A model generated the notes under the pieces. That model was given only the letters and a program-made list of their open reading frames with translations, searched no databases and was not told the DNA's origin. Below, one piece after another: positions 1 to 64,000 of a stretch of 64,000 nucleotides of DNA (position 1 is its first letter; every line of letters starts with the position of its first letter). The translations under genes and the position numbers were made by a program. The stretch covers positions 590,790 through 654,789 of the forward strand of contig CP064998.1 in the NCBI GenBank assembly GCA_016700035.1, written 5' to 3'. This DNA comes from a bacterium. Lineage in GTDB: Bacteria > Patescibacteriota > Saccharimonadia > CAILAD01 > GCA-016700035.

Positions 1-29
1 AGTATGTCACGAAGAGTACCAGCAAAGCT

Positions 30-476
30 CTATAGGGTTTTACTAAAACTTGAAGAAAAACATACGACGCGCGGGTGTAGCTCAGCTGATAGAGCGCTTC
101 CTTGCCAAGGAAGAGGCCCCGGGTTTGAGTCCCGGTACCCGCACCAAAGATTTGATTCAGAGCCGTTTGGGCTCTTTTTCTTTGCCTCAATAATTGTCTT
201 AAAGGGGTCGTTGAGCATATAAGACAACTTCTTGTCCTTTAATTCAATGTTTGAAAGCAGATATTCAAGAAGTTTCTGACGAAGGCCATCGTCACTCTCT
301 TTGAATAGTTCATCAGCACGCTGTGCTAGGTCCAACAGATAAGAAGCAGTGACCTGGAACAGCTTATTATCATTCGTTAGCAACTTAAGGCGATCATTTA
401 ATTCTTGCTGTCGATTCTCTAATTCAGTTGCAATTTCGTCATGGAAAGCCTGAGTAATGCACCCCAGAACAAACAA
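30..476 (-). CDS. Hypothetical protein / gene remnant. Only roughly 230-476 is plausibly coding; the ORF reads through the tRNA-Gly gene.
   Basis: ORF track. The N-terminal 80 aa are coiled-coil-like (ELENRQQELNDRLKLL). The C-terminal part overlaps the tRNA antisense and is spurious. Confidence 0.3.
   Translation of the reverse strand: MFVLGCITQAFHDEIATELENRQQELNDRLKLLTNDNKLFQVTASYLLDLAQRADELFKESDDGLRQKLLEYLLSNIELKDKKLSYMLNDPFKTIIEAKKKSPNGSESNLWCGYRDSNPGPLPWQGSALSAELHPRVVCFSSSFSKTL
71..146 (+). tRNA. tRNA-Gly (anticodon GCC), CCA encoded
   Basis: Cloverleaf parsed by eye: acceptor GCGGGTG/CACCCGC, anticodon stem CTTCC/GGAAG, loop TTGCCAA, T-loop TTTGAGT, 3' ACCA. Confidence 0.85.
158..181 (+). 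terminator. Rho-independent terminator after tRNA-Gly
   Basis: Hairpin cagagcc...ggctct followed by a T-run. Confidence 0.6.
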
Positions 477-577
477 TGATTAATATCACTATAGTCAGCC
501 TAGCTTTGGTATTATTAACTCATGAAGAGAATACTACCTGTCGCGCTGCACTACCTTAGTAGGGCGAAGACCTATTT

Positions 578-2470
578 ATGAGCGAACATCACGACCACGG
601 TCATTCTGAACAGAGTAAGTGGAACAAACTGCTAACCTTATTAGCTGCAGTTACCTTTCTAATCGGGATTGCTCTGAGTATTTTTCATAATGCACTTAAT
701 GAGTGGGCTTTTGGTCTCTCTCTAATACTGGGTGGACTGCCAGTAGCCTGGTCGGCTATCAATTCCCTACTCCATCGCAAGATTGGAATTAACCTACTTG
801 TAACAATCGCAGCCGCTGGTGCTGTAGTACTTGGCCAAATAGCAGAAGCAGCCACTGTGATGTTTTTCTTCGCACTTGCAGAGGCTTTCGAAGAATATGG
901 GGAGTCACGCTCTCAGAAAGCTGTATCTACCTTAATTGATAATTCTCCAAAGATAGCTCGACTGGCTGACGGCAGAGAAGTTCCAGTAGCTTCAGTAAAA
1001 ATAGACGAGATTATAAAGGTTAGACCTGGGGACATGATTCCATTAGATGGGATAGTGGTAGATGGAGAGTCTTCTGTAGATGAAGCTACTATTACAGGAG
1101 AAAGCCTTCCTAGAGAAAAATACAAAGACCAACTCGTATATGCAGGTACACTTAATCAAAATGGATACCTCGAAGTGAAGGTTACGAAGACTGCTGACCA
1201 CAGTACGCTTTCACAGATTATTGCTCTAATTCAAAGCGCTCAAAAGTCCAAGCCAGAGATGCAAAAATTTCTCGATAAGTTCGCTAGCTACTACATCCCA
1301 ACCGCTCTTGGGCTTGCCGCAATTGTCGCTTTTATACCACCTCTCTTACTCGGTGAACCATTTAACATTTGGATTACACGAGCTTTAGTCTTGCTCGTCT
1401 TGGCATGTCCAGATGCTCTCGTAGTTTCTGCTCCTGTGGCTGTGTCGGCTGCGATCGGTGGTGCTTCCCGAAAGGGAGTCTTGATCAAGGGAGGACTTCT
1501 CTTGGAAGTACTCAGTAAAACTAAGGCAATTGCCTTTGATAAAACTAAAACTCTCACAGTTGGTAAGCCAGTTGTCGCCGAGGTCATCCTTATGCATGGG
1601 GCTTCCGAGTCAGATGTCCTCGGCGACGCAGCTGGTCTGGAAAAGTTTTCTTCACACCCACTTGCAACGGCAATCAGAGAATATGCCGACAAGAAAGGTG
1701 TGAAGCCTCACATAATGCACAAATTTAAAAATACTGCAGGACGAGGCGGAGTTGCAAACTGCATGGTTTGCGACACGAAAGCACACGCCATTGGGAACCT
1801 TCAGCATATAGGGGCCAGTGCGAAGCTCTGCAAAGAAGTCATGGCCGAAGTTACACGCATGGAGGCGAAGGGCATGACTGCTGTGCTCATCAGCGCAGGT
1901 AAGGTCGTAATAGGAGTTATAGGTATTACTGACGAATTGCGCCCCGAAGCCAAAGGAGTAATCAAACAGCTTCAATCTTTCAAGGTGACGCCCGTAATGT
2001 TGACTGGCGATAATGAGACGGCAGCTCAATATATTGCCGACCAGATCGATATTAAAGAGATCTATGGCTCACTCCTACCAGAAGAGAAGGCTAAACTAAT
2101 TAAAAAGCTTCAATCAAAACACGGGCGTGTAGCAATGGTAGGCGATGGTGTTAATGACGCCCCTAGCCTAGCTCGAGCCGATGTCGGGATTGCGATGGGG
2201 GCGGGCGGCTCAGATGTAGCTATTGAGGCAGCAGATATCACATTAATGAACGATGCCATCGAGGCCATTCCTTACCTTTTCAAGCTAGGTCAACGCACGT
2301 TTAGAGTAGTAAGACAAAATGTCTATGGCTCCTTGTTTATTAAAGCCATAATTTTAGTCACAAGTATCATCGGCCTCACCTCGCTCAGCATGGCAGTCGC
2401 TGTAGATGCCATTACAGCCATACTGGTGGTTCTAAATGGCTTGCGGCTTTATAGCGCAGGTCAGAGATAG
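578..2470 (+). CDS. Heavy-metal-translocating P-type (P1B) ATPase. It has a His-rich N-terminus (MSEHHDHGH), unusual DKTKT and CPD motifs, and no HMA domain.
   Basis: TGES, GDGVNDAP, the phosphorylation-site region FDKTKTLT, the TM6 motif ACPDAL, and overall CadA/ZntA-like order; 630 aa. Confidence 0.8.
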   Translation: MSEHHDHGHSEQSKWNKLLTLLAAVTFLIGIALSIFHNALNEWAFGLSLILGGLPVAWSAINSLLHRKIGINLLVTIAAAGAVVLGQIAEAATVMFFFALAEAFEEYGESRSQKAVSTLIDNSPKIARLADGREVPVASVKIDEIIKVRPGDMIPLDGIVVDGESSVDEATITGESLPREKYKDQLVYAGTLNQNGYLEVKVTKTADHSTLSQIIALIQSAQKSKPEMQKFLDKFASYYIPTALGLAAIVAFIPPLLLGEPFNIWITRALVLLVLACPDALVVSAPVAVSAAIGGASRKGVLIKGGLLLEVLSKTKAIAFDKTKTLTVGKPVVAEVILMHGASESDVLGDAAGLEKFSSHPLATAIREYADKKGVKPHIMHKFKNTAGRGGVANCMVCDTKAHAIGNLQHIGASAKLCKEVMAEVTRMEAKGMTAVLISAGKVVIGVIGITDELRPEAKGVIKQLQSFKVTPVMLTGDNETAAQYIADQIDIKEIYGSLLPEEKAKLIKKLQSKHGRVAMVGDGVNDAPSLARADVGIAMGAGGSDVAIEAADITLMNDAIEAIPYLFKLGQRTFRVVRQNVYGSLFIKAIILVTSIIGLTSLSMAVAVDAITAILVVLNGLRLYSAGQR

Positions 2471-2488
2471 TCAGGAGGAGCTATAGCT

Positions 2489-3277
2489 ATGTTGTTAATT
2501 GCAATGCTTCTCGGTTTTGTTGAGGGAGCAACTGAATTCTTACCAATTTCCTCTACAGGCCACTTGATACTCGCTGGCTGGCTTGTAGGATACCAAGGAG
2601 ATAAGGCGGCCAGCTTTGAGATTTTCATTCAGCTGGGTGCTATCTTGGCGGTGGTCTGGGTATTTCGACACAAGTTCTTCAAGCTCATTACCGCTAGAGA
2701 TACAACTCAGTTTGCTGGAAGACGAGGCTTATATTTACTAGCAATCACAACTACCCCAGCTCTATTCTTTGGTTTTCTTTTTCACGGACCCATAAAGCAA
2801 TACCTCTTCAACCCCGCTACAGTAGCAATAGGGCTTATTCTAGGCGGCATCGGCATACTATTTATCGAGAAGAGACCCCAGAATAAAACTATGCAAAGTC
2901 TTAACAATCTATCTAGAAAACAGGCGTTGGGTGTGGGTTTCGCTCAGGTACTTGCTCTTTTCCCTGGTGTGTCGCGGTCAGGATCGACGATCATGGGAGG
3001 AATGCTGTTTGGCATCAACCGAGAAACGGCTGTAGAGTACTCATTCCTAGCAGCCGTTCCAGTAATGTTTGCCGCCACTGGGTACGACTTGCTCAAAACA
3101 CTACCAAATCTTACTAGTTCAGATATTCCATTCTTTGCCATAGGACTTATATCTGCTTTCGTGAGTGCCCTAATCGCCATCAAGTGGCTACTTAAATATG
3201 TCCAACAACATACCTTCGCCCCATTTGCCTGGTACCGCATCGTATTAGGGCTGATAGTCCTAGCTCTATTCCGATGA
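2489..3277 (+). CDS. uppP: Undecaprenyl-diphosphate phosphatase (UppP/BacA)
   Basis: N-terminal GATEFLPISSTGHLIL signature, polytopic membrane protein, 262 aa. Confidence 0.9.
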   Translation: MLLIAMLLGFVEGATEFLPISSTGHLILAGWLVGYQGDKAASFEIFIQLGAILAVVWVFRHKFFKLITARDTTQFAGRRGLYLLAITTTPALFFGFLFHGPIKQYLFNPATVAIGLILGGIGILFIEKRPQNKTMQSLNNLSRKQALGVGFAQVLALFPGVSRSGSTIMGGMLFGINRETAVEYSFLAAVPVMFAATGYDLLKTLPNLTSSDIPFFAIGLISAFVSALIAIKWLLKYVQQHTFAPFAWYRIVLGLIVLALFR

Positions 3278-3298
3278 GTAGGAATACCCTATAATAAG

Positions 3299-4138
3299 GT
3301 GATGAATGAAGCTCAGCCAGAGACAAGCAACAACACTTCTCGACGCAAGTTTCTCTTTATCATTCTAGCTATTATCGTTTTGGTTATTTTGATACCGCTC
3401 ATGGCTGCTGGTATTGTCTATGCTTCTTCACCTCAGACTATTCGTAACCCCAAACTTGAGCATTACCATTTCCGTATGCAGATTGTGGTAGATGGCCAAA
3501 AAGAAGATTTCTCAGAGGACAAATACCAGCAGGACTACGCAAAGGACCAATGTAACGCAAATCTTCCAGAGCAACCGATCCACTTTCATGATAAGAAAGA
3601 TCAGTTCACGCATATTCACTGGGAAGGCATGACTGGAGGTATGGTTCTTAAGTATTATGGCTGGAACTATATTGGTGGTCTTAATAATGCTCTCGGCTAC
3701 AAGCTAAATGACCTCAAAGACATACAAAAAGTGAATACTCACGGCAACTTCTTACCAGCTCGCCCAGCAGGCTCAAAGCTATATGTCTTCACTGGCAACG
3801 AAAAGGAGTTTAAGGAGCGAAACCCTGATGATTTTGTGAAGCAAGACTTAGAGCAGTTTTTTGGTGTGACTAGTAACGCTCCATCTCATGAGATAAACAA
3901 ACAAAACAATGTCAGCATCTTGAATAAGTTCTTGCCACGGGCTTCCGCCCATGGTGGTGCTGACGACGGGGCAGACGGCGAGCCAGGCGAGGAACCCGCA
4001 GAAGAAAAGCTCACGCGCATAAATAATTTAATCGGTAACGTCGTAATTTTTGCCCAAAAAGATCGACCAACCAATGAACAGATTAAGGATAAGTTTAGTA
4101 ATCTAGAGCCATTAACAGCAAGTACCTGTGGTGGCTAA
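3299..4138 (+). CDS. Hypothetical membrane-anchored protein
   Basis: ORF with an N-terminal TM helix and an acidic C-terminal tail. No family recognised. Confidence 0.5.
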   Translation: MMNEAQPETSNNTSRRKFLFIILAIIVLVILIPLMAAGIVYASSPQTIRNPKLEHYHFRMQIVVDGQKEDFSEDKYQQDYAKDQCNANLPEQPIHFHDKKDQFTHIHWEGMTGGMVLKYYGWNYIGGLNNALGYKLNDLKDIQKVNTHGNFLPARPAGSKLYVFTGNEKEFKERNPDDFVKQDLEQFFGVTSNAPSHEINKQNNVSILNKFLPRASAHGGADDGADGEPGEEPAEEKLTRINNLIGNVVIFAQKDRPTNEQIKDKFSNLEPLTASTCGG

Positions 4139-4458
4139 TGCGTCCCAGGTTTAAATTTTTCACATTCTTACTTGTATCTATCCTTTGCGTGCTCTTCTCT
4201 CTGGGTATAATCTCAGCGAGTCAAGTCGAGTGGAACTCATCCCATGTAGAATGCACTGCATCATGCCACTCGACGAACCCAGCTACAACTGCTGCGAAAA
4301 TCATAGATCAACAGATCCAGAAGAAGAAAGCCCCTGTCGCAGCTTGGCTGCATATTCCAAGTAATCTATTTTTTCTTTATGTCTCACCTGTAGTTTTATT
4401 CATCTGGTTCATGGACAGATCTAAGACACTGTCTCTTACGGCACGCTTTAGGTTTTGA
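4138..4458 (+). CDS. Hypothetical small membrane protein
   Basis: ORF overlapping the previous stop (ATGA). N-terminal TM plus a C-terminal hydrophobic segment. Confidence 0.4.
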   Translation: MRPRFKFFTFLLVSILCVLFSLGIISASQVEWNSSHVECTASCHSTNPATTAAKIIDQQIQKKKAPVAAWLHIPSNLFFLYVSPVVLFIWFMDRSKTLSLTARFRF

Positions 4459-4510
4459 AATACACTTCTATATTTAGTGTCATTTTAAATCTAAGCTAAG
4501 GAACAAATAC

Positions 4511-5155
4511 ATGAGTAAGTGGATATTTGGAGTAGTCATTTTGGCTATTATTGGGTTTTCTACATATGCCCTGACAAGAAGCGATGAGCAGTTAGCCGCT
4601 ACAGAGAACATTTCAAGTGAAGGTTCTAAGAATTACTACGGCAATCTTGATAGCCCAGTGACACTCACGGAGTTTGTGGACTTCCAGTGTGAAGCCTGTT
4701 ATGCCTACTACCCGCACGTTAAAGAAATAAAAGAAAAGTACAAAGATCGCGTTAAATTTCAGATAAAAAACATGCCGATCTCTTCATCTCACAAGTCCGC
4801 TGCTCAGGCTGCTTACTCAGCCGAAGCTGCTGCACGCCAGGATAAATTCTTCGAAATGCATAATAAGCTATTCGAAGAGCAGAAGACTTGGGAGCAAGCG
4901 AAAGACCCTACTTCACTCTTTGAGAAATATGCCCAAGCTATTGGCCTGAATATGGAGAAGTTCAAGTCTGACGTAAAAAGTGCCGAGGTAGAGGCCGTGA
5001 TCAAGAAAGACCTTGCAGATGCGACCGCGCTCAAGGCTAGCGGCACGCCTACCTTTGTGCTGAACGGTCAGATGATAGAAAACCCTGGCCCATCGGTAGA
5101 AGCGCTTTCTAAGGTCCTGGACGATGCTTTAGCGAGCAGTAACACCCAACAATAA
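4511..5155 (+). CDS. DsbA-family thiol:disulfide oxidoreductase, membrane-anchored
   Basis: CxxC motif (FQCEACYAYYP) in a thioredoxin-fold context, plus an N-terminal TM. Confidence 0.75.
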   Translation: MSKWIFGVVILAIIGFSTYALTRSDEQLAATENISSEGSKNYYGNLDSPVTLTEFVDFQCEACYAYYPHVKEIKEKYKDRVKFQIKNMPISSSHKSAAQAAYSAEAAARQDKFFEMHNKLFEEQKTWEQAKDPTSLFEKYAQAIGLNMEKFKSDVKSAEVEAVIKKDLADATALKASGTPTFVLNGQMIENPGPSVEALSKVLDDALASSNTQQ

Positions 5156-5419
5156 GGTTAGCGTACTGGATGCCTAGCTAGCAGTTGAAAAAGCTGGGCA
5201 TCCTATTCCTAGCTAGGTGCTATTAATTCGCCAGATAAATCAAAGGTTTCAGCAAGGTGCTTTAGTCTATGATCTTCATGCGCCCCTATTGCGGCTGTTT
5301 GCAATGCGTCAACGATCCTGCACCACAGTATAGATTAAATGGTGCTTGAAGCGGTATAGCTTCAAATATTAAAGTCTCATTGAAGTTATTTTTGATATAA
5401 TGACGAAAAAGGAGTACGG

Positions 5420-5770
5420 ATGGTCACACCTGAACAGGTACACAACTACGCCAGGCAAAAATTTAATGAAGAAGATCCAAGCGACAGAATAGAAGACGCA
5501 GGTTTTGCATACTATATTAATACTCAACCAAGAGAGTACCTAGATACAGAAGATATTCATAAAATGATGATTGGCAACGGGCCACTTGTCGTAATCAAAG
5601 AAACAGGTGATGTATATTCATTTTCTTCAAATCCAGCCCATATGTTTGGCGACCCAGAAACAAGAATCGGGGTTAATACTGCAAGAACCACCGAAGAATT
5701 CCATACAGCGTTATCTGCCTTAATAGATAAAGGTGCCACTTCAGCCAATCCGATTGACCACATTAACTAG
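5420..5770 (+). CDS. Hypothetical protein
   Basis: ORF preceded by the RBS aaaggag. Confidence 0.45.
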   Translation: MVTPEQVHNYARQKFNEEDPSDRIEDAGFAYYINTQPREYLDTEDIHKMMIGNGPLVVIKETGDVYSFSSNPAHMFGDPETRIGVNTARTTEEFHTALSALIDKGATSANPIDHIN

Positions 5771-6003
5771 ATTAAGTCAGACAATAATTTGAAAATTGTC
5801 ACAAGATTTTCTAGCCTTGCGTTCTAGCAGTTTTTAATAGCTACCGTTTGAACTGTGTCAACTATCTTGAACCAAACTCTATAGCTACAGGTAAAGAATA
5901 AACCATATAATTAAAAGTAACTTTGGACAACTTAAGCGGCTGTCTTTTATATGAAGTAGTTTATCAAAACCAAAGATAAGGGGCACTCGCGCCCATGCGC
6001 TTA

Positions 6004-6882
6004 CTAGCCTGCCTCCAGCTCTAACTGCTCCGACAACGAAGCGGTGGCATCAAGGTCATCAAGAATCTCCAATATCTCTGGATCTTGAGCATAACGACCA
6101 CCGCTGGCATGCTTAGCGATTTCTCGCAACGTACTCATCGCCACAATATGCGATAGTCCGCTCCTGCGACACAGTGCATCATAAATATCTAGAATATTAA
6201 TAAGTTTTTCGGCTCGATCATAAGCACTATTTTCACCAAAATTATATTTCTGATTATAAACATCGCTACCTTCATCAAAAATACCGTCCGGATTATCGTC
6301 GCGCATACGATGATGTGATACTGCCCCAGCAATTGGCTCTCTTGGTATGCCAGCAGCATTAATAAGCAACTTTAACGTCCATTCTGTGTGAAGATCATAA
6401 AACTCTCTCAAGCTAATTGCGCAATCGATCCCCAGGCTATCAAACACTGCCTTAAAAGATTCTGCCCGTTGTGGAAAATACACCATAAAAAAACTGTTTA
6501 AGCTATCCATTAAAACTTCGGTGGGAAGATTTTCAAGTGCATAAATATCAACAAACAACTGAGCTTGCTCCATAGATGCTTCAGGCGGGCCAGTTTTACC
6601 AATATCCGTAAGTAGAGTACCAACCCTAACAATATGCTTCTCGTCCGATGAATAGGCATGGCCACGCCGCTCAGCAACCCGAAAAACATCATCAGCCCGA
6701 CGAATAGCTGATATTTCGTCGGTAACAGTTTCGGTTTGATCAGCTAGTAATACTAGTCGGTCTCTTATTTGGCTATCGAGATCACTTGGAGCAATATCCA
6801 CCTCGCGTAATATACCTTCAATCAACGCGACGGGGTTTTTTTGATTATATTCTAATTGTACTTCCTGGCTCAAAACTCGCAC
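6004..6882 (-). CDS. HD-GYP-like domain protein with degenerate catalytic motifs (TD instead of HD; NPDG instead of GYP)
   Basis: LLTDIGKTGPPE aligns to the HDIGKIGIPD consensus. SHHRMRDDNPDGIF aligns to HHERxDGSGYPxGL. DIYDALCRRSG aligns to DVxDALTSxRPY. Confidence 0.55.
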   Translation of the reverse strand: MRVLSQEVQLEYNQKNPVALIEGILREVDIAPSDLDSQIRDRLVLLADQTETVTDEISAIRRADDVFRVAERRGHAYSSDEKHIVRVGTLLTDIGKTGPPEASMEQAQLFVDIYALENLPTEVLMDSLNSFFMVYFPQRAESFKAVFDSLGIDCAISLREFYDLHTEWTLKLLINAAGIPREPIAGAVSHHRMRDDNPDGIFDEGSDVYNQKYNFGENSAYDRAEKLINILDIYDALCRRSGLSHIVAMSTLREIAKHASGGRYAQDPEILEILDDLDATASLSEQLELEAG

Positions 6883-7018
6883 CTCAAGGTATTGCTATAA
6901 TACATATTTTACCATTTTTTATAGACTAACTAATTGACTTCAAGGGCATTAAACTACGCAGTAATACATATTAGCTAGCCGTAAGATAAGAGAAATCTCA
7001 GTTAATACTACTTAACTA

Positions 7019-8215
7019 CTACCACCAAGATGTGTCTTTACTAACAGGTGGCGTGGGCGTAGATGTGGATGTAGGCGTATTTACACCACCACCAGATGGA
7101 GATGGAGTAGAAGTGCTCGTGCCACCATTAGTGCTACCGCCACTCGATGACACTGGTATATATGACGCAACTCCACTCTCTCCTGCTGATGTCGGGGCAA
7201 GCGAAGTTAAACCAGAACCGTCGAGATTAATACGATGCAATACTTGCTTAAACCAAACTGACTTTAGAAATACAATACTTGTAGAATCAGCCGAAAATGT
7301 GCCATTGGCATTCCCGCCACCATCAGCAATAACAGCAGTTGGATTCAGTGGGCCAGCTACAGAGCCCCGCATCATGTCACACGGACAACCATATATATTG
7401 CGAAAACTGAGCCACAGGTAGGTTTTTCCATCCGGTGATATATAAGGGTCGTAGTTCCAGCCTGGATCATTAGTGATACGCACTTCCTCTCGAGTCGCAT
7501 AGTCGATCTTAAACACATCTTGCTTCTGGCAAAGTCCAAAACATTCCCAGCCACGAATTAGCATAATTTGATTAGTTGTCGACCAAGATGGGTCGGACAC
7601 TACCGAATCAGATCCTTCAACCTTCATTTCTTTTGATATAACTTCTGGTGAGTTACCATTACTATCAATCACTACCACACGAGATTTAAATTCTGGTATC
7701 GTAGCCACCAAGACCATCTTGCTCGAATCCGGAGACCATTCGGCATGAGCCATACCTGTCCAGTTATAACTATCTCGCTTGGCTAAACTGATTATTTCCT
7801 GCTGATTACTGCCGTCTGTATTCATCACCCAAAGTCGATTACTATGGGTAGCAAAATTGACGCTCGAATCCTTACTAGCCTTCATAAATAATATTTTCTT
7901 GCCATCAGGACTAGGTCGAGCCCATTCATGCTGAGCAGAGGGATCATTCGTTAAGCGAACTTTATTACCACCATTTTTATCCATTTTCCAAATTTGGTTT
8001 GTTTCAGAGCCTTCTTTACTAGCAAAAAGGATGTGAGAATCGGTAGTGGCTACGGGTGTCGTACTGGTGGGCTTAGATGCAAATGATGCATATATAACGA
8101 CCGACAACACCACAGCAAACAGGCCGACAACCAACGGTGCTGGTGGGAGCTTAAATTTACGGTTTAGCAGTGCTGATGAGGTGGTTGCTTTTTTAGCCAT
8201 TTTTTTATTAGACAC
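7019..8215 (-). CDS. TolB-like beta-propeller (PD40 repeat) protein, N-terminally anchored, with a G/S/T/P-rich C-terminal tail
   Basis: Repeated WSPDG/PSPDGKKILF motifs, signal-anchor, low-complexity tail. Confidence 0.65.
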   Translation of the reverse strand: MSNKKMAKKATTSSALLNRKFKLPPAPLVVGLFAVVLSVVIYASFASKPTSTTPVATTDSHILFASKEGSETNQIWKMDKNGGNKVRLTNDPSAQHEWARPSPDGKKILFMKASKDSSVNFATHSNRLWVMNTDGSNQQEIISLAKRDSYNWTGMAHAEWSPDSSKMVLVATIPEFKSRVVVIDSNGNSPEVISKEMKVEGSDSVVSDPSWSTTNQIMLIRGWECFGLCQKQDVFKIDYATREEVRITNDPGWNYDPYISPDGKTYLWLSFRNIYGCPCDMMRGSVAGPLNPTAVIADGGGNANGTFSADSTSIVFLKSVWFKQVLHRINLDGSGLTSLAPTSAGESGVASYIPVSSSGGSTNGGTSTSTPSPSGGGVNTPTSTSTPTPPVSKDTSWW

Positions 8216-8347
8216 CTTTATTAGTAGTTCTTTTAGTTGCTTTTTTAGGCATAATATCTCTTATTATTTTGATAATAACACCATAAGCACATTTTGCATA
8301 CTATATAATTGTGCATCAAATAGGATAAGCGCTATACTACAGCTAGT

Positions 8348-9328
8348 ATGAAACAAAGAAATGCAATTTCCCGCATCAAAAAGGGTCGTAAATTTATTTA
8401 TATAACTAAAAATGGCTTGGTACAAAACAAAAAAATGCTTACTTATATTGCTAGCCTCTCCATCCCTCCAGCCTGGGATATGGTAACTATTGCTGGCTCC
8501 CCCAACGCCAAAGTACTCGTCACTGGCCAAGATATGGCTGGTCGCACCCAATGCATATATAACCCTAAGTTTCGAGCTCGCCAAGATAAACTCAAATTTG
8601 ACCGTATCTTGCGGTTTGCCGATGCCCTACCCAACCTGCGTCGTCAAATCAGTAAAGATCTGTCTCGCAAACGCCTAGTAAAAGAGAAAGTCTTAGCCTG
8701 TGTGGTGCGCTTAATTGATGAGGCCTATTTTCGGGTGGGTAACGAAAAATATGCTAAAGAAAATCAAAGCTACGGCATTACCACTATGCGGTCTAAGCAC
8801 ACTGACGTTCAGGGCACTACTGTAACCTTCGACTTTATTGGTAAAAGTGGCAAACAGCACATTAAAAGTATTACCGACCGACAAATTGCCAACATTGTAA
8901 AACAGCTTGATGAGTTACCTGGATATGAGGTGTTTCGCTACATTGATGCTGACGGTAAATTGCACGATGTGGAGAGCACGGATGTAAATAATTACATAAA
9001 AACCCATATGGGAGAGGAGTTTAGCGCCAAAGACTTTCGCACCTGGGGCGGTACGCTTCTGGCTACCAGTGAACTTTTAGCTGTTGAGCGAATGCGTCAT
9101 CACGCCGAACGACAAAAGCAAGTGGTAGAAGTGGTGCGCAGTGTGGCCGAACGGCTGGGTAACACCCCGGCAGTAGCGCGCTCCAGCTACATTGACCCTC
9201 GCGTCCTCAATGCCTACACCGAATCCACACGACTAGAAAAAATCAAAGTTGCCATGGAGAAGATGCGCCCTCGCAAGTACATGAGTCGCGACGAACAGTG
9301 TGTATTAAGACTTCTAGAAACCGCATAA
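8348..9328 (+). CDS. DNA topoisomerase IB (bacterial/poxvirus type)
   Basis: IPPAW, GRxQxxYxxKFR, FRTWGG and the C-terminal RSSYIDP catalytic Tyr motif. About 326 aa, typical of bacterial TopIB. Confidence 0.85.
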   Translation: MKQRNAISRIKKGRKFIYITKNGLVQNKKMLTYIASLSIPPAWDMVTIAGSPNAKVLVTGQDMAGRTQCIYNPKFRARQDKLKFDRILRFADALPNLRRQISKDLSRKRLVKEKVLACVVRLIDEAYFRVGNEKYAKENQSYGITTMRSKHTDVQGTTVTFDFIGKSGKQHIKSITDRQIANIVKQLDELPGYEVFRYIDADGKLHDVESTDVNNYIKTHMGEEFSAKDFRTWGGTLLATSELLAVERMRHHAERQKQVVEVVRSVAERLGNTPAVARSSYIDPRVLNAYTESTRLEKIKVAMEKMRPRKYMSRDEQCVLRLLETA

Positions 9329-9521
9329 ACTTTAGTAATTTTCCGTATCGCATAATCTGTTGTAATACTATAAATGTATTGCTTTTTTATAGCTTTTATG
9401 CTATAATATTACCCATCACCTTGTAGGAGGTAGCTATCTGGACCTGATCTGATTATCGGATCCTGGTTAGCTGCCTTCAACCGAGGGCTAGCGTTTCGAC
9501 GACAGCCCTGGAGGGTGGAAA

Positions 9522-10565
9522 ATGAACCTGAATATCAAGGTGTTTATGACCCCGATCGTTGCCATCATCATGATGGCGGTGGCCGCGTGCAGTTGCACCG
9601 CGCCACCCGACGGTGGCGGAGCCACGACAACCTCGTCGACTACCACCAGCTCGACCAGTACAACTCTGCCCGAGCCGACCAGCTGGGAGTTCTCCCTGCG
9701 TGTCGGGATGCCGGCTGACCTTGTCGCCAAGTATGGCGGTGAGACCGCAGCTAAAGCCAAGGTTGAGCAACAACTGGCCAATGCCAATGTGCGCTTCACG
9801 AGTTTCGCCAAGCCGATCGTCTGGCGCATGAACGAGTTCTTCGTCTTTACCGGCGGAGCACTTGATCAGCTGGCGGTGCCACACCCAAACAGCGATTACC
9901 AGCTGCTGTACTCGGAAAACACCACACTCGATGACGGTGGCTGGAAGCCCCAGTCGAAGTCCATCGTGATTCGCTGGACTCCAGCTAGTGGTGGCGTGTT
10001 CGGTCCTTACGGAGCTGACTCACTCATCCACGAGCTGGGCCACGCCCGTGGCGCCATCGATATGTACGGCCTGAACGTGACCGGGGCCAACAACCCCGTC
10101 AATGGCCAGGGCTACACGCCGGCTGGTGGGTTCATGACCTACCCCTACGGTGCCACCGCTTGGGATGATTACTCGACGAGAGTCATCAATGCGTCGGCCG
10201 ACATGGTCTACAACGATGATCGTATCGTCCGGCAGTCCATCCCGGTCGTACAGGTGCACGCCACCAAGAATGGTGTGCCCGTGACTGGCGCCACGGTGGA
10301 GTTGTTCGGTTCTAGCTGGTACTCCGGCTCCGTCAACAGCTTTGCCAGCCAGACTGGAACGACCACAAACGGTAACTGGTTCGCTCCAGCCAACCCGTTT
10401 GAGGCCAACCCAGCAGCCTTCTGGAAGCTCAGCTTCCCGCTACTGCTGGTATGCGTCACCAGTGGAGCTTCGGTCGGCTACGGCTGGCTGGCTCTGCCGG
10501 ACGCCGGCAGCTGGTTCTTCACTCACCCGAGTGAAGCCTACCAGCTCAACGTCAACCTTGCCTGA
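9522..10565 (+). CDS. Secreted zinc metallopeptidase lipoprotein (HExxH), carried on a GC-rich (about 60%) insert
   Basis: Signal peptide plus lipobox (VAAC), HELGHA motif, and codon/GC composition sharply different from flanking DNA. Confidence 0.7.
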   Translation: MNLNIKVFMTPIVAIIMMAVAACSCTAPPDGGGATTTSSTTTSSTSTTLPEPTSWEFSLRVGMPADLVAKYGGETAAKAKVEQQLANANVRFTSFAKPIVWRMNEFFVFTGGALDQLAVPHPNSDYQLLYSENTTLDDGGWKPQSKSIVIRWTPASGGVFGPYGADSLIHELGHARGAIDMYGLNVTGANNPVNGQGYTPAGGFMTYPYGATAWDDYSTRVINASADMVYNDDRIVRQSIPVVQVHATKNGVPVTGATVELFGSSWYSGSVNSFASQTGTTTNGNWFAPANPFEANPAAFWKLSFPLLLVCVTSGASVGYGWLALPDAGSWFFTHPSEAYQLNVNLA

Positions 10566-10583
10566 TTACCAAATCAATCAGGC

Positions 10584-10614
10584 AGCCCCCGACTTCGGTC
10601 GGGGGTATTTTTAT
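10584..10614 (+). terminator. Rho-independent terminator
   Basis: cccccgac-ttcg-gtcggggg followed by T-run. Confidence 0.75.
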
Positions 10615-10665
10615 TGCTTAAACAATTGAAAAATGCTATATTAGTGCAGTTCATAAAATCTTTTC

Positions 10666-10739
10666 GGGTGATTAGCTCAGTTGGCTAGAGCATCTCGTTT
10701 ACACCGAGAGGGTCGGGGGTTCGAGTCCCTCATCACCCA
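10666..10739 (+). tRNA. tRNA-Val (anticodon TAC), no encoded CCA
   Basis: Acceptor GGGTGAT/ATCACCC, anticodon loop TTTACAC, T-loop TTCGAGT. Confidence 0.85.
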
Positions 10740-10741
10740 CA

Positions 10742-10772
10742 AGAAAAACCTCGCAGCTGCGAGGTTTTTCTT
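10742..10772 (+). terminator. Rho-independent terminator after tRNA-Val
   Basis: aaaaacctcgcagctgcgaggttttt hairpin with T-run. Confidence 0.75.
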
Positions 10773-10806
10773 GTGTTTAAACTTTCTACTATATTTAAAA
10801 TCTTTA

Positions 10807-11184
10807 CTAAGATGCCGGGATGTCCATGTCTGCTTCTGGCGTATTACGCGCCCGAATTTCTGCAATCTTACGCTCTATTTCCTCGGGACCAGCTGATACC
10901 ACTCCACTTGCTCCGCCTAATTCCTGTAGGGCTTGAGCTCGCAACTGAGCTTCTTCAGTCTCCACTATATCCCGTTGAGCGCGCTGATCGGCCAGCTGAC
11001 TTACCATCTCTTGATGTTCAGCGGAATTATCCAAAACATCTGCCCCCTCACTAATTGGCGTCTCAACCGTATCTGTTTTACCAGACAGCATACTCCTTAG
11101 CTTATCTACCAATCCTGTATTTTCATTAGCATGTACTGGTTTTTCCTGAGGCCCCTCGGAACCCTGTGGTGTTTTTGGTGGCAT
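10807..11184 (-). CDS. Hypothetical acidic protein
   Basis: ORF with RBS gaaggagagtg upstream of the ATG. Confidence 0.5.
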   Translation of the reverse strand: MPPKTPQGSEGPQEKPVHANENTGLVDKLRSMLSGKTDTVETPISEGADVLDNSAEHQEMVSQLADQRAQRDIVETEEAQLRAQALQELGGASGVVSAGPEEIERKIAEIRARNTPEADMDIPAS

Positions 11185-11238
11185 ATCACTCTCCTTTTCT
11201 TCGAGAATAGTGTATCATATATCCGTCCCCTTGTATTC

Positions 11239-11323
11239 GGGCGAGTGGTGGAATTGGTATACACGACGGACTTAAAATCCGTTGCCGCAAGGCTTGAGGG
11301 TTCGAGTCCCTCCTCGCCCACCA
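11239..11323 (+). tRNA. tRNA-Leu (anticodon TAA), long variable arm, CCA encoded
   Basis: Acceptor GGGCGAG/CTCGCCC, anticodon stem ACGGA/TCCGT, loop CTTAAAA, T-loop TTCGAGT. Confidence 0.85.
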
Positions 11324-11332
11324 GATAGACTA

Positions 11333-11358
11333 CCTTCTCCAGTGGGGAGAAGGTTTTT
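11333..11358 (+). terminator. Rho-independent terminator after tRNA-Leu(TAA)
   Basis: ccttctcc-agtgg-ggagaagg followed by ttttt. Confidence 0.75.
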
Positions 11359-11429
11359 GTATAATTAATCAAATCTGTATTTATAAAAAATAGCCCCGAA
11401 CAATAGTTCAAGGCTTGGTGTATCCTATA

Positions 11430-11723
11430 TCAGCTGACCGATACAGAATGTGTTTGAGGCGAAGAGAGTGCATTGAGCAGGCTGTCGATAGTATCTCGAC
11501 ACTCTGGACAGCACTGCCGACTGGCGGTCCAGATAGCTGACAGTTGCCCCACCAGACGCGCCTCCAATCCTTCAGTCTTGTCTTCAAGAGCAACGATCTG
11601 GCGCTGGGTGCGCCGTAGCTGATGAGTCAGTTGCTCCCTACTTGAAGGTATCGCGATGCGTGTTTTTTCCAGTTCAACGCTCACTTGTTTCTCCTGATAT
11701 CTGTTGTTGGCGAATAGGTACAA
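11430..11723 (-). CDS. Hypothetical protein (coiled-coil plus a CCPEC motif), GC-elevated
   Basis: ORF track. Local GC is visibly higher than surroundings. No RBS identified, so the call is weak. Confidence 0.3.
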   Translation of the reverse strand: MYLFANNRYQEKQVSVELEKTRIAIPSSREQLTHQLRRTQRQIVALEDKTEGLEARLVGQLSAIWTASRQCCPECRDTIDSLLNALSSPQTHSVSVS

Positions 11724-11778
11724 GGACTATCCAGCATAACAAAAATTACTCTGCCTTTCAAGAGTAAGGTCTGATGCA

Positions 11779-12444
11779 TTGCGTTTTTCACTCCATTGCT
11801 CTAGACTAAACATAAGTTTTTTAGAAAATCCCATGTCACGTAAGCACATTAATCTCTCCATTACCGACGCTCTAAGCTATGGCTGGAAAGCTACCAGTAA
11901 ATATCTTGGCTTTTATTTTACGCTGGCCTTAATCATCCTGCTTTTTAATCTGATACCGTCAATTTTTACAGTATTTTTTGACAATAGTATCTATACCCCA
12001 GTCATTCGCGGAATATTTATTGTTCTGATGGCCCTTATAACACTTGGCATGGTGCGCACAACACTGCAACAAGTTGATAAAAAAGACACCAACCTAGCCG
12101 ACCTTTTTCGCCTCAATCTTTTTGGTCGTTATCTGGTAGTGGCACTAATTTACCTTTTCTTAGTTATTGGTGGGCTTATCTTATTTATTGTTCCCGGAGT
12201 ATATTAGGGGCTCAAATATCAGTTTGCAACCTATCTAGTGGTTGATAAAAAGCTTAGTATCGGTAAGTCATTTGAAGAATCTGCCAAGCTAGTAGAAGGC
12301 TATGAATGGGATCTCTTAAGCTATTGGCTAATTATGATCTTGCTAAATATTGTAGGTATTTTATTCTTTGTGGTCGGAATTGTTATTACCCTGCCGGTTA
12401 CAGTTGCAGGATACACCTACCTTTACCGAGAACTTCGTAAATAA
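11779..12444 (+). pseudogene. DUF975-like polytopic membrane protein interrupted by an in-frame TAG at 12208-12210. The two ORFs, 11779..12207 and 12238..12444, share one frame.
   Basis: Both ORFs are in frame 1. Reading through gives ...LFIVPGVY*GLKYQFATYLVVDKK..., contiguous with the PGII..L.YS.a.Y.l.D motif region of DUF975 proteins. Confidence 0.55.
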
Positions 12445-12465
12445 ACATACGTTATTAATGCCAAT

Positions 12466-12490
12466 ATAAAAACCCCTTATCGGGGTTCTT
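12466..12490 (+). terminator. Hairpin terminator, shared with the tRNA-Leu(GAG) 3' flank
   Basis: aaccccttatcggggtt hairpin flanked by A/T runs. Confidence 0.5.
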
Positions 12491-12495
12491 GTATT

Positions 12496-12586
12496 GGTGC
12501 GGACGAGAAGACTCGAACTTCCACGCCTTTAAAAAATAGGCACTAGCCCCTCAAGCTAGCGTGTCTACCAATTCCACCACGTCCGC
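12496..12586 (-). tRNA. tRNA-Leu (anticodon GAG), long variable arm, CCA encoded
   Basis: Reverse complement: GCGGACG..CTAGC-TTGAGGG-GCTAG, variable arm, GGAAG-TTCGAGT-CTTCT, CGTCCGC-A-CCA. Confidence 0.8.
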
Positions 12587-12671
12587 ATAATTATTACTAT
12601 ATCTCATTGAGGTACACATTTTGCTACAGGCTTAAGAGGCCCTGAGTTTTTTATATGGATCTAGACAGGAT

Positions 12672-12712
12672 TACAGACCAAGCTAGCCCGTCTACCAACT
12701 CCATCGCGTTTA
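12672..12712 (-). other. Degenerate partial copy (about 80% identity over about 35 nt) of the 5' half of tRNA-Leu(GAG); pseudo-tRNA fragment
   Basis: ccaagctagcccgtctaccaactccatcgcg versus tcaagctagcgtgtctaccaattccaccacg of the intact tRNA. The fragment has no complementary 3' half. Confidence 0.5.
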
Positions 12713-12764
12713 GCGTATAAAACAGCAAGGCCTATTTTAACAGATTCTTACACTGTTGTCAGTT

Positions 12765-13097
12765 CTAAATTAGGGCTGTATATGAAAGAAAAATAAGCGC
12801 CAACCCCAATGCAATTGCAAGCGGTATAAGAATTAATAGATTGACATAATAATATATCTCTTTTGGCTCATTCCAAGAATTTTTCTGAGCTTTTGGCAAC
12901 TTCTTCCAATCAGCCTTGTAGTTCTGCCAAACATCTTTACTGCGCGCCAAACTCCAAATTCCACCAACAAATAGCAACATACCTAAACCTAATTGACCAA
13001 ACAAACTACCCATATATGTCAAAACCAGAAACCATAAGAATATTACTAGTCCAACAATTCTTCCCCAACTATCTTTGCGCTTAATGTTTCGTGCCAT
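12765..13097 (-). CDS. Hypothetical small membrane protein (3 TM)
   Basis: ORF with RBS aggaggttt and hydrophobic segments. Confidence 0.5.
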   Translation of the reverse strand: MARNIKRKDSWGRIVGLVIFLWFLVLTYMGSLFGQLGLGMLLFVGGIWSLARSKDVWQNYKADWKKLPKAQKNSWNEPKEIYYYVNLLILIPLAIALGLALIFLSYTALI

Positions 13098-13109
13098 TTT
13101 AAAAACCTC

Positions 13110-14816
13110 CTAGTTATCGTAATTATTTGGTAGATGGTCAGCCAGGTGCTTCATAGAATATTCCTTGCGCAATTGACGTGGTAAGTCTTTCAAGCTTACA
13201 CCTATCTTAACGCCCGGATTAAATATGTTAAGTGGATCAAAAACCTTCTTAATATCTTCAAACACACCATAAAGATGCTCACCATACAAGCGCTTGAGAT
13301 ATGGTGCTCGCAAACGACCATCATTGTGCTCGCCACAAGTCGATCCACCCATTTCAATTACCATACGATAAAACTCATTCATTAACTCAAACATTTTCTT
13401 GCGATCCACCTGCGAGCCCAGATTCATGAAAGGCTGCATATGAAAGTTCGCATTACCAGCATGCCCCCAAACCGCAATATCGAGCTTATATTTTTCAAAC
13501 ATTTTATACACCTGCTCTAAGAACTTTGGCATCTGCTCAAGTGGAACGACGCCGTCTTCAATAATCGGTAAAGCTTTCTTAGCGCCACGAAACTTCCAAA
13601 TAATAGCCGCTGCACCACGCCGGATTTTCCATAGTTTAATCTGCTCATTAGGGTCAGTCGCCAAGCGTGAAGCAAAAGCTAACTCTCGAAAAACTTTTTG
13701 AACCTTTTTGGCTTTCGAGGCCTGTGTGCGTGATTTAGTATCATCAAACTGTACCAAAAGTACTATGCCGGGCATCTTCTCAGGCATGATGTCTCGAATT
13801 TGTTCCGGATCATGCTCACACAAAAACTCCAGCAAATGCCGATCCACCACCTCTAAGGCAGAGGGCTTTAATGGCATCACCAGCTCAACCGCCCTAGCAG
13901 CATGCTCCATATCCTCAAAGTAGCCAACCACCAAATGGGTTTGGGGGTTATACGGTACATGACGTAGGCTAACTTCAGTAACCGCGCCCAGTGTACCCTG
14001 ACTCCCCACGATTAACTGACCCAAATCAAAGCTCCCATCCGGACCTTTTACATGCCACAAATCATACCCAGCTGAGTTTTTACTAACCCGCGGATAAGCT
14101 TCAGCTAGCTGGTCCCAATTTTCCTCAATTAAGTAGTCAACATTACGATAAATATGGCCCTCAAAATCTGTCTGCCGCTGTTTTTGCCGAAGCTCTTTTG
14201 CGCTCAATCGGCGCGTCTCAATCACTTGCCCATTAGCCAAAACCACCCGTAAACTTTCTACATAATCACGAGTTGACCCATATTTAATAGTTTTTTCACC
14301 AGCCGAGTTATTAGCTACCGCTCCGCCAATGGTGGCAAAATCAATACTCGCCGGATAGGGTGGCATAAATCTTTTGTGGCTATGTAATAAGTGTTGTAAG
14401 TCCTTATAAATCATGCCAGGCTGAACCGTTATGGTATCTTTTGACATATCAATAAAGTGGTTCATGTGGGCTGGCAAAACCATAATAATGCCACTACCTA
14501 GAGCTGCCCCACCCTGATCAGTACCTTTACCACGCATAGTTATAGGAATTGAGTTACCCTTGGCGGCCTCTTGCGCTACCAAAGTAACCACCTCTGCCAC
14601 ATCGGCCTCATTTTGAGGATAAATAACAATCTGCGGCATAACACGGAACACGCTACCATCGGTTGAGAAGAATTCTCGAGTTGCCTTATTTACACTTACT
14701 TCACCAGTAGTAAAATTACGGAGTCGTTGATAGAAATCAGTCATAGTACTTGTAGCATAACAATTTTCGACACTCTGTGCAAAATCTAATTGTTGAATTT
14801 TGACAGATTGATACAT
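13110..14816 (-). CDS. FAD-linked oxidase (FAD_binding_4 / GlcD-D-lactate dehydrogenase-like)
   Basis: N-terminal FAD-binding domain motifs (RGKGTDQGGAALG, IGGAVANNSAGE) and a C-terminal oxidase domain; 568 aa. Confidence 0.75.
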   Translation of the reverse strand: MYQSVKIQQLDFAQSVENCYATSTMTDFYQRLRNFTTGEVSVNKATREFFSTDGSVFRVMPQIVIYPQNEADVAEVVTLVAQEAAKGNSIPITMRGKGTDQGGAALGSGIIMVLPAHMNHFIDMSKDTITVQPGMIYKDLQHLLHSHKRFMPPYPASIDFATIGGAVANNSAGEKTIKYGSTRDYVESLRVVLANGQVIETRRLSAKELRQKQRQTDFEGHIYRNVDYLIEENWDQLAEAYPRVSKNSAGYDLWHVKGPDGSFDLGQLIVGSQGTLGAVTEVSLRHVPYNPQTHLVVGYFEDMEHAARAVELVMPLKPSALEVVDRHLLEFLCEHDPEQIRDIMPEKMPGIVLLVQFDDTKSRTQASKAKKVQKVFRELAFASRLATDPNEQIKLWKIRRGAAAIIWKFRGAKKALPIIEDGVVPLEQMPKFLEQVYKMFEKYKLDIAVWGHAGNANFHMQPFMNLGSQVDRKKMFELMNEFYRMVIEMGGSTCGEHNDGRLRAPYLKRLYGEHLYGVFEDIKKVFDPLNIFNPGVKIGVSLKDLPRQLRKEYSMKHLADHLPNNYDN

Positions 14817-14857
14817 CTTAAGCTAAGCTTATTATAATAAACTTTTAGTAAAGTATT

Positions 14858-15751
14858 ATGGGAAAAATAAACACCACTAAGACATCGCGTAACAACCACA
14901 ATCTTGGTCGCGTTAAGCAATTCAAACAACCAGCCATGCTGGCTGTTCTGGGGTTGTTTGCGATGGCTGGTAGCATCCTAATTTATGCCTCGCTGGCTAG
15001 CTCCACGCCAGTTGTAAACACTAATGCCGAGTTTTGGCGGGCTCGGATTGCTGGCTGCGAGTCTGGTTCGGGGCCAAATAGCCAGGGTCGTTACACTGCC
15101 TCCAATGGTTCTGGAAATTTTGGCGCCTACCAGTTTGATGTCCGTACTTGGCAAGGAGCTGTGGGACCAGAGTTAGCCACTCAATACCCCAATCCAACTC
15201 AAGCTCCACCAGAAATTCAAGATCAAGCTTTTTATAATACTTTTGCCAGACGCGGCAGTCAGCCCTGGAATGCCAGCTATAAATGCTGGCGTACCGATGA
15301 GTTAGCTGCCCGACCAATCGGTGTAATACCGTTAAGACTACCTAAGCTAGGTAAATCCTCCAACGTAGCCGAAGACCCGATCGTTGGTCCACCTAAATCT
15401 GCCTATAACATCAAGGTGCAAGGGCGTGTCTATGTTGACGGTAAACTTATACCAAATATTAAGCTTATTACCTGCGTTGATGGAGTTACCACCACAACTG
15501 GATCAGGCGGCGTATATAGCTTTGAATTACCAGCCGGAAATAACTATTGTGTACGCGTAATTGAAGGCCTACCGGCCAATGCACGATTAGATAAAACTAA
15601 CAATAACCCAGAGCGAGCCGCCGATACTAGCTACGAACATCAACTGGCTGGCAAGAACTATTACCGAAACCTCTGGCAGTTTTTCACACCCTATTACACC
15701 TGGGATCGAGCCAGCGATGAAAACACCGATTTTTGGTTCGTCACCCATTAG
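14858..15751 (+). CDS. Membrane-anchored Rpf-like transglycosylase-domain protein with a C-terminal Ig-like/CarboxypepD_reg-like domain
   Basis: ARIAGCESGSG...GAYQFDVRTWQ...KCW closely matches the resuscitation-promoting-factor/transglycosylase-like domain. N-terminal TM. Confidence 0.7.
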   Translation: MGKINTTKTSRNNHNLGRVKQFKQPAMLAVLGLFAMAGSILIYASLASSTPVVNTNAEFWRARIAGCESGSGPNSQGRYTASNGSGNFGAYQFDVRTWQGAVGPELATQYPNPTQAPPEIQDQAFYNTFARRGSQPWNASYKCWRTDELAARPIGVIPLRLPKLGKSSNVAEDPIVGPPKSAYNIKVQGRVYVDGKLIPNIKLITCVDGVTTTTGSGGVYSFELPAGNNYCVRVIEGLPANARLDKTNNNPERAADTSYEHQLAGKNYYRNLWQFFTPYYTWDRASDENTDFWFVTH

Positions 15752-15846
15752 ATCTGTTGTTACATATTGACATCATTAATCATATATTGTATTATCTGGA
15801 CACCCGAAATACGGGTGAGTTGAGTTCTTCAAATGAAGGAGTAGTC

Positions 15847-16182
15847 ATGGCTATCGCCCTGCAAACTTCAATTAGCACCACCTCTCGATATGAGCCATTC
15901 GATCTAGCCGGCCTTCGCATTGGCCAAATACTTGAACTACAGTGCGACCATAATATCCGCTGGTATATCAGTATCTTGACCACGTCAACCTGTCGAACTG
16001 AACTCATCAAGGGTGCGATGATCATGACAAACTCACCTAATCGTGGCATCCGTATCGCCTGCTCACCCTACGAGATGACGGTTGGTCGACAAGTGCAAGC
16101 CGGCAACCAACTAGCAATCGGTTACGGCCACACAGAGGTCATTCGATCCTTTCGTGTAGTTGAGCAATCGATCAGTCCATAA
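15847..16182 (+). CDS. Hypothetical protein. Start is at the internal ATG after the AGGAG RBS; the longer ORF begins at 15733.
   Basis: aaggagtagtcATG at 15836-15849. A terminator follows downstream. Confidence 0.45.
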   Translation: MAIALQTSISTTSRYEPFDLAGLRIGQILELQCDHNIRWYISILTTSTCRTELIKGAMIMTNSPNRGIRIACSPYEMTVGRQVQAGNQLAIGYGHTEVIRSFRVVEQSISP

Positions 16183-16210
16183 CCCGCATATAAAGTGCGC
16201 AATAAATTCC

Positions 16211-16245
16211 AGACTCCAGAATACCACCTGGAGTCTTTTTCTTAT
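16211..16245 (+). terminator. Rho-independent terminator
   Basis: agactccag...ctggagtct followed by ttttt. Confidence 0.75.
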
Positions 16246-16338
16246 TTTTGTAGGATAGTATAGTGCCACAACAACTAGTCATCCGCACCAAAGAAAAAAG
16301 AGCGCAAATGCGCTCAAATTTCCCGAAAAGTTCGTTCT

Positions 16339-16425
16339 TGGTGCGGATGAAAGGACTCGAACCTTCACGAGATTGCTCCCACTGACACCTGAAGCCAGCG
16401 TGTCTACCAATTCCACCACATCCGC
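16339..16425 (-). tRNA. tRNA-Leu (anticodon CAG), long variable arm, CCA encoded
   Basis: Reverse complement: GCGGATG..CTGGC-TTCAGGT-GTCAG, variable arm, T-loop TTCGAGT, CATCCGC-A-CCA. Confidence 0.8.
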
Positions 16426-16436
16426 ATATAAAAATT

Positions 16437-18161
16437 CTATTTCTGCTTAATTGGCTGTAATTTAGATTTTATAGCCCAAGTATTTACCTTGTAAAATCGA
16501 TCACTCGGAATAACTAGCTTCTCCTCTGCTACTCCAGTCAAAGCAGCAGTATGAGCATACAGGTAAGATGGCGAATAAAGCAAGAGGGCTGGTACATCAT
16601 CAGACCAAATCTTTACAAATGACTTGTATTTCATTTCTCGAAAAGCTGGATCCTTACCAAAACGAGCTTGCTCTAGGGCAGTATCAGCCTCTTTATTATT
16701 ATACTGCGAAACATTCAGGCCCGGATCTGAAGCTTGAGAAGAGTGCCAGAAGCTAAACACATCACTATCGGCACCAATATTTTGGCCATACAGTAAAATA
16801 TCATACTGTCTGGGTCGGATGTAGCTCTGCTGTAAGGTAAAGGTATCCACCTGAATCACCTCAATCGGCACTCCAGCTACCTGCCACTGATCGGCTAGCT
16901 TTTGCGCAAGCTCTGGATACACTCCTGAATTTGCCGTTACCAGACGCAATGGTGTGGTTATCTTCTGAGCTAGAGCGGTCTTACCCACCTCCGGTGCATA
17001 ATCAACTCGCAGAGCGTCCTGGTTAAAGCCTAAATAACCGGCCGGAATTGGGTAATGCGCAACATTACCTTCATCTTTAATTACCTCTTGGACTAGCTTC
17101 TTACGATCAATTACCCGACTGAGGGCGAGGCGGATATCTTTATTGGCTAAAGTTGGTTGCTTAATATTATAAAATGCCCCAACGTAGCTGGGCATCCGAA
17201 ATCGCTGAACCACTAAATCACCGAATTCTTTCACGCTCACTACTTGATCTGGATCAATTTGTGCCATTCCGTCAATCCGACGTTTAGCATAGGCATCAAC
17301 TAAGGCCCCTGAATCATCAACCTGTAGGAATTTAATTTCATCCAGCTTAGGTGCTCCTTGATAGTACTCGTTATAGCGACGCAAGCTAATCGTATCACTA
17401 TTAATATCAAGATTATCAAGGATGAACGGCCCGCTACCAATGGGCTGCTGATTAAAGCTAGCTAATCGCAATTGACTCACTGGAGTTTGCTCGAGCACAT
17501 GCTTTGGCAAGATCCCAACTTGGGCAAGGGCTGACCAAAAACCACTATAGCTGGCTGGTAATTTAAATTGTACCGTGCGACTATCTAGTGCTGATACCTG
17601 AATTTTATCCCAGTTTGTAGCCAGCGAAGAGCGAGCATCTGGGTTTTGGATGGTCTGAATTGTGTACACCACGTCATCGGCCGTCACCACAACACCATCA
17701 TGCCAATGTGCATCTTCACGTAACTTAAGCGTGTAGGTGCGCTTATCTGCCGAAACCTCCCAATTATCCGCCAAATCACCTTCTACGTACTGGCCGTCAC
17801 GAGTGCGGATCAGCTTAGAAAAAACCAATTCAGTAACATCGGCTGTAGCGGAGTTTTCAACATAGAGAGGATTAACTAAGCGTACCCGACCAATTACACC
17901 CTCTCGATAAACACCGCCGCTAATTGGCTGCCTAGCTAACCAATGCCTCTGCAAACCAATAAAACCTTGATACATGCCAAAAATACTAATCACTATAATT
18001 AACACCCAAGCTGTAAACTGCCAACGCATCAGCCCCAACTTGCGCCATGCTCCATAAATATGCCGATCAACATAATTACCAAACCAAGTCCGCATCACTT
18101 TACTCTGACGGCCCAACCTGCGCCGTGCATGATTTATCCTAAATGTAATATATGAACTCAT
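16437..18161 (-). CDS. ABC transporter substrate-binding protein (family 5, peptide/nickel type), N-terminally anchored
   Basis: Size and architecture of an OppA/DppA-like SBP, with an N-terminal TM helix instead of a cleaved signal peptide. Confidence 0.6.
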   Translation of the reverse strand: MSSYITFRINHARRRLGRQSKVMRTWFGNYVDRHIYGAWRKLGLMRWQFTAWVLIIVISIFGMYQGFIGLQRHWLARQPISGGVYREGVIGRVRLVNPLYVENSATADVTELVFSKLIRTRDGQYVEGDLADNWEVSADKRTYTLKLREDAHWHDGVVVTADDVVYTIQTIQNPDARSSLATNWDKIQVSALDSRTVQFKLPASYSGFWSALAQVGILPKHVLEQTPVSQLRLASFNQQPIGSGPFILDNLDINSDTISLRRYNEYYQGAPKLDEIKFLQVDDSGALVDAYAKRRIDGMAQIDPDQVVSVKEFGDLVVQRFRMPSYVGAFYNIKQPTLANKDIRLALSRVIDRKKLVQEVIKDEGNVAHYPIPAGYLGFNQDALRVDYAPEVGKTALAQKITTPLRLVTANSGVYPELAQKLADQWQVAGVPIEVIQVDTFTLQQSYIRPRQYDILLYGQNIGADSDVFSFWHSSQASDPGLNVSQYNNKEADTALEQARFGKDPAFREMKYKSFVKIWSDDVPALLLYSPSYLYAHTAALTGVAEEKLVIPSDRFYKVNTWAIKSKLQPIKQK

Positions 18162-18216
18162 ATTTCCTGTTAGCTATTACCCTTCATGCAAATGCTCTTG
18201 TTAAATAAAGCTTTGT

Positions 18217-18435
18217 TTAAGCAATGATAAATCGAGCCAAAATACTAGCTATAAAAATAACTCCTAAAATTATCGTAAAAATGAATAATCCTTTTTCAAA
18301 ACCTCGCTTTGAGCGATAAACATTACCACCCCCACCAAAAGCATCCCCCAATCCACTGCCCTGGTTCTGCACCAATACAACAACAATAATCAGAATAGCT
18401 GAGACGACGGTAAGAATATTTAGAAAAGCTATCAT
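18217..18435 (-). CDS. secG: Preprotein translocase subunit SecG. Start is at MIAFLNIL; the ORF track extends further upstream.
   Basis: Two TM segments flanking the GGGG..Y.RG motif (QGSGLGDAFGGGGNVYRSKRG). RBS aaaggagg; ATG overlaps the upstream stop (TAATG). Confidence 0.75.
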   Translation of the reverse strand: MIAFLNILTVVSAILIIVVVLVQNQGSGLGDAFGGGGNVYRSKRGFEKGLFIFTIILGVIFIASILARFIIA

Positions 18436-18800
18436 TAATTTTCCTCCTTTGGACGTGTAAATAGCACTGTAAACAAATAGTTTGTCAGCCACACAATAAT
18501 AGTTGCACCAACGGCCGAACTAAACTTATTAACCTGGAATGATGGGTACAAAAAGCTTGTTACATATAACATTGCAGCATTTACTACCAACATAAAAAGG
18601 CCCAATGTGAGCATAATTGCCGGTAGGCTCAGCAGTACAACAAGCGGACGAATTAGGGCATTAACAATACCAAATATCAAAGCTGCAATTAGCAAAGCAC
18701 CAATTCTTTCATCATAGGTTATGTTACCAACAAAAATCCGTGCTGACAGCCAAAGCCCTACGATATTTACAATCCAGGATGATAATATGCGTTTTAGCAT
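18435..18800 (-). CDS. Phage-holin-family (Phage_holin_4_2 / YvlD-like) small membrane protein
   Basis: About 120 aa, 3-4 TM, a G..L...I..G..NA.L-type pattern. Stop overlaps the secG start. Confidence 0.5.
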   Translation of the reverse strand: MLKRILSSWIVNIVGLWLSARIFVGNITYDERIGALLIAALIFGIVNALIRPLVVLLSLPAIMLTLGLFMLVVNAAMLYVTSFLYPSFQVNKFSSAVGATIIVWLTNYLFTVLFTRPKEEN

Positions 18801-18821
18801 AACGGCGGTTATTATAGCAGT

Positions 18822-18983
18822 TTATAAGCTTTTTTTCGAGTCCTTAGGGTTGGTGGTGAGGCGCGCCAGCGTAAAAACTCCTTTGCCACTAACTCGCATC
18901 TTTTTTTCATTAGTATGCTTTCGATCGCGACTTTTTGCCCTAGCCGGAAGATTACTACGGGAAGCTTTTTTTGACTGCGCCAT
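18822..18983 (-). CDS. Small basic protein (53 aa), ribosomal-protein-like composition, translationally coupled to uvrC. Not in the ORF track (<60 aa).
   Basis: RBS aaggagagag inside the uvrC 3' end; ATG 2 nt after the uvrC TAG. Sequence MAQSKKASRSNLPARAKSRDRKHTNEKKMRVSGKGVFTLARLTTNPKDSKKSL. Confidence 0.35.
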   Translation of the reverse strand: MAQSKKASRSNLPARAKSRDRKHTNEKKMRVSGKGVFTLARLTTNPKDSKKSL

Positions 18984-18984
18984 A

Positions 18985-20442
18985 CTATACTCTCTCCTTG
19001 ATAATTTGAGCTAATTTTAATCCAACCACCAAGCTAATTTCCTCCACTGTAGCCTGCTTCAGCCCAGCAATACTTCCAAATTCACGCAAAAGTTTTTTAC
19101 GTGTAACTGGCCCTACTCCAGGGACTGTATCAAGAATACTTTGCTTGGTGCGAGTATCGCGCAGGCTAGTATGATAGGTTACTGCAAACCGATGTGCCTC
19201 ATCGCGAATACGCTGTAGTAACTGTAGTGTTTTACTGGCGTGACTTAAGGCAATAATCCGAAACTCACCATCTTCAACTAACTCTTTTTTAGAAACTTTT
19301 GCCGTCACCGAAACATCTTGCTGACGTTGGACAATCTGCTCGTGACGCTTGGCTAGCCCAACTGTTGGTACCTGTACTTTGAGCTCATCTAATACTTCTG
19401 TGGCAGCTGCCAATTGCCCTTTCCCGCCATCAATAATTATTAGCTGCGGAGTTGGCCAGTCGGTATGCCGTCCAGAAAAACGCCGTCGCATTGTCTCGGC
19501 CATCATAGCAAAGTCGTTTGGACCCTTAGATCGCATCTTAAACTTGCGATATTCTCGCTGAGCCGGAGTACCATTAACGAATACCACCATGCTCGAAACA
19601 GCATCTCCGCCCTGAAAGTTTGAAATATCATAACATTCCATGCGACGCGGTACTGCTTTTAGGCCCAGTCGATCAGCCAAGCCAGTGAGAGCCTGATCCA
19701 GAGTAATATCTAGCTCCTCTTGTCCACCAAAAATACTCTTACGCGACAAAGCCTTGAGTGCTGTGTATTGATCACGTAATTGAGCGGCTTGCTCAAAGTT
19801 TTGACTTTTGACAGCTAGCGCCATCGATCTTTCCAGCTCCTTAACTAGCTTTGTACTTTTACCTTCTAAAACTAAGCTAAGTCGCCTAATGTTATTTCGA
19901 TAATCAGCACGCGCTATGTCGGGCTTAGGCGCCACACCAATTTGATACTCCAGGGCCGACGCTTGCACCATCCGAGAGTCTGAAAAGTACGGAAAGATCC
20001 GACGCAAATAACGCAGTGCCTCGCGCACCATACCAGCAGATATAAATGGGCCAAAGTATCTAGCCTTATCGTCGGCTGGCCGGCGTACAATCGTGACTTT
20101 TGGAAAATCCTCCTGTGTAGTAATTTTGATATAAATAAAATTTTTATCATCTTTATCGCGTATATTATATAGTGGCTTATAGCGCTTAATCAGCTCAGCC
20201 TCAAGAAATAGGGCCTCCACCTCACTAGCCGTCACAATCCAATCAATACTTGAAATATTTTCTACCAGTACTGTGGTCTTTTTATCGAGATGCTTTTTAG
20301 TAAAATACGAGCGCACCCGACGCTTCAGAATTGACGCTTTTCCAACATAAATAATTGCGCCACAACTATCTTTATATAAATAAACTCCCGGAGAATCCGG
20401 TAGATCTTTTAGTCTTTGCTGAAGATTATGTGGGGCTGACAT
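18985..20442 (-). CDS. uvrC: Excinuclease ABC subunit C (UvrC), short form
   Basis: N-terminal GIY-YIG (GVYLYKD...IYVGKA), UvrC central domain, C-terminal HhH (VPGVGPVTRKKLLREFGS). Confidence 0.85.
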   Translation of the reverse strand: MSAPHNLQQRLKDLPDSPGVYLYKDSCGAIIYVGKASILKRRVRSYFTKKHLDKKTTVLVENISSIDWIVTASEVEALFLEAELIKRYKPLYNIRDKDDKNFIYIKITTQEDFPKVTIVRRPADDKARYFGPFISAGMVREALRYLRRIFPYFSDSRMVQASALEYQIGVAPKPDIARADYRNNIRRLSLVLEGKSTKLVKELERSMALAVKSQNFEQAAQLRDQYTALKALSRKSIFGGQEELDITLDQALTGLADRLGLKAVPRRMECYDISNFQGGDAVSSMVVFVNGTPAQREYRKFKMRSKGPNDFAMMAETMRRRFSGRHTDWPTPQLIIIDGGKGQLAAATEVLDELKVQVPTVGLAKRHEQIVQRQQDVSVTAKVSKKELVEDGEFRIIALSHASKTLQLLQRIRDEAHRFAVTYHTSLRDTRTKQSILDTVPGVGPVTRKKLLREFGSIAGLKQATVEEISLVVGLKLAQIIKERV

Positions 20443-20534
20443 GAAATTATGGGGTATTTTTACTTGCTTTTTATATGATTTTATTGTACCATACCGCCAA
20501 GTTGCACCTACAGCCTTCAGAAAGGAGGTTACAT

Positions 20535-20819
20535 ATGCCGGGAATGTATGCTGTGTCGGACTTCCTGCAACGCTTCGGCAACTCGCTGGAGCTCACAACT
20601 GACTTGACTACACTGCTAGATATCTGGCAGCAAGTCGAAGAGCATGGCTTCATGAATCAAGCCTTGCAGCATGAAGCTAATACTCAAGTGCAGATGATTC
20701 GGACGAAGTACGGCCTCTCAGCTGATGACATCATAATCATCGACGATAATGAGGAAGCCTTCCGAGCTCATCTCTCGCACCCATCCCGCCCTCAAGTCAA
20801 CAAGGAGCTGTCGGCATGA
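20535..20819 (+). CDS. Hypothetical protein, GC-elevated. Start chosen at MPGMYAV after the RBS.
   Basis: gaaaggaggttacatATG. Local GC is about 52%, against about 43% in flanking DNA. Confidence 0.4.
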   Translation: MPGMYAVSDFLQRFGNSLELTTDLTTLLDIWQQVEEHGFMNQALQHEANTQVQMIRTKYGLSADDIIIIDDNEEAFRAHLSHPSRPQVNKELSA

Positions 20820-20844
20820 CACCCTTACCTCAAAGGTGGGCTTA

Positions 20845-20874
20845 CTCCCCCTAGTCGCTACAGGCTAGGGGGAG
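20845..20874. terminator. 10-bp perfect hairpin between convergent genes (bidirectional terminator candidate)
   Basis: ctccccctag-tcgctacagg-ctagggggag. Confidence 0.5.
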
Positions 20875-20882
20875 TTCTCGCG

Positions 20883-23009
20883 CTACTTCGCTACAGCCTT
20901 TGCTTGACACCACAGTATATAGCAATGCACCGAAGTTTTAATTGCAGTTGGCACACCCAAACTACCGTCAGACTGCTCCGGCACCACCGCTAGGGTATAT
21001 TCTGCCGAATGTATAGCCGGCAAAGCAATCCGATTAAATCCACCAAATTTAATAGAGCGCCTTAACCCATCAACCACTGCAAGCTGTCGTTCAAGCTTAT
21101 TGGTTTTATTATCACGGCCATAAATATGAAACTTAGCTGCACCACCGGGAGCTTGCCAGCGTAAATCTACCAGCCAACCACCTTGGAGTAAATCAAGCTT
21201 AGTCTGAGCAGTTACCTGCGTCACAGTACCATTCGCTACCGCTGCTTTATCTGAACCCTGGGCCACCACAAAGGCGTCTTGAGTATAAGTATTAGCACAA
21301 GGGTCACCTCCAGATTGTGATTGGGTGGCTGCATTCTGCTTATATTGAGCGACAAATTTGCGGGCTTCCACTGGATCATAACCAAAGGAACGGATCTGAT
21401 CATCTGTCACCTTATCAAAATCAAACTGCAATAACGATATACCAAGCACCCCTTCAATCGCAGCTATTTGACTAGCTCCATCGGCCGACCCCATACGGCA
21501 AGTAATTGTTTCGGTATTACCAATAGTTGCTGAGCTACCAGCCTGCATACGCAATTGTGCTACATAGCGTCGCACTTGGGCCGGATCATAACCAAAGGAA
21601 CGAATCTGGTCATCGGTCACCTTTGACCAATCAATTTCCCAGATTGACATCCCCAGCAGTCGCTCTATTTCATCAATTGGAATTGGCGCGGAACCAATCC
21701 CACCCGAACCAATTCCACCTCCCTTTGGAATACCCGACGGAACATCAACGGCGGGAGTTTGCGAGCCCATATTAAGATTGCCAGTCGGTATACTGATTGG
21801 TAACCATGAGGATGACGGTAATGCTACTCGTGCCGACAATAGCTGAGTATTATTAAGCTCTAAAGAAAAAGCAAAGCGCTGACCGACACCTTGCGATCCA
21901 GCCACCACACCATCAAAGTAGATGCTCTCACCAGATGGATCAAACCGAATACGCGCAGGCGAGGTCTGCAATGGTAGATATTCAAACTGAGCATTACTTT
22001 GAAATTGTCGGCTGGCAACCTGAAAGGCATAGAGTCGATTAGGATTCTGTGCACAGCCAGAGCCAGTTGGACAACCAGTGCCTACCATAATAATCTCTCC
22101 AGCCGGATTAGCATCAAAACTCGTAGCCGTACTGCCCACCGGATAGCTATCAATCTGCCCCTGGCTAGAGACCGCCACCAAACTAGACTGACCACCGGCT
22201 TGACCAAGTGTAAAAACAGTATTACCAATTTGACGCAGATTCAGACCATCAATACCCGATTGCTTAGGATACGTAACGGTACCTTTGCCCAACCTCTCGC
22301 GACCCCCATTAGCTGGATTAATGCGGTCGATGGTTCCGTCAGAATATGCCACCATCACACTGCCAAATGCCGACCCAAACCTAGTTGCCATACCATCCAG
22401 TGCTACCTTGTGTCTCACCCCACCATCAAGAGAATAAACCCAAACTTCCGTACCAACCGAATTTAATATGGCATAGCTAGAATTATCAACCATACGGACA
22501 GCCTGTACCCCATCACTTGGCCCATCGACGTATCGGTCAAACCGCATTGTTGCCAAATTAAACCGTGCCACTGCCATACCAGCATTGAGCCGACCACCCT
22601 GACATGGCTTTAGTCCGGCCAGTGCAAAGCCTCGGCTAACGTCAATCACCATGTCGTACATATAGGGCTTGGGCTGAGTTGGCGAACAGCCATTCAGGAT
22701 AGGTAAATTTGGAGCGGTTAATACACCTAATTTATTGCCATCGATAGGGTTAACGGCAATGAGAGAATTATGAAATCCACCCGCCTCATCGCCAATTACC
22801 ACTAACGTATTAACCTGCCCAGCACTAGCAAAGGTAGCTAAAACTGCGATCGTCCCAACCAGTACAAGTCCAATACCTAAAACTAGGGCAAGCTTTTTTT
22901 TAGGTCGATAACTGCCCTGTAAGTGACTGCTACCAATGTTGCGCTTAAAATGCTTAGCTATCCGAACCACCGACCCAGCAAAGCCCCAATGGCAACAATA
23001 AATTGCCAC
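20883..23009 (-). CDS. Large N-terminally anchored surface protein with a beta-propeller-like region and two internal repeats (..KVTDDQIRSFGYDP..R.FVAQ)
   Basis: ORF with TM near the N-terminus. The DWSKVTDDQIRSFGYDPAQVRRYVAQ / DFDKVTDDQIRSFGYDPVEARKFVAQ motif is repeated. Confidence 0.55.
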   Translation of the reverse strand: MAIYCCHWGFAGSVVRIAKHFKRNIGSSHLQGSYRPKKKLALVLGIGLVLVGTIAVLATFASAGQVNTLVVIGDEAGGFHNSLIAVNPIDGNKLGVLTAPNLPILNGCSPTQPKPYMYDMVIDVSRGFALAGLKPCQGGRLNAGMAVARFNLATMRFDRYVDGPSDGVQAVRMVDNSSYAILNSVGTEVWVYSLDGGVRHKVALDGMATRFGSAFGSVMVAYSDGTIDRINPANGGRERLGKGTVTYPKQSGIDGLNLRQIGNTVFTLGQAGGQSSLVAVSSQGQIDSYPVGSTATSFDANPAGEIIMVGTGCPTGSGCAQNPNRLYAFQVASRQFQSNAQFEYLPLQTSPARIRFDPSGESIYFDGVVAGSQGVGQRFAFSLELNNTQLLSARVALPSSSWLPISIPTGNLNMGSQTPAVDVPSGIPKGGGIGSGGIGSAPIPIDEIERLLGMSIWEIDWSKVTDDQIRSFGYDPAQVRRYVAQLRMQAGSSATIGNTETITCRMGSADGASQIAAIEGVLGISLLQFDFDKVTDDQIRSFGYDPVEARKFVAQYKQNAATQSQSGGDPCANTYTQDAFVVAQGSDKAAVANGTVTQVTAQTKLDLLQGGWLVDLRWQAPGGAAKFHIYGRDNKTNKLERQLAVVDGLRRSIKFGGFNRIALPAIHSAEYTLAVVPEQSDGSLGVPTAIKTSVHCYILWCQAKAVAK

Positions 23010-23335
23010 AACATAACAATCAACATCACTACCGAGCTAAATAGAATAATCAGTTTTTTTGCTGGGCTCAGTGCGCCAGCATACATAACCACTTGCTTAA
23101 ACTGAGCAAGAGCCAGCGGTATAAATACCACCGGCAAGAAAAGCCTTAACATCTGAGCCTCGGTAGTTGACTGTGGTTGGCACCAATTTTCAGCGTAGGC
23201 ACTACAGGCAATATCAGGAAATATTTTACCAATCAACCACAACAGCACTAGCTGAGCCATAAAAATAACTACCAGCCTTAAAAAACTTTTTCCAAGTGAT
23301 GTCGTCTTGGTTTTAGGGGAATTTGATGACTCCAT
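22958..23335 (-). CDS. Hypothetical membrane protein (4 TM)
   Basis: ORF downstream of uvrA. Overlaps the annotated start of the next gene. Confidence 0.4.
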   Translation of the reverse strand: MESSNSPKTKTTSLGKSFLRLVVIFMAQLVLLWLIGKIFPDIACSAYAENWCQPQSTTEAQMLRLFLPVVFIPLALAQFKQVVMYAGALSPAKKLIILFSSVVMLIVMLWQFIVAIGALLGRWFG

Positions 23336-23377
23336 TATGCTTATGATAGCTCGACTACGACCTATCTGGCAAATAGA

Positions 23378-26191
23378 CTATGTGAGAATGCGCTTAAGAT
23401 AGCGTCCAGTATGGCTCGCCGCAACTTTTGCGATAGCCTCTGGTGTCCCTTCGGCAATAATTGTACCGCCACCCGATCCACCTTCTGGCCCCAGATCAAT
23501 CACCCAATCGGCCGACTTAATAATATCTAGGTTATGCTCAATTATCAGCACACTGTTGCCCTTTTCCACCAGCTGATGCAAAACTTCCAGTAAGCGCTTA
23601 ACATCTTCAAAATGCAACCCGGTTGTTGGTTCATCCAAAATATAGAGGGTTTTACCCGTTGCTCGCCTGGACAGTTCAGAAGCTAACTTAATACGCTGAG
23701 CTTCACCGCCCGAAAGTGTGGTGGCAGGCTGACCCAAATGAATATAGCCTAAGCCCACATCATTGAGCGTGCCAAGCTTACGCTCGATAGTTGGGATATT
23801 AGCGAAGAATTCAGTTGCCTCTTCAACCGTCATCTCCAACACATCGGCAATCGTCTTATCCTTATAGGTAACCTCCAGAGCTTCACGATTATAGCGCTTA
23901 CCATTACAAGTCTCGCAAGTAACATAGACATCGGGTAAGAAATGCATTTCAATTTTTATGATACCGTCGCCCCTACAAGTCTCACAGCGCCCACCCTTAA
24001 CATTAAAACTAAACCGGCCGGCCGCATAACCTCGAATCTTAGCCTCGGGTACCTGAGCAAACAGGTCTCGAATATCGGTAAAAGCACCCGTGTAGGTAGC
24101 TGGGTTAGAGCGCGGAGTACGCCCAATCGGGCTTTGATCAATATCAATCACCTTATCAAGATTATCCGTCCCTTCAATCCGTGAATGTTTACCGGCCGGT
24201 TCTTGCGAGCGATGATATTCCTGACTGAGCTTACGCGCTAGAATATCATTTACTAAACTTGACTTGCCAGATCCTGAAACCCCCGAAACTACCGTCATAT
24301 TACCGAGCGGAATTTCGATATCAATATTTTTAAGATTATTTTCTGTCGCTCCAACAATCTTGAGTGATTTACCGTTGCCCTTGCGTCTTTTCGTTGGCAC
24401 CGCTATCTGCTTTGCACCCGACAAATATTGGCCTGTTATTGAATTCGAAACTTTAGCAACTTCATCTGGTGTGCCAGCTGCCACCACTTCCCCACCATGC
24501 ACTCCAGCGGCCGGACCAATATCTACCACATAATCAGAGGCCCGGATTGTATCCTCATCATGCTCTACTACAATTACTGTATTGCCGAGATTTTTGAGTC
24601 GCTGTAGGGTTTCGATTAAGCGATCATTATCGCGTTGATGCAAACCAATCGAAGGCTCATCTAAAATATATAACACCCCCATTAGTGAACTACCAATCTG
24701 AGTAGCTAGTCGAATTCGCTGGGCTTCACCGCCGGCCAGGGTATTAGCCGAACGATCAAGTGTGAGATAGCTCAAACCTACATCATTTAAGAAAGTTAGA
24801 CGTTCAGAAATCTCCTTAAGTATCTGCTTGGCGATCTTCGTATCGGTGGCATTCAAAGTTAAGCTGGTGAAATACTGCAAAGCTTTTTCAACCGACATTT
24901 CCACCACATCCGCAATCGACTTATCATTGATGGTAATTGCTAAAACTTCCGGCTTGAGGCGCTTACCCCGACAAACCGGACAGGTCATATGAGTCATGTA
25001 GCGCTCAATCTCTCCCTTCACAAAATCACTCTCACTCTCACGATAGCGTCGCTCCAGATTTGGGATCACCCCCTCAAAAGTTGTGGAATATGATCGTCCA
25101 CCCGGCCCTGGTACTTTAATGATTTCTTCTCCAGTTCCGTAGAGTACATTCATTAACTGTTCATGCGTCAGGCTCATAATTGGCTCGTCTAACGAAAAGT
25201 TATGGATCTGTGCCACGGCTTCCATCAGCTTGGTATACCAAGTCATCCGGCTTGTAGTGCGACTCCACGGCCGAATTGCCCCCTCATTAATACTCAGACG
25301 TTGATTTGGGATCACCAGTTCAGAATCCACCACGCGTAAAGAACCTAGACCGGTACAATTTGGACAAGCCCCGTGTGGAGCGTTAAAAGAAAACAAGCGC
25401 GGTTCAATTTCTGAGAGTGAAAAGCCAGAATTAGTGGTAGCGTAATGCTCGGAATAAACCTGCTCATTGTCAGTTTCATGTTCCTGCACAATAAGTACCC
25501 CTTCACCTAGCTTTAGAGCTTGCTCCACAGCTTCAGCCAGTCTCTGATGACTATCGGCATCTACCACCAAGCGATCTACTATCACTTCAACGGTATGCTT
25601 TTTTTGCTTTTCTAGCTCGATCACTTCATCGAGATCTACCACATCACCATCAATGCGAGCTCGCAAATAACCAGCCCTCTGTAATTCTGCTAGAACATGC
25701 CGATGTTCACCTTTTTTGCCTTTTATGACTGGTGCTAAAATAACTATTCGAGTACCCTGTGGGTGAGCTTCAATAGATTCAATAATCTGAGCCGAGGTTT
25801 GCTTAGTTAGTACTTCGCCGGTTTTTGGATCGTGCGGAATACCTATACGAGCAAATAAAAGTCGTAAGTAATCATAAATTTCAGTTACCGTAGCCACTGT
25901 TGATCGCGGGTTGCGACTAGTCGACTTTTGGTCAATCGAAATAGCTGGCGAAAGTCCTTCAATCTGATCTACATCCGGCTTCTCCATGAGCCCCAAGAAC
26001 TGCCTAGCATAAGCCGATAACGACTCCACATAGCGGCGCTGACCTTCGGCATAAATAGTATCAAAAGCTAGCGACGATTTACCGGAACCAGAAAGTCCAG
26101 TAATTGTGACCAACTTATCGCGCGGAATTTCGAGGTTAATATTTTTTAGATTATGCTCGCGAGCACCGCGAATAATCAATTTATCGTGCAT
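23378..26191 (-). CDS. uvrA: Excinuclease ABC subunit A (UvrA)
   Basis: Two ABC ATPase modules ([14 protein letters not shown] / [14 protein letters not shown]), LSGGEAQR signatures, zinc-finger CxxC pairs; 937 aa. Confidence 0.95.
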
Positions 26192-26360
26192 CTTGCCTCT
26201 TTCCTTTCGGGTAAAAATAGCCTGTAAGAATCTACCAAACTAGGGGCAGATTATACGCTGATTAGAGCAGTTTTTCAAGCCTCACATGCAGTACAATATT
26301 TTGCTATCCATAACCACTTTCGGGTATAATATTGCATAACTAATTTGGAGTAATACGTTT

Positions 26361-27071
26361 ATGCCGCCAGTTGGAACCACCCCCGACGCCAAACCATCCC
26401 TACCGCAAATCCCATCTGCTGGAGATACCAATGCTAAGGGTGAAGCTTATAAGCTGTTTAACGAGGCCAATGTAGCGCCTATTGCACCAGCTAATGTAAT
26501 GCCTCAGCCAGCTCCAGCGTTTGGCGAACAACCAGCACCGACTCCAACTGAACAGGCAACCCCCAAAGAAGAAGCCATCCCAACCGATGTTATGCCAGCT
26601 GAGCCAGGCGCCATAAAAGTGCCAGTTGCTACCACACCCAGTCCAACCCCCGTCGAAGCTACTCCGGACCCAATGACTGCTTTCGTACCAAAACCCTTAG
26701 AGACTAATATTACTCCGCCAGCTCCAGCAACAGCCCCACCGAGCCCAGCTGCTCCACCTAATTATCCAACGCCAGACTGGAACGCCATGGAAAGCTCCGC
26801 CAAGGCTGGCGCCGTACCCACCAACCCAAACTCTGAAGCACCGACTCCAGTAGCCTACGATGAACTAGAGCAATCTAAGCTTGATGCCGAAGTTGTTGGA
26901 GATCCAGAAATGCAAAAGTTTTATGAGTATGTAACCGATGACCCAAATGCAATGATTGCAATTCTACAGGGCGCCATGAAGGAAGATAGTGCTGAAAAAA
27001 GAAGTGAGAAGCTTAGAGCAATTTGGCCAACAATCAGCAAATGGGCTGCCAAAAACATTATTCCACGCTAA
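26361..27071 (+). CDS. Pro/Ala/Thr-rich low-complexity protein with a small C-terminal helical domain
   Basis: ORF, no signal peptide. A bidirectional terminator follows. Confidence 0.45.
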   Translation: MPPVGTTPDAKPSLPQIPSAGDTNAKGEAYKLFNEANVAPIAPANVMPQPAPAFGEQPAPTPTEQATPKEEAIPTDVMPAEPGAIKVPVATTPSPTPVEATPDPMTAFVPKPLETNITPPAPATAPPSPAAPPNYPTPDWNAMESSAKAGAVPTNPNSEAPTPVAYDELEQSKLDAEVVGDPEMQKFYEYVTDDPNAMIAILQGAMKEDSAEKRSEKLRAIWPTISKWAAKNIIPR

Positions 27072-27082
27072 CTAAAACTATT

Positions 27083-27120
27083 CTTTACCTAAAAAACCAC
27101 CTCTTAAATAGGTGGTTTTT
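27083..27120. terminator. Bidirectional rho-independent terminator
   Basis: aaaaaaccacctcttaaataggtggtttttt. Confidence 0.8.
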
Positions 27121-27142
27121 TAGGTCTTACGCTCGAGTTTAA

Positions 27143-28408
27143 TCAAGCAGCTTTTTTAAGAATATCCTGAATAACTCGTTCAGCATCTTCTAGCCTGCGG
27201 CGCTGCTCTGCAGAGAGCTGAATAATATCACCGGTATTTTCAGATGTTACTTCTGCCGTCTCGTTCACGGCCTTCTCAACTAGATTCTCTGAATTCTCTG
27301 GCGTAACATACTCTGCCTGATTAATACGGACATCTGAAACATCTGCTCCGCCAGCTACAGGTGGTTCTATTTCTTTATTATCACTATCAGCTTCAGCTAC
27401 AGGTGACCCTACTGCTTCTTTCAATTCTGTCGCTGAATCTATTTTGACCACCTCCGATTCTACATCTGGCTTTAGTTCTGGGAATGGCGTATCTTCTACT
27501 GTCGGTGCTGCCTCAGATTTATTACCGTCAGCTTCAATACCGTCGGCTTGCCCTAGACCCTCTATCTTCTCCTCTGTAGAATTAGCTTTTTCTTCTGGAT
27601 AGGTTGGATCCGAGTCCACTTTGCTATTCGTAGCGTCAGCAGCTGGCAGTGTTTTATTAATTTCAGCTTCAATGGCCGCCGCCTCATCAACTGCACTGGC
27701 CTCTAATTTGGCTGCAAAATCATCTGGCTTTTCTGGATTAACTAAAGCTTCGGACTCTGATGCTGCTAACTCCGATGACAACTCTGGCGAAGCTGGCGAC
27801 GTGCTTGTATCAACCGCACTACTCGATGTATCAACCTCAACCCCGGAACCATCAACCGCATCCTTTTTTTGCCATTGCTCTAACTGACCAAGCTCCGAGT
27901 TAGGCTCCTGAGATTCTGTATTATCCACTACAACTGTCTCTGACGAGGTATTTATTGCGGCTGATTCATTGGATGGTACCGCATCAACTTTAACTGCCGT
28001 AGAAAACTCACCAGGTGAAACGGGCTCAGGTGAACTATCCTCCGTATTGTCCTCGGTAGTCTCTTCAGCGGCCTCCGGTGCACTAACAGTATCTTGACCC
28101 ACATCACTTGCCTCAACCGGCGCGCTAATTTCACTCTCCGCCAACCCTTCTTGGCCTCCTGCTGACTCAGACTTTGCCTCTACCGGACTAACCGTAGCGC
28201 CCGACAGATCAACTGTTGCAGGACCCGCCCCAGCCATATCCATATGAGCCGGCGCAACCTCTCCACCTTCAACTGAGTTATGCTCACCCGTAGTATCCTT
28301 TATAGCAACCGCACCATCTTGGCCTTCTGCACCCTGCGCAACTGCAGGAGCCACAGCCTCTGGAGCCTCTGGCCCATGCGAGTGTAATAGTTCTCCAAAA
28401 AATCCCAT
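27143..28408 (-). CDS. Highly acidic, low-complexity (E/S/A/T/D/V-rich) protein without a signal peptide
   Basis: ORF, last gene of the uvrB-led transcription unit. Compositionally DNA-mimic-like, which is speculative. Confidence 0.5.
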   Translation of the reverse strand: MGFFGELLHSHGPEAPEAVAPAVAQGAEGQDGAVAIKDTTGEHNSVEGGEVAPAHMDMAGAGPATVDLSGATVSPVEAKSESAGGQEGLAESEISAPVEASDVGQDTVSAPEAAEETTEDNTEDSSPEPVSPGEFSTAVKVDAVPSNESAAINTSSETVVVDNTESQEPNSELGQLEQWQKKDAVDGSGVEVDTSSSAVDTSTSPASPELSSELAASESEALVNPEKPDDFAAKLEASAVDEAAAIEAEINKTLPAADATNSKVDSDPTYPEEKANSTEEKIEGLGQADGIEADGNKSEAAPTVEDTPFPELKPDVESEVVKIDSATELKEAVGSPVAEADSDNKEIEPPVAGGADVSDVRINQAEYVTPENSENLVEKAVNETAEVTSENTGDIIQLSAEQRRRLEDAERVIQDILKKAA

Positions 28409-28469
28409 AAAACTTTAACCCTCTTTTGCTTATTTTGTAGTTAGTATAACACAAAATATTTTTCTTATG

Positions 28470-29120
28470 CTAGCTTCGCGCACCACGCTGAGCTAACTCA
28501 AATTGTGTAATTGTCGCAACCGTCTGTTGCTCCAAATTTCGGGCAGCGTTGCCATATTGCGTTCTTGTTAGCCCTTCAAAAATCCTCTGTAATGTGCGGA
28601 GAGACTCAATCACTTTGGCTGCTGATATCTGAGCCGCTTTAGCCCCTTCTTCTCCGCCTGTTTGCTCAGCAACCCGCAAGCTGACAATTGCTGTTTCAAG
28701 TGACTGTGACACCACAGGTAGCTGATCAAGTCCTGGAATTTGATGTACATCTGGCCCAATAGCCATATTCATCAATGTGCGCATGTCATTATTATTCTGG
28801 ATATTGCGAATAGTATCAGCCGAATTGGCCAATTCGCGCATACTAGACAATATTTCACGCGACCGAGCAGCTGGCTCTCGGTTCGCTGGCATTCCTTTTT
28901 GTTCACCCGATACTGCAGATGTATTTTGATCGGCAGTCGATGGGGCTGTAGATTCTGATGCGTCAGGTTGAGTGCGCACCTCTAAGGCCTTTCGATCATT
29001 TGTTTCGGCTGCAATTTGTCGCAACGCATTAGTCGTCTCAACCGTTTTTGATGACAAGCCTTGATGCTGCTCGCCACTCATCGACCCACGAAACGCTTCT
29101 GTATTCCCAAATGTCGACAT
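28470..29120 (-). CDS. Hypothetical protein
   Basis: ORF in the same orientation between the acidic protein and the 424-aa protein. Confidence 0.45.
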   Translation of the reverse strand: MSTFGNTEAFRGSMSGEQHQGLSSKTVETTNALRQIAAETNDRKALEVRTQPDASESTAPSTADQNTSAVSGEQKGMPANREPAARSREILSSMRELANSADTIRNIQNNNDMRTLMNMAIGPDVHQIPGLDQLPVVSQSLETAIVSLRVAEQTGGEEGAKAAQISAAKVIESLRTLQRIFEGLTRTQYGNAARNLEQQTVATITQFELAQRGARS

Positions 29121-29169
29121 CTTAGGCTACATTATAGCACTTATGGTGTAGGTACGTCGACCAAGACCG

Positions 29170-30444
29170 CTACCTATCACCCGCTCTGTATTTCCCGTCG
29201 CGCGGATACTCAACGTTTGGCTGGCCGTAGAGATCGGTAAATATATCTTTTGTAGACATAATATGCGAGCCGCCGTAGGCTATAAAGACTTTCTTACCGC
29301 GTGCAACTTGGGCAGCCACAGCGGTCGAGAGTTCGCGATCCCTAATTGCACCCTGTTCAGCCCAAAACTTACCCAACTGACTCTCGTCGTGGGGATCAGC
29401 GCTCAGCTCGAAAAGCATCAGTGGCGGTATAAATTTCAGCTCACCGTTCAATGTATCAACCTCCAGACGAGACGGGATTTGCATCGACTCGAGCCAGGCA
29501 TTCATCTGCGCAATTGCCGGTTCGAGCTTCGTCAAGATGTCTTGTCGGATCATAAGAAAATCACTTTGAGCTTCAGGAATGTCTTGCGTGAAATACTTTT
29601 TATCATCCTCGCTAAATAGCGGATACTTATCGGATAATCCCACAGCAGCGAGCTGCGGATAAATGTCTAAGAGAACATCACCAACAGGCTGCTTTGCTTC
29701 TTCTGAGTTTCCTGAACCGCCGAAGCTGTATTCTGGCCGTGCCTGCAAAGCCCGCAAAGCAAATGCAAGTGCTGTTACTTCACGCGCAAGCCCTTGGTTC
29801 TCAAACTCAGCTGCTGTAATTTCATTGATATTCAATGGCTCACCCGGCACCGCCTCGACCCCCATCTGGCGGGCAAGAAATTGTAAGCCTCCAGATTCGG
29901 TCCGTTTTTGTACTGCCTCGCTCCAACTACCTGATTCATCGGGATAACCCTCATAAATCAAAACTACGTTTTCTACTCCCTGCCCCATAACAAACTGTCG
30001 AAATTGCTCGGCAATGTAGCGATTATTGAAAGAGTCCGGAGCGTAGTCATGTCCATCAGCCCACTTACCCTCCATCAGGCCATAACGAGTAACATCTTTA
30101 GCCGGCTTGCCAGTACGTGGCTCAAATTTCTCTGAATTCACCGACGCAATTACCTTCAGACTACCGTCAAGATACGTGTCGGTCTCCATACCGCCATGCG
30201 TTAACCGTTCGGCTTGATGCCTGTCATATCCTTCACCATAACTTGCGTATTTGCCCCAAACTTTCTGCACTCGTTCTCGTGGCTCCAATTGATTTACCTC
30301 CCCTTCGATAGCTTGTCCACCCACACTACTTACAGCCTCAAGCTGCCTACCTTCAATAATTTTTTGTAAGTCATCCGCAACCTGAGCCTGATGACTCCCA
30401 GATTCTGATTGTTGCTGATTAGCGCTTGTCTCTGGTGTTGTCAT
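29170..30444 (-). CDS. Hypothetical protein with a possible TraB/GumN/ChaN-like C-terminal motif (VFIAYGGSHI); start 3 nt after the uvrB stop
   Basis: Tightly coupled to uvrB. The acidic N-terminal region is disordered. Family assignment is weak. Confidence 0.5.
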   Translation of the reverse strand: MTTPETSANQQQSESGSHQAQVADDLQKIIEGRQLEAVSSVGGQAIEGEVNQLEPRERVQKVWGKYASYGEGYDRHQAERLTHGGMETDTYLDGSLKVIASVNSEKFEPRTGKPAKDVTRYGLMEGKWADGHDYAPDSFNNRYIAEQFRQFVMGQGVENVVLIYEGYPDESGSWSEAVQKRTESGGLQFLARQMGVEAVPGEPLNINEITAAEFENQGLAREVTALAFALRALQARPEYSFGGSGNSEEAKQPVGDVLLDIYPQLAAVGLSDKYPLFSEDDKKYFTQDIPEAQSDFLMIRQDILTKLEPAIAQMNAWLESMQIPSRLEVDTLNGELKFIPPLMLFELSADPHDESQLGKFWAEQGAIRDRELSTAVAAQVARGKKVFIAYGGSHIMSTKDIFTDLYGQPNVEYPRDGKYRAGDR

Positions 30445-30447
30445 ATA

Positions 30448-32436
30448 TTATTTCCTTTTTATCTCCCGACCAGCCTGAAAATCACGTATTTCAGCAATCT
30501 GATCACGCAACTCAGCTGCTTTTTCAAATTGTAAATTGGCAGCCGCCAGCTCCATCTGTTCATTTAATTGACGTACTAAGTGCTTGAGCTCATCTTTCGG
30601 AATTTTTGCAAGATCCAGAACTTGTACATCTGCCACTTCAGCCTCGCGCTCTTCCGCTATCCGCTCCGCAATGGCCTTTTTAATTCCCTGCGGGGTTATG
30701 CCATGCGTATCATTGTAGGCCAGCTGTTTTTCGCGCCGACGGTTGGTTTCTTCAATTGCCACCTGCATCGAGCCGGTCACCCGATCGGCATACATAATAA
30801 CTTTTCCTTCCACATGGCGAGCTGCCCGACCAATCGTCTGGATTAAGCTAGATGTAGATCGCAAAAAACCTTCTTTATCAGCATCAATAATTGCCACCAA
30901 AGATACCTCAGGTAAATCCAACCCTTCGCGTAATAAGTTAATCCCCACCAAAACGTCATACACACCTAGCCGTAAATCACGCAGAATATCGGTCCGCTCC
31001 AATGTGTGCACTTCCGAATGCAAGTACTGCACTTTTATACCAATATCCATCAAATATTCCGTTAAATCTTCAGCCATCCGCTTCGTCAGAGTAGTCACCA
31101 GAGTGCGTTGACCTTTTTTAACCCGCTCGCGTACCTCACCTATCAAGTCATCCACCTGGTGTTCAACTGGACGCACTTCTATCTCTGGATCCAGCAGTCC
31201 AGTTGGTCGAATAATCTGCTCGGCCACATGCGATGAACGCGATAGCTCATAATCGGCTGGTGTGGCCGAAACATACACCACCTGATTGATGTGTCGATCA
31301 AACTCTGTAAAAGTTAATGGCCGATTATCCAGCGCACTCGGTAAACGAAAACCATGCTCCACCAGCACCTCTTTACGCGCCCGATCACCGTTAAACATAC
31401 CGCGTACCTGCGGCACAGTAATGTGACTCTCATCAATCATCATTAGAAAATCATCCGGAAAATAATCTAGTAAGGTTGCCGGTTGCTCACCCGGCTCGCG
31501 GTTGGTCAAATATCTTGAATAATTTTCAATTCCCTTCACATAGCCAGTTTGCTCTAAAATTTCTAGATCATACTTCACGCGCTGTTCAATGCGCTGAGCC
31601 TCCAAATGCATATCCTGTGACTTATACCAAGCCACGCGCTCGGTCGACTCCTCGTGAATTCGCTCCATGGCCTTTTGGATCTGCTCCTTTGGTGCCACAT
31701 AATGTTTAGCTGGAAAAATTGTCACTTCAGTGGGGCGGCCAACCACCTCACCCGTGAGGGGTGTCAACTTAGTAATCGACTCCACCACATCACCAAAAAA
31801 CTGAATTCGATAAGCCTCTTCCCCATCGGCTGGAATTATATCAATATTTTCTCCTCTTACCCGAAAAGTTCCACGCTGAAAGTTTTGGTCATTACGCGCA
31901 TATTGAATGTCGGTTAAGAGACGCAAGAATTTATCTCGCTTTTTCATCTCGCCCACTTTTATGGCAATCGACATATTAGCAAAGTCTTCCACCGAACCAA
32001 TGCCATAAATACAGCTCACCGACGCCACAATTAAAACATCCTGACGAGAAAGCAGGGCCGAAGTGGCCGCTAGACGCAAACGATCAATCTCTTCATTGAT
32101 GGCTGAGTCTTTTTCAATGTAGGTATCCGAGCGAGCTATGTAGGCTTCTGGCTGATAGTAGTCAAAATAGCTCACAAAATAATGTACAGCATTATCTGGA
32201 AAGAACTCTTTAAACTCCGAATACAGTTGAGCTGCCAATGTTTTGTTGTGGGAAAGAACCAAGGTTGGGCGATTTATTTTGGCGACCAAATTCGCCATGG
32301 TAAATGTCTTACCGGAACCAGTCACACCCAAAAGAGTTTGCTCTCGTGCCCCATCGCGTAAGCCTGCATATAGTTTCTCTATCGCACCTGGCTGATCACC
32401 AGATGGCTCATATTTCGCCCGTAAGTTAAATGCCAT
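30448..32436 (-). CDS. uvrB: Excinuclease ABC subunit B (UvrB)
   Basis: Helicase motifs ([12 protein letters not shown]), the beta-hairpin region, C-terminal UVR domain ([10 protein letters not shown]); 662 aa. Confidence 0.95.
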
Positions 32437-32548
32437 AACCTACATTATATATGAAAAATATGACCACCCGGCATGGGATAGCCATACTAATCATCGTCAT
32501 TAATACCTATACTTAATAATAACTGATTGGTGTAATAATATTACAATC

Positions 32549-33163
32549 CTATCGCTTAATTGGGTAGTTAGTTGATCCAAGTCGATACATCGAATACACA
32601 TAAACAGGCTTATCCCCAGCTGAACGAGCAATGAAGTTAATGTATCTAGGTATACCCGTAGTATTGCCATCTAAATATAGACAACGAGTGAAATTTCCGG
32701 GTGCAAGGGGTCCAATTGCACCGCCTGAAGATGCAGCAATGGCACTACTATTGCCTTGTAGATATGCCATTATCGCCCAAGATCCCACCTCCCCGGTTGA
32801 ATATCCTTCAAAGCAGTATGTATCACCCTGGGGGACACTGGAATATTCAAATACTGAAATACGGTTTTGCCCATCTGAGCTAATTCGACTCTGAATAGCC
32901 GGTCTATTATTTTTTGTAGCCATACTACCAGATTCAACCTTAAGCATTGAGGCCGTCCAAGTGTACGCCGCAGCCTTACTTAAACGCACAAATAGGTAGC
33001 CAAGCCCCACCACTAATACTGCCCCAATCAATACAGCTACTTTCCAACTAAACTTACGCTTTTTATTCAGGACACTTAAGCCAGCTATCCGACTCTTTGG
33101 TTTAGCTTTAGACTTAGTCGATTTAGTTAATGGCTTTTTAGTAGTTGATATTTTAGCTGACAT
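32549..33163 (-). CDS. Cassette small protein A: Lys-rich cytoplasmic N-tail, single TM, Cys-containing ectodomain (no PG-binding domain)
   Basis: N-terminus MSAKISTTKKPLTKSTKSKAKPKSRIAG..KKRKFSWK is almost identical to paralogs B and C. Confidence 0.6.
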   Translation of the reverse strand: MSAKISTTKKPLTKSTKSKAKPKSRIAGLSVLNKKRKFSWKVAVLIGAVLVVGLGYLFVRLSKAAAYTWTASMLKVESGSMATKNNRPAIQSRISSDGQNRISVFEYSSVPQGDTYCFEGYSTGEVGSWAIMAYLQGNSSAIAASSGGAIGPLAPGNFTRCLYLDGNTTGIPRYINFIARSAGDKPVYVYSMYRLGSTNYPIKR

Positions 33164-33218
33164 TGAGATTATACCCTCTTATTTGTTTAGATATTAAATG
33201 TATTAATACTTATGCTTA

Positions 33219-33248
33219 AATTTAGCTGACCTGCAACTAGTCTGTCAA
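33219..33248 (-). promoter_or_regulatory. Conserved sigma70-like promoter (TTGACA-N18-TAAATT) of cassette small gene A
   Basis: Same element and leader (aagcataagtattaatacattaatatctaaa) found upstream of copies B and C. Confidence 0.5.
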
Positions 33249-34696
33249 ACTTTCTTAGGTTTCTTTTTGAAATATAGGTAGTATCCAACTAGCCCAGCCA
33301 CCGAGACATATACCACCCATTCACCCAGATATGTGTAAATGGTTTTTACACTGTTAGCCTGCACACTAGCCATTACTGCGCCACCAGATTTAGCATAGTT
33401 TTTTGCAAGTACTCGCCCGTCCTTATCTATAATATAAGCTGGCCCACCCTTTGCCCCCTGAATAAACGGGCGGGCATGGGCAACTGCTGCAAGCTTATTC
33501 ATATTTTGGCTTTCAACATGAAACAGGGGTGATATTCCCATCGTGTCTAGGGCAGCCGAGTTAGTAAAGATGTTTGCACCGGCCTGAGCTAGCTGACTAT
33601 AAAAATCAGGCGCTATTACCCCAGAACAAGCGTGTGCGCCATAACTCACCCCTTCAAAAATATAGGGTTTTTCTATTTCTCTACCACGATTAACACTCTT
33701 CTGATTATTAAAGTCGAGCAGTAACTGCTCCTGGCCAGCATAGGCCAACACTACTTGATACAGATACGGCACATACTCACCGGCCGGTACCACAAACCAT
33801 TTTTGTTGCTGGTTTAAAATCCTGCCATCAGTTGCTTGAAAGGTTAGCATGTTGTGACCTATACCAGCAACGTTTTCACGCGCACTATGTATGATTAACC
33901 CGTCAGACTTCTTCATTACTCGACCAATAACCGGCTTATCGGCTTCAATCCCTTCTTCAAAATAATGTGAATACTCGGGCAGCACTAATACATCTAGTGA
34001 CCTATCTGCAAAACCCTTAAGCTGTTCGTATGATTCTTTTGAGAACATTGTGGGCTGATCCTTATAGGGATAACGAACAGCTCCAACCATTCTTTGCGGG
34101 CCGCTCGACTGCGCATAGAGTATGTAGCCCAGCCAAGATAACGTAGCTAAAACTAAGATAATCGGCGCAAAAGGTACAATTGAACGCTTCTTATACGATT
34201 GATAGCCGGCCACAAATAACAGCGCAACCACACCGCTTAGTAAATATAATCCACCAAACCTCGCCATAAACACTAGTGGAGTTTCGGCTAAATAGTAGCC
34301 AAAATTACCAAATGTCCAATACGGCCCGATTTGCCCACCCGGACCCATACTGGTAATGGAAAAAATAACAGCTCGAGCATATTCTGCCACCAGCCAAAGT
34401 GCTGGAACTATAATCAATGCGCGACCTTCAGATAGCTTGAGCTTAAATAATCTATATAGCCATAAGAACAATACAAAACCCAGCGCAAAGCTGGCTGTCA
34501 TAATTAATCCAGCCGAAAGTCCTACTACCTTAATTGCAAAACCCTGAGCAATCTCGGCAGTTCGTACGCCAAACATCCACGATACGACCACCCCAAAATA
34601 CACACAACCAACTAAGAAAGCTGTCCAGTATGGATGGTTGTGGGTGAAGTTACGGAGGCGATGGTGACGGGCGTTATGACGCTTGTGTTTTTTCAT
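33245..34696 (-). CDS. Lnt-like integral membrane carbon-nitrogen hydrolase (apolipoprotein N-acyltransferase-like), paralog A
   Basis: His-rich N-terminus, five N-terminal TM helices, CN-hydrolase domain (VLPEYSHYFEE...YGAHACSGV), C-terminal TM: Lnt topology. Confidence 0.6.
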   Translation of the reverse strand: MKKHKRHNARHHRLRNFTHNHPYWTAFLVGCVYFGVVVSWMFGVRTAEIAQGFAIKVVGLSAGLIMTASFALGFVLFLWLYRLFKLKLSEGRALIIVPALWLVAEYARAVIFSITSMGPGGQIGPYWTFGNFGYYLAETPLVFMARFGGLYLLSGVVALLFVAGYQSYKKRSIVPFAPIILVLATLSWLGYILYAQSSGPQRMVGAVRYPYKDQPTMFSKESYEQLKGFADRSLDVLVLPEYSHYFEEGIEADKPVIGRVMKKSDGLIIHSARENVAGIGHNMLTFQATDGRILNQQQKWFVVPAGEYVPYLYQVVLAYAGQEQLLLDFNNQKSVNRGREIEKPYIFEGVSYGAHACSGVIAPDFYSQLAQAGANIFTNSAALDTMGISPLFHVESQNMNKLAAVAHARPFIQGAKGGPAYIIDKDGRVLAKNYAKSGGAVMASVQANSVKTIYTYLGEWVVYVSVAGLVGYYLYFKKKPKKV

Positions 34697-34721
34697 CTGT
34701 TAGTGATTATGCTGTTAGTGA

Positions 34722-34766
34722 GAGAAAAAATAAAGCCCACTTGATATGTTTATCCAGAGGGCTTTA
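34722..34766 (-). terminator. Weak hairpin plus T-run after cassette small gene B
   Basis: aaagccca...gggcttt with flanking A/T runs; imperfect stem. Confidence 0.35.
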
Positions 34767-34802
34767 TTTAGTTTAGTTATTTGGTGTACCAATACTTTTT
34801 AA

Positions 34803-35753
34803 CTACAGTGTACAACCTTGTTTAGCAGCTGGATCAGAGCAATTATTGGCCTGAACCATGCGCGCCCAAGTTCTAGGGCCAACCACTCCATCTTGAGTGA
34901 GGCCAGTCTTTTGTTGGAATAATTTTACATTATCGGCAGTTTTTTGACCATAGATACCATCTACATCTATGGTATAGCCTAACTGTTTAAGTTTTAGTTG
35001 AATCATCGAGACACAGAAGTTTTGATTACCAATACCATTGTTCATATTAGCGCAGTCTGGTGTGTTAGGAGCGGGGGCTGGAGGGGCAGGAGCGGGGGCT
35101 GGAGTACTGAGGCTGGCATTGGGTTGGGTGGGGGCTTGGGCGGGAGGGGCGGATATAAGCTCTTCACGCATAGAATAGAAGTAGGCCTTTTGACCAACCG
35201 CCGCATCAATAATAAAGTAGATATCCTTACGTGCCTGGGCGCTTTTAGCCTCAAGGTCGAAACATTTTGTAGCTTTACCATTTGTTGGCCCATCTAACCT
35301 CTCATAAAATCCAAACTTAGTCGTATCATTAACATACGCCCAAGATGAAATCGTGACAGGACCAGACGTTGCATACTGAAAGCAGTAGCTGGTCTTACCA
35401 TAATATATTCCATCGACGCTACTAGTTAAGCTGATGCTCTCGATCCCATTTTTTTCAATAGATCCAATTGCCTGCGAGCCGTCAATTTTGTTAACAACCT
35501 CTCCAGCTAAGTCGCCACCTGCGTAACGCCACTCTGTAGCCCCAAGCACCCTACTATTACCTGCCTGACTCAACCGTACAAACAAATAGCCTAGAGCTGC
35601 GACCAGTACGACTACAATAATGATAGCTATTTTCCAGTTAAACTTGCGTTTTTTGTTTAATATACTAGAGCCAGCTATCCGACTCTTTGGTTTGGTTTTA
35701 GACTTAGTAGATTTAGTTAATGGTCTTTTAGGAGTTGATACTTTAGCGGGCAT
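34803..35753 (-). CDS. Cassette small protein B: Lys-rich N-tail, TM, variable Cys ectodomain, Pro/Ala linker, C-terminal peptidoglycan-binding (PG_binding_1-like) domain
   Basis: LGYTIDVDGIYGQKTADNVKLFQQKTGLTQDGVVGPRTWARM matches the PG-binding domain. PAPAPAPPAPAP linker. Confidence 0.65.
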   Translation of the reverse strand: MPAKVSTPKRPLTKSTKSKTKPKSRIAGSSILNKKRKFNWKIAIIIVVVLVAALGYLFVRLSQAGNSRVLGATEWRYAGGDLAGEVVNKIDGSQAIGSIEKNGIESISLTSSVDGIYYGKTSYCFQYATSGPVTISSWAYVNDTTKFGFYERLDGPTNGKATKCFDLEAKSAQARKDIYFIIDAAVGQKAYFYSMREELISAPPAQAPTQPNASLSTPAPAPAPPAPAPNTPDCANMNNGIGNQNFCVSMIQLKLKQLGYTIDVDGIYGQKTADNVKLFQQKTGLTQDGVVGPRTWARMVQANNCSDPAAKQGCTL

Positions 35754-35811
35754 TGTAGTTATGTTTCCTTAGTATTTATTTAGATATTTAATGTATTAAT
35801 GATTATGCTTA

Positions 35812-35840
35812 AATTTAGTTGAGGCACGGTGGAGTGTCAA
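35812..35840 (-). promoter_or_regulatory. Conserved promoter (TTGACA-N17-TAAATT) of cassette small gene B
   Basis: Aligned with the copies upstream of small genes A and C. Confidence 0.5.
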
Positions 35841-37312
35841 ATTTTTAGTTGGCGGTTTTTAAACCTAGAGAGAATATATTTTTTAATCAACATATAGGCA
35901 GTTACCGCAATTGCCCCATACACTATCCATTCACCTAAATAAGTGTATAGGGTTTTGGTTCCGTTAGTCTGCACATCTGCTACTACCACTCCACCAGTTT
36001 TAGAGAATGTAAAAGCCACCTCCCTACCGTCACGATCTAGGATATAGGCTGGACCACCTTTTGCTCCTTGAACAAATGGCTTGGCGTGCGCAACGGCAGC
36101 CAATCGATTAGTTTGCTCAGCTTCATAATGCAAGAGCGACGAAAGACCCATTGTATCTAGAGCGGCAGAGTTTATGAAAATATCTGACCCCTGCTGGGCT
36201 AGCTGATTATAAAAGTCCGGTGATAAAACCCCAGAACAAGCGTGCGCACCATACCGTACCCCACGATACTCGAATGGTCGCTCAGGTGTTTCGCCACGCT
36301 CCACACTCTTTTGTTGATTAAAGTTTAATAGCAGTTGTTCCTGGCCAGCGTAAGCTAAAATTACCTGATAAATATATGGCACATACTCGCCGGCCGGTAC
36401 CACAAACCACTTTTGCTGTTGGTTTAAAAGTTTACCATCGGCCGAGTGGAAACTCAGCATATTGTGCCCCAATGTCATAATATTCTCATTCGCACTATGC
36501 ACCACCAGGCCTTGCGCATCTTTTGTGACTGACTGAATAATCGCCGAATCAGGTGGAACGTCTTCACTCGAAGCAAAATAATGTGAATATTCTGGCAGAA
36601 CCAAAGTATCAACCTTCTGACCGACTCCCATACTCACCACATTATAACTTTCAGCAGCCGTGGTGTAGGCACTATTTTTATTAGCGTATCTTACTGCCCC
36701 AATACGTAGCATTGGACCGCTTGACTGACGATAAGCTAGCCAACCTAAGCCGGCTCCAACTGTCACGATACTCATTACCATAATTAATGGTTGCCATCGG
36801 CGCAGTTTATATAATTGGTAGCCAGCTACAAAAATTGCCACCACAACAAAACTAAGCAAATAAAGACCGCCAAATCGCGCTAAATAAACGAGTGGCGTCT
36901 CGGCAAGCAGATAGCCAAAGTCACCATACGCCCAATATGGCCCGATGCGCCCGCCTGGACCAAGGCTCACAATTGAAAATAATATAGCCCGCACATATTC
37001 TGCGACCACCCAAAGCATTGGGATAAGCCATACCGCTCTTGGCTCTGCTAGACTAATACGCAAGCGACGCTTGAGCCATACAAACAATACAAAGCCCAGC
37101 GATAGGCTGGTAATCATGATTATAGCCGCCGAAGCCGCCACTAGCTTGACGGCAAAACCTTGAGCAATCTCGGCTGTCCGTACGCCAAACATCCACGATA
37201 CTACCACTCCAAAATACACACAACCAATTAGAAAAGCTGTCCAGTATGGACGGTTGTGAGTGAAGTTACGAAGGTGGTGATGACGACTGTTATTACGCTT
37301 GTGTTTTTTCAT
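35837..37312 (-). CDS. Lnt-like integral membrane carbon-nitrogen hydrolase, paralog B
   Basis: Same architecture as paralog A. DNA identity is about 85-88% in several blocks. Confidence 0.6.
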   Translation of the reverse strand: MKKHKRNNSRHHHLRNFTHNRPYWTAFLIGCVYFGVVVSWMFGVRTAEIAQGFAVKLVAASAAIIMITSLSLGFVLFVWLKRRLRISLAEPRAVWLIPMLWVVAEYVRAILFSIVSLGPGGRIGPYWAYGDFGYLLAETPLVYLARFGGLYLLSFVVVAIFVAGYQLYKLRRWQPLIMVMSIVTVGAGLGWLAYRQSSGPMLRIGAVRYANKNSAYTTAAESYNVVSMGVGQKVDTLVLPEYSHYFASSEDVPPDSAIIQSVTKDAQGLVVHSANENIMTLGHNMLSFHSADGKLLNQQQKWFVVPAGEYVPYIYQVILAYAGQEQLLLNFNQQKSVERGETPERPFEYRGVRYGAHACSGVLSPDFYNQLAQQGSDIFINSAALDTMGLSSLLHYEAEQTNRLAAVAHAKPFVQGAKGGPAYILDRDGREVAFTFSKTGGVVVADVQTNGTKTLYTYLGEWIVYGAIAVTAYMLIKKYILSRFKNRQLKI

Positions 37313-37340
37313 CTGTAAGTGATTATGCTGTTAGTGGAGG

Positions 37341-37380
37341 GAAAAATAAAGCCCCTTTGGTTGAATTATCCAGGGGGCTT
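37341..37380 (-). terminator. Hairpin terminator after cassette small gene C (bidirectional hairpin with T-runs on both sides)
   Basis: aaagcccc...gggggcttt; on the minus strand it is followed by tttattttt. Confidence 0.55.
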
Positions 37381-37420
37381 TATTTAGTTTAGTTATTTGA
37401 TATACCAATGTTTCTACTAA

Positions 37421-38500
37421 CTAGAGTGTACAACCTTGTTTAGCAGCTGGATCAGAACAGTTATTGGCCTGGACTAGGCGAGCCCAAGTTCTGGGACCAG
37501 TTATACCATCTTGTGGTAGACCTGTTCTTTGCTGGAATAGCTTTACATTATCAGCAGTTTTTTGACCATAGATACCATCTACATCTATGGTATAGCCTAA
37601 CTGTTTAAGTTTTAGTTGAATCATCGAGACACAGAAGTTTTGATTACCAATACCATTGTTCATATTGGCGCAGTCTGGTGTGTTAGGAGCGGGGGCTGGA
37701 GGGGCAGGAGCGGGGGCTGGAGTACTGAGGCTGGCATTGGGTTGGGTGGGGGCTTGGGCGGGAGGGGCGGGCGGGGTATCTAAGCTAGCATCACTAGGGC
37801 CAGAACTAACCGCGACGTATGAACGATTTGCCGACGAAATATAGAAGGCCTTATCTCTGTTGCCAGCCTTTATAGAAAAATCTGTATGAGCATAAAAAGT
37901 TATATATCTAGGTGTATTCCTTTGTGCATTGTTTGCGGGTGCTGGAATATTAGCACAAATTGTGAATCCATTATTACCTGTGCTATATTTTTCAACATTT
38001 TCACCATTAATAACAGCCGCCGCCCTACTATATAGTACGTCTTGTCTTAAGCTATGCATTGACGACTCATCATTGATATAAACCGCTCTGATTTCCCATT
38101 TGTCAACACTGGCGTATTTTGTCACTCCATTAAAGCAGTATCGTGCATTATGATCTACTTTCGAGTTTATATAAAGATATACCTGAGAGCCTGTAGTATA
38201 TCCTTCTTTATATTGTGACTGTATAACATCTCTCCCATTAGATAATGTGTCGCGAGTACCTACGTAAGACCCTCTAAACCCCATTTGTCCGGTCTGCCAC
38301 GAATAATCAGCCCCCGCCTGACTCAACCGCACAAACAAATAGCCTAGAGCTACAGCTAATACGGCTACAATGACTATGGCTATCTTCCAATTAAACTTAC
38401 GTTTTTTGTTTAGAGCACTAAGGCCAGCTATCCGACTCTTTGATTTAGATTTGGTAGATTTAGTTAATGTCTTTTTAGGAGTTGATGCTTTAGCAGGCAT
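37421..38500 (-). CDS. Cassette small protein C: Lys-rich N-tail, TM, variable ectodomain, Pro/Ala linker, C-terminal PG-binding domain
   Basis: The last about 120 codons are nearly identical at DNA level to paralog B. PG_binding_1-like motif. Confidence 0.65.
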   Translation of the reverse strand: MPAKASTPKKTLTKSTKSKSKSRIAGLSALNKKRKFNWKIAIVIVAVLAVALGYLFVRLSQAGADYSWQTGQMGFRGSYVGTRDTLSNGRDVIQSQYKEGYTTGSQVYLYINSKVDHNARYCFNGVTKYASVDKWEIRAVYINDESSMHSLRQDVLYSRAAAVINGENVEKYSTGNNGFTICANIPAPANNAQRNTPRYITFYAHTDFSIKAGNRDKAFYISSANRSYVAVSSGPSDASLDTPPAPPAQAPTQPNASLSTPAPAPAPPAPAPNTPDCANMNNGIGNQNFCVSMIQLKLKQLGYTIDVDGIYGQKTADNVKLFQQRTGLPQDGITGPRTWARLVQANNCSDPAAKQGCTL

Positions 38501-38547
38501 TGTAATTATGTTCCCTTATTCTTTATTTAAATATTTAATGTATTAAT

Positions 38548-38576
38548 GCTTATGCTTATGCTTATGCTTATGCTTA
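38548..38576. repeat. Hexanucleotide microsatellite (GCTTAT)x4.8 in the leader of cassette small gene C
   Basis: gcttatgcttatgcttatgcttatgctta. Only about 1.8 units at the equivalent position of copies A and B. Confidence 0.85.
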
Positions 38577-38606
38577 ATTTTAGCTGAACTGTAGTTGGAC
38601 TGTCAA
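38577..38606 (-). promoter_or_regulatory. Conserved promoter (TTGACA-N18-TAAAAT) of cassette small gene C
   Basis: Aligned with the copies upstream of small genes A and B. Confidence 0.5.
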
Positions 38607-38642
38607 GCGTTTTTAGAAATTTCTAGAATTCAACCTGCACAA

Positions 38643-38672
38643 AAAATAAATCTCGCTTAGTGCGAGATTTAA
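38643..38672 (-). terminator. Rho-independent terminator downstream of the glutaredoxin-like gene
   Basis: aaatctcgcactaagcgagattt followed by a T-run on the minus strand. Confidence 0.6.
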
Positions 38673-38695
38673 GACTATTTTTTATGAACAGCTAG

Positions 38696-38950
38696 CTAGC
38701 GCGCCGATAAAGCCGCATCTAGCTTGGGTTTATCAAACCCAATAATAATCTCCCCGCTGATGTCCGTTACTGGCACACCCATTTGCTGAGACTTATCGAT
38801 CATCTCCTGTGCCTTTGCCGGATCAGCCATCACATTGACTTCTTCAAAAGCAATACCCTTCTCATCTAAGTAGGCTTTTACGTGCTTACAGAATACACAT
38901 GTCGGTGTAGTATAGACAATTATTTTATCTTTTGCTGTTGAGTCAACCAT
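38696..38950 (-). CDS. Glutaredoxin-like / NrdH-like small redoxin (CVFC). Start is at the internal ATG after the GGGAG RBS; the ORF track extends to 39043.
   Basis: IIVYTTPTCVFCKHVKAYLDEKGIAFEEVNV is a glutaredoxin-fold signature. Confidence 0.7.
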   Translation of the reverse strand: MVDSTAKDKIIVYTTPTCVFCKHVKAYLDEKGIAFEEVNVMADPAKAQEMIDKSQQMGVPVTDISGEIIIGFDKPKLDAALSAR

Positions 38951-39021
38951 ATTTTTAATCTCCCTATAATCACCTACATTATACAATATATTCTTATCTA
39001 TTTTAACCCTAAAGTGGCCGA

Positions 39022-40032
39022 TTACGGCTGAGCCGATAGCCACTTAGAGCAAGTAATCGCTGCTTTTGCGCCTTCACCAGCCGCAATTATAATTTGCTTT
39101 TCTTCAACATTAGTGGCATCACCGGCCGCAAAGATACCTGTTTGAGAAGTCATATTCTTGCGATCAATAATAATCTCACCTTCTTCATTTAAATCAACCA
39201 CACCCTTCACGCTGCCAGTTGCAGGAATTGAGCCAATCTCAATAAACACCCCTTCCACCGCCAGCTCTTTATCTAGCCCAGATACAGAATCACGCAGACT
39301 AATTTGACGCACAAATTTATCGCCCGAAATAGTAAGTACTTGGGTGTTATTGAGTACTCGAATATTTGGTGCGGCAATAGCTTTTTCAATCATCACTTCA
39401 TCGGCAGAAAGCTCGGGGGTAATATTGATAATGGTAATTTCTCGTGCTAGTTTTTGAACCGAGATGGCGGCATCTAATGCAGAATTTCCACCGCCAATGA
39501 TTGCTACCGATTTACCTCGAAACAGCGGGCCGTCACACCAGGCACAATATGTTACACCCTTATTTAAGAACTCAGCTTCGCCGGCAATACCAAGTTTACG
39601 TGGAATTTTCCCGGGAGCTAAAATAACTGACCGAGACGAATATTCACTACCATCGCCTAGTTTTAAGGAAAAACTACCGACTACCTTTTCAATATTTGTA
39701 ACGCCCTGAGTGACAAATTTTAATGTAATCTCATCAGAGAATTCTTGTACATGATCCTGAAAATGCTTAGTTAGATCGGCGCCAGTAACCATAGAAAATC
39801 CTAAATAATTTTCAATATCCGAACTCCAAGCTGCCTGTCCACCCAAATCTTTAGTTAACATAATAACCTTAAGTTTTTTACGTGCGCAGTAAATTGCTGC
39901 CGTCATACCAGCCGGACCGCCGCCAACTATCGCCACATCATATAAACTATCACTCGACCGATCACTAGATGGCGAATGAGTTTGAGCTAAATTAGTCGCT
40001 ACAGCGTCAGATGAAGTTGCTATTCCGCCCAT
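39022..40032 (-). CDS. trxB: Thioredoxin-disulfide reductase
   Basis: FAD-binding GGGPAG, redox-active CAWCDG, NAD(P)-binding GGGNSA; 336 aa. Confidence 0.85.
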   Translation of the reverse strand: MGGIATSSDAVATNLAQTHSPSSDRSSDSLYDVAIVGGGPAGMTAAIYCARKKLKVIMLTKDLGGQAAWSSDIENYLGFSMVTGADLTKHFQDHVQEFSDEITLKFVTQGVTNIEKVVGSFSLKLGDGSEYSSRSVILAPGKIPRKLGIAGEAEFLNKGVTYCAWCDGPLFRGKSVAIIGGGNSALDAAISVQKLAREITIINITPELSADEVMIEKAIAAPNIRVLNNTQVLTISGDKFVRQISLRDSVSGLDKELAVEGVFIEIGSIPATGSVKGVVDLNEEGEIIIDRKNMTSQTGIFAAGDATNVEEKQIIIAAGEGAKAAITCSKWLSAQP

Positions 40033-40050
40033 ATCATAAGCATTATACCA

Positions 40051-40344
40051 CTAGTGTCGACGAAAAATTACCCAACTTATAATAGCTATTTCTACTGCCA
40101 TCAACAGTGTCAAAGCTAGGAATAAAGAATCAAGATTAAGTTTGCCGCCACTAAGCATCACAACAAGTGCCCCGAAAGCACCAGTTAAAGCCAGTTGAAA
40201 AATAAATACTCCAACAAAATACAAGAGATACTTCCACAGAAATCCCGCCTGCCAAAACTGAGCTCCTCGTTTTTTCATAATAACTGGAACCGACCACAAT
40301 AACATGATCGCCACATAACCCAACACTATCCTAAGAGCATTCAT
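40051..40344 (-). CDS. Hypothetical small membrane protein (3 TM)
   Basis: ORF, hydrophobic. Confidence 0.4.
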   Translation of the reverse strand: MNALRIVLGYVAIMLLWSVPVIMKKRGAQFWQAGFLWKYLLYFVGVFIFQLALTGAFGALVVMLSGGKLNLDSLFLALTLLMAVEIAIISWVIFRRH

Positions 40345-41387
40345 TAATTTCTATATTCTTTTGGCTCGTAATCCTTCGGTGCACTCTTTAATAGGGCTTC
40401 TAGTTTTGATTTTGAAAGCAAGCCGGCCTGTGCCCCAATGTCCTGCACTACACTCATAGAATTTATTGGCCCCCACTGCATTGCAGTTTTAACATCGCCA
40501 TCACTATAAATTAAGCCAGCTACAAATGTACTGGTATAAGCATCGCCAGCACCAGTCCGCTCAAACGGAGGCTTGGGATCCGGATAGTTGCGCATCTGCC
40601 AAACTGTTGTGCCATCCGATGCGTAGCTACCCTTTGGACCATCGGTAATCGCCACAATCCTCGCCCCTTCCTTGTGAATAGCGTGAGCAAGCTCGGCGAT
40701 ATCATCTGTATTTTTACCAGTCATCATCTGAGCTTCTTCTTTATTTACAACAAATAACTCGGTATGTCGCATCAAATCCTTAAGTTCGGCAAAACCTTTA
40801 CGCATCTGAAATGTACCAGGCTGAAAAGCCAACTTCACATCCGGGTGCTTCTTGAGGTATTCAACAATTTTAGCGTGCACCCCCCAACCTGCCTCACCTA
40901 AGGAGCTCAAGTAAATCCATTTAGGCGTATCTTCAACTGGAATATGTGGCCACGCATAAGAATACGTCTCGTGCTTAATTAAAATTGTCCGATCGGCATC
41001 ATACCACAGCACAAAATGAAAGTTACTGGCCTTACCTTTATGCGCGTCAATATACTGAGTTTGCACCCGATTACCCTTCAAGCTTTCTAGCATTTTCTGA
41101 CCAATATCATCTTGCCCCATATTGCTATACAGGCTAGACTTCAGACCCAGCCGAGCAAAACTAACCGCTGCATTTGGACTATTCCCAACGCCATGCACCG
41201 TAACCGCATACTCAAATGGAATCTTAGAACCATATGTCATACACAGCAAGGGATGCTTATCTTTAGCATCTTTTTCTATTTCAGCCTCAGCCGGTAGTAG
41301 CCGTATAAATGAGTCTGATACTATATCTCCCACCGCTAAAACATCAATTCTGTGTGTCATATTATTCGCCTCCTTTATCAAAAACAC
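40344..41387 (-). CDS. PfkB-family carbohydrate kinase (ribokinase-like), canonical GAGD motif
   Basis: TGAGDAYTSTFVAGL C-terminal motif and an N-terminal GD-type motif. Confidence 0.7.
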   Translation of the reverse strand: MFLIKEANNMTHRIDVLAVGDIVSDSFIRLLPAEAEIEKDAKDKHPLLCMTYGSKIPFEYAVTVHGVGNSPNAAVSFARLGLKSSLYSNMGQDDIGQKMLESLKGNRVQTQYIDAHKGKASNFHFVLWYDADRTILIKHETYSYAWPHIPVEDTPKWIYLSSLGEAGWGVHAKIVEYLKKHPDVKLAFQPGTFQMRKGFAELKDLMRHTELFVVNKEEAQMMTGKNTDDIAELAHAIHKEGARIVAITDGPKGSYASDGTTVWQMRNYPDPKPPFERTGAGDAYTSTFVAGLIYSDGDVKTAMQWGPINSMSVVQDIGAQAGLLSKSKLEALLKSAPKDYEPKEYRN

Positions 41388-42336
41388 TTATGTCTATCTT
41401 CATTATATCGACTTCTGTATTGGAAAGAATACCAATTCTAGTCCCCAAATAAGAAATCACCGACGTAGCGTTAGCTGATGCAAAGCTAATTGCCTGTTGC
41501 ATAGTTTTACCTTGAATAATTGACGCAATCAAACCCGAACCATAAGCATAACCAGCTCCACTACGATCGACCACCGCAACCTTCTTATATAAACCAGCCG
41601 TATACACATAACTACCATCAAGAATTGTTGCACCATTCTCCGAGTCGGTAATAACCACCGTGTGCAACCCTTCGCTACGAGCCACAATTAACATTCCATC
41701 AATTACTTCTGCACCAAACAAAGTTGTCGCCTCACGTCGATTAAGAATTACCACATCAACTCGACTCAAAATATTTAGCAGTCGCTTTGGCTTAGAGAGT
41801 TCCAGGGGTCCAGGGTTTACTGCCACTCGAACATCATGAGCCTCGGCCCACTTTACCAAGCGATTTAATACCGTTAGATCACCACCAAGTGATGTAATAT
41901 AGAGCCATTTTGTAGATATTTTCGTTAAATCAAAATCTTTCGTTCGATATTCATAACCGGCTCCGCGATGGACAAACGTGGTGTCTTCTCCATTGGGGCC
42001 CTTTAGTATCAGTGATAAGCCAGTCTGATGACCCTTATCTTGAACTAGCAAAGAAGTAATACGTTCTTTTGCAAGGCTAGCACTAATTTCTTGACCCGAC
42101 CCATCAACACCAACCTTTGCCATGCACGCCACCTTTAAACCAGTCCGGGCAAATGTAACGGCAGAGTTTGGGGCACCACCACCAATATCTGTTGCAATAT
42201 CCGGCAAATCAATCTTAGTATTTGCCGGTATCACAATTACCGGTTCACCATCTGAATTAAAGGCTGCAAAATCTTTAGAAATTAGATAAGTATCACGAGT
42301 GGCCGTACCAACCACAACTACATCAAACTTCTTCAC
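41362..42336 (-). CDS. PfkB-family carbohydrate kinase paralog in which the catalytic Asp of GAGD is replaced (GAGY)
   Basis: DRSGAGYAYGSGL at the position of DTTGAGD. Confidence 0.6.
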   Translation of the reverse strand: MKKFDVVVVGTATRDTYLISKDFAAFNSDGEPVIVIPANTKIDLPDIATDIGGGAPNSAVTFARTGLKVACMAKVGVDGSGQEISASLAKERITSLLVQDKGHQTGLSLILKGPNGEDTTFVHRGAGYEYRTKDFDLTKISTKWLYITSLGGDLTVLNRLVKWAEAHDVRVAVNPGPLELSKPKRLLNILSRVDVVILNRREATTLFGAEVIDGMLIVARSEGLHTVVITDSENGATILDGSYVYTAGLYKKVAVVDRSGAGYAYGSGLIASIIQGKTMQQAISFASANATSVISYLGTRIGILSNTEVDIMKIDISVFDKGGE

Positions 42337-43331
42337 TTTTTATTCTTTCGCTTGAGTACCTGCTTGGCAGACTTTTCTATAAATGGTGCTGTTAGTCGAT
42401 AATGCTCCCATAGTTCAGCTACCGTACCAGATTGGCCAAAGCAATCATGTATGCCAATCTGCTCCAATGGAGCTGGATATTCTCCGCTTAATAGTTCCGC
42501 TACAGCTCCTCCCAAACCACCAGCAATTTGCGCTTCTTCAATCGTCACAACAGCCTGTGTTTTTTTAACACTAGCTAGTATCGTTTCGGTATCCAGTGGC
42601 TTAATAGTTGGACAATTAATGACCGTTGCCTGAATGCCAGCCTTAGTTAATAATTCAGCCGCCTTTAGAGTCTCATAAGTTAGCGGACCAGCAACAATCA
42701 AAGTAACATCTTCACCTTCTCGCCAAACATAGGCCTTGCCTAGCTGAAAGGGTGAGTCCAGAGTAGTAACAGTTGGGCTCTTTTCACGCGCCAAGCGCAG
42801 GTACCCCGGCTTACGAGCATGCGCCAGGGCCAACGTAGCCTTACGCGCCTCGTGTTCATCGCATGGAACCACCACTTGCATATTAGGTAAAGCTCGCATA
42901 ATCGCAATATCTTCTAGCATCTGGTGCGTGCCACCATCTGGACCAACCGATACCCCAGCATGCGATCCAACTACAATAACGGGCTGTTCATTCATGCAGA
43001 TTGCCACCCGAATTTGATCGAAATTTCGGCCCGGTGAAAAGGCAGCATAAGAACTAACAAAGGGTGTTTTACCGACAGCTGCAAGACCAGCCCCAACAGC
43101 AGCCATATTCTGTTCAGTAATACCGACCTCTACAAATCGTTCTGGATATTTTTTCATAAATGACTCCATTTGGGTCGACTCAGTTAGATCAGCACACAGA
43201 GCAACCACCCGCTCATCCTGATCGCCAGCCAACACCAGCCCCTCACCAAAACCTTTACGATTTGGTGCATGCTCTAGCATCTCAGTAAAGAGTTGCTGTG
43301 ATAAATGATCGCTATATTTACTCATGCTCAC
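42333..43331 (-). CDS. tkt: Transketolase, C-terminal section (pyrimidine-binding plus C-terminal domains)
   Basis: Split-transketolase subunit; motifs of Transket_pyr. Confidence 0.85.
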   Translation of the reverse strand: MSMSKYSDHLSQQLFTEMLEHAPNRKGFGEGLVLAGDQDERVVALCADLTESTQMESFMKKYPERFVEVGITEQNMAAVGAGLAAVGKTPFVSSYAAFSPGRNFDQIRVAICMNEQPVIVVGSHAGVSVGPDGGTHQMLEDIAIMRALPNMQVVVPCDEHEARKATLALAHARKPGYLRLAREKSPTVTTLDSPFQLGKAYVWREGEDVTLIVAGPLTYETLKAAELLTKAGIQATVINCPTIKPLDTETILASVKKTQAVVTIEEAQIAGGLGGAVAELLSGEYPAPLEQIGIHDCFGQSGTVAELWEHYRLTAPFIEKSAKQVLKRKNKK

Positions 43332-44196
43332 TCCGTATCTTACCGCGTAAAGTTCTTAGCTCCTTTAACGCAACTTTAGCTTGCTCAGCTTGTGGCGGAT
43401 CTCCAGCTACATCCTTTAGGCCAGGCGGTATGCCATGCCAGATTGGCTCATTTTCCATATAATCTACCCCTTTACCAGGAATGGTATGGGCAATAATAAC
43501 TGTTGGTCGCTCAAAAATTGCTTGAGCGTGTTCACAAGCTCCAACAATTTCAGCAATATTATGACCATCAATCTCTAAAACATGCCAGCCAAATGCCTGC
43601 CACTTCATCGCCAGTGGCTCCAGAGGCATAACATCTTCGGTAAAACCATCGATCTGAATATTATTACGATCCACAATAACTGTTAAATTATTTAGCTTCT
43701 TAGCCGACGCAAACAAAGCTGCTTCCCAAATAATACCTTCGTTTAGCTCACCATCACCAGTTAAACAATAAACTCTCTGTTTTGCGTCGTTCATCTTAAA
43801 GCCCAAAGCCATACCAGCAGCCTGCGGTAAACCAATCCCCAATGGTCCGGAGGTATTTTCTACGCCCGGCAAACAAATCCGCTCTGGGTGACCTTGCAGG
43901 CGTGTACCAAACTTACGTAATGTTTTTAATTCGGACTTCGGGAAATAACCAACTTCCGCCATCGTGGCATACAAAACGGGGGCAATATGTCCATTCGACA
44001 GCACTACTCGATCGCGCTCCGGCCAATCGGGGTGCTTTGGATCGTACTGTACCACTTCATAAAATAGAGCCGTGAACACATCGGCCATTCCAAGTGGGCC
44101 AGCTGAATGACCTGAGCCAGCCTCCACCAACATAGCAATAATCTCCTGGCGAATTGTATTAGCCTTGAGCTCGAGTGCCTTAACAGAGTTTTTCAT
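43318..44196 (-). CDS. tkt: Transketolase, N-terminal section (thiamine diphosphate-binding)
   Basis: GHSAGPLGMADV, GDGELNEG TPP-binding motifs. Confidence 0.85.
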   Translation of the reverse strand: MKNSVKALELKANTIRQEIIAMLVEAGSGHSAGPLGMADVFTALFYEVVQYDPKHPDWPERDRVVLSNGHIAPVLYATMAEVGYFPKSELKTLRKFGTRLQGHPERICLPGVENTSGPLGIGLPQAAGMALGFKMNDAKQRVYCLTGDGELNEGIIWEAALFASAKKLNNLTVIVDRNNIQIDGFTEDVMPLEPLAMKWQAFGWHVLEIDGHNIAEIVGACEHAQAIFERPTVIIAHTIPGKGVDYMENEPIWHGIPPGLKDVAGDPPQAEQAKVALKELRTLRGKIRSEHE

Positions 44197-44825
44197 GTAT
44201 TCAACACCTCCATAAGTTCATGATAACGGGTCAAGATATTTTCAGCCCCAAATAAATAGCTATTAGTATTCACTACGTCAAATTTGGCGCTGGCAATTTT
44301 TTTCAAACTCTCTGTGGCTACTCCGCCATCTAAGCCAACCTCACCGTCAAAACCTAGATCACGCAATTCGACCGCACGGCTTAATACTTTAGTCTGTAAC
44401 TTTTGGCCGGCAAAACCAGCTGGATAGGCCATTACCAAAATATAGCTCAACCGATCAATAAACCCCGATAATTTATCAAGCTCAGTATCTGGATTTATTG
44501 CTACTCCAGCTCTAATACCGTTGGATTTAATCTTTTCTACTGCCCCAGCGACGTCTTCCGCTCCGTCATACTGCACAATAATCGTATAGGGCCTTAATTT
44601 AACACTTGGCGCAACATACTCCTTGGGCCGCTTCACCATCAAGTGAATGTCAACCTTGAGGCCAGCCGGTGGTTGCAGATCTTGAGGTTGGACAGTACGA
44701 TTATCAACCAGCTCACCATCTATAATATCTAGCTGCACTCGATCAGTTAGCTGGCGAACTAACTGAAGCTTGCGACGACATTCAGCTGAGCTAGCCTCTA
44801 AAATAGCTGGTATTACTTTGGTCAT
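44193..44825 (-). CDS. rpe: Ribulose-phosphate 3-epimerase-like protein
   Basis: VIPAILEAS...DIIDGELVDN...VDIHLMV pattern of Rpe TIM barrel. Confidence 0.65.
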   Translation of the reverse strand: MTKVIPAILEASSAECRRKLQLVRQLTDRVQLDIIDGELVDNRTVQPQDLQPPAGLKVDIHLMVKRPKEYVAPSVKLRPYTIIVQYDGAEDVAGAVEKIKSNGIRAGVAINPDTELDKLSGFIDRLSYILVMAYPAGFAGQKLQTKVLSRAVELRDLGFDGEVGLDGGVATESLKKIASAKFDVVNTNSYLFGAENILTRYHELMEVLNT

Positions 44826-45298
44826 TAATTACGCTCTTCCAAATCTGAAATTTGCTCAAGTCTTCGCTCATGACGCTCTTTTCCAGAAAAAGGTGTAGTA
44901 AGCCAAATACGGGCAATCGCGCCCATTTCAGACAAGGAAAGGTGGTCGGCTGGCAAGGATAATACGTTAGAATCATTATCTTCACGAGTTTCTTTTGCTA
45001 CCGCCTGATTCCAAACTAAGGCAGCTCGTACGCCATCAATTTTATTGGCAGCAATTGCCATCCCCTCGCCAGATCGACAAACCAAAATACCCATTGAGCC
45101 TGGTTCAGCAACAACCGCTTGCGCCACACTCTCGGCAAATAGTGTAAAATCATCGGCTGGATCGAGTTGAGTTGGCCCCATATCAACGACCGTAAACTCC
45201 GACTGAAGCTCAGCCTTGAGTTGATTTTTGACCTCTAACCCACCATGATCGGCCCCTAAAAATACCTTGCTTGGTCGAAACTCCCCCTCCATACTCAT
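44825..45298 (-). CDS. rpiB: Ribose-5-phosphate isomerase B
   Basis: GADHGG..K, GILVCRSGEGMAIAANK RpiB/LacAB motifs. Confidence 0.85.
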   Translation of the reverse strand: MSMEGEFRPSKVFLGADHGGLEVKNQLKAELQSEFTVVDMGPTQLDPADDFTLFAESVAQAVVAEPGSMGILVCRSGEGMAIAANKIDGVRAALVWNQAVAKETREDNDSNVLSLPADHLSLSEMGAIARIWLTTPFSGKERHERRLEQISDLEERN

Positions 45299-45304
45299 CG
45301 CCTC

Positions 45305-46333
45305 CTACTTTAGCTTCTTACCAACCAATGCGACCAGCTCAACAAGCCGATTCGAATACCCCCATTCATTGTCATACCAAGCCACAACTTTTAGCATATT
45401 GCTCCCCACTACGTTAGTGAGCTTACTGTCCACAATTGAGCTGTGGGGATTACCGATAAAATCCGATGAAACCAGCTCTTCCTCGGTATAAGCTAAGACA
45501 TGCCTAAAGCGTGGGCTTGCAGCTGCTTTCTTGAGTACCTTATTCACCTCCTCAACCGTCACATCTCGCTTAACCAAGAAGGTAAAATCTGCCAGCGAAA
45601 CAACCGGAGTTGGCACCCGAACTGACAGCCCCTGAAATACGCCCTCCAAAGCTGGTAGCGCTTTAGCCGCCGCAATAGTGGCACCAGTGCTAGTTGGGAC
45701 AATATTTTCTGCAGCATTACGACCTTCACGCAGGTCTTTTGACGGCGCATCTTGCAATGCCTGACTAGCCGTATAACTATGGGTGGTAGTCATCATGGCT
45801 TTTTCAATTCCAAAAGCCTCTTCAATAACGGCCGCTACTGGGGTAATACAGTTTGTAGTACAGCTAGCATTAGAGTAAACATTAAATTGCTTGATGTCGA
45901 GTGCATCTTCATTCACGCCAATTACATGGGTTGCCACCTGACTGTCATCACCCTTGGCAGGGGCCGATATCACTACCTTACGAGCACCCGCTTTAATATG
46001 CAAACTAGCATCTTCTCCTTTTACAAAACGTCCAGTCGACTCAATTACAACATCAATTTTGAGCTTTTTCCACGGCAACTTCTGCGGTTCACGCTCGGCA
46101 GTTACAATAATTTTCTTACCATCTACAATAATATGGCGCTCATCAAAATCAACATCATGACGATAGGCCCCATAATTGGAGTCATGCTTTAAAAGATGCG
46201 CCAAAGTGCGAGTATCGGCTAAATCATTAATTGCAACAATCCGAATATCTGGGCGAGCAAAAGCAATCTTAAACGCATTACGACCAATCCGGCCAAAACC
46301 ATTAATAGCAATTCTAATCATATCTTGAGGCAT
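45305..46333 (-). CDS. gap: Glyceraldehyde-3-phosphate dehydrogenase
   Basis: INGFGRIGR, SNASCTTNC catalytic-Cys motif. Confidence 0.9.
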   Translation of the reverse strand: MPQDMIRIAINGFGRIGRNAFKIAFARPDIRIVAINDLADTRTLAHLLKHDSNYGAYRHDVDFDERHIIVDGKKIIVTAEREPQKLPWKKLKIDVVIESTGRFVKGEDASLHIKAGARKVVISAPAKGDDSQVATHVIGVNEDALDIKQFNVYSNASCTTNCITPVAAVIEEAFGIEKAMMTTTHSYTASQALQDAPSKDLREGRNAAENIVPTSTGATIAAAKALPALEGVFQGLSVRVPTPVVSLADFTFLVKRDVTVEEVNKVLKKAAASPRFRHVLAYTEEELVSSDFIGNPHSSIVDSKLTNVVGSNMLKVVAWYDNEWGYSNRLVELVALVGKKLK

Positions 46334-46401
46334 CCTTTATTTATTAAAAGCACTTATGCTTCTATTGTACGGCCTACCTCTACTTAGGACAAGCGCATTG
46401 A

Positions 46402-46752
46402 CTAAGACTGCGGCTTCTCGGCTTGCTTAGTGTGGGGCATACATACACCATCCTTGCATTCTCCGCCTTCAAATAAAATCTTTAGTTCTTCCGGATTATG
46501 TGCACCACACAACGCTTGGCCAGTTTGAGTATTAATAAAGCTTGGTACCGCCATAAAACCTCCACAGGCAGACTCAATCAACCCAGCATACTGTCGCATC
46601 TTCTTCTCATTCTCAGAATTATTCCAAACCTCAAGTTTTACTATCTCGCCACCTAAATCTTTTTCCAGCTGAGCTACTACCGGGCGCATTGCTATGCAGT
46701 GCGGGCAAGTTTCACCGTAAAATTCAATAATATGATTAAGATTCATCCTCAT
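46402..46752 (-). CDS. Thioredoxin-like protein (CPHC). Start is at an internal Met; the ORF track extends to 46797.
   Basis: YGETCPHCIAMRP thioredoxin active-site context. Confidence 0.65.
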   Translation of the reverse strand: MRMNLNHIIEFYGETCPHCIAMRPVVAQLEKDLGGEIVKLEVWNNSENEKKMRQYAGLIESACGGFMAVPSFINTQTGQALCGAHNPEELKILFEGGECKDGVCMPHTKQAEKPQS

Positions 46753-47206
46753 CCTCCTCTTTTTTCTTGCGACCAGACAGCCAATATATGACAGCAAAGA
46801 TAAATATTAGAGTTGATGTTAGAGCCGAGAGTAAACAGTACTGACACCAGGCTCGCAATACAAATGCCTGAATCGATGTCAGCCCAAGCGAGCTAATAAA
46901 TCCAATTGTTGACCAAGCTAAGATTGGCAGACGTCTAATTGGCTCTCGGTTTATAACGCTAAACATCACCAAAAATAGTACCACTCCATAAAAAACCACT
47001 CCCAACATCGCCACCGGAATACCCAAGACTGGCAACTCTGCAAACCGGCTCGTCAGAACTCGCTCGCAACCACCGGTAAAACTACACGTTAAGCCATCCC
47101 TAGTGTAATGCTCGATGGTTAAAATTGTCGCATCGATTAAACCAACGACAGATAGCAAGCCAAAAACTATCTGTGGCCAACCAAAGCGCCTACTGGCCTG
47201 TGCCAT
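46736..47206 (-). CDS. VKOR-family (vitamin K epoxide reductase-like) membrane oxidoreductase
   Basis: Loop Cys pair CSFTGGC and TM CxxC (CQYC); 4-5 TM. Confidence 0.7.
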   Translation of the reverse strand: MAQASRRFGWPQIVFGLLSVVGLIDATILTIEHYTRDGLTCSFTGGCERVLTSRFAELPVLGIPVAMLGVVFYGVVLFLVMFSVINREPIRRLPILAWSTIGFISSLGLTSIQAFVLRAWCQYCLLSALTSTLIFIFAVIYWLSGRKKKEEDEDES

Positions 47207-47885
47207 ACGCTGCTTCTACTGCCTGCTTTATCTTGCCCTTCAAACCTTCTGCCCCTCCATCACTCCTCATATTGAACTCAACCCCATCAATAAAGATTGT
47301 TGGAGTTCCTTGTATACCAAGCTCCAAGCCAAAATCCTTATCTCGCTTAATCGTATCCTTGCCGGTTTCAGCATTGAGATCGCGTGAGAAATCATCTGTA
47401 TTCAAACCGAGCTCACGAGCGTACTCAATAAACTTATCCTTAGGATCACCTAGCTCCGCCCAATCATCTTGATTTGCATAGAGCTTATCATGCATTTCCC
47501 AAAATTTACCTTGCTTAGCTGCCGATTCTGCTGCATAGGCCGAAACCATAGCATTTTTATGAGGCGATGGATAAAGTGGAAAATGCTTAAAGACCAGCCT
47601 GACCTTACCTTCATTTTCAGCTAGAATTTCAGTTAGAGTAGGCTCAAAAGACTTACAAGCTGGGCACTGGAAGTCAGCAAACTCCGAAAGTACCACTTTA
47701 GCATCGCTTGCACCACGACTCTGTCCCTGCTTAAGCTCTTCTTTCTGCTTATCATTTAATGTTTTGGTAGTTGGGCTAGATGATGGCTTTACGTCATTGT
47801 TTTCAGACATCGAAGCCCGCACAGCAAAAATAAGTAATGCAATAATCACAACCGTAAATAGAATGGGTATCAAATATTTCTTCAT
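47190..47885 (-). CDS. DsbA-family thiol:disulfide oxidoreductase, membrane-anchored
   Basis: FADFQCPACKSFEP CxxC motif. The stop overlaps the VKOR start. Confidence 0.75.
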   Translation of the reverse strand: MKKYLIPILFTVVIIALLIFAVRASMSENNDVKPSSSPTTKTLNDKQKEELKQGQSRGASDAKVVLSEFADFQCPACKSFEPTLTEILAENEGKVRLVFKHFPLYPSPHKNAMVSAYAAESAAKQGKFWEMHDKLYANQDDWAELGDPKDKFIEYARELGLNTDDFSRDLNAETGKDTIKRDKDFGLELGIQGTPTIFIDGVEFNMRSDGGAEGLKGKIKQAVEAAYGTGQ

Positions 47886-47921
47886 GTATTTGATTGTATC
47901 AGATTATCTACTTTAAGTGAG

Positions 47922-48185
47922 CTATAAATTTTCAAGATCTGAGGTTAGAGCATCAAGTTCCCGATCAATATCCGCATCATTGTTGGCCTCAATTTCTTTC
48001 TGATCAGCTTTAACCTCTTCAATTGACGCTGGTGCAACCGGGGTTGAAGACTCGGCTTTATTTTTGGTAGTAGTTTTTGCGGGCTGTGGAGCTACCGCCA
48101 CAAAGATGAGCGCCCCAAGCACAACAAGTATTCCAATAATTATCAATCCTTCTATTATTCCAAAGCCCTTTTGTTTTCTATTCAT
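47922..48185 (-). CDS. Prepilin-type N-terminal domain protein (type IV pilin/pseudopilin-like). Start is at the internal Met.
   Basis: QKGFGIIEGLIIIGILVV resembles the class III signal (KG|F...E+5). Confidence 0.55.
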   Translation of the reverse strand: MNRKQKGFGIIEGLIIIGILVVLGALIFVAVAPQPAKTTTKNKAESSTPVAPASIEEVKADQKEIEANNDADIDRELDALTSDLENL

Positions 48186-48828
48186 TACTAGCTCCTCCCG
48201 AGTTAGATGCATTAGCTGGCTGTCTCTCAAATGCCTGGATTACTGCCGAAAGATAGGCCTTAACTGACTGACGATAGGCCTTAATAGATGTACGAAAAAC
48301 CTGTACTTCGGCACGAATTAGCTCAGCCTGCTCCTTAGCATTATCATCCTGGCAGTTAAAGCCCTTTGCCGCGTCACGTATGGCATCGACAGAAGCCCCA
48401 ACCACCTGGCGCTTTGAGGCAATATCGGCCACTAAAACATCGCCATTTGGTACGGTCAATCCTTTCTTACTAGCAAACACCTGAGCTCGCTCTAAGCGCT
48501 CTTGAATGCGCTCTCCAGCCCGAGTCGTTCGATCCTGCAATGCACTATATTTTTCCTGTATTTTCGATCGTTTCTGCTCACAGCGAGCTATTCTGGCCTG
48601 ATCTTTCTTCTCGGTCTTCTTAGCTTTGGCTGAGTCGACTAAATCCTGCCGACGTTGTTGAGATTTTTCGCGCAAGCTTTTTATATTGTCTAAATTCTGC
48701 GCAGTATTTGATGCCGTACTGCCATGACCATGTTCAGTTTCGCTTTGATGAGCATTAGCAATATGGGGCGCAAAAACAAATACTGTGCCAAATAATATGC
48801 TAAACATTAAAAAAGATACTTTTTTCAA
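48178..48828 (-). CDS. Secreted charged coiled-coil protein
   Basis: Signal peptide MKKVSFLMFSILFGTVFVFAPHIANA. K/E/R/Q-rich helical body. Confidence 0.5.
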   Translation of the reverse strand: MKKVSFLMFSILFGTVFVFAPHIANAHQSETEHGHGSTASNTAQNLDNIKSLREKSQQRRQDLVDSAKAKKTEKKDQARIARCEQKRSKIQEKYSALQDRTTRAGERIQERLERAQVFASKKGLTVPNGDVLVADIASKRQVVGASVDAIRDAAKGFNCQDDNAKEQAELIRAEVQVFRTSIKAYRQSVKAYLSAVIQAFERQPANASNSGGASNE

Positions 48829-48889
48829 TTTATTTTTTCTCGCTTATGCTTAAGATACTATCGTGCGGGTCAGCTCTTAGTCAAGCTAC

Positions 48890-48916
48890 AAAAAAAGCCC
48901 CTCTTTATAGGGGCCT
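48890..48916 (-). terminator. Rho-independent terminator downstream of rpmG
   Basis: gcccctctttataggggc flanked by A/T runs. Confidence 0.7.
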
Positions 48917-48931
48917 TGAGAAGCGGGAGGG

Positions 48932-49108
48932 CTATCCGCCGAGCTTAACTTTACTCTCAACGAATGTGGCAGTCTTGCGAATTTTAGGATCATACTTCTT
49001 CATCTCCAACTTATCTGGAGTATTGTGAGCACTTTTTCGAGTGTAATACAAAGATCCCGTTTCCGGGTTTTTCAATACTACAATTTGCCTTGCTTGCTTT
49101 TTTGCCAT
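48932..49108 (-). CDS. rpmG: 50S ribosomal protein L33 (not in the ORF track, 58 aa)
   Basis: MAKKQARQIVVLKNPETGSLYYTRKSAHNTPDKLEMKKYDPKIRKTATFVESKVKLGG translated by hand. Confidence 0.8.
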   Translation of the reverse strand: MAKKQARQIVVLKNPETGSLYYTRKSAHNTPDKLEMKKYDPKIRKTATFVESKVKLGG

Positions 49109-49145
49109 AACGATTACCTATTCTATCAGATAAATATCGCCCTGT

Positions 49146-49949
49146 CTAGATATCGAGCGTCAGACTTACCGGGCAGTGATCTGAGCCCATCACTTCTGGA
49201 TATATTTCGGCAGATTTAACTTTGTCTTTTAAAGAATTTGAAACTAGAAAATAATCTATCCGCCAACCAACATTGCGAGCTCTAGCACCACCAAAGTTAC
49301 TCCACCAAGTGTAGTAGCCATTTCCCTCATAAAACATCCTAAAAGTATCTACAAAACCGGTATCGATAAGATTTTGAAAACCCTCTCGCTCTTCTGGTGT
49401 AAAGCCAGCATTTTTAACATTATCTTTTGGTCGAGCCAGATCATCTTCGGTGTGAGCAGCGTTAAAATCACCACAAAACACCACTGGTTTTGTCTTTTCA
49501 AGCTCTACTACATATTCTAGAAATGCCCTATCCCAATGCTGATGCCGAAACTCCAAACGCGATAAATCTCGCTTAGAGTTTGGCGTGTAAACTGTTACTA
49601 AATAAAATTTGTCATACTCAGCGAGAGTGATACGCCCTTCATTCTCGGCATTACCATAACCATCGGTGAGCTGATATTTATTGGCAATATTTAACGGTAA
49701 GCCATTCATAATACTGAGGGCTGGCTGCTTAGAAAATATTGCTGTCCCCGAATAGCCAGGTCGCTCAGCCGAGTTCCAATACTCGGTGTAATCAGCTAAA
49801 TCTATTTCAGCCTGCCCCGGCTTAGCTTTGGTCTCTTGCAGACATAAGACATCTGGTTGATGTTTTTGTACAAATGGTAAAAACTCATCCTTGCGCAACA
49901 CGGCGCGAATACCATTGACATTCCAGGAGAATAACTTCACTTCTGACAT
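49146..49949 (-). CDS. xth: Exodeoxyribonuclease III (Xth/APE family)
   Basis: LFSWNVNGIRA, LCLQETK, GDFNAAHTEDD, SDHCPV motifs. Confidence 0.9.
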   Translation of the reverse strand: MSEVKLFSWNVNGIRAVLRKDEFLPFVQKHQPDVLCLQETKAKPGQAEIDLADYTEYWNSAERPGYSGTAIFSKQPALSIMNGLPLNIANKYQLTDGYGNAENEGRITLAEYDKFYLVTVYTPNSKRDLSRLEFRHQHWDRAFLEYVVELEKTKPVVFCGDFNAAHTEDDLARPKDNVKNAGFTPEEREGFQNLIDTGFVDTFRMFYEGNGYYTWWSNFGGARARNVGWRIDYFLVSNSLKDKVKSAEIYPEVMGSDHCPVSLTLDI

Positions 49950-50033
49950 ACTGAATTATTATAGCAAAATAAAAAGCCCTCAGGTTGCCCTGAAGGCATC
50001 AAGATGAATTATAGCTAACTGAAACCCAATAGA

Positions 50034-50249
50034 TTAACGAATACTAAGACCCATATCTAGCAAGTGAGTCTTTACCGCCACCGGGTCTGCGCTCTTGACG
50101 ACCACCCGACATTCACCGCGGTTAAGACCCTGCACAACAACCGAACCTGGACCAAAATGGCCCTTAAGTTTCGAACCCAATCCATACATCAGCTTATTTG
50201 GACCCCTCACCACGATGGCTGATCGTGCCTGACCACTAGGTTTTGTCAT
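50034..50249 (-). CDS. Hypothetical 71-aa protein (start at MTKPSG after a strong RBS)
   Basis: ccaggaggaaagATG; no family recognised. Confidence 0.5.
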   Translation of the reverse strand: MTKPSGQARSAIVVRGPNKLMYGLGSKLKGHFGPGSVVVQGLNRGECRVVVKSADPVAVKTHLLDMGLSIR

Positions 50250-50284
50250 CTTTCCTCCTGGTATATTCAAGGTGCGCGCAACAA

Positions 50285-50614
50285 AAAATCCGCCTAAGTT
50301 TTGGCGGATGGAACTGGTACTTTTAAAGTATTATCCAGAAATGCAGTAAGTACCCAAATCCACCCGCGCAGTGCGAAGGATAAGACCAAGATGGGTGGTG
50401 CTTACTAATTGCTTCATGACTTCATTTTAGCATGCCAACTGACTATCCGCAAAACATAAAGCCACTCCTGCCTAAGAAGATATTACTCTCCAGGCAGGAG
50501 CGGCCTTTTCGTTTTTCAAATAAATGGTGGATTATTCCCGCACCGACTTATTCAACCAAGCTGCTTAAGTTGATACTAAGCCGAGTGCTAGAGTCGGGCT
50601 CCCCCGTTTTGCTC
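50285..50614 (-). ncRNA. Unassigned structured noncoding region (about 330 nt) ending in a rho-independent terminator at 50285-50312. Either an ncRNA or a long structured 3' UTR.
   Basis: Strong hairpins: ctcctgcct...aggcaggag at 50466-50503, and gtaagtaccc..cacccg...cgggtgg..ggtgcttac at 50347-50406. Terminator tccgccaaaacttaggcgga+T6. No ORF with RBS. Confidence 0.35.
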
Positions 50615-50773
50615 TTAGCGGATCGTTTGTCTGCGTTTGAGCTGTAAGCTATTAAGCCGTTCGGCTTTCATAGCCCATTTTGTCGCCATCTCGTCCAACA
50701 GCTCATCGATGGTGCGCATGTCGCGTACGAGATTTTTTGGTGCTTTACGGAACCGACGTATTGGTTGCTTCAT
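50615..50773 (-). CDS. Small basic ORF (52 aa) with a strong RBS; not in the ORF track
   Basis: aggaggttctactATG; MKQPIRRFRKAPKNLVRDMRTIDELLDEMATKWAMKAERLNSLQLKRRQTIR. Confidence 0.4.
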   Translation of the reverse strand: MKQPIRRFRKAPKNLVRDMRTIDELLDEMATKWAMKAERLNSLQLKRRQTIR

Positions 50774-50865
50774 AGTAGAACCTCCTTTCGTCTTACCGTA
50801 GCCTTAGTATGGCACGATAGACTGAGAGGAAGCAGTGAAAAATCTCACAAATAAGTCTGAAATAT

Positions 50866-52026
50866 TTATTTTTTTGGCAGTCGCTTAAGTAAGACCAGAT
50901 AGCTAAAGCTCATAACAAAACAAATAATAAAAGTAACCTCTAGCCGACCAAAGATAAGTAGCACCAATAGTAATGCAACCCGGCCAATCGTTACGTAAAG
51001 TTCTCGAAATAGAAAATAATTCGACCAATCGGCAGCATTGCCCGCATCGGTATAAATTACTTTCTCATAAGCCACATCTAGAAGATGATAAGTGAAATTA
51101 GCATAAAAATTTGCAAGCGTAACACCAATTGGAGTCACCACAAATAGCCGAATCAGCCAGCTAGGTGCATGTGCCCAAACACCCCCCACTAGTCCCTGTC
51201 GCACACTCCCGTCCACTTTGCGACCATACCATAGCACACCGAAAATAGTAAAAGCCGTTGATATCGACACCAATGTCCCAACCTCCAGCACATTCTCTAA
51301 AATCATGTATATGAAAAGTGGCCAGAAAATATCATTACCCAACTGCAACACACCAAATCCAGCGTATGAGAGAGCTTTCCTTTTACTATCAGCCGTACGT
51401 AAATTCTTAATATTAAAACGATATGGTCTAGTTTTAAAATCTGGCGACATAAATAATGGCACTAAAGATAGAAGGATAGTTATTGCCGATACTATAAAAT
51501 TAAGCCGATACGACCCCAAGGTAATCAGAACTGCCCCAAGCAAAGGCGCCATTACCTGTGACAGTATGATTAGAACTTTACCTATTGAGATTTCCTCACC
51601 TTCGCGCTTACTATCTTTAGCGTGAGTAAATTCAATATGATAGGCCGACAGATAGAGTCCTGAGGCTAAACCATAGAGAATGGCTAGAAGAAAATATAGC
51701 TCTGGCTGTTGAGCTAGCAATATGACGGCTCCCAAATATGCAATTAGGAACAGATCGCCGATCACCATGGTCTTCTTAATACCAAAGCGTGAATTACACC
51801 ACATGCCAATCGGACTGACAATCATAAATATAACAAATTTAGCAATGTACAAAATTGCAACTTGGCGCAGACTATAGCCAAGCTGAAGTAAGTAGATCGG
51901 TACAAAAATCAAAATACTACCACGTGCTAAGCCCTTAGCAAATACTGAAAGATAAAACTGCGAAAGCTCTCGATTTTTTAAAAACCGTATGTACTCTGCT
52001 GTTGGTAAACCGTGCTGTGAAGGCAT
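50866..52026 (-). CDS. MFS-type transporter-like polytopic membrane protein
   Basis: About 12 predicted hydrophobic segments; 386 aa. Confidence 0.5.
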   Translation of the reverse strand: MPSQHGLPTAEYIRFLKNRELSQFYLSVFAKGLARGSILIFVPIYLLQLGYSLRQVAILYIAKFVIFMIVSPIGMWCNSRFGIKKTMVIGDLFLIAYLGAVILLAQQPELYFLLAILYGLASGLYLSAYHIEFTHAKDSKREGEEISIGKVLIILSQVMAPLLGAVLITLGSYRLNFIVSAITILLSLVPLFMSPDFKTRPYRFNIKNLRTADSKRKALSYAGFGVLQLGNDIFWPLFIYMILENVLEVGTLVSISTAFTIFGVLWYGRKVDGSVRQGLVGGVWAHAPSWLIRLFVVTPIGVTLANFYANFTYHLLDVAYEKVIYTDAGNAADWSNYFLFRELYVTIGRVALLLVLLIFGRLEVTFIICFVMSFSYLVLLKRLPKK

Positions 52027-52035
52027 CTAAAAAAG

Positions 52036-52446
52036 TTAATTAGGTAAAACTACTAAAATAATCCCCATACCCAACAGTGCCACTAAAGTATAGCTAGCGT
52101 TGATAGCTAATATCTTTTTCGAACTACCATCAAATAATGCGTGTATCAGTTGCGGCGCAAAGACAAAGCCGGTCCACAACCAAAATGCTGAAATTGCTCC
52201 TTCAAGCCAAGTATCAGCAAAAGTGTATTGTACGAAGTGCGCTAAAACATAACTCACCAAAAGCCATAAAAGGCCAGTTAATAAATAGGATGTTCCGGCA
52301 TTATTTTGTAAATCTGAGGCTTTTTTACCCATCAACTTCATCCATTGCTTACCAAAAAGTAGCTCCGAATACCAAATTGCTCCAACCACCATACCAAAGG
52401 CTGTGGCAGCAATCACACCCCAAAGATTAATTTGTACTGTCGGCAT
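52036..52446 (-). CDS. DUF1761-like membrane protein
   Basis: Four hydrophobic segments. Composition typical of the family; weak assignment. Confidence 0.4.
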   Translation of the reverse strand: MPTVQINLWGVIAATAFGMVVGAIWYSELLFGKQWMKLMGKKASDLQNNAGTSYLLTGLLWLLVSYVLAHFVQYTFADTWLEGAISAFWLWTGFVFAPQLIHALFDGSSKKILAINASYTLVALLGMGIILVVLPN

Positions 52447-52522
52447 CTCGCCCTCCTCGTTTATTCTATATCTACGAAAGCTTGAGCGCTATTATGCGCT
52501 AGAACTACTGCTTGGTGCAAGG

Positions 52523-52777
52523 TTAATTAGCCTGAACCAACCGAAAACGCGGACAGATAACGCCGTTCACTTCTACCGAAGCAGTAAAGTCATCCGCCGG
52601 CCTGAGCCAAGGCGTAGTTATTTGGCTCGACTGATACAGTGGTACATATACAACATGTGGCTCAAGTGTGGCCTCCAACATAGCCGTCATTAAAACCAAA
52701 TAGCGCTTCCCTTTATAGTGTTCATACACGCCAGGCTTTAGTTTAGGGCTAGGCGGTAAGTTTGGTGAGCCTGTCAT
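52523..52777 (-). CDS. DUF1653-like small protein
   Basis: GVYEHYKGKRY motif. Confidence 0.45.
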   Translation of the reverse strand: MTGSPNLPPSPKLKPGVYEHYKGKRYLVLMTAMLEATLEPHVVYVPLYQSSQITTPWLRPADDFTASVEVNGVICPRFRLVQAN

Positions 52778-54005
52778 AATCTTCTAGTTTAATCTGATGT
52801 TCTGAGAACTTATCACTACGACTCTTAACTTCAGCTTCATTTGTCGCAAGTGTCTTATCGGAAACTACAAGCCGAATTGGACAGCCCAATAGCTCCGCAT
52901 CAGCAAACTTAGCCCCAGCTGAAACATCCATTCGATCATCAAATAAGACTGCATCTTCGCCTAAAGACTTGTAGAGTTTTTGTGCGGCTACTACAGCGTC
53001 TTCACTGCCAAGTACAACTAGATAATAGCGAAATGGCGCTACCTCAGCCGGCCAAATCAAGCCTTTTTCATCCGAAAAGTGTTCTGCAAGCGCTCCAACT
53101 AAACGACTGACGCCAATGCCATAACAGCCAGCTATGAGTTTTTGTTGCTTACCACCTGCATCGGTGTAGAAAACACCCAGGGCATCGGTATACTTACTTT
53201 CCAGAGGGAAAATATTACCCACTTCAATTGCTCGGCGCTCTACCAACTTATCTTTATCAATATCAGTGTCGGCGAGGCGAGCATCGTCAATTACTTCTTT
53301 ATTAACAGCAATTTTGCGAGCTTCATCAATGTAGATCGTATCCTCACCGATATCGCTAAGCATCTGGAACTCATCACTAAAACGCGGAGTAAAGATACCA
53401 CCATCAGCATAGGTTCGATAGGTAATATCGCCTATCCCCAGTCGCTCATACACGCTAATGTAGGCTTCGGCAACCCTCTCGTATATCGCAGCATGCTCTT
53501 CTTGATTGCGCGCAAAGCTATACATATCTTTCATCATAAACTCGCGACCACGTAGTAAGCCGGCCTGTGCCCGCAATTCATTTCTAAACTTAGTCTGGAT
53601 TTGATAAACCAAAACTGGTAAATCCCTATACGAATTGATGTAGCTCGACAACATATCTACGATTGGCTCTTCGTGCGTGAGGCCCATCCCAAGCTCCGTA
53701 CCATTTACTAGCTTGGTCTTAAACCAATTATCTACCTTATCATCACTCCACCGGTCAGTTTTTTCAAATAATTCACGCGGTTGCAAAACCGTCATTTGAA
53801 CTTCTTGGCCACCAACAGCATTCATCTCTTCACGTACCACCCGCTTAATGTTTTCCAATACACGCAACCCCAGTGGAAGAAATGTATACACCCCCGCCAT
53901 CTCTTTATGAATATAGCCAGCCTGAATAAGTAATTGGGCATTTTTTGCCGTCTCATCAGCCGGTAGGTTTTTACTGGTTTTAGTAAATAGTTGTGATACT
54001 CGCAT
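52749..54005 (-). CDS. proS: Prolyl-tRNA synthetase (short class II form)
   Basis: Class II core with YTFLPLG, motif 2/3 regions and an anticodon-binding domain; 418 aa. Confidence 0.75.
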   Translation of the reverse strand: MRVSQLFTKTSKNLPADETAKNAQLLIQAGYIHKEMAGVYTFLPLGLRVLENIKRVVREEMNAVGGQEVQMTVLQPRELFEKTDRWSDDKVDNWFKTKLVNGTELGMGLTHEEPIVDMLSSYINSYRDLPVLVYQIQTKFRNELRAQAGLLRGREFMMKDMYSFARNQEEHAAIYERVAEAYISVYERLGIGDITYRTYADGGIFTPRFSDEFQMLSDIGEDTIYIDEARKIAVNKEVIDDARLADTDIDKDKLVERRAIEVGNIFPLESKYTDALGVFYTDAGGKQQKLIAGCYGIGVSRLVGALAEHFSDEKGLIWPAEVAPFRYYLVVLGSEDAVVAAQKLYKSLGEDAVLFDDRMDVSAGAKFADAELLGCPIRLVVSDKTLATNEAEVKSRSDKFSEHQIKLEDYDRLTKLTA

Positions 54006-54043
54006 ATTTTCCTCTTTACTGCATTGTATCAGATGATTAGCAG

Positions 54044-55075
54044 TTATTTATCATCTACAAGATCTTTTAAAGATACCCCTTTAAGTATGGTCCGTACTTG
54101 CGCAATTGATACACACTCCATTAGCCGCGCCCTTAAGTGGGCGGCCCCGTCAAAACCCTGGATATAAATCTTAAAAAACCGCTTTAGAGGATCAAACCGC
54201 TTCTCATTTTCCTGCCAAGTTTCCTCAAAAATATCAAGGTGACGAGTTAGGGCAGATAATTGTTCCGCTACGCTATGTATGCGCTCATCCCGCTCAAATG
54301 CCCAAGGATCATGAAAAATCCCCCGACCAATCATCATCCCATCCAAGCCAGTTTCTGAAATTCGCACTTCTGCCATTTGGCGATTTAGCACGTCACCATT
54401 ACCTACCAGCACCAGATCTGGTGCCAATTCATCACGTAAAGCCACAATCTCTTCTGCTAGCTCCCAATGGGCATCGACTTTACTCATTTCTTTAACGGTT
54501 CGTAAATGCACCGTTAAAGCACTAATATCTTGCTGCATCAAAAAGCCCAGCCACCCTCTTGCGTCTGGTTTAGTCCAGCCTAATCGAGTTTTTACGCTCA
54601 CCGGTAAATTCCCCGCCCCTTCTTTAGTGGCAGAAATTATCTCGGCAGCTAATTCAGTAGTATTAATTAGCGCCGAACAACCACCATTCTTAATAATATC
54701 GCGTACCGGACAACCCATATTGATATCAATTCCAGCAAACCCACGCCCCGCTAGCTCGCTCGCCATATCCTTAAAATAGGCTGGTGTTGTGCCCCAAATT
54801 TGAGCAATTACCGGACCTTCAGCTTGGTGCAAGTGCAGACGTCGTTCAATTGCTTGACGTCCCGGTGAACAAAACCCTTCCACACTGGCAAACTCCGTAA
54901 AATATAGATCGGCCGGCGCAAGTTCGTGTACTAACCGACGAAATACTACATCCGTCACATCATCCATCGGTGCCAAGGCGGCAAATGGTTGCGAGCGCAG
55001 AGAATTCCAAATATTTTCTTGACTATCCATAACCAAAATATAACCGTACGAGTTTACCAAAAACCAACTCCTCAA
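54044..55075 (-). CDS. dus: tRNA-dihydrouridine synthase
   Basis: LAPMDDVTDVVFR, GIDINMGCP, TVHLRT motifs. Confidence 0.85.
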   Translation of the reverse strand: MRSWFLVNSYGYILVMDSQENIWNSLRSQPFAALAPMDDVTDVVFRRLVHELAPADLYFTEFASVEGFCSPGRQAIERRLHLHQAEGPVIAQIWGTTPAYFKDMASELAGRGFAGIDINMGCPVRDIIKNGGCSALINTTELAAEIISATKEGAGNLPVSVKTRLGWTKPDARGWLGFLMQQDISALTVHLRTVKEMSKVDAHWELAEEIVALRDELAPDLVLVGNGDVLNRQMAEVRISETGLDGMMIGRGIFHDPWAFERDERIHSVAEQLSALTRHLDIFEETWQENEKRFDPLKRFFKIYIQGFDGAAHLRARLMECVSIAQVRTILKGVSLKDLVDDK

Positions 55076-55167
55076 ATCAAGAGAGGCTCACGCTTATGCT
55101 TGACTTAACCGAGAAATCAGGTTAACTTACACGAGTAGAAGTATTTAAATAAATTAAGGAGTTCCTT

Positions 55168-55737
55168 ATGGATTCAGCCGTAATGGAAATGGAATCTGTT
55201 CAGAATACATCTTGGTGGATTCTCATTCTAAGAGGCATTCTTGCAATCTTGTTCGGTATGGCAATGTTGCTTTGGCCAGGCATTACACTATTAACAGCAG
55301 CTGTTGTGTTTGCGCTATTTATTTTGGTATCGGGTATTGTTGATATTGTTTCTTCAATCATGCAGATCCGCAAAAATAGCTCATGGTGGCTAACCCTACT
55401 GTTGGGTATTGTCCAGGTGGCTGCCGGTGCATACATCGCTCAGCGACCAGGCATTACGCTAGCCGTACTGATACTGGTTATCGGTTTTGTATTAATCGTA
55501 CGTGGCCTGTTTGAGTTCATCGCAGCTTTCGACTTTCAGGGTTCGATGCGCGCCCTATTGATTGTAGTCGGTATCATTACTGCCCTAGCCGGAGTTTTTG
55601 TACTGCGACACCCACAAACTGGCGGTATCGCCTTTGCCTGGCTCTTGGGAATTTACGGCCTAATTGCAGGGCCAGTAGCGATTGCCCTAGGCATTCAAGC
55701 TAAGCAGTACCAAGATAAGCTTAAAGCTAAAAATTAA
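55168..55737 (+). CDS. HdeD-family (DUF308) acid-resistance membrane protein
   Basis: WWILILRGILAILFG repeated 6-TM architecture. Confidence 0.7.
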   Translation: MDSAVMEMESVQNTSWWILILRGILAILFGMAMLLWPGITLLTAAVVFALFILVSGIVDIVSSIMQIRKNSSWWLTLLLGIVQVAAGAYIAQRPGITLAVLILVIGFVLIVRGLFEFIAAFDFQGSMRALLIVVGIITALAGVFVLRHPQTGGIAFAWLLGIYGLIAGPVAIALGIQAKQYQDKLKAKN

Positions 55738-55772
55738 AATAGAGTTTAGGCTCTAAACATATTTACCAAATG

Positions 55773-55796
55773 CCCGAGTTAGCGCTCGGGTTTTTG
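55773..55796 (+). terminator. Rho-independent terminator
   Basis: cccgag...ctcggg followed by ttttt. Confidence 0.7.
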
Positions 55797-55804
55797 GTAA
55801 ATAA

Positions 55805-55838
55805 AAACGCAACCCCTAAGCTTAAGGGGTTGCATAAC
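55805..55838 (-). terminator. Rho-independent terminator for the minus-strand gene ending at 55844
   Basis: gcaacccctaagcttaaggggttgc followed by a T-run on the minus strand. Confidence 0.65.
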
Positions 55839-55843
55839 AAATT

Positions 55844-56832
55844 TTACGAACGATAGTATCGCCGACCATACTTGCCCAGGGCGCGCTGATATAGGCTGGG
55901 GTTACGATGATAGATGTGTTCCACCAGAGACTGGCGATAACACTGCAAGGCAATCACCTCCATCACCGCATGACAGTCCTCCGCCGAGGTAATCCACTTT
56001 GGCTCCAGCACGGTACAAGCTGGCTTTTCACTGCCGTCAAGCGTAACTGCCACTGGTAAAACCCAGCTACCCAGCATCAGCGAAATCGTACCATCCATCA
56101 GAGGCTGCATATGAGTTGCATCCGAGAAAATTCGATCCTCAGAGGCGCTCGGCGCCATCGCAATCATCTGCCCGCCAACAGCTCGAATTTCATCCAGCTC
56201 TAGTCGCACCAACTCATTTGTGGCACTCACCAGGTCTGGATCGAACTTTACATGCTTCCGGGTTGGTGTGGTTGGAAAACTAGTCAACACTCGCGTGAAC
56301 ATCTGCAGAATATCAATTGCCGGCAGTGCTACTGACTGTCCTGATAGGTCCAGGTTAACTTCAAGGGTCCGTATACCACCACTCACAATCGTTGAGGTTT
56401 GTTGAGTGAAAATCTCTGGCGACAAGCGAGAATCAGCGTAATCCGCAACCCGCCTAAAACCAAGGCAATATCAAAAATCTTGCCATGATTGGTGATGAGG
56501 GTAAAATTACGTCCATACTGACTCATCTCACCAGCAATAAACGCCAACAAGTCGGGATGATCCTGCCAGGCTTGCAGAATAACCCCAAAACCCGTATGAA
56601 CAGCTGGTCCAAACGGCTGAATTGTAGCATTTGCGCTGGTGGGGTGGGTGGGTTCTAGGACAGCTACCGTTGGATTATGATAGGGCTTTGCCGAATCATA
56701 ATCCATCACCCGAAAAAGCCCATTTTTGGCGTGCCTATCAACTAGCGTACAGAGCAGGTCATACACTTCCTGGGGCTGATATCGGCCCAGAACATATTCT
56801 AACTCAGCTCGACTCCGTCTTTCGGTCGTCAC
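55844..56832 (-). pseudogene. GC-elevated (about 53%) gene of unknown function split by a frameshift into the ORFs 56383..56832 and 55844..56425
   Basis: Two overlapping same-strand ORFs in different frames. Composition differs from flanking DNA. Confidence 0.45.
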
Positions 56833-56946
56833 TTTCGATGCCTTTCACTCGTCCATCTCGTGAAGGTGCTATCTCAAGTTGACATTATCTCCTATAACTT
56901 ACCAATAGTAAAACCTTAGATCTTTCCAAAAAGATCAAAAAACTAT

Positions 56947-58344
56947 CTAATATCCACGGAGAGGTAGCGGATAGCGTCCATCACCTAACTGATAACTACA
57001 ATCCTGCTGTGCTACATAGCAACGATTTACAATTGTCTGAAAAGCTGATGGATCCCAAGCAAATACATAGTCGGCGTGTCCTGAATATCCCCCAGGTCCG
57101 TTGGTATAATTATCACTTGAAAGGCGCCAATTACGTGTGTCCGTACCACTTGGCACGCGCCAACGCACAAACATCTTGAGATTTGGTAGCGACTCTGGAT
57201 GCGACGGGGGGCAACCAGCATTATCACTGATCGGAGTAATACTGGCAGAGGTGTTTTGCCAATTACCATATTCAACATGCGAACGTCCATTAGTAGAGCG
57301 TAAGTTTACACCATCCCAACATTGCGGAAACTCGATAGTCATCACTAATACCTCACCAGAAGTGCAGTTTGGAATACCTAGCCCCTCACTCTGGCGTTCT
57401 CTGTCGGTGGCAACGGAACTCTCACAATAATAATGAACTGGATACGACCCATTTCGTACAGGCTGAGGTGAACTTGTGGCAGTAGCTGGATTACCAGCGA
57501 TCATCTGGAGACCAAGTGGAAAAGGCTTAATACTACGATAGCCAACACCTTGATAGCCAACTTTATAGTAGAGCTCTAAATCACTGTTATACAATCCTCT
57601 ATCGTCATTTGGCGCAATTGGCCTACCGGTCGCCGTATCAACCATAGATGGAATCCAGTAAGCCGATCTATTGAACGTACCACCAGCACAAGTGGAACTA
57701 CCGCTACTGAGTAAGCTTGCCGAGGTTGAGGAATAGTTTGTGTCACTATTACCAAAATATGTATGCAAATGAGCCTTGTTTGGTTGACCTGGATACAATA
57801 GAGGATCGTCATTATTCATATGCGAATAATCACAGCGTGTACGAAATGCACCTGGCTCACCATCATTAATACCATCATCCCACAAGGTCGGTGGCGTCAA
57901 CCTAATGGGGGTTACATTATTAATTCTAACTTGCGCTATACCTGGCTTTGGTACGGGTATTAAAGACTCATTAATGCATGGCCCCATTGCAGACATTGAG
58001 CCTATGCCAGGAGTACAGTTCATCGTGTGATCAGTTGGCATCTCAGAGCATCCAAACTTTATATATTTACCGTCTGAAGCTGTTGGGTCATTGGCAGTCT
58101 CTACACAACCATTCATATTTCCAGTTGCTCTCTGCTCACTCTTAGACCAGCTTTCCGGCTCGGTTTGTGAGGGACTGGCAGCAAAGGCAAAAAATGCTAC
58201 AAAAATACCCAGTAATACAACCAATATACCAGCAATCATAAGTTGCCTTTTAGAAAACCTACTGAATGATAGTGCCGATCCGCCTGTTCTAGATTTTGTA
58301 GCCTTCTTCTTTACCTTCACACGACTTCTGTTGCTAGCTGCCAT
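56947..58344 (-). CDS. Secreted/anchored Cys-rich protein, possibly DUF1996-like
   Basis: N-terminal TM; PGQPNKAHLHTYFGN resembles the DUF1996 H-x-H-x-F-G motif. Weak assignment. Confidence 0.45.
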   Translation of the reverse strand: MAASNRSRVKVKKKATKSRTGGSALSFSRFSKRQLMIAGILVVLLGIFVAFFAFAASPSQTEPESWSKSEQRATGNMNGCVETANDPTASDGKYIKFGCSEMPTDHTMNCTPGIGSMSAMGPCINESLIPVPKPGIAQVRINNVTPIRLTPPTLWDDGINDGEPGAFRTRCDYSHMNNDDPLLYPGQPNKAHLHTYFGNSDTNYSSTSASLLSSGSSTCAGGTFNRSAYWIPSMVDTATGRPIAPNDDRGLYNSDLELYYKVGYQGVGYRSIKPFPLGLQMIAGNPATATSSPQPVRNGSYPVHYYCESSVATDRERQSEGLGIPNCTSGEVLVMTIEFPQCWDGVNLRSTNGRSHVEYGNWQNTSASITPISDNAGCPPSHPESLPNLKMFVRWRVPSGTDTRNWRLSSDNYTNGPGGYSGHADYVFAWDPSAFQTIVNRCYVAQQDCSYQLGDGRYPLPLRGY

Positions 58345-58402
58345 ATACTGCCTTCCTTAAGTTATCTAATTTGCAAAAAATAATCATACTATTCATTAGC
58401 AC

Positions 58403-59299
58403 CTACTCCAGCCAGCACCAGATAATGAAGCACTTTGCCGTAACGGAGGTTTTGCTAATCTGTGAGCCATTTCCAGCTTTATCAAATCCCTGAATCTCAT
58501 AGTTATACTTGGTATTGATATTAATACTAGGGTCTACAAACTTGGCAGTCGAGCTAGATTGCATAATCTGACCATTGCGCTTTATTTGATAGCGTGCTAC
58601 CTGCCCCTTATCTTCAGCATCTACACTGGGCGCCCATTTGAGCTCTAGATTATATCGCAGTCTTGCTGGATCCAGCACTAGTGAGCGACTTATTTTTGTT
58701 GGTGCAGTTGGTGGATTCTTGTCTACAGCTGGACCTGGAGGTGGAGTAGTTGGCACAGGCGTGCTTGGAACAGGTGTTGATGTAGTTGGCACAACAGTAG
58801 CCACTGCTAAGCAATTATCGCCTGGCTCCTGGACTGGATTAGTGTTGGTTATTCTCTTATTAGATGGAACACAGCTTGCATTACTTACGGGCACCAGAAT
58901 AACTCGATCAACTTTTACGTTTGCCGCTAAGCCTACTAGCCTAATTGTATTTCCAGATTGCGTGGCATTAACTCGGCCGGCATTATTCCACTCCCATGCT
59001 GTGAAGTTCGTGCTGGTAGCCACCAGACAATTTGGCGATCCGCCCGACGGCGTGACCTCAACACCAACACCATTGTGCATCGGATCAGAACTCTGCATTC
59101 TTACCCAAACAACATACTCCCCCGAGCTGGGTGTCGTCACGCCAGTCCGAGTAACACTCCCGAAACCAGCTGCTGGCTGGCAGGGTGCCGCTAGACCTAT
59201 ACCTGATGTAATAAGCAAGCCGACTGCAACCACAGCTATCGCTACAATTGGTCCAAGCAGCCAATATCTGAGTTTTTTAACTATCCTTTTCGAATGCAC
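58403..59299 (-). CDS. Anchored secreted protein with a PT-rich linker and a C-terminal fibronectin type III-like domain
   Basis: N-terminal TM, TTSTPVPSTPVPTTPPP linker, FN3-like YQIKRNG...YNYEIQGFDKAGNGS. Confidence 0.5.
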   Translation of the reverse strand: MHSKRIVKKLRYWLLGPIVAIAVVAVGLLITSGIGLAAPCQPAAGFGSVTRTGVTTPSSGEYVVWVRMQSSDPMHNGVGVEVTPSGGSPNCLVATSTNFTAWEWNNAGRVNATQSGNTIRLVGLAANVKVDRVILVPVSNASCVPSNKRITNTNPVQEPGDNCLAVATVVPTTSTPVPSTPVPTTPPPGPAVDKNPPTAPTKISRSLVLDPARLRYNLELKWAPSVDAEDKGQVARYQIKRNGQIMQSSSTAKFVDPSININTKYNYEIQGFDKAGNGSQISKTSVTAKCFIIWCWLE

Positions 59300-59451
59300 A
59301 ATTCTATTTTCCTTATTTATTTAAGAATCTTATGCTAAATAATAATGAATCACACTACACTAAGCAATACCTCTGCACACTAAAACAAATAGACCATCAA
59401 TGACGCAGTTCCAATTCCCAACTTGCACAAAACTAGGACTATAATAACGAT

Positions 59452-60153
59452 ATGGGTCCGATAGAACTATTAATTTTTGCGCTCATCAGCTTATTGCTAT
59501 ACGGTGCCATAGTCTCATTTAGCCCCACTCTCTTTCTAACAGAACTGGCCATACTAACTCGCTCTAAACGCCCCCTAATCCATACTATTGCTTTCATGAC
59601 TGGGATTAGTATTCCGATAATCCTATATATCACACTTGCCGTAGTTATCACAGATGCTGGAAATAATTTTACAATACCAAACACCAGAGAAGTTATTGGT
59701 AGTCTACCAATAGTCTCCATCATAGCCGGTATACTTTTATTTAGCTCAGGACTACGCCTAAAGACTGATCGCGGGGTAGAAAATGAGTCAGAGGAGGTTA
59801 CAAAAGAATCGCCCGAAAGACTATTCCGCACTAAAACATTGTTCTGGTTTGGATTAATTAAAATGGGCACAAGCCTCAGCAGTATTGCAGCAATTCTACT
59901 AGGTGTGAGCTTTATTAAGTCATTTGTTACACGCGGTGTCTTTCAAGCCGTAGCATTGATATGGTTTGTTGTTATCTCATTATTACCCTTTTTAAGCATT
60001 GCCGGTCTTAAACGTTACGCCCCCAAAATATTCGCTCGCTTGCAAAGATCTTCCGACAGAATAACTGACTTCAATTGGCTTAAAGTATTGCGCTGGGTAC
60101 TACTAGCTAGCGGTATATATCTCATAACTTATGGTGCTCTCGGGATTAATTAA
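59452..60153 (+). CDS. Hypothetical polytopic membrane protein
   Basis: At least 6 hydrophobic segments. Preferred over the antisense ORF 59439..59870. Confidence 0.45.
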   Translation: MGPIELLIFALISLLLYGAIVSFSPTLFLTELAILTRSKRPLIHTIAFMTGISIPIILYITLAVVITDAGNNFTIPNTREVIGSLPIVSIIAGILLFSSGLRLKTDRGVENESEEVTKESPERLFRTKTLFWFGLIKMGTSLSSIAAILLGVSFIKSFVTRGVFQAVALIWFVVISLLPFLSIAGLKRYAPKIFARLQRSSDRITDFNWLKVLRWVLLASGIYLITYGALGIN

Positions 60154-60448
60154 AAATAAAGTTTTAACATTATCGTGATTACAGTACTAAAAAGTAAATA
60201 ATTTTGTAATATTTTTACTTTGATTGCAGTAGCTAAAGAAAGCTCGAACCTTGCTTAAGGATTATTAAATCCCGCCCTGTGACTATGCTCCCTGGTGCAT
60301 CATCTCAATGCTCCATTTAACTAGAACTACGATACGACTATAAAACCTCAGTAGACATAGAATCACCTGATGTAACAGATGCAAAGACTCAAGATCCAAT
60401 AAATAAGATAGCCCGTATCTAAAACTAATATAATGACACTGCTCTTTC

Positions 60449-62135
60449 TTGGTGAAATCCTGTATTATAAGTATTAAAGTTATGAATCACGAGCTTACGA
60501 TAAAATCCCTGATAGATGGTGAGGTGGATTCTTCTGCCGAAACAAAAAAAATCTATAGCCATGACGCTAGTATGTTCGAGCTGGTTCCGGATCTAGTTGT
60601 CTTTCCTAAAAATAGCCACGATGTTCAAAAATTAGTCAGCTACGTACGTGAACAGAAAAAAGCTGATCCAAAATTATCTCTGACTGCCCGCAGCGGTGGT
60701 ACGTGTATGTCCGGTGGCTCGATAAATCAGTCTATAATTTTAGACATGAATCGACACCTAAATAAAATTGGTGCGGTTAGCTCGACTACCGCAAATGCTC
60801 AACCGGGTGTATTTTATCGAGATTTTGAAAAAGCTACATTGAAAAAAAGGTTCACTAATGCCTAGCTATCCAGCTTCACGCGATCTCTGCACCATTGGTG
60901 GAATGGTCGCCAACAACGCTGGTGGTGAGCAAAGTTTGCAATATGGTAAAACTGAGAACTTTATCAAATCATTAAAAGTCGTATTCGCCGATGGCAAAGA
61001 ATACACTGTTAAGGCGCTAAATAAAGCTGAACTTAAGAAAAAAATGGCACAAAAAGATTTTGAAGGGCGCTTATATAAAGAAGTATTTGAGTTAGTCGAT
61101 AAAAACTATGATGCGATCAAAGCCGCCAAACCACATGTTTCAAAAGATTCCACCGGCTACCATATCTGGGATGTGTGGGATCGTGAGACTGGCATATTTG
61201 ATATGACGCGACTAATTGTCGGTTCGCAAGGCACGCTTGGAATCGTCACCGATATCACTTTCAAGTTAGTGAAAGCATCAAAGCATTCAGGAACGCTGGT
61301 GGTGTTTTTGCGTAGTATTCGCGATCTGGGTGAGATTATCAATACTGTTATGCAATATAAGCCGGCGACGTTTGAGGGCTTTGATAACTATACACTAATG
61401 TTGAGCTTTCGTTTATTTGCAAACTTTCATAAGCGGATTGGATGGTGGAAAACAATTCTTCTTGGTATTCGCTTAATCCCCGATGCCTTCATACTTTTAC
61501 GCGGCATTCCAAAGATGGTTTTGCTGATTGAATTTCAGGCCGATACTGAAGAAGAGGTCGCCAATAAAGTCCATGAGATGCGACAAGGACTATCGGCCTA
61601 CAATCATCAGGCAATGTTTGAAGAGAATGAAACTGAGACTAAGAGTGCAAAGTTTTGGATTATGCGTCGTGAGAGCTTTAACCTACTAAGACAAAAGATT
61701 AAAGATAAACACACCGCACCTTTTATGGATGATCTGGTTGTACCACCGGCTGTGGTACCAAAGTTTTTACCTGAGATTCGCCGCGTCATATCCAAATATA
61801 AGCTTCTCGCCACTATCGCTGGGCACATGGGTGATGGCAATTTCCACATTATTCCATTGATGAATATCGAAAAAGCCAGTGAAAAAGCTAAGCTCGAACC
61901 AGCCATGAAAGAAATTAATGCGATAGTACTAAAATACGGTGGCTCCTTGTCGGGCGAGCACAATGATGGCATGATCCGTGGTCCCTGGCTTAAAGCGATG
62001 TATGGAGGAGAGGTCTTAGATTATTTCAAGGCGATTAAAAAAATCTTTGATCCCGAAAATATCTTTAATCCTCACAAAAAAACTGACGCCAAATGGGAGT
62101 TCTCGATGGCTCATCTGCGCGAAAACTTTAATTAA
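60449..62135 (+). pseudogene. Second FAD-linked oxidase paralog, frameshifted near 60850-60865 into 60449..60865 and 60858..62135
   Basis: Both pieces align colinearly with the 13110..14816 protein (..KRF | MPSYPAS.. versus ..KRFMPPYPAS..). Needs a 1-nt correction. Confidence 0.6.
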
Positions 62136-62205
62136 ACCCAAGAAAACACAGTATCAATATGCTGGCATTAGCTCACTGATTTAACTAGATATAAACGCCT
62201 GAAGC

Positions 62206-62802
62206 TTATGCTAGTATGCTGTATTTTTTGACGAGCGGGAGAGACTGCCACCATTTTCCAAGTCCATAAACCTGCTCTTTGTTACTCGCCAGTATACCCA
62301 ATAGCGCAATAGAGTAAACGATGTGCTCATCAAGTAGCGGATTATTCTTTGGTGGCAGCATCGCCGACCACATCATCAGCATCATTAGTACACCCGACAA
62401 AGTAGCTATTCTTATGCCAATTCCAAGAATCAAACAGATACCTATTGACCCGAGCCCTGCCATAAATAGAAAGTCTACGAAACCATTACCTGCTAAACCA
62501 CTATAAAAATCCTGCAATGGTCCATATGTGCCAAATTTCAAAAAGCCACTGGTTGGCGATCCGCCATTAATCGCTGCCTTATCGCACATCACTTCAATCG
62601 TTTCAACCTTAGTTTTTGGATCTGTATCTCGACAAGTCGTATAGCCGAGACCGTATAATTTATCTACAAAAGCCCATACAAAAATCAAGCCCAATACGAT
62701 TCGTAATAATGCCCAATATTTAGCGCTCTTGCTTGCTGTTGTCTTTGCTGTCATAGCTTTCTCCATATAATCCTTATGTTTGAGTATAGACTTAGCCTGC
62801 AC
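62206..62802 (-). CDS. DoxX-family membrane protein
   Basis: RIVLGLIFVWAFVDKL and overall 4-TM DoxX pattern. Confidence 0.55.
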   Translation of the reverse strand: MQAKSILKHKDYMEKAMTAKTTASKSAKYWALLRIVLGLIFVWAFVDKLYGLGYTTCRDTDPKTKVETIEVMCDKAAINGGSPTSGFLKFGTYGPLQDFYSGLAGNGFVDFLFMAGLGSIGICLILGIGIRIATLSGVLMMLMMWSAMLPPKNNPLLDEHIVYSIALLGILASNKEQVYGLGKWWQSLPLVKKYSILA

Positions 62803-63288
62803 TCATCGCAATAGCTACTTCATATCTACAAAGTAAAGGCTACTACACTTCATTATAGAATGCTCATTATTATTATTCTGCAACTTCCCTATAAGGGGAT
62901 CACATGTCACACATTATTGTCTTGTGTCGATCGCATTAGCTTAGATGCCACGCGACACATCATAGATCATCGGTCTTTTTCCTTGTCTTTAGAGTGCTTG
63001 ATCACAACACGCTTCAACCACACGCTTGGCGAGCAACCTGGGGTGATAGGTAACCATGATCACGTTCAGACTAGCAAAATCTGTCAATTCTATCTGTAAA
63101 ATAATAAAATAAAGCAATTTATCGGCACAAAGGCATATTTGTCAGGAGTCTATGGCTCAAAGGCTCAAACCTATTTTTTCAGAATAAAACCATAATTGCC
63201 AAAAGCGATAAAACAATAAATATGGCTAGCCAAAAATACCTTTTTGCCTCTTCCAAAAAGATGATAATTCCGAACTAATCTCATTATA

Positions 63289-63364
63289 TGGCTGGGATGA
63301 TAGGACTCGAACCTATGATCTCCTGTGCCAGAAACAGGCGCCTTACCAACTTGGCCACATCCCA
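63289..63364 (-). tRNA. tRNA-Gln (anticodon CTG), CCA encoded
   Basis: Reverse complement: TGGGATG..CCTGT-TTCTGGC-ACAGG..ATAGG-TTCGAGT-CCTAT-CATCCCA-G-CCA. Confidence 0.8.
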
Positions 63365-63526
63365 ATAGTCTCTCTAATTCTCAAGCAAACTAGCTCATAC
63401 ATCACTAGCTTATCAGATAAAAGATACGGGCAAAGTATATCTGATTTAGTAAATAATTTCTAGTCCCCTAAAACATAAAAACCGGTGCACACCCCACATA
63501 GGACGTACACCGGTATTGCAAAACCT

Positions 63527-64000
63527 CTAACTGCAGCCGCTAGTTGTGCCGCACGTAGTGCAAGCAAAACAACTGCCAGAGCGAATCATCTGTGTGCCGC
63601 AAGCGCCACACATCGGCGCATTTGGATCGCTCTTTCCTATCGGCTCAGGCTCAACGGGGCTAGTGGTTGACTGGTCTACCACCAACCGCTCAGCTCGCTC
63701 GCTCACCGAGAAGATATGCAGGCGCTCAAGAACATCAGCCGACAGAAAATCCAACGCCAACCGCCGGAAGATGTAGTCGAGCAAGCTGTTGGCAATCCGA
63801 ATATCCGGATCGTCAGTCATGCCACGAGGCTCAAATTGCGTGCCGACGTACTTACGCACGTACGACTCCAGCGGTACGCCAGCTTGCAAGCCAAGCGATA
63901 TGGCGATGCCGAAGTTATCCATGAAGCCCGAGAGGGTCGATCCCTGCTTGGTAATATGGAAGAAGATCTCTGCCGGCTGGCCGTTGTCAAACAAGCCAAC
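63527..64000 (-). CDS. nrdJ: Ribonucleotide reductase, B12-dependent class II (NrdJ-like), C-terminal portion. Truncated by the window edge; GC-rich.
   Basis: FEPRGMTDDPDIRIANSLLDYIFRRL and a terminal Cys-rich zinc-ribbon (CGACGTQM...CFACTTCG). GC about 57%. Confidence 0.6.
   Translation of the reverse strand, partial: VGLFDNGQPAEIFFHITKQGSTLSGFMDNFGIAISLGLQAGVPLESYVRKYVGTQFEPRGMTDDPDIRIANSLLDYIFRRLALDFLSADVLERLHIFSVSERAERLVVDQSTTSPVEPEPIGKSDPNAPMCGACGTQMIRSGSCFACTTCGTTSGCS

Follow-up and report, generated by a model that had tools for sequence, protein, structure and literature searches.

A conserved GC-rich gene for a predicted metzincin-like surface lipoprotein with a predicted structured 5′ leader in Saccharibacteria

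Introduction

Saccharibacteria are ultra-small epibionts. Horizontally acquired genomic islands that adjoin tRNA genes stand out by their sharp borders and by GC and codon usage that depart from the norm, besides the adjacency itself, and the locus described here is alike in all of these. Among the metzincins, the small neutral Streptomyces protease snapalysin (MEROPS M7) has Asp as its third zinc ligand, within the motif HExxHxxGxxD. At the level of mRNA, the leaders of Bacillus subtilis aprE and Escherichia coli ompA carry 5′ stabiliser stem-loops, in which a stable stem lies near the 5′ end of the message. Gene exchange between Saccharimonadia and Actinomycetota has been reported, and the idea of "complementary codon usage" between Patescibacteria and their hosts has been put forward (bioRxiv 10.64898/2026.09.16.751625).

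Here we analyse a GC-rich protease gene in a 64,000-nucleotide stretch of Saccharibacteria DNA (the window), together with its leader, its protein product and its relatives. A search for literature on the protein, the leader or the GC anomaly found nothing.

Results

Composition and organisation of the locus

The protease gene lies between topIB and a tRNA gene and is bounded by its own promoter and terminator:

8348–9328, plus strand: topIB, bacterial topoisomerase IB (Pfam Topoisom_I, E 7e-44, plus Top1B_N_bact)
9379–9407, plus strand: sigma-70-type promoter with extended −10, composed of TTGCTT (−35, 9379–9384), a 17-nt spacer and TGcTATAAT (9399–9407)
9414–9521, plus strand: structured 5′ leader of ~108 nt, GC 0.54, predicted three-way junction; 5′ end placed from the −10 box
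9522–10565, plus strand: protease gene, 347 aa, metzincin-like zinc metallopeptidase lipoprotein, GC 0.60, GC3 0.74
10585–10616, plus strand: intrinsic terminator, GCCCCCGAC-TTCG-GTCGGGGGT (stem 10585–10606) followed by a T-run
10666–10740, plus strand: tRNA-Val(UAC), which opens a conserved tRNA run

The open reading frame has a GC content of 0.600 against 0.442 in the remaining window. Its GC3 of 0.741 stands 4.5 sd above the mean of the 62 long open reading frames of the window (mean 0.408, sd 0.074). Compared with all segments of 1044 nt it exceeds the mean by 6.1 sd, and elsewhere no value is higher than 0.504. In steps of 40 nt, GC rises from 0.28 at 9380–9419 to 0.47–0.55 at 9420–9539, reaches 0.6–0.78 within the gene and falls to 0.30 at 10600–10639. 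In codon usage the gene is like high-GC bacteria, with ATC, TAC and CTG at 92%, 92% and 59%, compared with 17%, 25% and 14% in the background. The initial annotation had described a GC-rich island between topIB and tRNA-Val, driven by a native-looking AT-rich promoter, closed by a terminator before the tRNA and encoding a protein with a signal peptide, a VAAC lipobox and an HELGH motif. All of these features hold, and the GC and codon profile marks the gene as a compositional outlier.

The upstream neighbour topIB has native composition (GC3 0.46) and serves as the neutral-rate control for the protease gene. Downstream, the tRNA run comprises Val, Leu-UAA at 11239, Leu-GAG at 12495 and Leu-CAG at 16339; its conservation between genomes marks the locus as orthologous. 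The promoter was read directly from the sequence; it is absent from the consensus-scanner list because its −35 box matches at only three of six positions. It is nearly invariant across eight orthologous loci and conserved in every Saccharibacteria orthologue examined, with an equal layout in L014, L008, L016, L024, L029 and L030. No direct repeats of at least 12 nt that could represent att-like sites were found in 9200–10850, no integrase or transposase occurs among the genes called around the protease gene in L001–L005, and plasmid and phage searches with the protein yielded no homologue.

A chimera of assembly or binning, in which a high-GC fragment was joined to a Saccharibacteria contig, would account for the abrupt GC change and for nothing else. 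At least 15 contigs, independent of one another and drawn from various projects and assemblers, share an identical architecture; two of them are 701 kb and 645 kb long, and the conserved leader spans the junction. Assemblies from JGI, ENA, Logan and GTDB, made independently, show the same junctions and exclude such an artefact, whose probability we regard as negligible.

The protein is a predicted lipoprotein with a metzincin-like catalytic domain

The following parts are recognised in the protein:

9522–9590, plus strand: signal peptide with lipobox, MNLNIKVFMTPIVAIIMMAVAA-C23 (VAAC, Cys23)
9597–9683, plus strand: Thr/Ser/Pro-rich low-complexity linker, residues ~26–54 (alignment A1)
9684–10226, plus strand: catalytic domain with predicted metzincin/adamalysin-like fold, residues ~55–235, pLDDT >90 over most of it
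10029–10061, plus strand: zinc-binding motif HELGHARGAID (HExxHxxGxxD; H170, E171, H174, G177, D180), of which HELGH covers residues 170–174 and nucleotides 10029–10043
10134–10136, plus strand: Met205 in FMTYPYG, candidate Met-turn
10248–10559, plus strand: C-terminal β-sandwich domain, residues ~243–346, all-β in the model

The N-terminus satisfies a PROSITE PS51257-type rule on manual check (K6, 13–18 uncharged, AV-A-A-C), and its ending conforms to the [LVI][ASTVI][GAS]C pattern of bacterial lipoproteins, which predicts lipid attachment at Cys23. Cys25, two residues past the lipobox Cys, is conserved at 90% or more in the family alignment A1. The AlphaFold2 model has a mean pLDDT of 84, with values <50 over residues 1–45. 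Foldseek against the PDB matches it to snake-venom metalloproteinases, ADAM and ADAMTS (E 4e-5 to 1e-4, probability 1.0, target-normalised TM 0.53–0.59), at a sequence identity of only 11–18%. The model thus points to the metzincin catalytic-domain fold.

The residues expected at the active site are strongly conserved. H170, E171, G173, H174, R176, G177 and D180, which include the extended metzincin motif HExxHxxGxx(H/D), are invariant among the 21 sequences of A1, and the H, E, H and D of the motif are invariant also among 22 more distant relatives (A2). Met205 is conserved at 90% or more in A1 and invariant in A2. The β-sandwich matches 3e8v in Foldseek (target-normalised TM 0.78), and relatives give weak CarboxypepD_reg and DUF6795 matches. 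With a dN/dS of 0.13–0.27 against its orthologues, the protease gene is under purifying selection.

At the level of sequence, the protein has no match in Pfam at E ≤ 1 (Reprolysin, Peptidase_M10, Astacin and M7 models included) and none in NCBIfam; a profile search of PDB sequences found nothing significant, the best match being ecarin at E 1.3. A profile search recovered a wider family of 584 representatives of 50%-identity clusters (E ≤ 1e-3). T9SS sorting tails are present in seven of the nine multidomain relatives scanned and mark these relatives as extracellular. The family so defined is a metzincin-like extracellular protease family without a covering Pfam model.

A leader predicted to pair the Shine-Dalgarno sequence

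The leader is predicted to fold into a three-way junction with a minimum free energy of −51.2 kcal/mol (z −3.99). In the predicted fold, stem P1 pairs the 5′ CACCUU with the Shine-Dalgarno sequence GGAGGGUG (9510–9517), P2 forms a long hairpin whose base is GGNGGC/GCYGCC, and P3 a shorter one. The consensus structure was derived by RNAalifold from eight close leaders. A covariance model built on this close clade only (R1) is too narrow for the distant leaders, the one in L008 scoring E 0.31; these were instead folded one by one and also aligned with MAFFT for RNAalifold. Though different in sequence, they adopt the same predicted fold, with z from −6 to −7. Across eight divergent leaders P2 is 96.5% paired and 8 of 15 pairs show double changes; none of 500 shuffles reached the score.

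A covariance-model search of 9412–9521 against Rfam 15 gave no match even at E ≤ 1. One weak match to the R1 model (E 0.017) precedes another gene, the DGR target of L005. Apart from this match, the three-way junction with its GGCGGC/GCCGCC-based hairpin is specific to the protease family. The leader is a candidate new cis-regulatory RNA supported by covariation.

The gene is probably an old resident of its locus

Positional orthologues with 37–88% identity are found in many Candidatus Saccharibacteria contigs. A metagenome scan yielded seven loci only. Those of the topIB-locus clade lie downstream of topIB, and the nearest homologues, of 63–88% identity, also upstream of tRNA-Val and tRNA-Leu; in L010 and L011 an extra segment of ~1 kb separates topIB from the protease gene. 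In the window as well as in L001, L011 and L012, the gene is followed by tRNA-Val, tRNA-Leu(UAA), UPF0259, tRNA-Leu(GAG), an FAD-oxidase and a transglycosylase. Most of this run is kept in L014 and L023, while the copy in L008 adjoins tRNA-Leu(UAA) and LemA, and that in L029 lies near LemA, HD_4 and topIB; these four are the positional orthologues that reach down to 37–47% identity. The promoter, the leader and an MNLN/MHLN signal peptide are common to the orthologues. Every related contig recovered carries the gene at the orthologous site, and the protease-gene tree broadly tracks the similarity of neighbouring genes.

All copies in low-GC contexts share the anomaly, with GC of 0.55–0.64 and GC3 of 0.62–0.88 compared with 0.42–0.51 in the flanks. 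Between L001 and L014, L023, L008 or L029, the neighbouring genes (GC3 0.38–0.60) differ by 4-fold-site distances from 1.4 to infinity, where infinity denotes an undefined estimate at saturated sites. If GC had decayed from 0.95 towards 0.39 under an F81 model over this turnover, 4-fold-site GC would be at most ~0.47–0.61, whereas 0.71–0.85 is observed. In three of four pairs the dS of the protease gene is lower than that of topIB, yet its dN is 2–3 times higher, and its protein-level evolution is 2–3 times faster than that of the neighbours. The lower GC3 in L023 (0.68) and L024 (0.62) indicates that some decay occurs. Saturation of the neighbours together with the low dS of the protease gene suggests that the composition is not the fading trace of a recent transfer. 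The high GC3 is either actively maintained or repeatedly re-seeded.

Two further analyses of the substitution process were set aside. Parsimony polarisation of the pair formed by the window and L001 gave 34 GC-to-AT and 4 AT-to-GC changes, as if amelioration were ongoing, but it is uninformative, since simulation on the same tree yields ~75% GC-to-AT changes under stationarity. A two-state non-stationary likelihood model (6 taxa, 153 sites) was flat and multimodal, with any equilibrium GC of 0.4–0.85 acceptable, and was dropped. Related genomes were seen to hold further GC-rich genes that encode surface or variable proteins, namely the DGR target of L005 and an LAYTG-motif gene in L011.

The initial annotation had proposed a recent acquisition from a high-GC donor such as an actinobacterium, which implies a composition not yet ameliorated, and expected the nearest neighbours in Actinobacteria. 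The actinobacterial-like codon usage, the sharp GC boundaries with an adjoining tRNA gene, the homologues of 52–56% identity in high-GC contexts and the reported exchange between Saccharimonadia and Actinomycetota would all fit this proposal. The nearest homologues (63–88% identity) are instead in close relatives, with the same locus and an equally anomalous GC, the outcome that the initial annotation itself had named as refuting a recent arrival. Orthologues with the same locus, promoter and leader occur in many diverged Saccharibacteria, the synonymous sites of the flanks are saturated, and no homologue above 56% identity in a high-GC context was found among 5.8 billion proteins. Moreover, the 5′ GC boundary coincides with the structured leader rather than with an insertion junction, and neither an integrase, an att-like repeat, nor a plasmid or phage match was found. 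Of the marks of a recent island, the locus displays atypical composition, and it lacks patchy presence, mobility genes and att-like repeats. A recent transfer is therefore very improbable.

A native gene whose GC was raised neutrally, through GC-biased gene conversion acting at a recombination hotspot within this fast-evolving surface-protein gene, would agree with the accelerated change of this surface protein and with the GC-rich surface and variable genes in L005 and L011. A GC3 shift of +0.3 to +0.47 confined to exactly one transcription unit seems too large for biased gene conversion on its own, and outside Saccharibacteria the family occurs mostly in high-GC genomes, which better fits a foreign origin. 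We consider this explanation improbable.

The closest high-GC relatives nest within the Saccharibacteria clade

High-GC relatives of the protease gene include Nakamurella flava and contigs of 64–70% GC. The closest are three lineages (P0012/L028, P0013/L027 and L021/L022; the trio) with 52–56% identity, more distant than the closest Saccharibacteria homologues. One high-GC copy adjoins an IS3 element, and on one high-GC contig the IS3 transposase has its closest counterparts in Mycobacterium, Gordonia and Nocardia. Judged from this one transposase, the trio contigs are probably actinobacterial. In the trees, all of which are neighbour-joining, the trio falls inside an otherwise Saccharibacteria clade; the enclosing clade has a bootstrap of 94%, a closer grouping 72%; monophyly of the trio received 25%, and the trio plus the topIB clade as an exact clade 37%. 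Low-GC contexts were confirmed for the intermediate branches L029 and L030. Neither the Saccharibacteria promoter nor the leader is present in the high-GC copies, whose N-termini also differ.

The nested position of the closest high-GC homologues suggests export from epibiont to host rather than import. For the trio, symbiont-to-host transfer is the likelier direction, the reverse of the host-to-symbiont transfer that had been put forward for the case of an actinobacterial epibiont. Of the initial interpretation, the high-GC codon usage, the lipoprotein-type zinc metalloprotease gene behind a native-looking promoter and the high-GC relatives, Nakamurella flava among them, are borne out; the recent acquisition is not. 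The deeper outgroups sampled are contigs of 57–69% GC or named Actinomycetota, Bacteroidota and Gemmatimonadota, which makes an ancient import into a Saccharibacteria ancestor plausible.

The interleaving of high-GC and Saccharibacteria homologues in the tree could also reflect recurrent re-seeding, in which a high-GC pool, made up of hosts or other epibionts, repeatedly supplies alleles that replace the copy at the same locus and leave it no time to ameliorate. The low dS relative to topIB and the IS3 element beside one high-GC copy are compatible with this. However, as the high-GC copies are devoid of the promoter and leader and have different N-termini, each replacement would need to fall precisely within the coding sequence, without flanking homology. 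The protease-gene tree also agrees in broad terms with how similar the neighbouring genes are, and the clade contains just one high-GC group, a small one. Re-seeding is thus unlikely, though less so than a neutral rise in GC.

Discussion

Taken together, the best joint explanation, which we hold to be probable, is a protease gene that is long-standing and vertically inherited in this Saccharibacteria clade, with its high GC kept by selection, a leader that masks the Shine-Dalgarno sequence, and a later export. The gene most likely entered a Saccharibacteria ancestor from a high-GC donor long ago, as the outgroups suggest, and its GC-rich codons would since have been kept by selection that targets the synonymous sites or the mRNA. 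The small high-GC, probably actinobacterial, group of homologues would represent the later export. A monocistronic mRNA would be transcribed from the conserved extended −10 promoter, beginning with the ~108-nt leader, whose very stable three-way junction is predicted to base-pair the Shine-Dalgarno sequence; owing to this pairing, translation is probably gated or the mRNA stabilised. The product would be a zinc endopeptidase of the cell surface, lipid-anchored via Cys23 and spaced off the membrane by the Thr/Ser-rich linker, with a metzincin-type catalytic domain (HExxHxxGxxD and the candidate Met-turn) followed by the β-sandwich. Its likely role is extracellular proteolysis at the epibiont–host interface, or peptide scavenging.

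A more speculative extension, to which we assign a low probability, gives the composition and the leader a common purpose. The gene may be kept in the codon dialect of its actinobacterial host and, together with the masking leader, form a host-dependent expression switch, translated efficiently only when attachment makes factors of the host available, for example tRNAs, a metabolite or a factor that binds or unwinds RNA. Alternatively, the GC-rich body and the 5′ junction may create an unusually long-lived mRNA, which would suit a cell with minimal transcription capacity. In both versions the gene would also have been exported to Actinomycetota. If true, the switch would mirror, in reverse, the idea of complementary codon usage.

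In the reduced genome of an epibiont, a GC island that adjoins a tRNA gene need not be a recent host gene, tempting though that inference is. A GC anomaly that is conserved across lineages with saturated neutral sites is at odds with simple amelioration theory, and selection on synonymous sites or mRNA properties in Patescibacteria becomes directly testable on one gene. The protease family joins surface proteins of Saccharibacteria and T9SS-secreted proteins with Bacteroidota-type sorting domains, and it is a candidate effector at the epibiont–host interface. The trio represents a probable case of gene flow from an epibiont to actinobacterial hosts.

Comparison with known systems

The protein is comparable to the metzincins of clan MA(M) in its HExxHxxGxx(H/D) motif, its conserved downstream Met and, according to the model, the fold of its catalytic domain. 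Within MEROPS MA(M) its fold comes closest to that of the adamalysins/reprolysins, ADAM and ADAMTS (M12B). M12B members use His as the third zinc ligand (HExxHxxGxxH), whereas Asp180 occupies that position here. The disintegrin domain, the Cys-rich domain and the conserved disulfides of M12B are missing, and the protein instead has a C-terminal β-sandwich and a lipoprotein anchor. With Asp180 as third ligand and no Reprolysin model match, it falls outside M12B. Snapalysin is alike as a bacterial, actinobacterial metzincin with Asp as the third zinc ligand. It is a secreted single domain of ~130–170 residues, whereas the domain here has ~180 residues and is joined to a β-sandwich of 100 residues, and the top Foldseek matches belong to M12B rather than M7. 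The larger and different architecture, without a Pfam or NCBIfam match, places the protein outside M7 as well.

The leader is similar to those that sequester the Shine-Dalgarno sequence, such as riboswitch expression platforms and RNA thermometers, in having a long structured 5′ UTR whose ribosome-binding site is paired with an upstream anti-Shine-Dalgarno sequence. Typical RNA thermometers are far less stable than the structure predicted here (−50 to −70 kcal/mol). The leader also resembles those of aprE and ompA in the stable 5′-proximal stem on the mRNA of a protease or an envelope protein.

Compared with tRNA-adjacent genomic islands, the locus is a single-gene unit free of an integrase or flanking repeats. 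It occupies the orthologous site in all sampled relatives, and its composition has stayed unameliorated despite the saturated flanks.

Composition and borders of the GC-rich island

The GC-rich gene X, encoding a predicted surface zinc protease, lies in a window with a mean GC content of 44%. The GC profile steps up at about 9420 and down at about 10600, and the island and its neighbours are arranged as follows.

8348-9328, topIB (bacterial topoisomerase IB gene), 5' neighbour of X
9379-9407, promoter TTGCTT-17-TGcTATAAT
9522-10565, + strand, ORF X, 347 aa, GC 0.600, GC3 0.741
10585-10606, terminator, then a T-run
10666-10740, tRNA-Val(UAC)

The compositional island reported in the initial annotation is borne out in its GC content, its GC3 and its flanking features. 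The GC3 of X is 4.5 sd above the mean of 62 long ORFs in the window (0.408, sd 0.074), and its GC content is 6.1 sd above the mean of all 1044-nt windows, the next-highest value elsewhere being 0.504. The excess sits chiefly in third positions (GC1 0.55, GC2 0.51), and the codon usage of X is opposite to that of the genome: ATC (92% vs 17% in the background), TAC (92% vs 25%), TTC (76% vs 20%), CTG (59% vs 14% of Leu codons) and AAG (89% vs 48%).

Downstream of X, at 10666-16425, the tRNA genes Val-UAC, Leu-UAA, Leu-GAG and Leu-CAG are interleaved with small genes, and this run is kept, mostly or wholly, in the related loci L001, L010-L012 and L014. Its tRNA-Leu(CAG) reads CTG, a codon favoured by X. 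A second outlier in the window is a TSCPD-domain ORF (63527-63994, - strand; Pfam E 1.3e-10; GC 0.556, GC3 0.66), which ends a few bases from the window edge, so that the gene may extend past it.

X encodes a predicted metzincin-like protease

Protein X has no match in Pfam, NCBIfam or PDB sequences. It begins with a lipoprotein signal (MNLNIKVFMTPIVAIIMMAVAA-C23), after which comes a Thr/Ser-rich linker. In two alignments, one of 21 sequences and one of 22 more distant sequences, the segment HELGHARGAIDxY holds the metzincin motif HExxHxxGxxD with invariant key residues, and Met205 within FMTYPYG is conserved, making it a candidate Met-turn. The earlier description of the product as a secreted or anchored predicted zinc protease is sustained.

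The AlphaFold2 model (mean pLDDT 84) contains two domains. Residues ~55-235 resemble snake-venom metalloproteinases, ADAM and ADAMTS (Foldseek E 4e-5 to 1e-4, target-normalised TM 0.53-0.59), and residues ~243-346 form a beta-sandwich like 3e8v. When 1.84 billion cluster representatives were searched with a profile, 584 relatives passed E<=1e-3, and 161 passed E<=1e-30. The family is also represented in Nakamurella flava, Spirosoma and a Gemmatimonadota MAG. Among nine scanned multidomain relatives, seven carry T9SS sorting tails and several carry CBM60 or Ig-like domains. The sorting tails and the occurrence in several named taxa mark the X domain as a predicted widespread, uncharacterised, extracellular metzincin-like module. 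Protein X is a new family inside a known clan and its gene is functional; dN/dS against orthologues is 0.13-0.27, and X evolves 2-3 times faster than topIB.

The GC anomaly is old and shared with relatives

X had been proposed as a recent acquisition from a high-GC donor. This timing does not hold: the nearest homologues (63-88% identity) all come from contigs of relatives, where they occupy the same position 3' of topIB and show the same GC anomaly. Two of the contigs are 701 kb and 645 kb long, and GTDB MAGs with the label Candidatus Saccharibacteria are among the sources. On the 3' side, the window, L001, L011 and L012 share tRNA-Val, tRNA-Leu(UAA), UPF0259, tRNA-Leu(GAG), FAD-oxidase and transglycosylase, and most of this run is retained in L014 (43% identity) and L023 (47%). 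The L008 copy (37%) adjoins tRNA-Leu(UAA) and LemA, and the L029 copy (43%) is near LemA, HD_4 and topIB.

Wherever the surroundings are low in GC, the X copy stands out as a GC island (GC 0.55-0.64, GC3 0.62-0.88, flanks 0.42-0.51), including that of L016 at a different locus. Both borders recur in independent assemblies, which rules out a chimeric assembly. No integrase was found among the genes around the locus, no direct repeats flank X, and no plasmid or phage homologues of X were found.

Upstream of the PD40/topIB block, the two closest genomes are rearranged (window 1-7000 vs L001:1-7400). The window carries a P-type ATPase, BacA and a DsbA-like thioredoxin there, and L001 carries ligA, M48, LemA, tRNA-Cys/Phe/Gly and an MmeI-type restriction-modification gene.

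A conserved structured leader precedes X

The promoter and the leader, ~108 nt running to the start codon, hardly vary among eight lineages of the topIB-locus clade, despite near-saturated flanking synonymous sites. In L010 and L011 an extra ~1-kb segment (L010:4425-5540 and L011:8770-9890), confined to these two genomes, separates topIB from the X promoter. Promoter and leader are intact and equally constant 3' of it, and thus promoter, leader and CDS behave as one unit. The GC rise at ~9425 coincides with the start of the structured leader and is therefore not an insertion junction.

The leader is predicted to fold into a three-way junction (MFE -51 kcal/mol, z -4.0), in which stem P1 joins the 5' CACCUU with the Shine-Dalgarno sequence GGAGGGUG, P2 is a long hairpin and P3 is a shorter hairpin with AU/UA swaps. 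Distant leaders differ in sequence and are alike in architecture (z -6.0 to -7.0), and the predicted folds of L024, L008, L029 and L030 likewise place the Shine-Dalgarno sequence in P1. In L014 this region is partly paired in a small local hairpin, the L016 leader is shorter and weaker, and that of L023 lacks this structure. For the P2 stem, comparison of eight divergent leaders gives 96.5% pairing, with double changes at 8 of 15 pairs. Its covariation score is 0.49, vs 0.25 in shuffles (0/500 reach 0.49) and 0.06-0.16 with slid partners. By masking the Shine-Dalgarno sequence the leader could control translation; it could also, or instead, stabilise the mRNA.

The leader matches no Rfam family, and the close-clade covariance model finds it solely upstream of X, with one weak exception in L005 (L005:7707-7796, - strand, E 0.017). 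This exception precedes the target gene of a diversity-generating retroelement (DGR; L005:4947-7713) located ~2-5 kb upstream of topIB and X:

L005:4947-6008, - strand, reverse transcriptase
L005:6124-6327, + strand, bAvd
L005:6374-6491, template repeat, 118 nt, 86% identity to the variable repeat
L005:6883-7713, - strand, DGR target gene, 276 aa, GC ~0.60
L005:6890-7007, variable repeat, at the 3' end of the GC-rich target gene

The leader of the target gene follows a TTGACA/TAAAT promoter and contains a comparable GAGAGCGGC...GCCGUUCUC hairpin. This resemblance hints at a possible class of GC-rich genes with leaders of this kind in these genomes. A GC-rich stretch (0.57-0.61) at L011:5124-6730 holds ORFs of 230 and 258 aa. 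The 258-aa product, with a signal peptide, Thr-rich linker, C-terminal LAYTG, hydrophobic stretch and basic tail, looks like a sortase-anchored surface protein.

High GC3 exceeds the expectation for passive decay

Within the topIB-locus clade, the topIB distance at 4-fold sites is 0.3-2.15. For more distant pairs (L001 vs L014, L023, L008 and L029), the neighbour genes FAD-oxidase, M48, LemA, UPF0259, SBP5 and transglycosylase have p4 of 0.63-0.77 around a saturation level of ~0.73-0.74, corrected distances from 1.4 to infinity (undefined estimates at saturated sites), and GC3 of 0.38-0.60. Under F81-type decay, in which GC excess declines as exp(-1.35 t), X would have a 4-fold-site GC of ~0.47-0.61 even if its GC3 had begun as high as 0.95 and each lineage had accumulated only 0.7-1.4 substitutions per site; the observed values are 0.71-0.85. 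From this difference and the saturation of the neighbours, we infer that the composition of X cannot be a passive remnant. In addition, three of four pairs show a lower dS for X than for topIB (0.25 vs 0.99, 0.93 vs 1.21, 0.87 vs 2.21), and dN of X is higher despite the lower dS. The excess over decay and the low dS leave two readings: selection that acts on the mRNA or at synonymous positions, or repeated re-seeding.

A parsimony count of synonymous changes (34 GC-to-AT against 4 AT-to-GC) was set aside, as our own simulation attributes it largely to a known artefact, and a small likelihood model gave no information on the direction of synonymous change.

Relatives in high-GC genomes and direction of transfer

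Three high-GC lineages, here called the trio (P0012/L028, P0013/L027 and L021/L022; 52-56% identity to the window protein), lie on contigs of 64-70% GC, where the gene composition looks native. In L027 the X homologue is 5'-truncated and adjoins an IS3 transposase whose best plasmid matches are from Mycobacterium, Gordonia, Mycolicibacterium and Nocardia (66-67% aa identity); these matches indicate that the contig is probably from Actinomycetota. On this 67% GC contig (L027:233-2384), the start of P0013 (MPADLV...) corresponds to residue ~62, and an IS3-family transposase pair immediately precedes it. The IS element may have cut the gene short or moved it.

Neighbour-joining trees place the trio within a clade (bootstrap 94%) whose other members are positional orthologues from Saccharibacteria. 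The split uniting trio and topIB-locus clade, apart from L014 and L023, has a bootstrap of 72%, and monophyly of the trio is weak (25%). For the intermediate branches P0015 and P0016, a surrounding GC of 46-49% was confirmed, and both carry the promoter and leader typical of Saccharibacteria, which the trio lacks. Transfer from Saccharibacteria to an actinobacterium is the most parsimonious reading of these sequences, and export of the X gene to Actinomycetota is probable. The foreign look and the actinobacterial link put forward in the initial annotation stand, whereas the direction it gave is probably reversed for the closest actinobacterial relatives, since they fall inside the Saccharibacteria clade.

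Those deeper outgroups whose position could be assigned come from other phyla or from genomes of higher GC (the P0188 group on a 57% GC contig, the P0020 group on a 69% GC contig, the Nakamurella group and Gemmatimonadota), which makes an ancient import into a Saccharibacteria ancestor from a high-GC donor plausible, though not proven. On a 57% GC contig (L018:3824-3975), an X relative (43% identity) follows only a short leader and an AT-rich promoter, TTGACT-17-TAgTATTAT, of the same style as the X promoter.

A literature search returned nothing on the X gene, its leader or its GC anomaly. The preprint bioRxiv 10.64898/2026.09.16.751625 discusses how Saccharimonadia and Actinomycetota exchange genes, as well as the idea that Patescibacteria and their hosts have complementary codon usage. 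Three features are unusual: the conserved leader predicted to mask the Shine-Dalgarno sequence, a new finding; the probable export of X to Actinomycetota; and a host-like codon dialect that is kept although divergence has reached saturation.

Follow-up and report, generated by a model that had tools for sequence, protein, structure and literature searches.

Our analysis of a 64,000-nucleotide stretch of DNA from a Saccharibacterium (contig CP064998.1, positions 590,790 to 654,789, henceforth the window) centred on the interval between the repair genes uvrB and uvrA. The host genome is streamlined to 916 kb, and mapping of open reading frames showed that the interval is filled by four intact genes, three of which, encoding proteins of 424, 216 and 421 aa (p424, p216 and p421), follow uvrB on the same strand while the fourth, encoding a protein of 236 aa (p236), is convergent to them. 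The first gene of the unit, uvrB (662 aa; 30448-32436, minus strand), and the gene at the far border of the slot, uvrA (937 aa; 23378-26191, minus strand), share 72-93% and 71-94% identity, respectively, with their counterparts in relatives. A -10 box, TATAAT (32449-32444), lies only 7 nt ahead of the uvrB ATG and the transcript therefore appears to be leaderless; the same arrangement, with 7 or 8 nt between TATAAT and ATG, occurs in two relatives (G004 and G010).

The uvrB stop codon, TAA, is separated by the 3-nt spacer TAT from the ATG of the gene for p424, an enzyme-like globular protein (29170-30444, minus strand). The gene for p216, a helical protein (28470-29120, minus strand), is preceded by a promoter-like site, TCGACG-18-TGnTATAAT, at 29160-29131 with 10 of 12 matches in a promoter scan, and that for p421, an acidic low-complexity protein (27143-28408, minus strand), follows a spacer of 61 nt and carries a Shine-Dalgarno sequence of its own. 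Given these separate signals, strict coupling to uvrB is limited to p424, which qualifies the uvrB-led operon described in an earlier note. Downstream, p421 and the convergent, Pro/Ala-rich p236 (26361-27071, plus strand) have a bidirectional intrinsic terminator in common (27087-27125, both strands), AAAAAACCACCT-loop-AGGTGGTTTTTT, with folding energies of -22.6 and -23.7 kcal/mol for the two strands and z-scores of -6.4 and -6.9, and none of 200 shuffled sequences folded equally well. Promoter scanning also revealed that uvrA and p236 are preceded by divergent promoters in a common region (26192-26360), with TTGAAA-17-TATAAT on the uvrA side (11/12 matches) and TTGCTA-18-TATAAT on the p236 side (10/12 matches). 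The layout reported earlier, including the 3-nt spacing, the genes of 216 and 421 aa, the bidirectional terminator and the convergent Pro/Ala-rich gene, proved right in every detail. The genes are real and, as had also been reported, their products match no recognised family: Pfam, NCBIfam, PADLOC and PHROGs yielded no matches at threshold for the four slot proteins. All four lack a hydrophobic stretch, with a maximum Kyte-Doolittle 19-residue mean of at most 1.02, compared with 2.4-2.7 for anchored neighbours.

The p424 protein family

p424 founds a small new family that is confined to Saccharibacteria. The family amounts to 32 representative clusters in a collection of 1.84 billion proteins, and all 23 species-level loci derive from MAGs of Saccharibacteria, Saccharimonadia or Patescibacteria. 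The protein consists of a polar leader (residues 1 to ~45), carrying the helix VADDLQKII, and a folded body (residues ~50-418). In the family alignment Y66, Y73, H132, E165, G166, G185, R368, D369, G391 and H394 are invariant, although family members are only 20-30% identical, and the invariant H, E-G, R-D and G..H each lie directly after a predicted strand or inside a helix. An AF2 model of p424 yielded a pLDDT of 86.8 and a pTM of 0.82, and a second, independent model for the family gave 91.6 and 0.89. Comparison with one close relative produced a dN/dS of 0.19, and p424 is under purifying selection overall. Values of dS form a mosaic within the gene (0.13 vs 1.4), suggesting that recombination has occurred and, in a tree, the p424 of the window falls on a branch of 2.1 substitutions, outside the clade of its own family.

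p424 is most likely a hydrolase distantly related to the TIKI/TraB-PrgY-GumN/ChaN/erythromycin-esterase (Ere) superfamily. A faint TraB/GumN-like C-terminal motif had been perceived earlier, and it recurs as sub-threshold ChaN and TraB Pfam matches at matching C-terminal profile positions in four different family members (E 0.0023-0.09); the best ChaN match reached E 0.0023 and 18.4 bits, where the cut-off is 27.7 bits, and the TraB matches E 0.0094-0.093. Library searches, in which PF01963, PF04187 and PF05139 represented the superfamily, did not yield significant sequence or profile similarity to TIKI/TraB/ChaN/Ere, and hhalign of the family against a YbaP-type TraB alignment gave a probability of 0.3%, with a shallow template alignment. 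In two Foldseek searches of the PDB, EreC (6xcq/6xcs) appeared at ranks 1, 4 and 2 with E 0.38-0.59, a match that is not significant, with TM-scores of only 0.16-0.19. Canonical TraB is itself nearly absent from the phylum, occurring in one of 301 genomes.

RRSP and Ere enzymes share a layout of 2His/Glu plus Arg, and the full 2His/2Glu set comprises E-x-H after the first strand, a Glu after the next strand and a late His (PMC6254334). The spacing in p424, H-33-E-229-H with an Arg 26 residues ahead of the last His, resembles this layout: a His lies just after a strand, a Glu ends the next strand, and the Arg is located in a helix ahead of a final Gly-x-x-His that follows a strand. The long helical insertion extending from the Glu to the last His is also Ere-like. 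However, whereas H132, E165 and H394 are invariant, together with R368 and D369, position 130 varies (D, S, N, A, L), leaving a 2His/1Glu set and, unlike in the 2His/2Glu superfamily members, the first Glu is not conserved. Moreover, p424 differs from TIKI/TraB/ChaN/Ere proteins in carrying an extra N-terminal beta-meander, with the invariant Tyr66 and Tyr73, as well as the leader. We propose that H132, E165 and H394, aided by R368 and D369, may constitute the active site of an enzyme that would be made in the cytoplasm and translated through coupling to uvrB.

The sole significant fold match of p424, extending over its whole length, was to an uncharacterised giant-virus protein, the BFVD entry A0A3G4ZS86 from Edafosvirus (E 2e-6, probability 1.00, TM 0.53/0.59); sequence identity is about 10% and both sides of the comparison are predicted structures. 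Further matches were to uncharacterised giant-virus proteins of Hyperionvirus, Klosneuvirus, Terrestrivirus and Feldmannia virus, and to a 'TraB family protein' of Marseillevirus (E 0.52). A sequence search of viral contigs produced no p424 relatives.

Variable slot contents and a shared leader

The linkage of the 424-aa gene to uvrB is conserved among relatives, contrary to the lack of linkage that the earlier note had named as a refutation. Members of the family lie directly after uvrB in 15 of 23 species, and in 9 of 12 genomes of a smaller comparison, and the start codon of the gene behind uvrB is positioned 3 nt past the uvrB stop, or overlaps it, in the window and in seven other genomes. 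A pure hitch-hiker model leaves coupling that is so tight and widely conserved unexplained. In seven of the 23 species the family is located away from uvrB.

The occurrence of p424 does not follow that of uvrB as would be expected of an NER accessory: uvrB is present in 26 of 27 genomes checked, while 13 of the 41 genomes of the order yielded a p424 homologue, and the other 28 retain uvrB without a detectable one. The slot contents are also variable. The enzyme domain has been deleted in a relative of the same genus (G004), it is fused to the p216 homologue in G005, and two enzyme paralogues occur in tandem in L039; four genomes (G001, G008, G010 and G022) carry other proteins after uvrB, and the occupants of the slot in other genomes are unrelated to one another. 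Within the genus, identity amounts to 25% for p216, 40% for p421 and 50% for p236, compared with 93% for UvrB. The role in DNA damage that the earlier note had suggested from the coupling to uvrB finds no support in these patterns.

Some of these unrelated proteins share their N-terminal leader. The likeness between a 320-aa protein of G028 and P0006 is limited to an 18-residue leader stretch in which 13 residues are identical (E 4e-5), and MSEPTP-type leaders are carried by non-homologous neighbours at three further loci (L048, L061 and L063); slot neighbours include an HEVGH zincin-like body in addition to the TIKI-like body. Thus, a constant N-terminal module is attached to unrelated C-terminal enzyme bodies, as for polymorphic toxins. 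Leader scores exceeded 10 in 14 of the 15 copies linked to uvrB and in 4 of the 8 located elsewhere, using a matrix that was partly trained on sequences it later scored, and the leader helix motif is weakly specific, p424 ranking 11th and p216 52nd among 1050 ORFs. In p424 the polar leader, of about 35-45 residues, is predicted to end in an amphipathic helix and, since this leader also precedes unrelated enzyme bodies at the same locus in other genomes, it may be a common tag that governs how these proteins are handled, whether in targeting, tethering or turnover.

p216 carries a leader-like motif, ALRQIAAET, and alignment showed it to be homologous to a tail that forms the C-terminus of the enzyme in relatives (fusions in G005 and L039, and the deletion form in G004). 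It may constitute a helical partner of the enzyme, encoded by a separate gene here and as a C-terminal enzyme domain in relatives.

The extreme acidity attributed earlier to p421 is evident from a content of 22.3% D+E against 5.7% K+R and a pI of 4.05, and among all ORFs of the genome with 150 aa or more none is as acidic. Alignment of eight family members revealed a conserved N-terminal motif, MGFFGELLHSHG, which reads GFFSKIFGHH in relatives, and a conserved C-terminal helix, the protein ending in -AA; overall, p421 is a long chain of low complexity in which conservation is limited to short islands. p421 occurs at the same position in all eight inspected genomes of the family and is restricted to this one family of the order, while other families show uvrB-X-uvrA without it. 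At non-synonymous sites it evolves about 11-15 times as fast as UvrB and UvrA. We take the GFFSKIFGHH motif to resemble a membrane-binding amphipathic helix. MinD and FtsY have amphipathic membrane-targeting sequences, and FtsY of E. coli has an acidic A-domain. p421 resembles these proteins in its terminal Gly-Phe-Phe/Leu-x-basic-Leu/Ile-Phe-Gly motif, next to which lies a long stretch that is acidic and of low complexity but, unlike them, it lacks an NG GTPase or ATPase domain and ends in a short helix and -AA. p421 appears to be a family-specific, acidic, disordered protein whose N-terminal amphipathic motif probably tethers it to the inner face of the membrane.

p236 contains 18.6% Pro and 15.7% Ala, and its conserved parts are an MPPVG start and a C-terminal block, PTPDWEAM...YxxL..SKLDAE.... 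It is present convergently in every genome of the family that was inspected and, like p421, it has kept its position, orientation, length and terminal motifs across eight genomes. This family-specific protein is probably disordered and carries a small conserved domain at its C-terminus.

Possible roles of the slot

On balance, we slightly favour the view that the four genes are the present cargo of a variable uvrB–uvrA slot in Saccharibacteria, and that the cassette uses the expression of uvrB and is not part of excision repair.

Alternatively, the leader could be a non-Sec export signal and the slot enzymes (TIKI-like hydrolase, zincin-like and kinase-like) could be effectors directed at the actinobacterial host or at competitors, in the style of polymorphic toxins. 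We consider this unlikely, although the constant leader on swappable enzyme bodies, the rapid turnover with paralogue gain and loss within one genus, and the recombination suggested by the dS mosaic of p424 are all consistent with it, as are the epibiotic lifestyle of Saccharibacteria (PMC10633639) and the occurrence of TIKI-fold domains in bacterial effectors, among them RRSP and HopBA1 (PMC6254334). The slot resembles LXG, Rhs and CdiA-type loci in combining one N-terminal module with unrelated enzymes, tandem paralogues, within-genus domain deletion or fusion, and signs of recombination. In contrast to those loci, its leader extends over just ~35-45 residues, its surroundings contain no known secretion apparatus or immunity gene, and its location is constant, with a housekeeping repair gene on either side and translational coupling to one of the two. 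Neither secretion machinery nor a cognate immunity gene was found in the slot or its flanks, PADLOC and Pfam being blank for the slot proteins, and these proteins carry no hydrophobic signal. Moreover, p424 is under purifying and not diversifying selection overall, leader-like N-termini elsewhere in the genome are only candidates, and export would provide no reason for the position behind uvrB.

Another conceivable role is in repair: the leader would tether the slot enzymes to UvrB, with coupling permitting co-translational assembly, and the enzymes would act at sites of damage, for example as a protease trimming DNA-protein crosslinks for UvrABC excision, while the acidic protein would modulate UvrA/UvrB. 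The abutting or overlapping start codons, the frequent location directly behind uvrB, the correlation of leader presence with uvrB linkage and the protease-like bodies (TIKI-like and HEVGH zincin-like) among slot neighbours all point in this direction. Nevertheless, such a role is distinctly improbable, given the many uvrB-bearing relatives without a detectable enzyme homologue, the deletion of the enzyme within the genus, its location elsewhere in seven species and the unrelatedness of the slot bodies. Furthermore, some 100 kb separate uvrB from uvrA in S. epibionticum, where neither gene is essential (PMC10633639, supplement). Although lexA is present in the genome, with GTTC-N7-GTTC in its promoter spacer, neither this pattern nor GAAC-N4-GTTC was found near uvrB or uvrA, and the true LexA box of the lineage may differ from both.

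Known DNA mimics, including Ocr, ArdA, DMP19 and UGI, are compact folds in which carboxylates copy the phosphate backbone. The suggestion in the earlier note that the acidic protein could be a DNA mimic or a regulator of DNA-binding proteins, here taken as a decoy acting on those of the repair pathway, gained no support and is highly improbable: p421 shares with these proteins a strong net negative charge, which exceeds that of any other protein in the genome, and it is probably cotranscribed behind uvrB, no terminator having been found ahead of 27125, but it is a fast-evolving, non-compact chain of 421 residues, limited to one family, with a conserved C-terminal helix and an N-terminal motif that resembles a membrane-binding helix. 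That the four ORFs are filler without function, or frames mis-called within a fast-decaying spacer, is barely credible despite their strong divergence between close relatives, given the low dN/dS, invariant residues and confident AF2 models of p424, the constancy of p421 and p236, and the retention of intact ORFs in so streamlined a genome.

A bolder reading, which we put forward tentatively as a minor possibility, is that the uvrB–uvrA interval constitutes a dedicated expression dock for swappable enzymes, including a TIKI-like hydrolase, a zincin-like protease, a kinase-like protein and others, behind one leader that would be a novel address tag, leading either to UvrB at damaged DNA or out to the host. 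If this were true, the slot would represent a new kind of modular accessory locus inside a core repair operon.

Gene order and transcription signals between uvrB and uvrA

The host genome of the window is a single contig of 916 kb. Its uvrB gene (30448–32436, minus strand) ends in TAA, and the open reading frame of a 424-aa protein, p424 (30444–29170), starts 3 bases past this stop codon. Two more genes follow on the same strand, encoding p216 (216 aa, 29120–28470) and p421 (421 aa, 28408–27143), ahead of a bidirectional terminator at 27087–27125 with a 16-bp stem between A6 and T6 (folding energy −22.6 kcal/mol for one strand and −23.7 kcal/mol for the other, z-scores −6.4 and −6.9). A Pro/Ala-rich protein of 236 aa, p236, is encoded on the plus strand (26361–27071) and its gene converges on the terminator, with uvrA (26191–23378, minus strand) lying beyond it. 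The coordinates and features of this region reported in an earlier note all hold. Its description of the unit as a uvrB-led operon stands for p424, which is strictly coupled to uvrB, and is weakened for p216, which has its own promoter-like site, and for p421, which has its own ribosome-binding site.

A TATAAT box lies 7 nt ahead of the uvrB ATG and, since this spacing is 7–8 nt here and in relatives (including G004, from the same genus, and G010, from the same family), the uvrB transcript looks leaderless. The sequence TATAATGTAG occurs both at 32444–32449 and at 29131–29136, preceding the ATG of uvrB by 7 nt and that of p216 by 10 nt, which suggests two promoters of one type yielding leaderless or near-leaderless transcripts. 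A perfect 15-bp palindrome, TGTAATAATATTACA, located at 32531–32545 in the stretch that separates the preceding gene's stop codon from the uvrB promoter, is the sole TGTA-[AT]7-TACA site of the 916-kb genome and could be an operator. The genome carries lexA, and neither a Cheo box nor a GTTC-N7-GTTC repeat was found near uvrB or uvrA. The latter direct repeat, of the alphaproteobacterial SOS-box type, is present in the lexA promoter spacer outside the window (genome C1:833799–833813); counting both strands, it occurs 15 times genome-wide, no more often than expected by chance.

Between uvrA and uvrC (20883–23335) there are genes for a small membrane protein of 125 aa and an anchored protein of 708 aa, which occupy the same place in the genus at 73% and 65% identity, respectively; non-repair genes are therefore interspersed throughout the uvrB...uvrA...uvrC cluster. 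In G005, from the same genus, uvrB (locus L022, 18–2627) is an 869-aa open frame with an insertion of about 200 residues at the Walker-A region that carries LAGLIDADG-like blocks (LSGLFAGDGWIEKGS) and has the appearance of an intein bearing a homing endonuclease.

A variable gene slot and a shared N-terminal leader

Gene content between uvrB and uvrA differs among related genomes. Denoting p424, p216, p421 and p236 and their homologues as E, H, A and P, another protein as X, and the switch to the convergent gene by a slash, the layout within the window's own family is E-H-A/P in the window and in G009, H-A/P in G001 and G010, H-X-A/P in G008 and E-X-A/P in G011. In G005, E is fused to H and followed by A/P, and in G004 the enzyme body is deleted such that its N-terminal leader is joined straight to H, again followed by A/P. 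A close relative (locus L039) carries two tandem enzyme paralogues in the order E1-E2H-A/P. The existence of these paralogues explains the position of the window enzyme on a branch of 2.1 substitutions, off its own family's clade, and the E1-E2H tandem suggests that p216 is an H tail that has lost its enzyme. Moreover, synonymous divergence between p424 and its L039 homologue (5046–6317) is mosaic, with dS of 0.13 at residues 126–240 and 1.2–1.4 in the adjacent segment, residues 241–424, which points to intragenic recombination between strains. Elsewhere in the order, families show either uvrB-E-uvrA or uvrB-unrelated protein-uvrA. Measured against a same-genus genome, non-synonymous divergence is 0.05 in uvrB and 0.04 in uvrA, compared with 0.46 in P, 0.60 in A and 1.03 in H. 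One slot cargo in a relative (L059, 8160–8900) is a leaderless HSDR_N/PD-(D/E)xK nuclease-like protein (Pfam E 2e-7).

Nearly all uvrB-proximal proteins open with 15–30 polar residues, often M-S/N-E-P-T-P, followed by an L-x-[DE]-[DE]-L-x-x-[IM]-A-type helix, which reads VADDLQKII in p424 and ALRQIAAET in p216. When the 320-aa protein following uvrB in G028 was compared with the E-family protein P0006, only an 18-residue leader stretch was common (13/18 identical, E 4e-5), the bodies being unrelated. At three further loci from relatives (L048, L061 and L063) this leader heads non-homologous bodies in proteins encoded next to E. One of these bodies has a zincin-like HEVGH motif and a weak match to ATLF (L063, 3486–4256; PF07737, M34 zinc-protease family; E 0.028), and another has kinase-like motifs seen by eye only (L061, 4558–5676). 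Leader scores exceed 10 in 14 of the 15 uvrB-linked E genes versus 4 of the 8 unlinked ones, as judged with a matrix partly trained on sequences scored afterwards. The helix motif alone is only moderately specific, p424 ranking 11th and p216 52nd among 1050 ORFs. Leader-like helices after a polar stretch (LSKDLERIIAE, LRDQLKDAMEQ and LARELREIEQK) were also seen in three proteins encoded outside the window (genome C1:24554–25474, 351352–351768 and 303949–307050), one of them with 1033 aa and C-terminal membrane segments; these are possible further leader clients. Pfam searches of leader-like N-termini elsewhere in the genome gave no informative family match.

On balance, we consider the slot to be best explained as an accessory cassette of variable content, encoding leader-tagged proteins and co-expressed with uvrB. 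The enzyme of this cassette, p424, would represent a new and probably TIKI-like hydrolase family, with p216 as its helical partner, and p421 and p236 would be family-specific disordered proteins. New here are the enzyme family and the leader, both of which are testable and for which we infer the function.

The p424 protein family and its neighbours

Scans of p424, p216, p421 and p236 against Pfam, NCBIfam, PADLOC and PHROGs gave nothing at threshold, in line with the earlier note, which had recognised no family, and the window's genome contains no paralogue of any of the four genes. A word-indexed search for homologues, run both with p424 and with the alignment of its family, recovered close relatives only, and no relatives were found in viral contigs. 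An exhaustive HMMER search among 1.84 billion proteins yielded 32 representative clusters at E < 1e-3, and every E-related locus in a scan of species-representative genomes came from a genome labelled Saccharibacteria, Saccharimonadia or Patescibacteria, or from a MAG. Ten residues, Y66, Y73, H132, E165, G166, G185, R368, D369, G391 and H394, are invariant in alignments of 23 and 28 members that are 20–35% identical.

Confident AlphaFold2 models were obtained for p424 (pLDDT 86.8, pTM 0.82) and for a compact member at 20% identity (pLDDT 91.6, pTM 0.89). Both place H132 after a strand, E165 at the close of the next strand, R368-D369 within a long helix and G391-x-x-H394 after the last core strand. 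Foldseek searches of the PDB with both models gave no significant match, the erythromycin esterase EreC ranking first with one model and second with the other (E 0.38–0.59, TM 0.16–0.19). The only fold match of p424 to reach significance was in BFVD, with uncharacterised proteins of giant viruses, led by an Edafosvirus protein (E 2e-6, TM 0.53/0.59).

Four different E members give sub-threshold Pfam matches to ChaN (E 0.0023) or TraB/PrgY/GumN (E 0.0094–0.093), always at the C-terminal Arg...Gly-x-x-His region of the profiles. The faint TraB/GumN motif reported earlier was a fair description. The arrangement in p424 of a His, a Glu about 30 residues on, a long insert and an Arg placed 26 residues ahead of the final His is similar to the 2His/Glu plus Arg set of RRSP and Ere enzymes (PMC6254334); the first Glu of the 2His/2Glu set is not conserved in the p424 family. 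Comparison of the family profile with PDB sequences produced only noise, and hhalign gave no signal against E. coli YbaP alone or against a YbaP-type TraB alignment, the latter being shallow, with most rows at least 65% identical. We lean slightly towards membership of p424 in the TIKI superfamily, which comprises TIKI, TraB-PrgY-GumN, ChaN and erythromycin-esterase hydrolases.

An unlinked E copy in G027 (L017, 7908–9917), following alaS, has a C-terminal extension of about 290 residues; its assignment as a kinase domain was dropped, having no Pfam or PDB sequence support.

Among the genomes inspected, p421 and p236 were seen only in the window's family. Across eight genomes p421 retains an N-terminal motif of the type G-F-F-S-K-I-F-G-H-H, some short islands and, at the C-terminus, a helix often ending in -AA, and p236 retains an MPPVG start and a C-terminal block. 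The N-terminal motif of p421 may resemble the membrane-targeting amphipathic sequences found in MinD and FtsY, which provides a lead. The acidic proteins end exactly in Ala-Ala (KAA, RAA or QAA) in five of the eight aligned genomes (window 27143–27148 and homologues), reminiscent of ssrA-like C-terminal degradation tags.

Alternative readings and significance

The slot proteins could be exported effectors, although we judge this to be unlikely. No hydrophobic segment is present in p424, p216, p421 or p236, which bears out the earlier statement that they are without signal peptides.

Slightly less likely again is that the slot genes constitute a true repair accessory. Immediately upstream of E lies uvrB in 15 of the 23 loci of the species-wide scan (7 are unlinked and 1 is cut by a contig end), usually with uvrA immediately downstream, and of the 40 relatives in the order 12 carry a p424 homologue, directly after uvrB in 9. 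In many genomes the start codon of E overlaps the stop codon of uvrB or lies immediately next to it. This conserved position and overlap indicate that the linkage, whose conservation in relatives the earlier note had proposed to check, is real and old. A detectable p424 homologue is absent from 28 of 41 relatives; of 27 genomes checked for uvrB, 26 have it. The uvrB and uvrA genes of S. epibionticum are separated by about 100 kb, and Tn-seq found each of them to be dispensable (PMC10633639 supplement).

That p421 acts as a DNA mimic is very improbable. It was rightly called extremely acidic, being more acidic than any other genomic ORF of 150 aa or longer (22.3% D+E, 5.7% K+R, pI 4.05), but nothing found in it, or in p236, provides a tie to DNA. 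Least probable is that the slot ORFs are junk, given that p424 has a dN/dS of 0.19 relative to a close relative at 85% identity, which shows that its gene is functional and constrained by purifying selection; with G004, synonymous sites were saturated and no value could be obtained.

The locus places a hot spot of gene turnover inside the uvrB-uvrA pair, translationally coupled to uvrB, and includes an enzyme family that lacks annotation but has a clear candidate active site. Since Saccharibacteria live as obligate epibionts on less than 1 Mb of genome, every retained gene is informative. The short N-terminal module common to unrelated enzymes is testable as a targeting or tethering signal. 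If the leader is not an address tag, the locus still shows cleanly that a streamlined genome can exchange cassettes rapidly; if it is, it would offer a handle for finding more client proteins in uncultured Patescibacteria and would help to explain how these cells deploy their lineage-specific enzymes.

Follow-up and report, generated by a model that had tools for sequence, protein, structure and literature searches.

Genes for Lnt-like membrane acyltransferases adjoin genes for putatively exported proteins with a common leader in Saccharibacteria

In the established mechanism of the acyltransferase Lnt, the first half-reaction releases a lysophospholipid. An Lnt homologue, AatD, N-acylates the N-terminal Gly that signal peptidase I exposes on CexE and Aap (PMC7943197). 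The stretch of Saccharibacteria DNA analysed here (64,000 nucleotides, hereafter the window) contains a duplicated cassette in which genes for Lnt-like proteins alternate with genes for small putative surface proteins. The initial annotation could map this arrangement to no described system; AatD with CexE and Aap is nevertheless a close mechanistic precedent. The pairing of enzyme and leader recurs across Saccharibacteria, which suggests that surface proteins are lipid-anchored or displayed in a way not yet described.

The tandem array and its variation

ORF calling placed five minus-strand ORFs in the order S1-L1-S2-L2-S3 between 38500 and 32549, all at the positions initially annotated and flanked by a glutaredoxin gene and uvrB (Table 1). 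A promoter-like site precedes each S gene, as had been proposed, but the TAAATT hexamer ascribed to all three sites is replaced by TAAAAT at S1. The predicted terminators were likewise recovered, as a hairpin with a U-run behind each S gene, and from the sequence the S genes appear to form separate units, each running from promoter to terminator. L1 and L2 lie behind terminators and are therefore presumably expressed at a lower level. The perfect hexamer repeat in the 5' untranslated leader of S1 has just one or two copies at S2, at S3 and at the orthologous site of a related strain.

Table 1 Features of the S1-L1-S2-L2-S3 array, with positions counted from the first nucleotide of the window
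Feature	Position	Strand	Basis
Promoter-like site 5' of S1, TTGACA-18-TAAAAT	38577..38606	-	sequence
Perfect hexamer repeat ATGCTT x 5.2 (coding strand AAGCAT), S1 5' untranslated leader	38546..38576	.	
S1 (359 aa)	37421..38500	-	ORF, PF01471 match, leader and ectodomain alignments
S1 leader, aa 1-62	38315-38500	-	leader alignment
S1 beta-rich divergent ectodomain, then Pro/Ala linker	about 37796-38314	-	ectodomain family alignment
S1 PG_binding_1, aa 291-342	37475-37630	-	PF01471, E = 2.5e-16
Terminator-like hairpin and U-run, S1/L1 gap	37342..37382	-	folding -18.5 kcal/mol, z = -4.4
L1 (491 aa), Lnt-family membrane acyltransferase, LNT_N and CN_hydrolase	35837..37312	-	Pfam, hhalign, AF2/Foldseek
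Promoter-like site 5' of S2, TTGACA-17-TAAATT, overlaps L1 end	35812..35840	-	sequence
S2 (316 aa)	34803..35753	-	ORF, Pfam, leader and ectodomain alignments
S2 leader, aa 1-64	35562-35753	-	leader alignment
S2 divergent ectodomain, then Pro/Ala linker	about 35154-35561	-	ectodomain alignment
S2 PG_binding_1, aa 248-299	34857-35012	-	PF01471
Terminator-like hairpin and U-run, S2/L2 gap	34725..34769	-	folding -18.6 kcal/mol, z = -5.8
L2 (483 aa), L1 paralogue, same domains and triad	33245..34696	-	Pfam, alignment
Promoter-like site 5' of S3, TTGACA-18-TAAATT, overlaps L2 end	33219..33248	-	sequence
S3 (204 aa), without PG-binding domain	32549..33163	-	ORF, Pfam
S3 leader, aa 1-64	32972-33163	-	
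S3 beta-jelly-roll ectodomain (predicted)	32552-32971	-	predicted structure
Terminator-like hairpin and U-run 3' of S3	32450..32488	-	folding -20.9 kcal/mol, z = -4.2

Several stretches are 80-91% identical in DNA between the two units, and the C-terminal 300 nt of S2 match those of S1 at 91%. Such identity could also be an artefact, a false duplication caused by assembly or collapse. This is excluded: L1 and L2 share only 62% protein identity, the S ectodomains show no relatedness at the DNA level, and the order S-L-S-L-S recurs on an independent 701-kb JGI contig from a related strain. The initial annotation had named a pairing absent from relatives and explained by such an artefact as fatal to its proposal; this does not hold, and the pairing is kept across Saccharibacteria (see below). 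We conclude that the region belongs to a gene arrangement found throughout Saccharibacteria, of which a piece has here been duplicated in tandem.

Comparison with a strain of ~90% identity supports the view of the small proteins as fast-diversifying extracytoplasmic proteins: leaders, PG-binding ends and enzymes are kept, whereas the ectodomain DNA is unrelated. With flanks 88-93% identical, no DNA match was found over 38312-37726, 35553-35108 and 32973-32506.

L1 and L2 belong to the Lnt superfamily

The Pfam profile LNT_N (PF20154) matched L1 and L2 with E = 1.7e-11 and 8.5e-08, respectively, and CN_hydrolase (PF00795) matched L1 above the gathering score (E = 7e-07) and L2 below it (E = 0.005). 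The Lnt topology described earlier was confirmed: the N-terminus is rich in His/Arg, five hydrophobic helices are predicted ahead of the CN_hydrolase domain, and the last helix is C-terminal, at residues 462-490 of the L1 model. The catalytic residues E241, K301 and C359 of L1, together with E309, are invariant among 23 aligned homologues, and E241/K301/E309/C359 align with E267/K335/E343/C387 of E. coli Lnt. In hhalign, L1 matched E. coli Lnt with a probability of 98.7% (the alignment begins at E. coli residue 49), compared with 6% for AatD. The AF2 model of L1 (pLDDT 86, pTM 0.87) was matched by Foldseek to the solved Lnt structures 5n6m and 8b0p with a TM-score of 0.70 and E = 4e-19 over ~490 columns. 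The profile searches, the intact triad and the Lnt fold thus bear out the family assignment of the large proteins.

The proteins are divergent members of this family. Against TIGR00546, the Lnt equivalog profile, L1 and L2 reached 89.0 and 91.6 bits, below the cut-off of 132.9. The nucleophile lies in A-C-S-G in L1, L2 and those homologues that are readable there, whereas both E. coli Lnt and AatD have C-Y-E. The two residues that follow the nucleophile in the E. coli enzyme, Y388 and E389, are reported to be essential. We conclude that L1 and L2 are divergent members of the Lnt superfamily with an intact triad.

A common leader, its cargo and its neighbourhood

The first ~64 residues of S1-S3 are nearly invariant in the alignment, in agreement with the Lys-rich tail and hydrophobic anchor noted before. 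What had been missed is that this shared N-terminus forms a leader of its own kind, in which a small residue follows an S-x-A site. In S1-S3 it measures ~62 aa: the Lys-rich tail is followed by KFNWK and a transmembrane helix, position -10 is G, and the end reads R-L-S-x-A before a G or A. These proteins have no lipobox. Across lineages, the leader opens with a long Lys/Ser/Thr-rich tail. An aromatic-basic motif comes next, which reads KFNWK here, while in other lineages it reads FKFRWW; the helix behind it spans ~19 residues, almost always has Gly at -10, and leads into R-[FL]-S-x-A with G, S or A as the next residue. In a set of 50 leaders, G occupied -10 in 49 and A occupied -13 in 41; the +1 residue was G, S or A in 46 (17, 17 and 12, respectively). 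A leader subtype always occupied residues 1-66 of proteins of 100-597 aa, and in a set of 33 leaders A, G and S stood at +1 in 14, 12 and 5 cases. S-x-A was present in all leaders collected, as the collecting pattern demanded. Within the window, only the three S genes carry the strict leader motif, and the signal-peptide ends of other exported proteins differ from it.

The hydrophobic stretch of ~19 residues is long enough for a permanent signal anchor, and AF2 predicted a continuous helix over residues 40-63. The folded domain starts 2-3 residues past the predicted cleavage site, and there is therefore no lipoprotein-like tether.

Behind the leader, Y52, C53 and C97 are invariant among the nine ectodomains aligned, so that the Cys pair (Y-C ... 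C) reported for these otherwise divergent domains was confirmed. The Pro/Ala linker and PG_binding_1 domain ascribed to two of the three proteins were found in S1 and S2, which matched PF01471 with 60.0 and 61.6 bits (cut-off 23; E = 1e-16 to 1e-17); S3 had no Pfam match to this domain. The S3 ectodomain, the one modelled, is predicted to adopt a carbohydrate-binding-module (CBM)-like beta-jelly-roll fold, which had also escaped the initial annotation. It differs from the jelly-roll CBMs of the CBM6/35/36/61 type in that identity to the structural CBM matches is 5-11%, the Pfam/NCBIfam search of the locus proteins gave no CBM family match, and the ligand-binding residues are not identifiable. 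The ectodomain family is tiny, with 8 clusters among 5.8 billion sequences.

In relatives, the same leader stands on unrelated cargo, another feature overlooked before: CHAP, GDSL lipase, DUF3472, GH43, PD40 and Cys peptides of 38-90 aa. We compared gene neighbourhoods at 37 species-level loci (GTDB species representatives). Leader-type genes made up 42 of the 124 genes (34%) at most two positions from the Lnt-like gene and 4 of the 210 (2%) at least six positions away (Fisher p = 2e-16), and the leader classifier overlooked further adjacent leader genes recognisable by eye. The pairing persists as the flanks change, with Grx/UvrB in some loci and S1/IF2 and others elsewhere, and the neighbourhood with leader genes is found in more than 30 species despite these differences. 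One metagenome-assembled genome carries two Lnt-like paralogues at different loci, and each of them has its own leader subtype beside it. This synteny shows that the pairing of small proteins with Lnt-like enzymes is no local accident. The Lnt-like gene of the distantly related, cultivated Southlakia has no obvious leader genes among its annotated neighbours (PMC10633639).

Candidate functions and known systems

In the annotation tables for the complete Southlakia genome, signal peptidase I and an Lnt-like protein appear; Lgt (PF01790) and LspA (PF01252) do not (PMC10633639 Tables S1 and S2). At least one complete Saccharibacteria genome thus seems to lack the canonical lipoprotein pathway. 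In the visible 64 kb of the present genome, there were no Lgt or LspA candidates and one plausible lipobox protein (9522-10565); lipobox candidates made up 2 of 644 ORFs in sampled Saccharibacteria DNA.

We tentatively favour, with a probability of roughly 45%, that the leader of the S proteins is cleaved by signal peptidase I and that the new N-terminus is N-acylated by the adjacent Lnt-like enzyme. Sec would export the S proteins, and signal peptidase I would cut them behind S-x-A. The catalytic Cys of the enzyme would first take up an acyl chain of a membrane phospholipid; transfer of this chain to the new alpha-amino group would give a Cys-independent mono-N-acylated lipoprotein at the cell surface, which would be the AatD/CexE logic in a monoderm epibiont. 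The displayed modules may bind glycan or peptidoglycan, of the host or of the own wall, and their central cassette could be swapped by recombination between the conserved sequences at either end, those of the leader and the C-terminus, resulting in surface variation. This reading draws on the triad and fold of the enzymes, the conserved neighbourhood, the specific leader motif and its unrelated cargoes, the AatD precedent, the Southlakia tables, the scarcity of lipobox candidates and the cassette replacement between strains. Against it count the length of the hydrophobic stretch, the lack of a tether, the plausible lipobox protein of the window and the Southlakia Lnt-like gene, whose annotated neighbours include no obvious leader genes.

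A different function, which we regard as rather unlikely, is that the leaders are uncleaved N-in signal anchors holding glycan- or PG-binding modules, and that the Lnt-like enzyme acts on lipids and not on S proteins. It might, for instance, deacylate or transacylate phospholipids that have been scavenged, yielding lysolipids; both gene types would then form one host-contact and lipid-acquisition module. The transmembrane length of the hydrophobic segment and its unbroken helix agree with this, as does the lysophospholipid yielded in the first Lnt half-reaction, and a conserved neighbourhood fits a shared process equally well. Furthermore, Patescibacteria lack lipid synthesis and are reported to be enriched in lysolipids in a passage of PMC11665869 that cites Probst 2020. 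However, the conserved Gly at -10 and the conserved S-x-A with a small residue behind it suit a cleavage site and are not needed by an anchor, and cargo of just 38-90 aa is hard to see as an anchored receptor. In addition, Lnt and AatD, the members discussed with known function, acylate protein N-termini (PMC7943197).

Housekeeping Lnt activity on Lgt/Lsp-processed Cys lipoproteins encoded elsewhere, with the S genes as unrelated envelope genes that stand alongside by chance and were co-duplicated, is less probable still. In its favour, the full-length sequence and fold likeness of L1 and L2 to canonical Lnt exceeds that to AatD, JGI annotates homologues as apolipoprotein N-acyltransferase, and the window does encode the one plausible lipobox protein. 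This is opposed by the sub-cut-off TIGR00546 scores, C-S-G in place of C-Y-E, the rarity of lipobox candidates, the complete genome with an Lnt-like gene and without annotated Lgt/LspA, and the leader-gene neighbourhood kept in many species with changing flanks. The suggestion that the enzyme acts on the Lys-rich tail, prompted by its striking Lys content and conservation, can be largely dismissed. Lysine acylation is topologically unlikely because the tail precedes the helix and should be cytoplasmic by the positive-inside rule, while the CN-hydrolase domain, between the fifth and the C-terminal helices, faces outward, as it does in the solved Lnt structures. Long basic N-regions also occur on exported proteins of the window that are not encoded beside Lnt-like genes, and the tail therefore seems to be a trait of this lineage's signal peptides.

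The locus can be compared with three known types of system. In sortase/LPXTG, exosortase/PEP-CTERM and similar systems, as here, one short conserved signal stands on many unrelated exported proteins, and the genes of these proteins cluster with a membrane-embedded processing enzyme. The signal of the S proteins is, in contrast, N-terminal and Sec-signal-peptide-like, its processing is inferred, and the enzyme is a CN-hydrolase-type acyltransferase rather than a transpeptidase. With canonical Lnt (TIGR00546; PDB 5N6H, 5N6M, 8B0P), L1 and L2 share the domains, the triad with the E343 equivalent, the fold and a catalytic domain outside the membrane. They differ in scoring below the equivalog cut-off, in C-S-G past the nucleophile, in adjoining putative substrates without a lipobox, in the lack of annotated Lgt and Lsp in a complete Saccharibacteria genome, and in about six predicted helices. 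E. coli Lnt has eight.

The AatD/CexE-Aap system of enteroaggregative and enterotoxigenic E. coli also combines an Lnt-family enzyme with an E-K-C triad and substrates (putative here) linked to it at a dedicated locus. Like the S proteins, the AatD substrates have no lipobox Cys, and their signal ends in small-x-small followed by a small residue (...NAFA|GGSG in Aap, ...RLSQA|G and ...RLSKA|A in S proteins). Two differences count against the acylation reading: at +1, G, S or A occurs here, compared with an invariant Gly in AatD substrates, and the enzymes are nearer to canonical Lnt than to AatD by sequence, the likeness to AatD being negligible and L1/L2 falling outside the AatD clade. Furthermore, AatPABC-type ABC/TolC export genes were not found at this or related loci, the organism is a monoderm, the leader is ~60 aa long with a long basic tail, and each locus encodes many diverse putative substrates, compared with one small protein in the AatD system.

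Organization of the locus and its Lnt-like enzymes

The initial annotation had described a tandemly duplicated S-L-S-L-S cassette, and the five minus-strand ORFs are indeed present, spanning 38500-32549 of the window. S1, S2 and S3 code for small surface proteins with a common leader, L1 and L2 for Lnt-like enzymes. The cassette is flanked by genes for thioredoxin reductase and glutaredoxin on one side and by uvrB on the other.

Genes of the S-L-S-L-S cassette (window coordinates)
Gene	Position	Strand	Product length
S1	37421-38500	minus	359 aa
L1	35837-37312	minus	491 aa
S2	34803-35753	minus	316 aa
L2	33245-34696	minus	483 aa
S3	32549-33163	minus	204 aa

An assembly artefact as the source of the duplication was ruled out: since L1 and L2 are 62% identical, we concluded that the duplication is old and not an assembly collapse, and the same gene order is found on an independently assembled 701-kb JGI contig of a related strain (L1 93% identical). 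The related-strain locus L001 contains three extra genes between thioredoxin reductase and glutaredoxin (L001 4273-6426, corresponding to window ~38700-39020) that are absent from the window and code for a 101-aa protein, a Wzy_C/O-antigen-ligase-like protein and an M23 peptidase.

The proposed individual promoters and terminators of the S genes were recovered as well. Each of S1, S2 and S3 is preceded by a TTGACA-17/18-TAAATT or -TAAAAT site and followed by a strong hairpin with a U-run (folding z = -4.2 to -5.8). Because of this promoter-like site and hairpin/U-run at each gene, every S gene looks like a separate promoter-to-terminator unit, with L1 and L2 behind the terminators. L1 and L2 start ~35-40 nt past the S-gene terminators (34697-34802 and 37313-37420), and a weak -10-like CATAAT is the sole promoter-like element in these gaps; the enzymes may be expressed by terminator read-through, at levels far below those of the S proteins. 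Between the S1 -10 element and the ribosome-binding site (38546-38576), the hexamer ATGCTT, which reads AAGCAT in the coding strand, is repeated perfectly 5.2 times, while S2, S3 and the orthologous site of the related strain (L001 6855-6870) have 1-2 copies only. This repeat may vary in length and affect S1 expression.

Profile searches bore out the Lnt-like nature of L1 and L2, as both contain LNT_N and CN_hydrolase domains. All named sources of their homologues were Saccharibacteria or Patescibacteria, and E241, K301, E309 and C359 were invariant in an alignment of 23 homologues. A search of PDB sequences with the single L1 sequence gave no match, and a profile from 23 sequences was needed to reach Lnt among them. 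In the profile alignment with E. coli Lnt (98.7% probability, 415 columns), the four residues fell on E267, K335, E343 and C387, and an AlphaFold model (pLDDT 86) had a TM-score of 0.70 over ~490 columns against P. aeruginosa and E. coli Lnt. The annotated topology of five helices plus a C-terminal helix was predicted again, with a His/Arg-rich N-terminus. Compared to canonical Lnt, L1 and L2 have fewer membrane helices (5 + 1), the alignment beginning at E. coli residue 49, and the His/Arg-rich N-terminus is their own feature. At the nucleophile, Lnt and its E. coli homologue AatD (sequence from NC_017627) have I-C-Y-E, whereas L1 and L2 have A-C-S-G; overall, the two proteins resemble Lnt far more than AatD. 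Alignment and structural model together identify L1 and L2 as Lnt-type enzymes with a predicted competent active site and a catalytic domain placed outside the membrane.

The leader and its linkage to Lnt-like genes

The first 62-64 residues of S1-S3 are almost invariant, as had been noticed at the outset. From the window and related loci we assembled a set of 50 non-redundant leaders, using a pattern in which a hydrophobic stretch had to be followed by [RHQ]-[FLMY]-S-x-A and nothing else was fixed. At positions left free by this pattern, Gly was present at -10 in 49 of the 50 leaders, Ala at -13 in 41, and G, S or A at +1 in 46; a Trp directly before the helix and a Lys at -31 were also conserved. 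The leader has S at -3 and A at -1, with a small residue at +1, as signal peptidase I requires, and its cleavage is predicted.

Other export signals were considered and rejected for S1-S3. There is no Cys within or near the leader, as a lipobox would require; KKRKFNWK lacks the twin arginine of a Tat signal and is replaced by FKFRWW in other lineages; and the S leaders lack the classical G-F-T-x-I-E of type IV prepilins, which the sole pilin-like hit in the vicinity of an Lnt-like gene (L038) does have. A small ORF with a type IV prepilin-like N-terminus (KQKGFGIIEGLIIIGILVV) is located at 47922-48230 of the window.

Within the 64-kb window, the strict leader motif was not found outside S1-S3. 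Long basic N-regions recur in other exported proteins of the window, whose signal peptides end in ...ASFAS, ...ASLAS or ...FAFAAS. A PD40 repeat protein, a transglycosylase-like protein and a DUF1996 protein (7019-8215, 14858-15751 and 56947-58344) have basic, acid-free N-regions of 30-45 aa before the hydrophobic core, and the KFNWK / G-x4-R-L-S-x-A motif is absent from them. A long basic N-region therefore seems to be a general signal-peptide trait of the lineage, and the W...G-x4-R-[FL]-S-x-A core is what appears specific. The leader subtype of S1-S3 was carried by 36 clusters of a representative protein library, which has no genomic context, and a leader-alignment scan of metagenomes matched one 3.2-kb contig.

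To follow the pairing in relatives, we gathered loci from the enzyme side, scanning a single genome of each GTDB species with the enzyme profile. The resulting 40 loci were nearly all from Saccharibacteria, with two from other Patescibacteria and two from Cardinium, the latter resembling canonical Lnt. The suspected pairing held: in most Saccharibacteria loci, same-strand arrays of leader-type genes adjoin the enzyme gene, and in ORF analysis the arrays comprised anything from a single gene to over ten, as with the five downstream genes of L007, the 5 + 7 of L035 and the 2 + 5 of L033. Among the 124 genes no more than two positions away from the enzyme gene, 42 were leader-type, versus 4 of 210 at a distance of at least six (odds ratio 26, p = 2e-16), with further adjacent cases, missed by the leader classifier, found on inspection. 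Since the flanking housekeeping genes vary among lineages, this linkage does not come from inherited synteny alone. The metagenome-assembled genome CAYMMM01 has two Lnt-like paralogues at separate loci (L016 9173-11098 and L029 6943-9932), each with its own leader subtype (...LGYLFLRLSRA and ...LGFIYIFFSKA), which suggests that the pairing is paralogue-specific.

The cargo following the leader in relatives includes CBM-like modules with or without PG_binding_1, CHAP amidase, GDSL lipase, DUF3472, GH43, PD40 and other propellers, Ig-like domains, and many Cys-containing peptides of 38-90 aa. Rows of these very small cargoes, with 2-4 Cys, are found at L033 12186-14746, L035 7355-10809 and L043 3586-4333, and such arrays resemble secreted peptide or toxin families.

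Ectodomain variation

As annotated, the middles of S1-S3 are very different and keep a Y-C ... C pair, and S1 and S2 end in a Pro/Ala linker followed by a nearly identical domain, PG_binding_1 (Pfam, E about 1e-16). The S ectodomains are predicted to be CBM-like. An iterated HMM search of all fetched loci left the ectodomain family at nine members, and its profile found 8 clusters only among 5.8 billion proteins, so that the family is not widely traceable. In the DNA comparison with the related strain, flanks and enzyme genes were 79-93% identical, and leaders and PG-binding ends were also conserved; no match was detectable in the ectodomain segments 38312-37726, 35553-35108 and 32973-32506, and the ectodomain proteins of the two strains are unrelated. 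Close counterparts of the S2 and S3 ectodomains occur in a more distant species (L007), with an enzyme only ~60% identical. S1 and S2 are themselves 84% identical at the DNA level in the leader and 91% in the 3'-terminal 300 nt (linker and PG_binding_1), with nothing between. Identity confined to the ends, around an unmatched middle, is how cassette exchange shows itself in DNA, with the conserved ends as recombination arms. The loci would therefore be hot spots of surface variation, in which whole ectodomain cassettes are exchanged between ~90% identical strains, and this stands even without acylation.

The number of Cys in mature parts of leader-bearing proteins is almost always even. Adjoining VKOR-family and DsbA-like thioredoxin genes in the window (46736-47206 and 47190-47885) probably encode an extracytoplasmic disulfide-forming pair, which fits disulfide-bonded extracytoplasmic cargo with even Cys counts.

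Possible N-terminal acylation and relation to known systems

We propose that signal peptidase I would remove the leader at the S-x-A site, and that the neighbouring divergent Lnt-family enzyme would then N-acylate the alpha-amine of the exposed G, S or A. We assign this reading a probability of about 0.45. The precedent is AatD: it is both required and sufficient for acylation of the N-terminal Gly that signal peptidase I exposes on CexE and Aap (PMC7943197); the cleavage context of Aap is ...NAFA/GGSG. In contrast to AatD substrates, the +1 residue of the leaders is not an invariant Gly. Context speaks for a non-canonical role of the enzymes. The full annotation of the cultivated Saccharibacterium Southlakia epibionticum includes signal peptidase I and the Lnt-like SEML1_0502, which Tn-seq showed to be non-essential, but neither Lgt (PF01790) nor LspA (PF01252) (PMC10633639). 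Lipobox candidates were found in only 2 of 644 ORFs of the Saccharibacteria DNA sampled. The originally suggested acylation of the Lys-rich tail is disfavoured by topology, with a cytoplasmic tail and an external catalytic domain.

The enzymes might instead be housekeeping Lnt. Both matched the Lnt equivalog model over its whole length, at 89-92 bits against a cut-off of 132.9 bits; by these comparisons they are divergent, catalytically plausible members of the Lnt superfamily that lie outside canonical Lnt. A second alternative, and an attractive one, is that the leaders, rather than being cleaved as predicted, are permanent anchors and the enzyme acts in lipid remodelling, since Patescibacteria have no lipid synthesis of their own, and high lysolipid contents are reported for them (PMC11665869). 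The hydrophobic helix of the leader is long enough for such an anchor, and there is no tether from the predicted cleavage site to the folded domain; both are weak points of the acylation model. So are the variable +1 residue and the closer resemblance of the enzymes to Lnt than to AatD. Another is the ORF at 9522-10565, the only one in the window with a classical lipobox (MMAVAA/CSC...), followed by a Gly/Ser/Thr-rich linker and with no Pfam domain detected. Its product is plausibly a lipobox protein, and if it is indeed a lipoprotein, Lgt and Lsp would be required in this genome.

Attachment to host bacteria is the way of life of Saccharibacteria and other Patescibacteria, whose envelope assembly is poorly understood. 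Extending the acylation model, we suggest more tentatively that Saccharibacteria, apparently without Lgt and LspA, make Cys-independent lipoproteins in two steps, leader cleavage and Lnt-like N-acylation, for a recombining repertoire at the host interface: proteins that bind glycans or the wall, lipases, wall hydrolases and small Cys-peptides. If true, this would be a lipoprotein-type anchoring route without lipobox cysteine, Lgt or Lsp, and one leader would mark a set of surface or secreted proteins from sequence alone, which would be prime candidates for a part in recognising the host, attacking walls and setting specificity at strain level. The model would be directly testable, as a genetically tractable relative can do without Lnt-like genes. 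Should acylation be wrong, the leader motif, together with its linkage to Lnt-like genes, remains of use for annotation.

In the literature on Saccharibacteria or Patescibacteria with Lnt, Lgt, LspA or N-acyltransferase, we found no paper tying Saccharibacteria Lnt-like genes to anything, and the neighbours of these genes carry hypothetical-protein annotation. The known frame is that of Lnt/AatD-type acyltransferases with co-encoded non-cysteine substrates, the substrates here being predicted. If the model holds, the AatD principle, recently found in a plasmid-borne E. coli virulence system, would extend to a whole phylum. New compared to the Lnt/AatD systems are the phylum-specific dedicated leader, the many diverse recombining cargoes, and the setting in a monoderm, lipid-auxotrophic organism.
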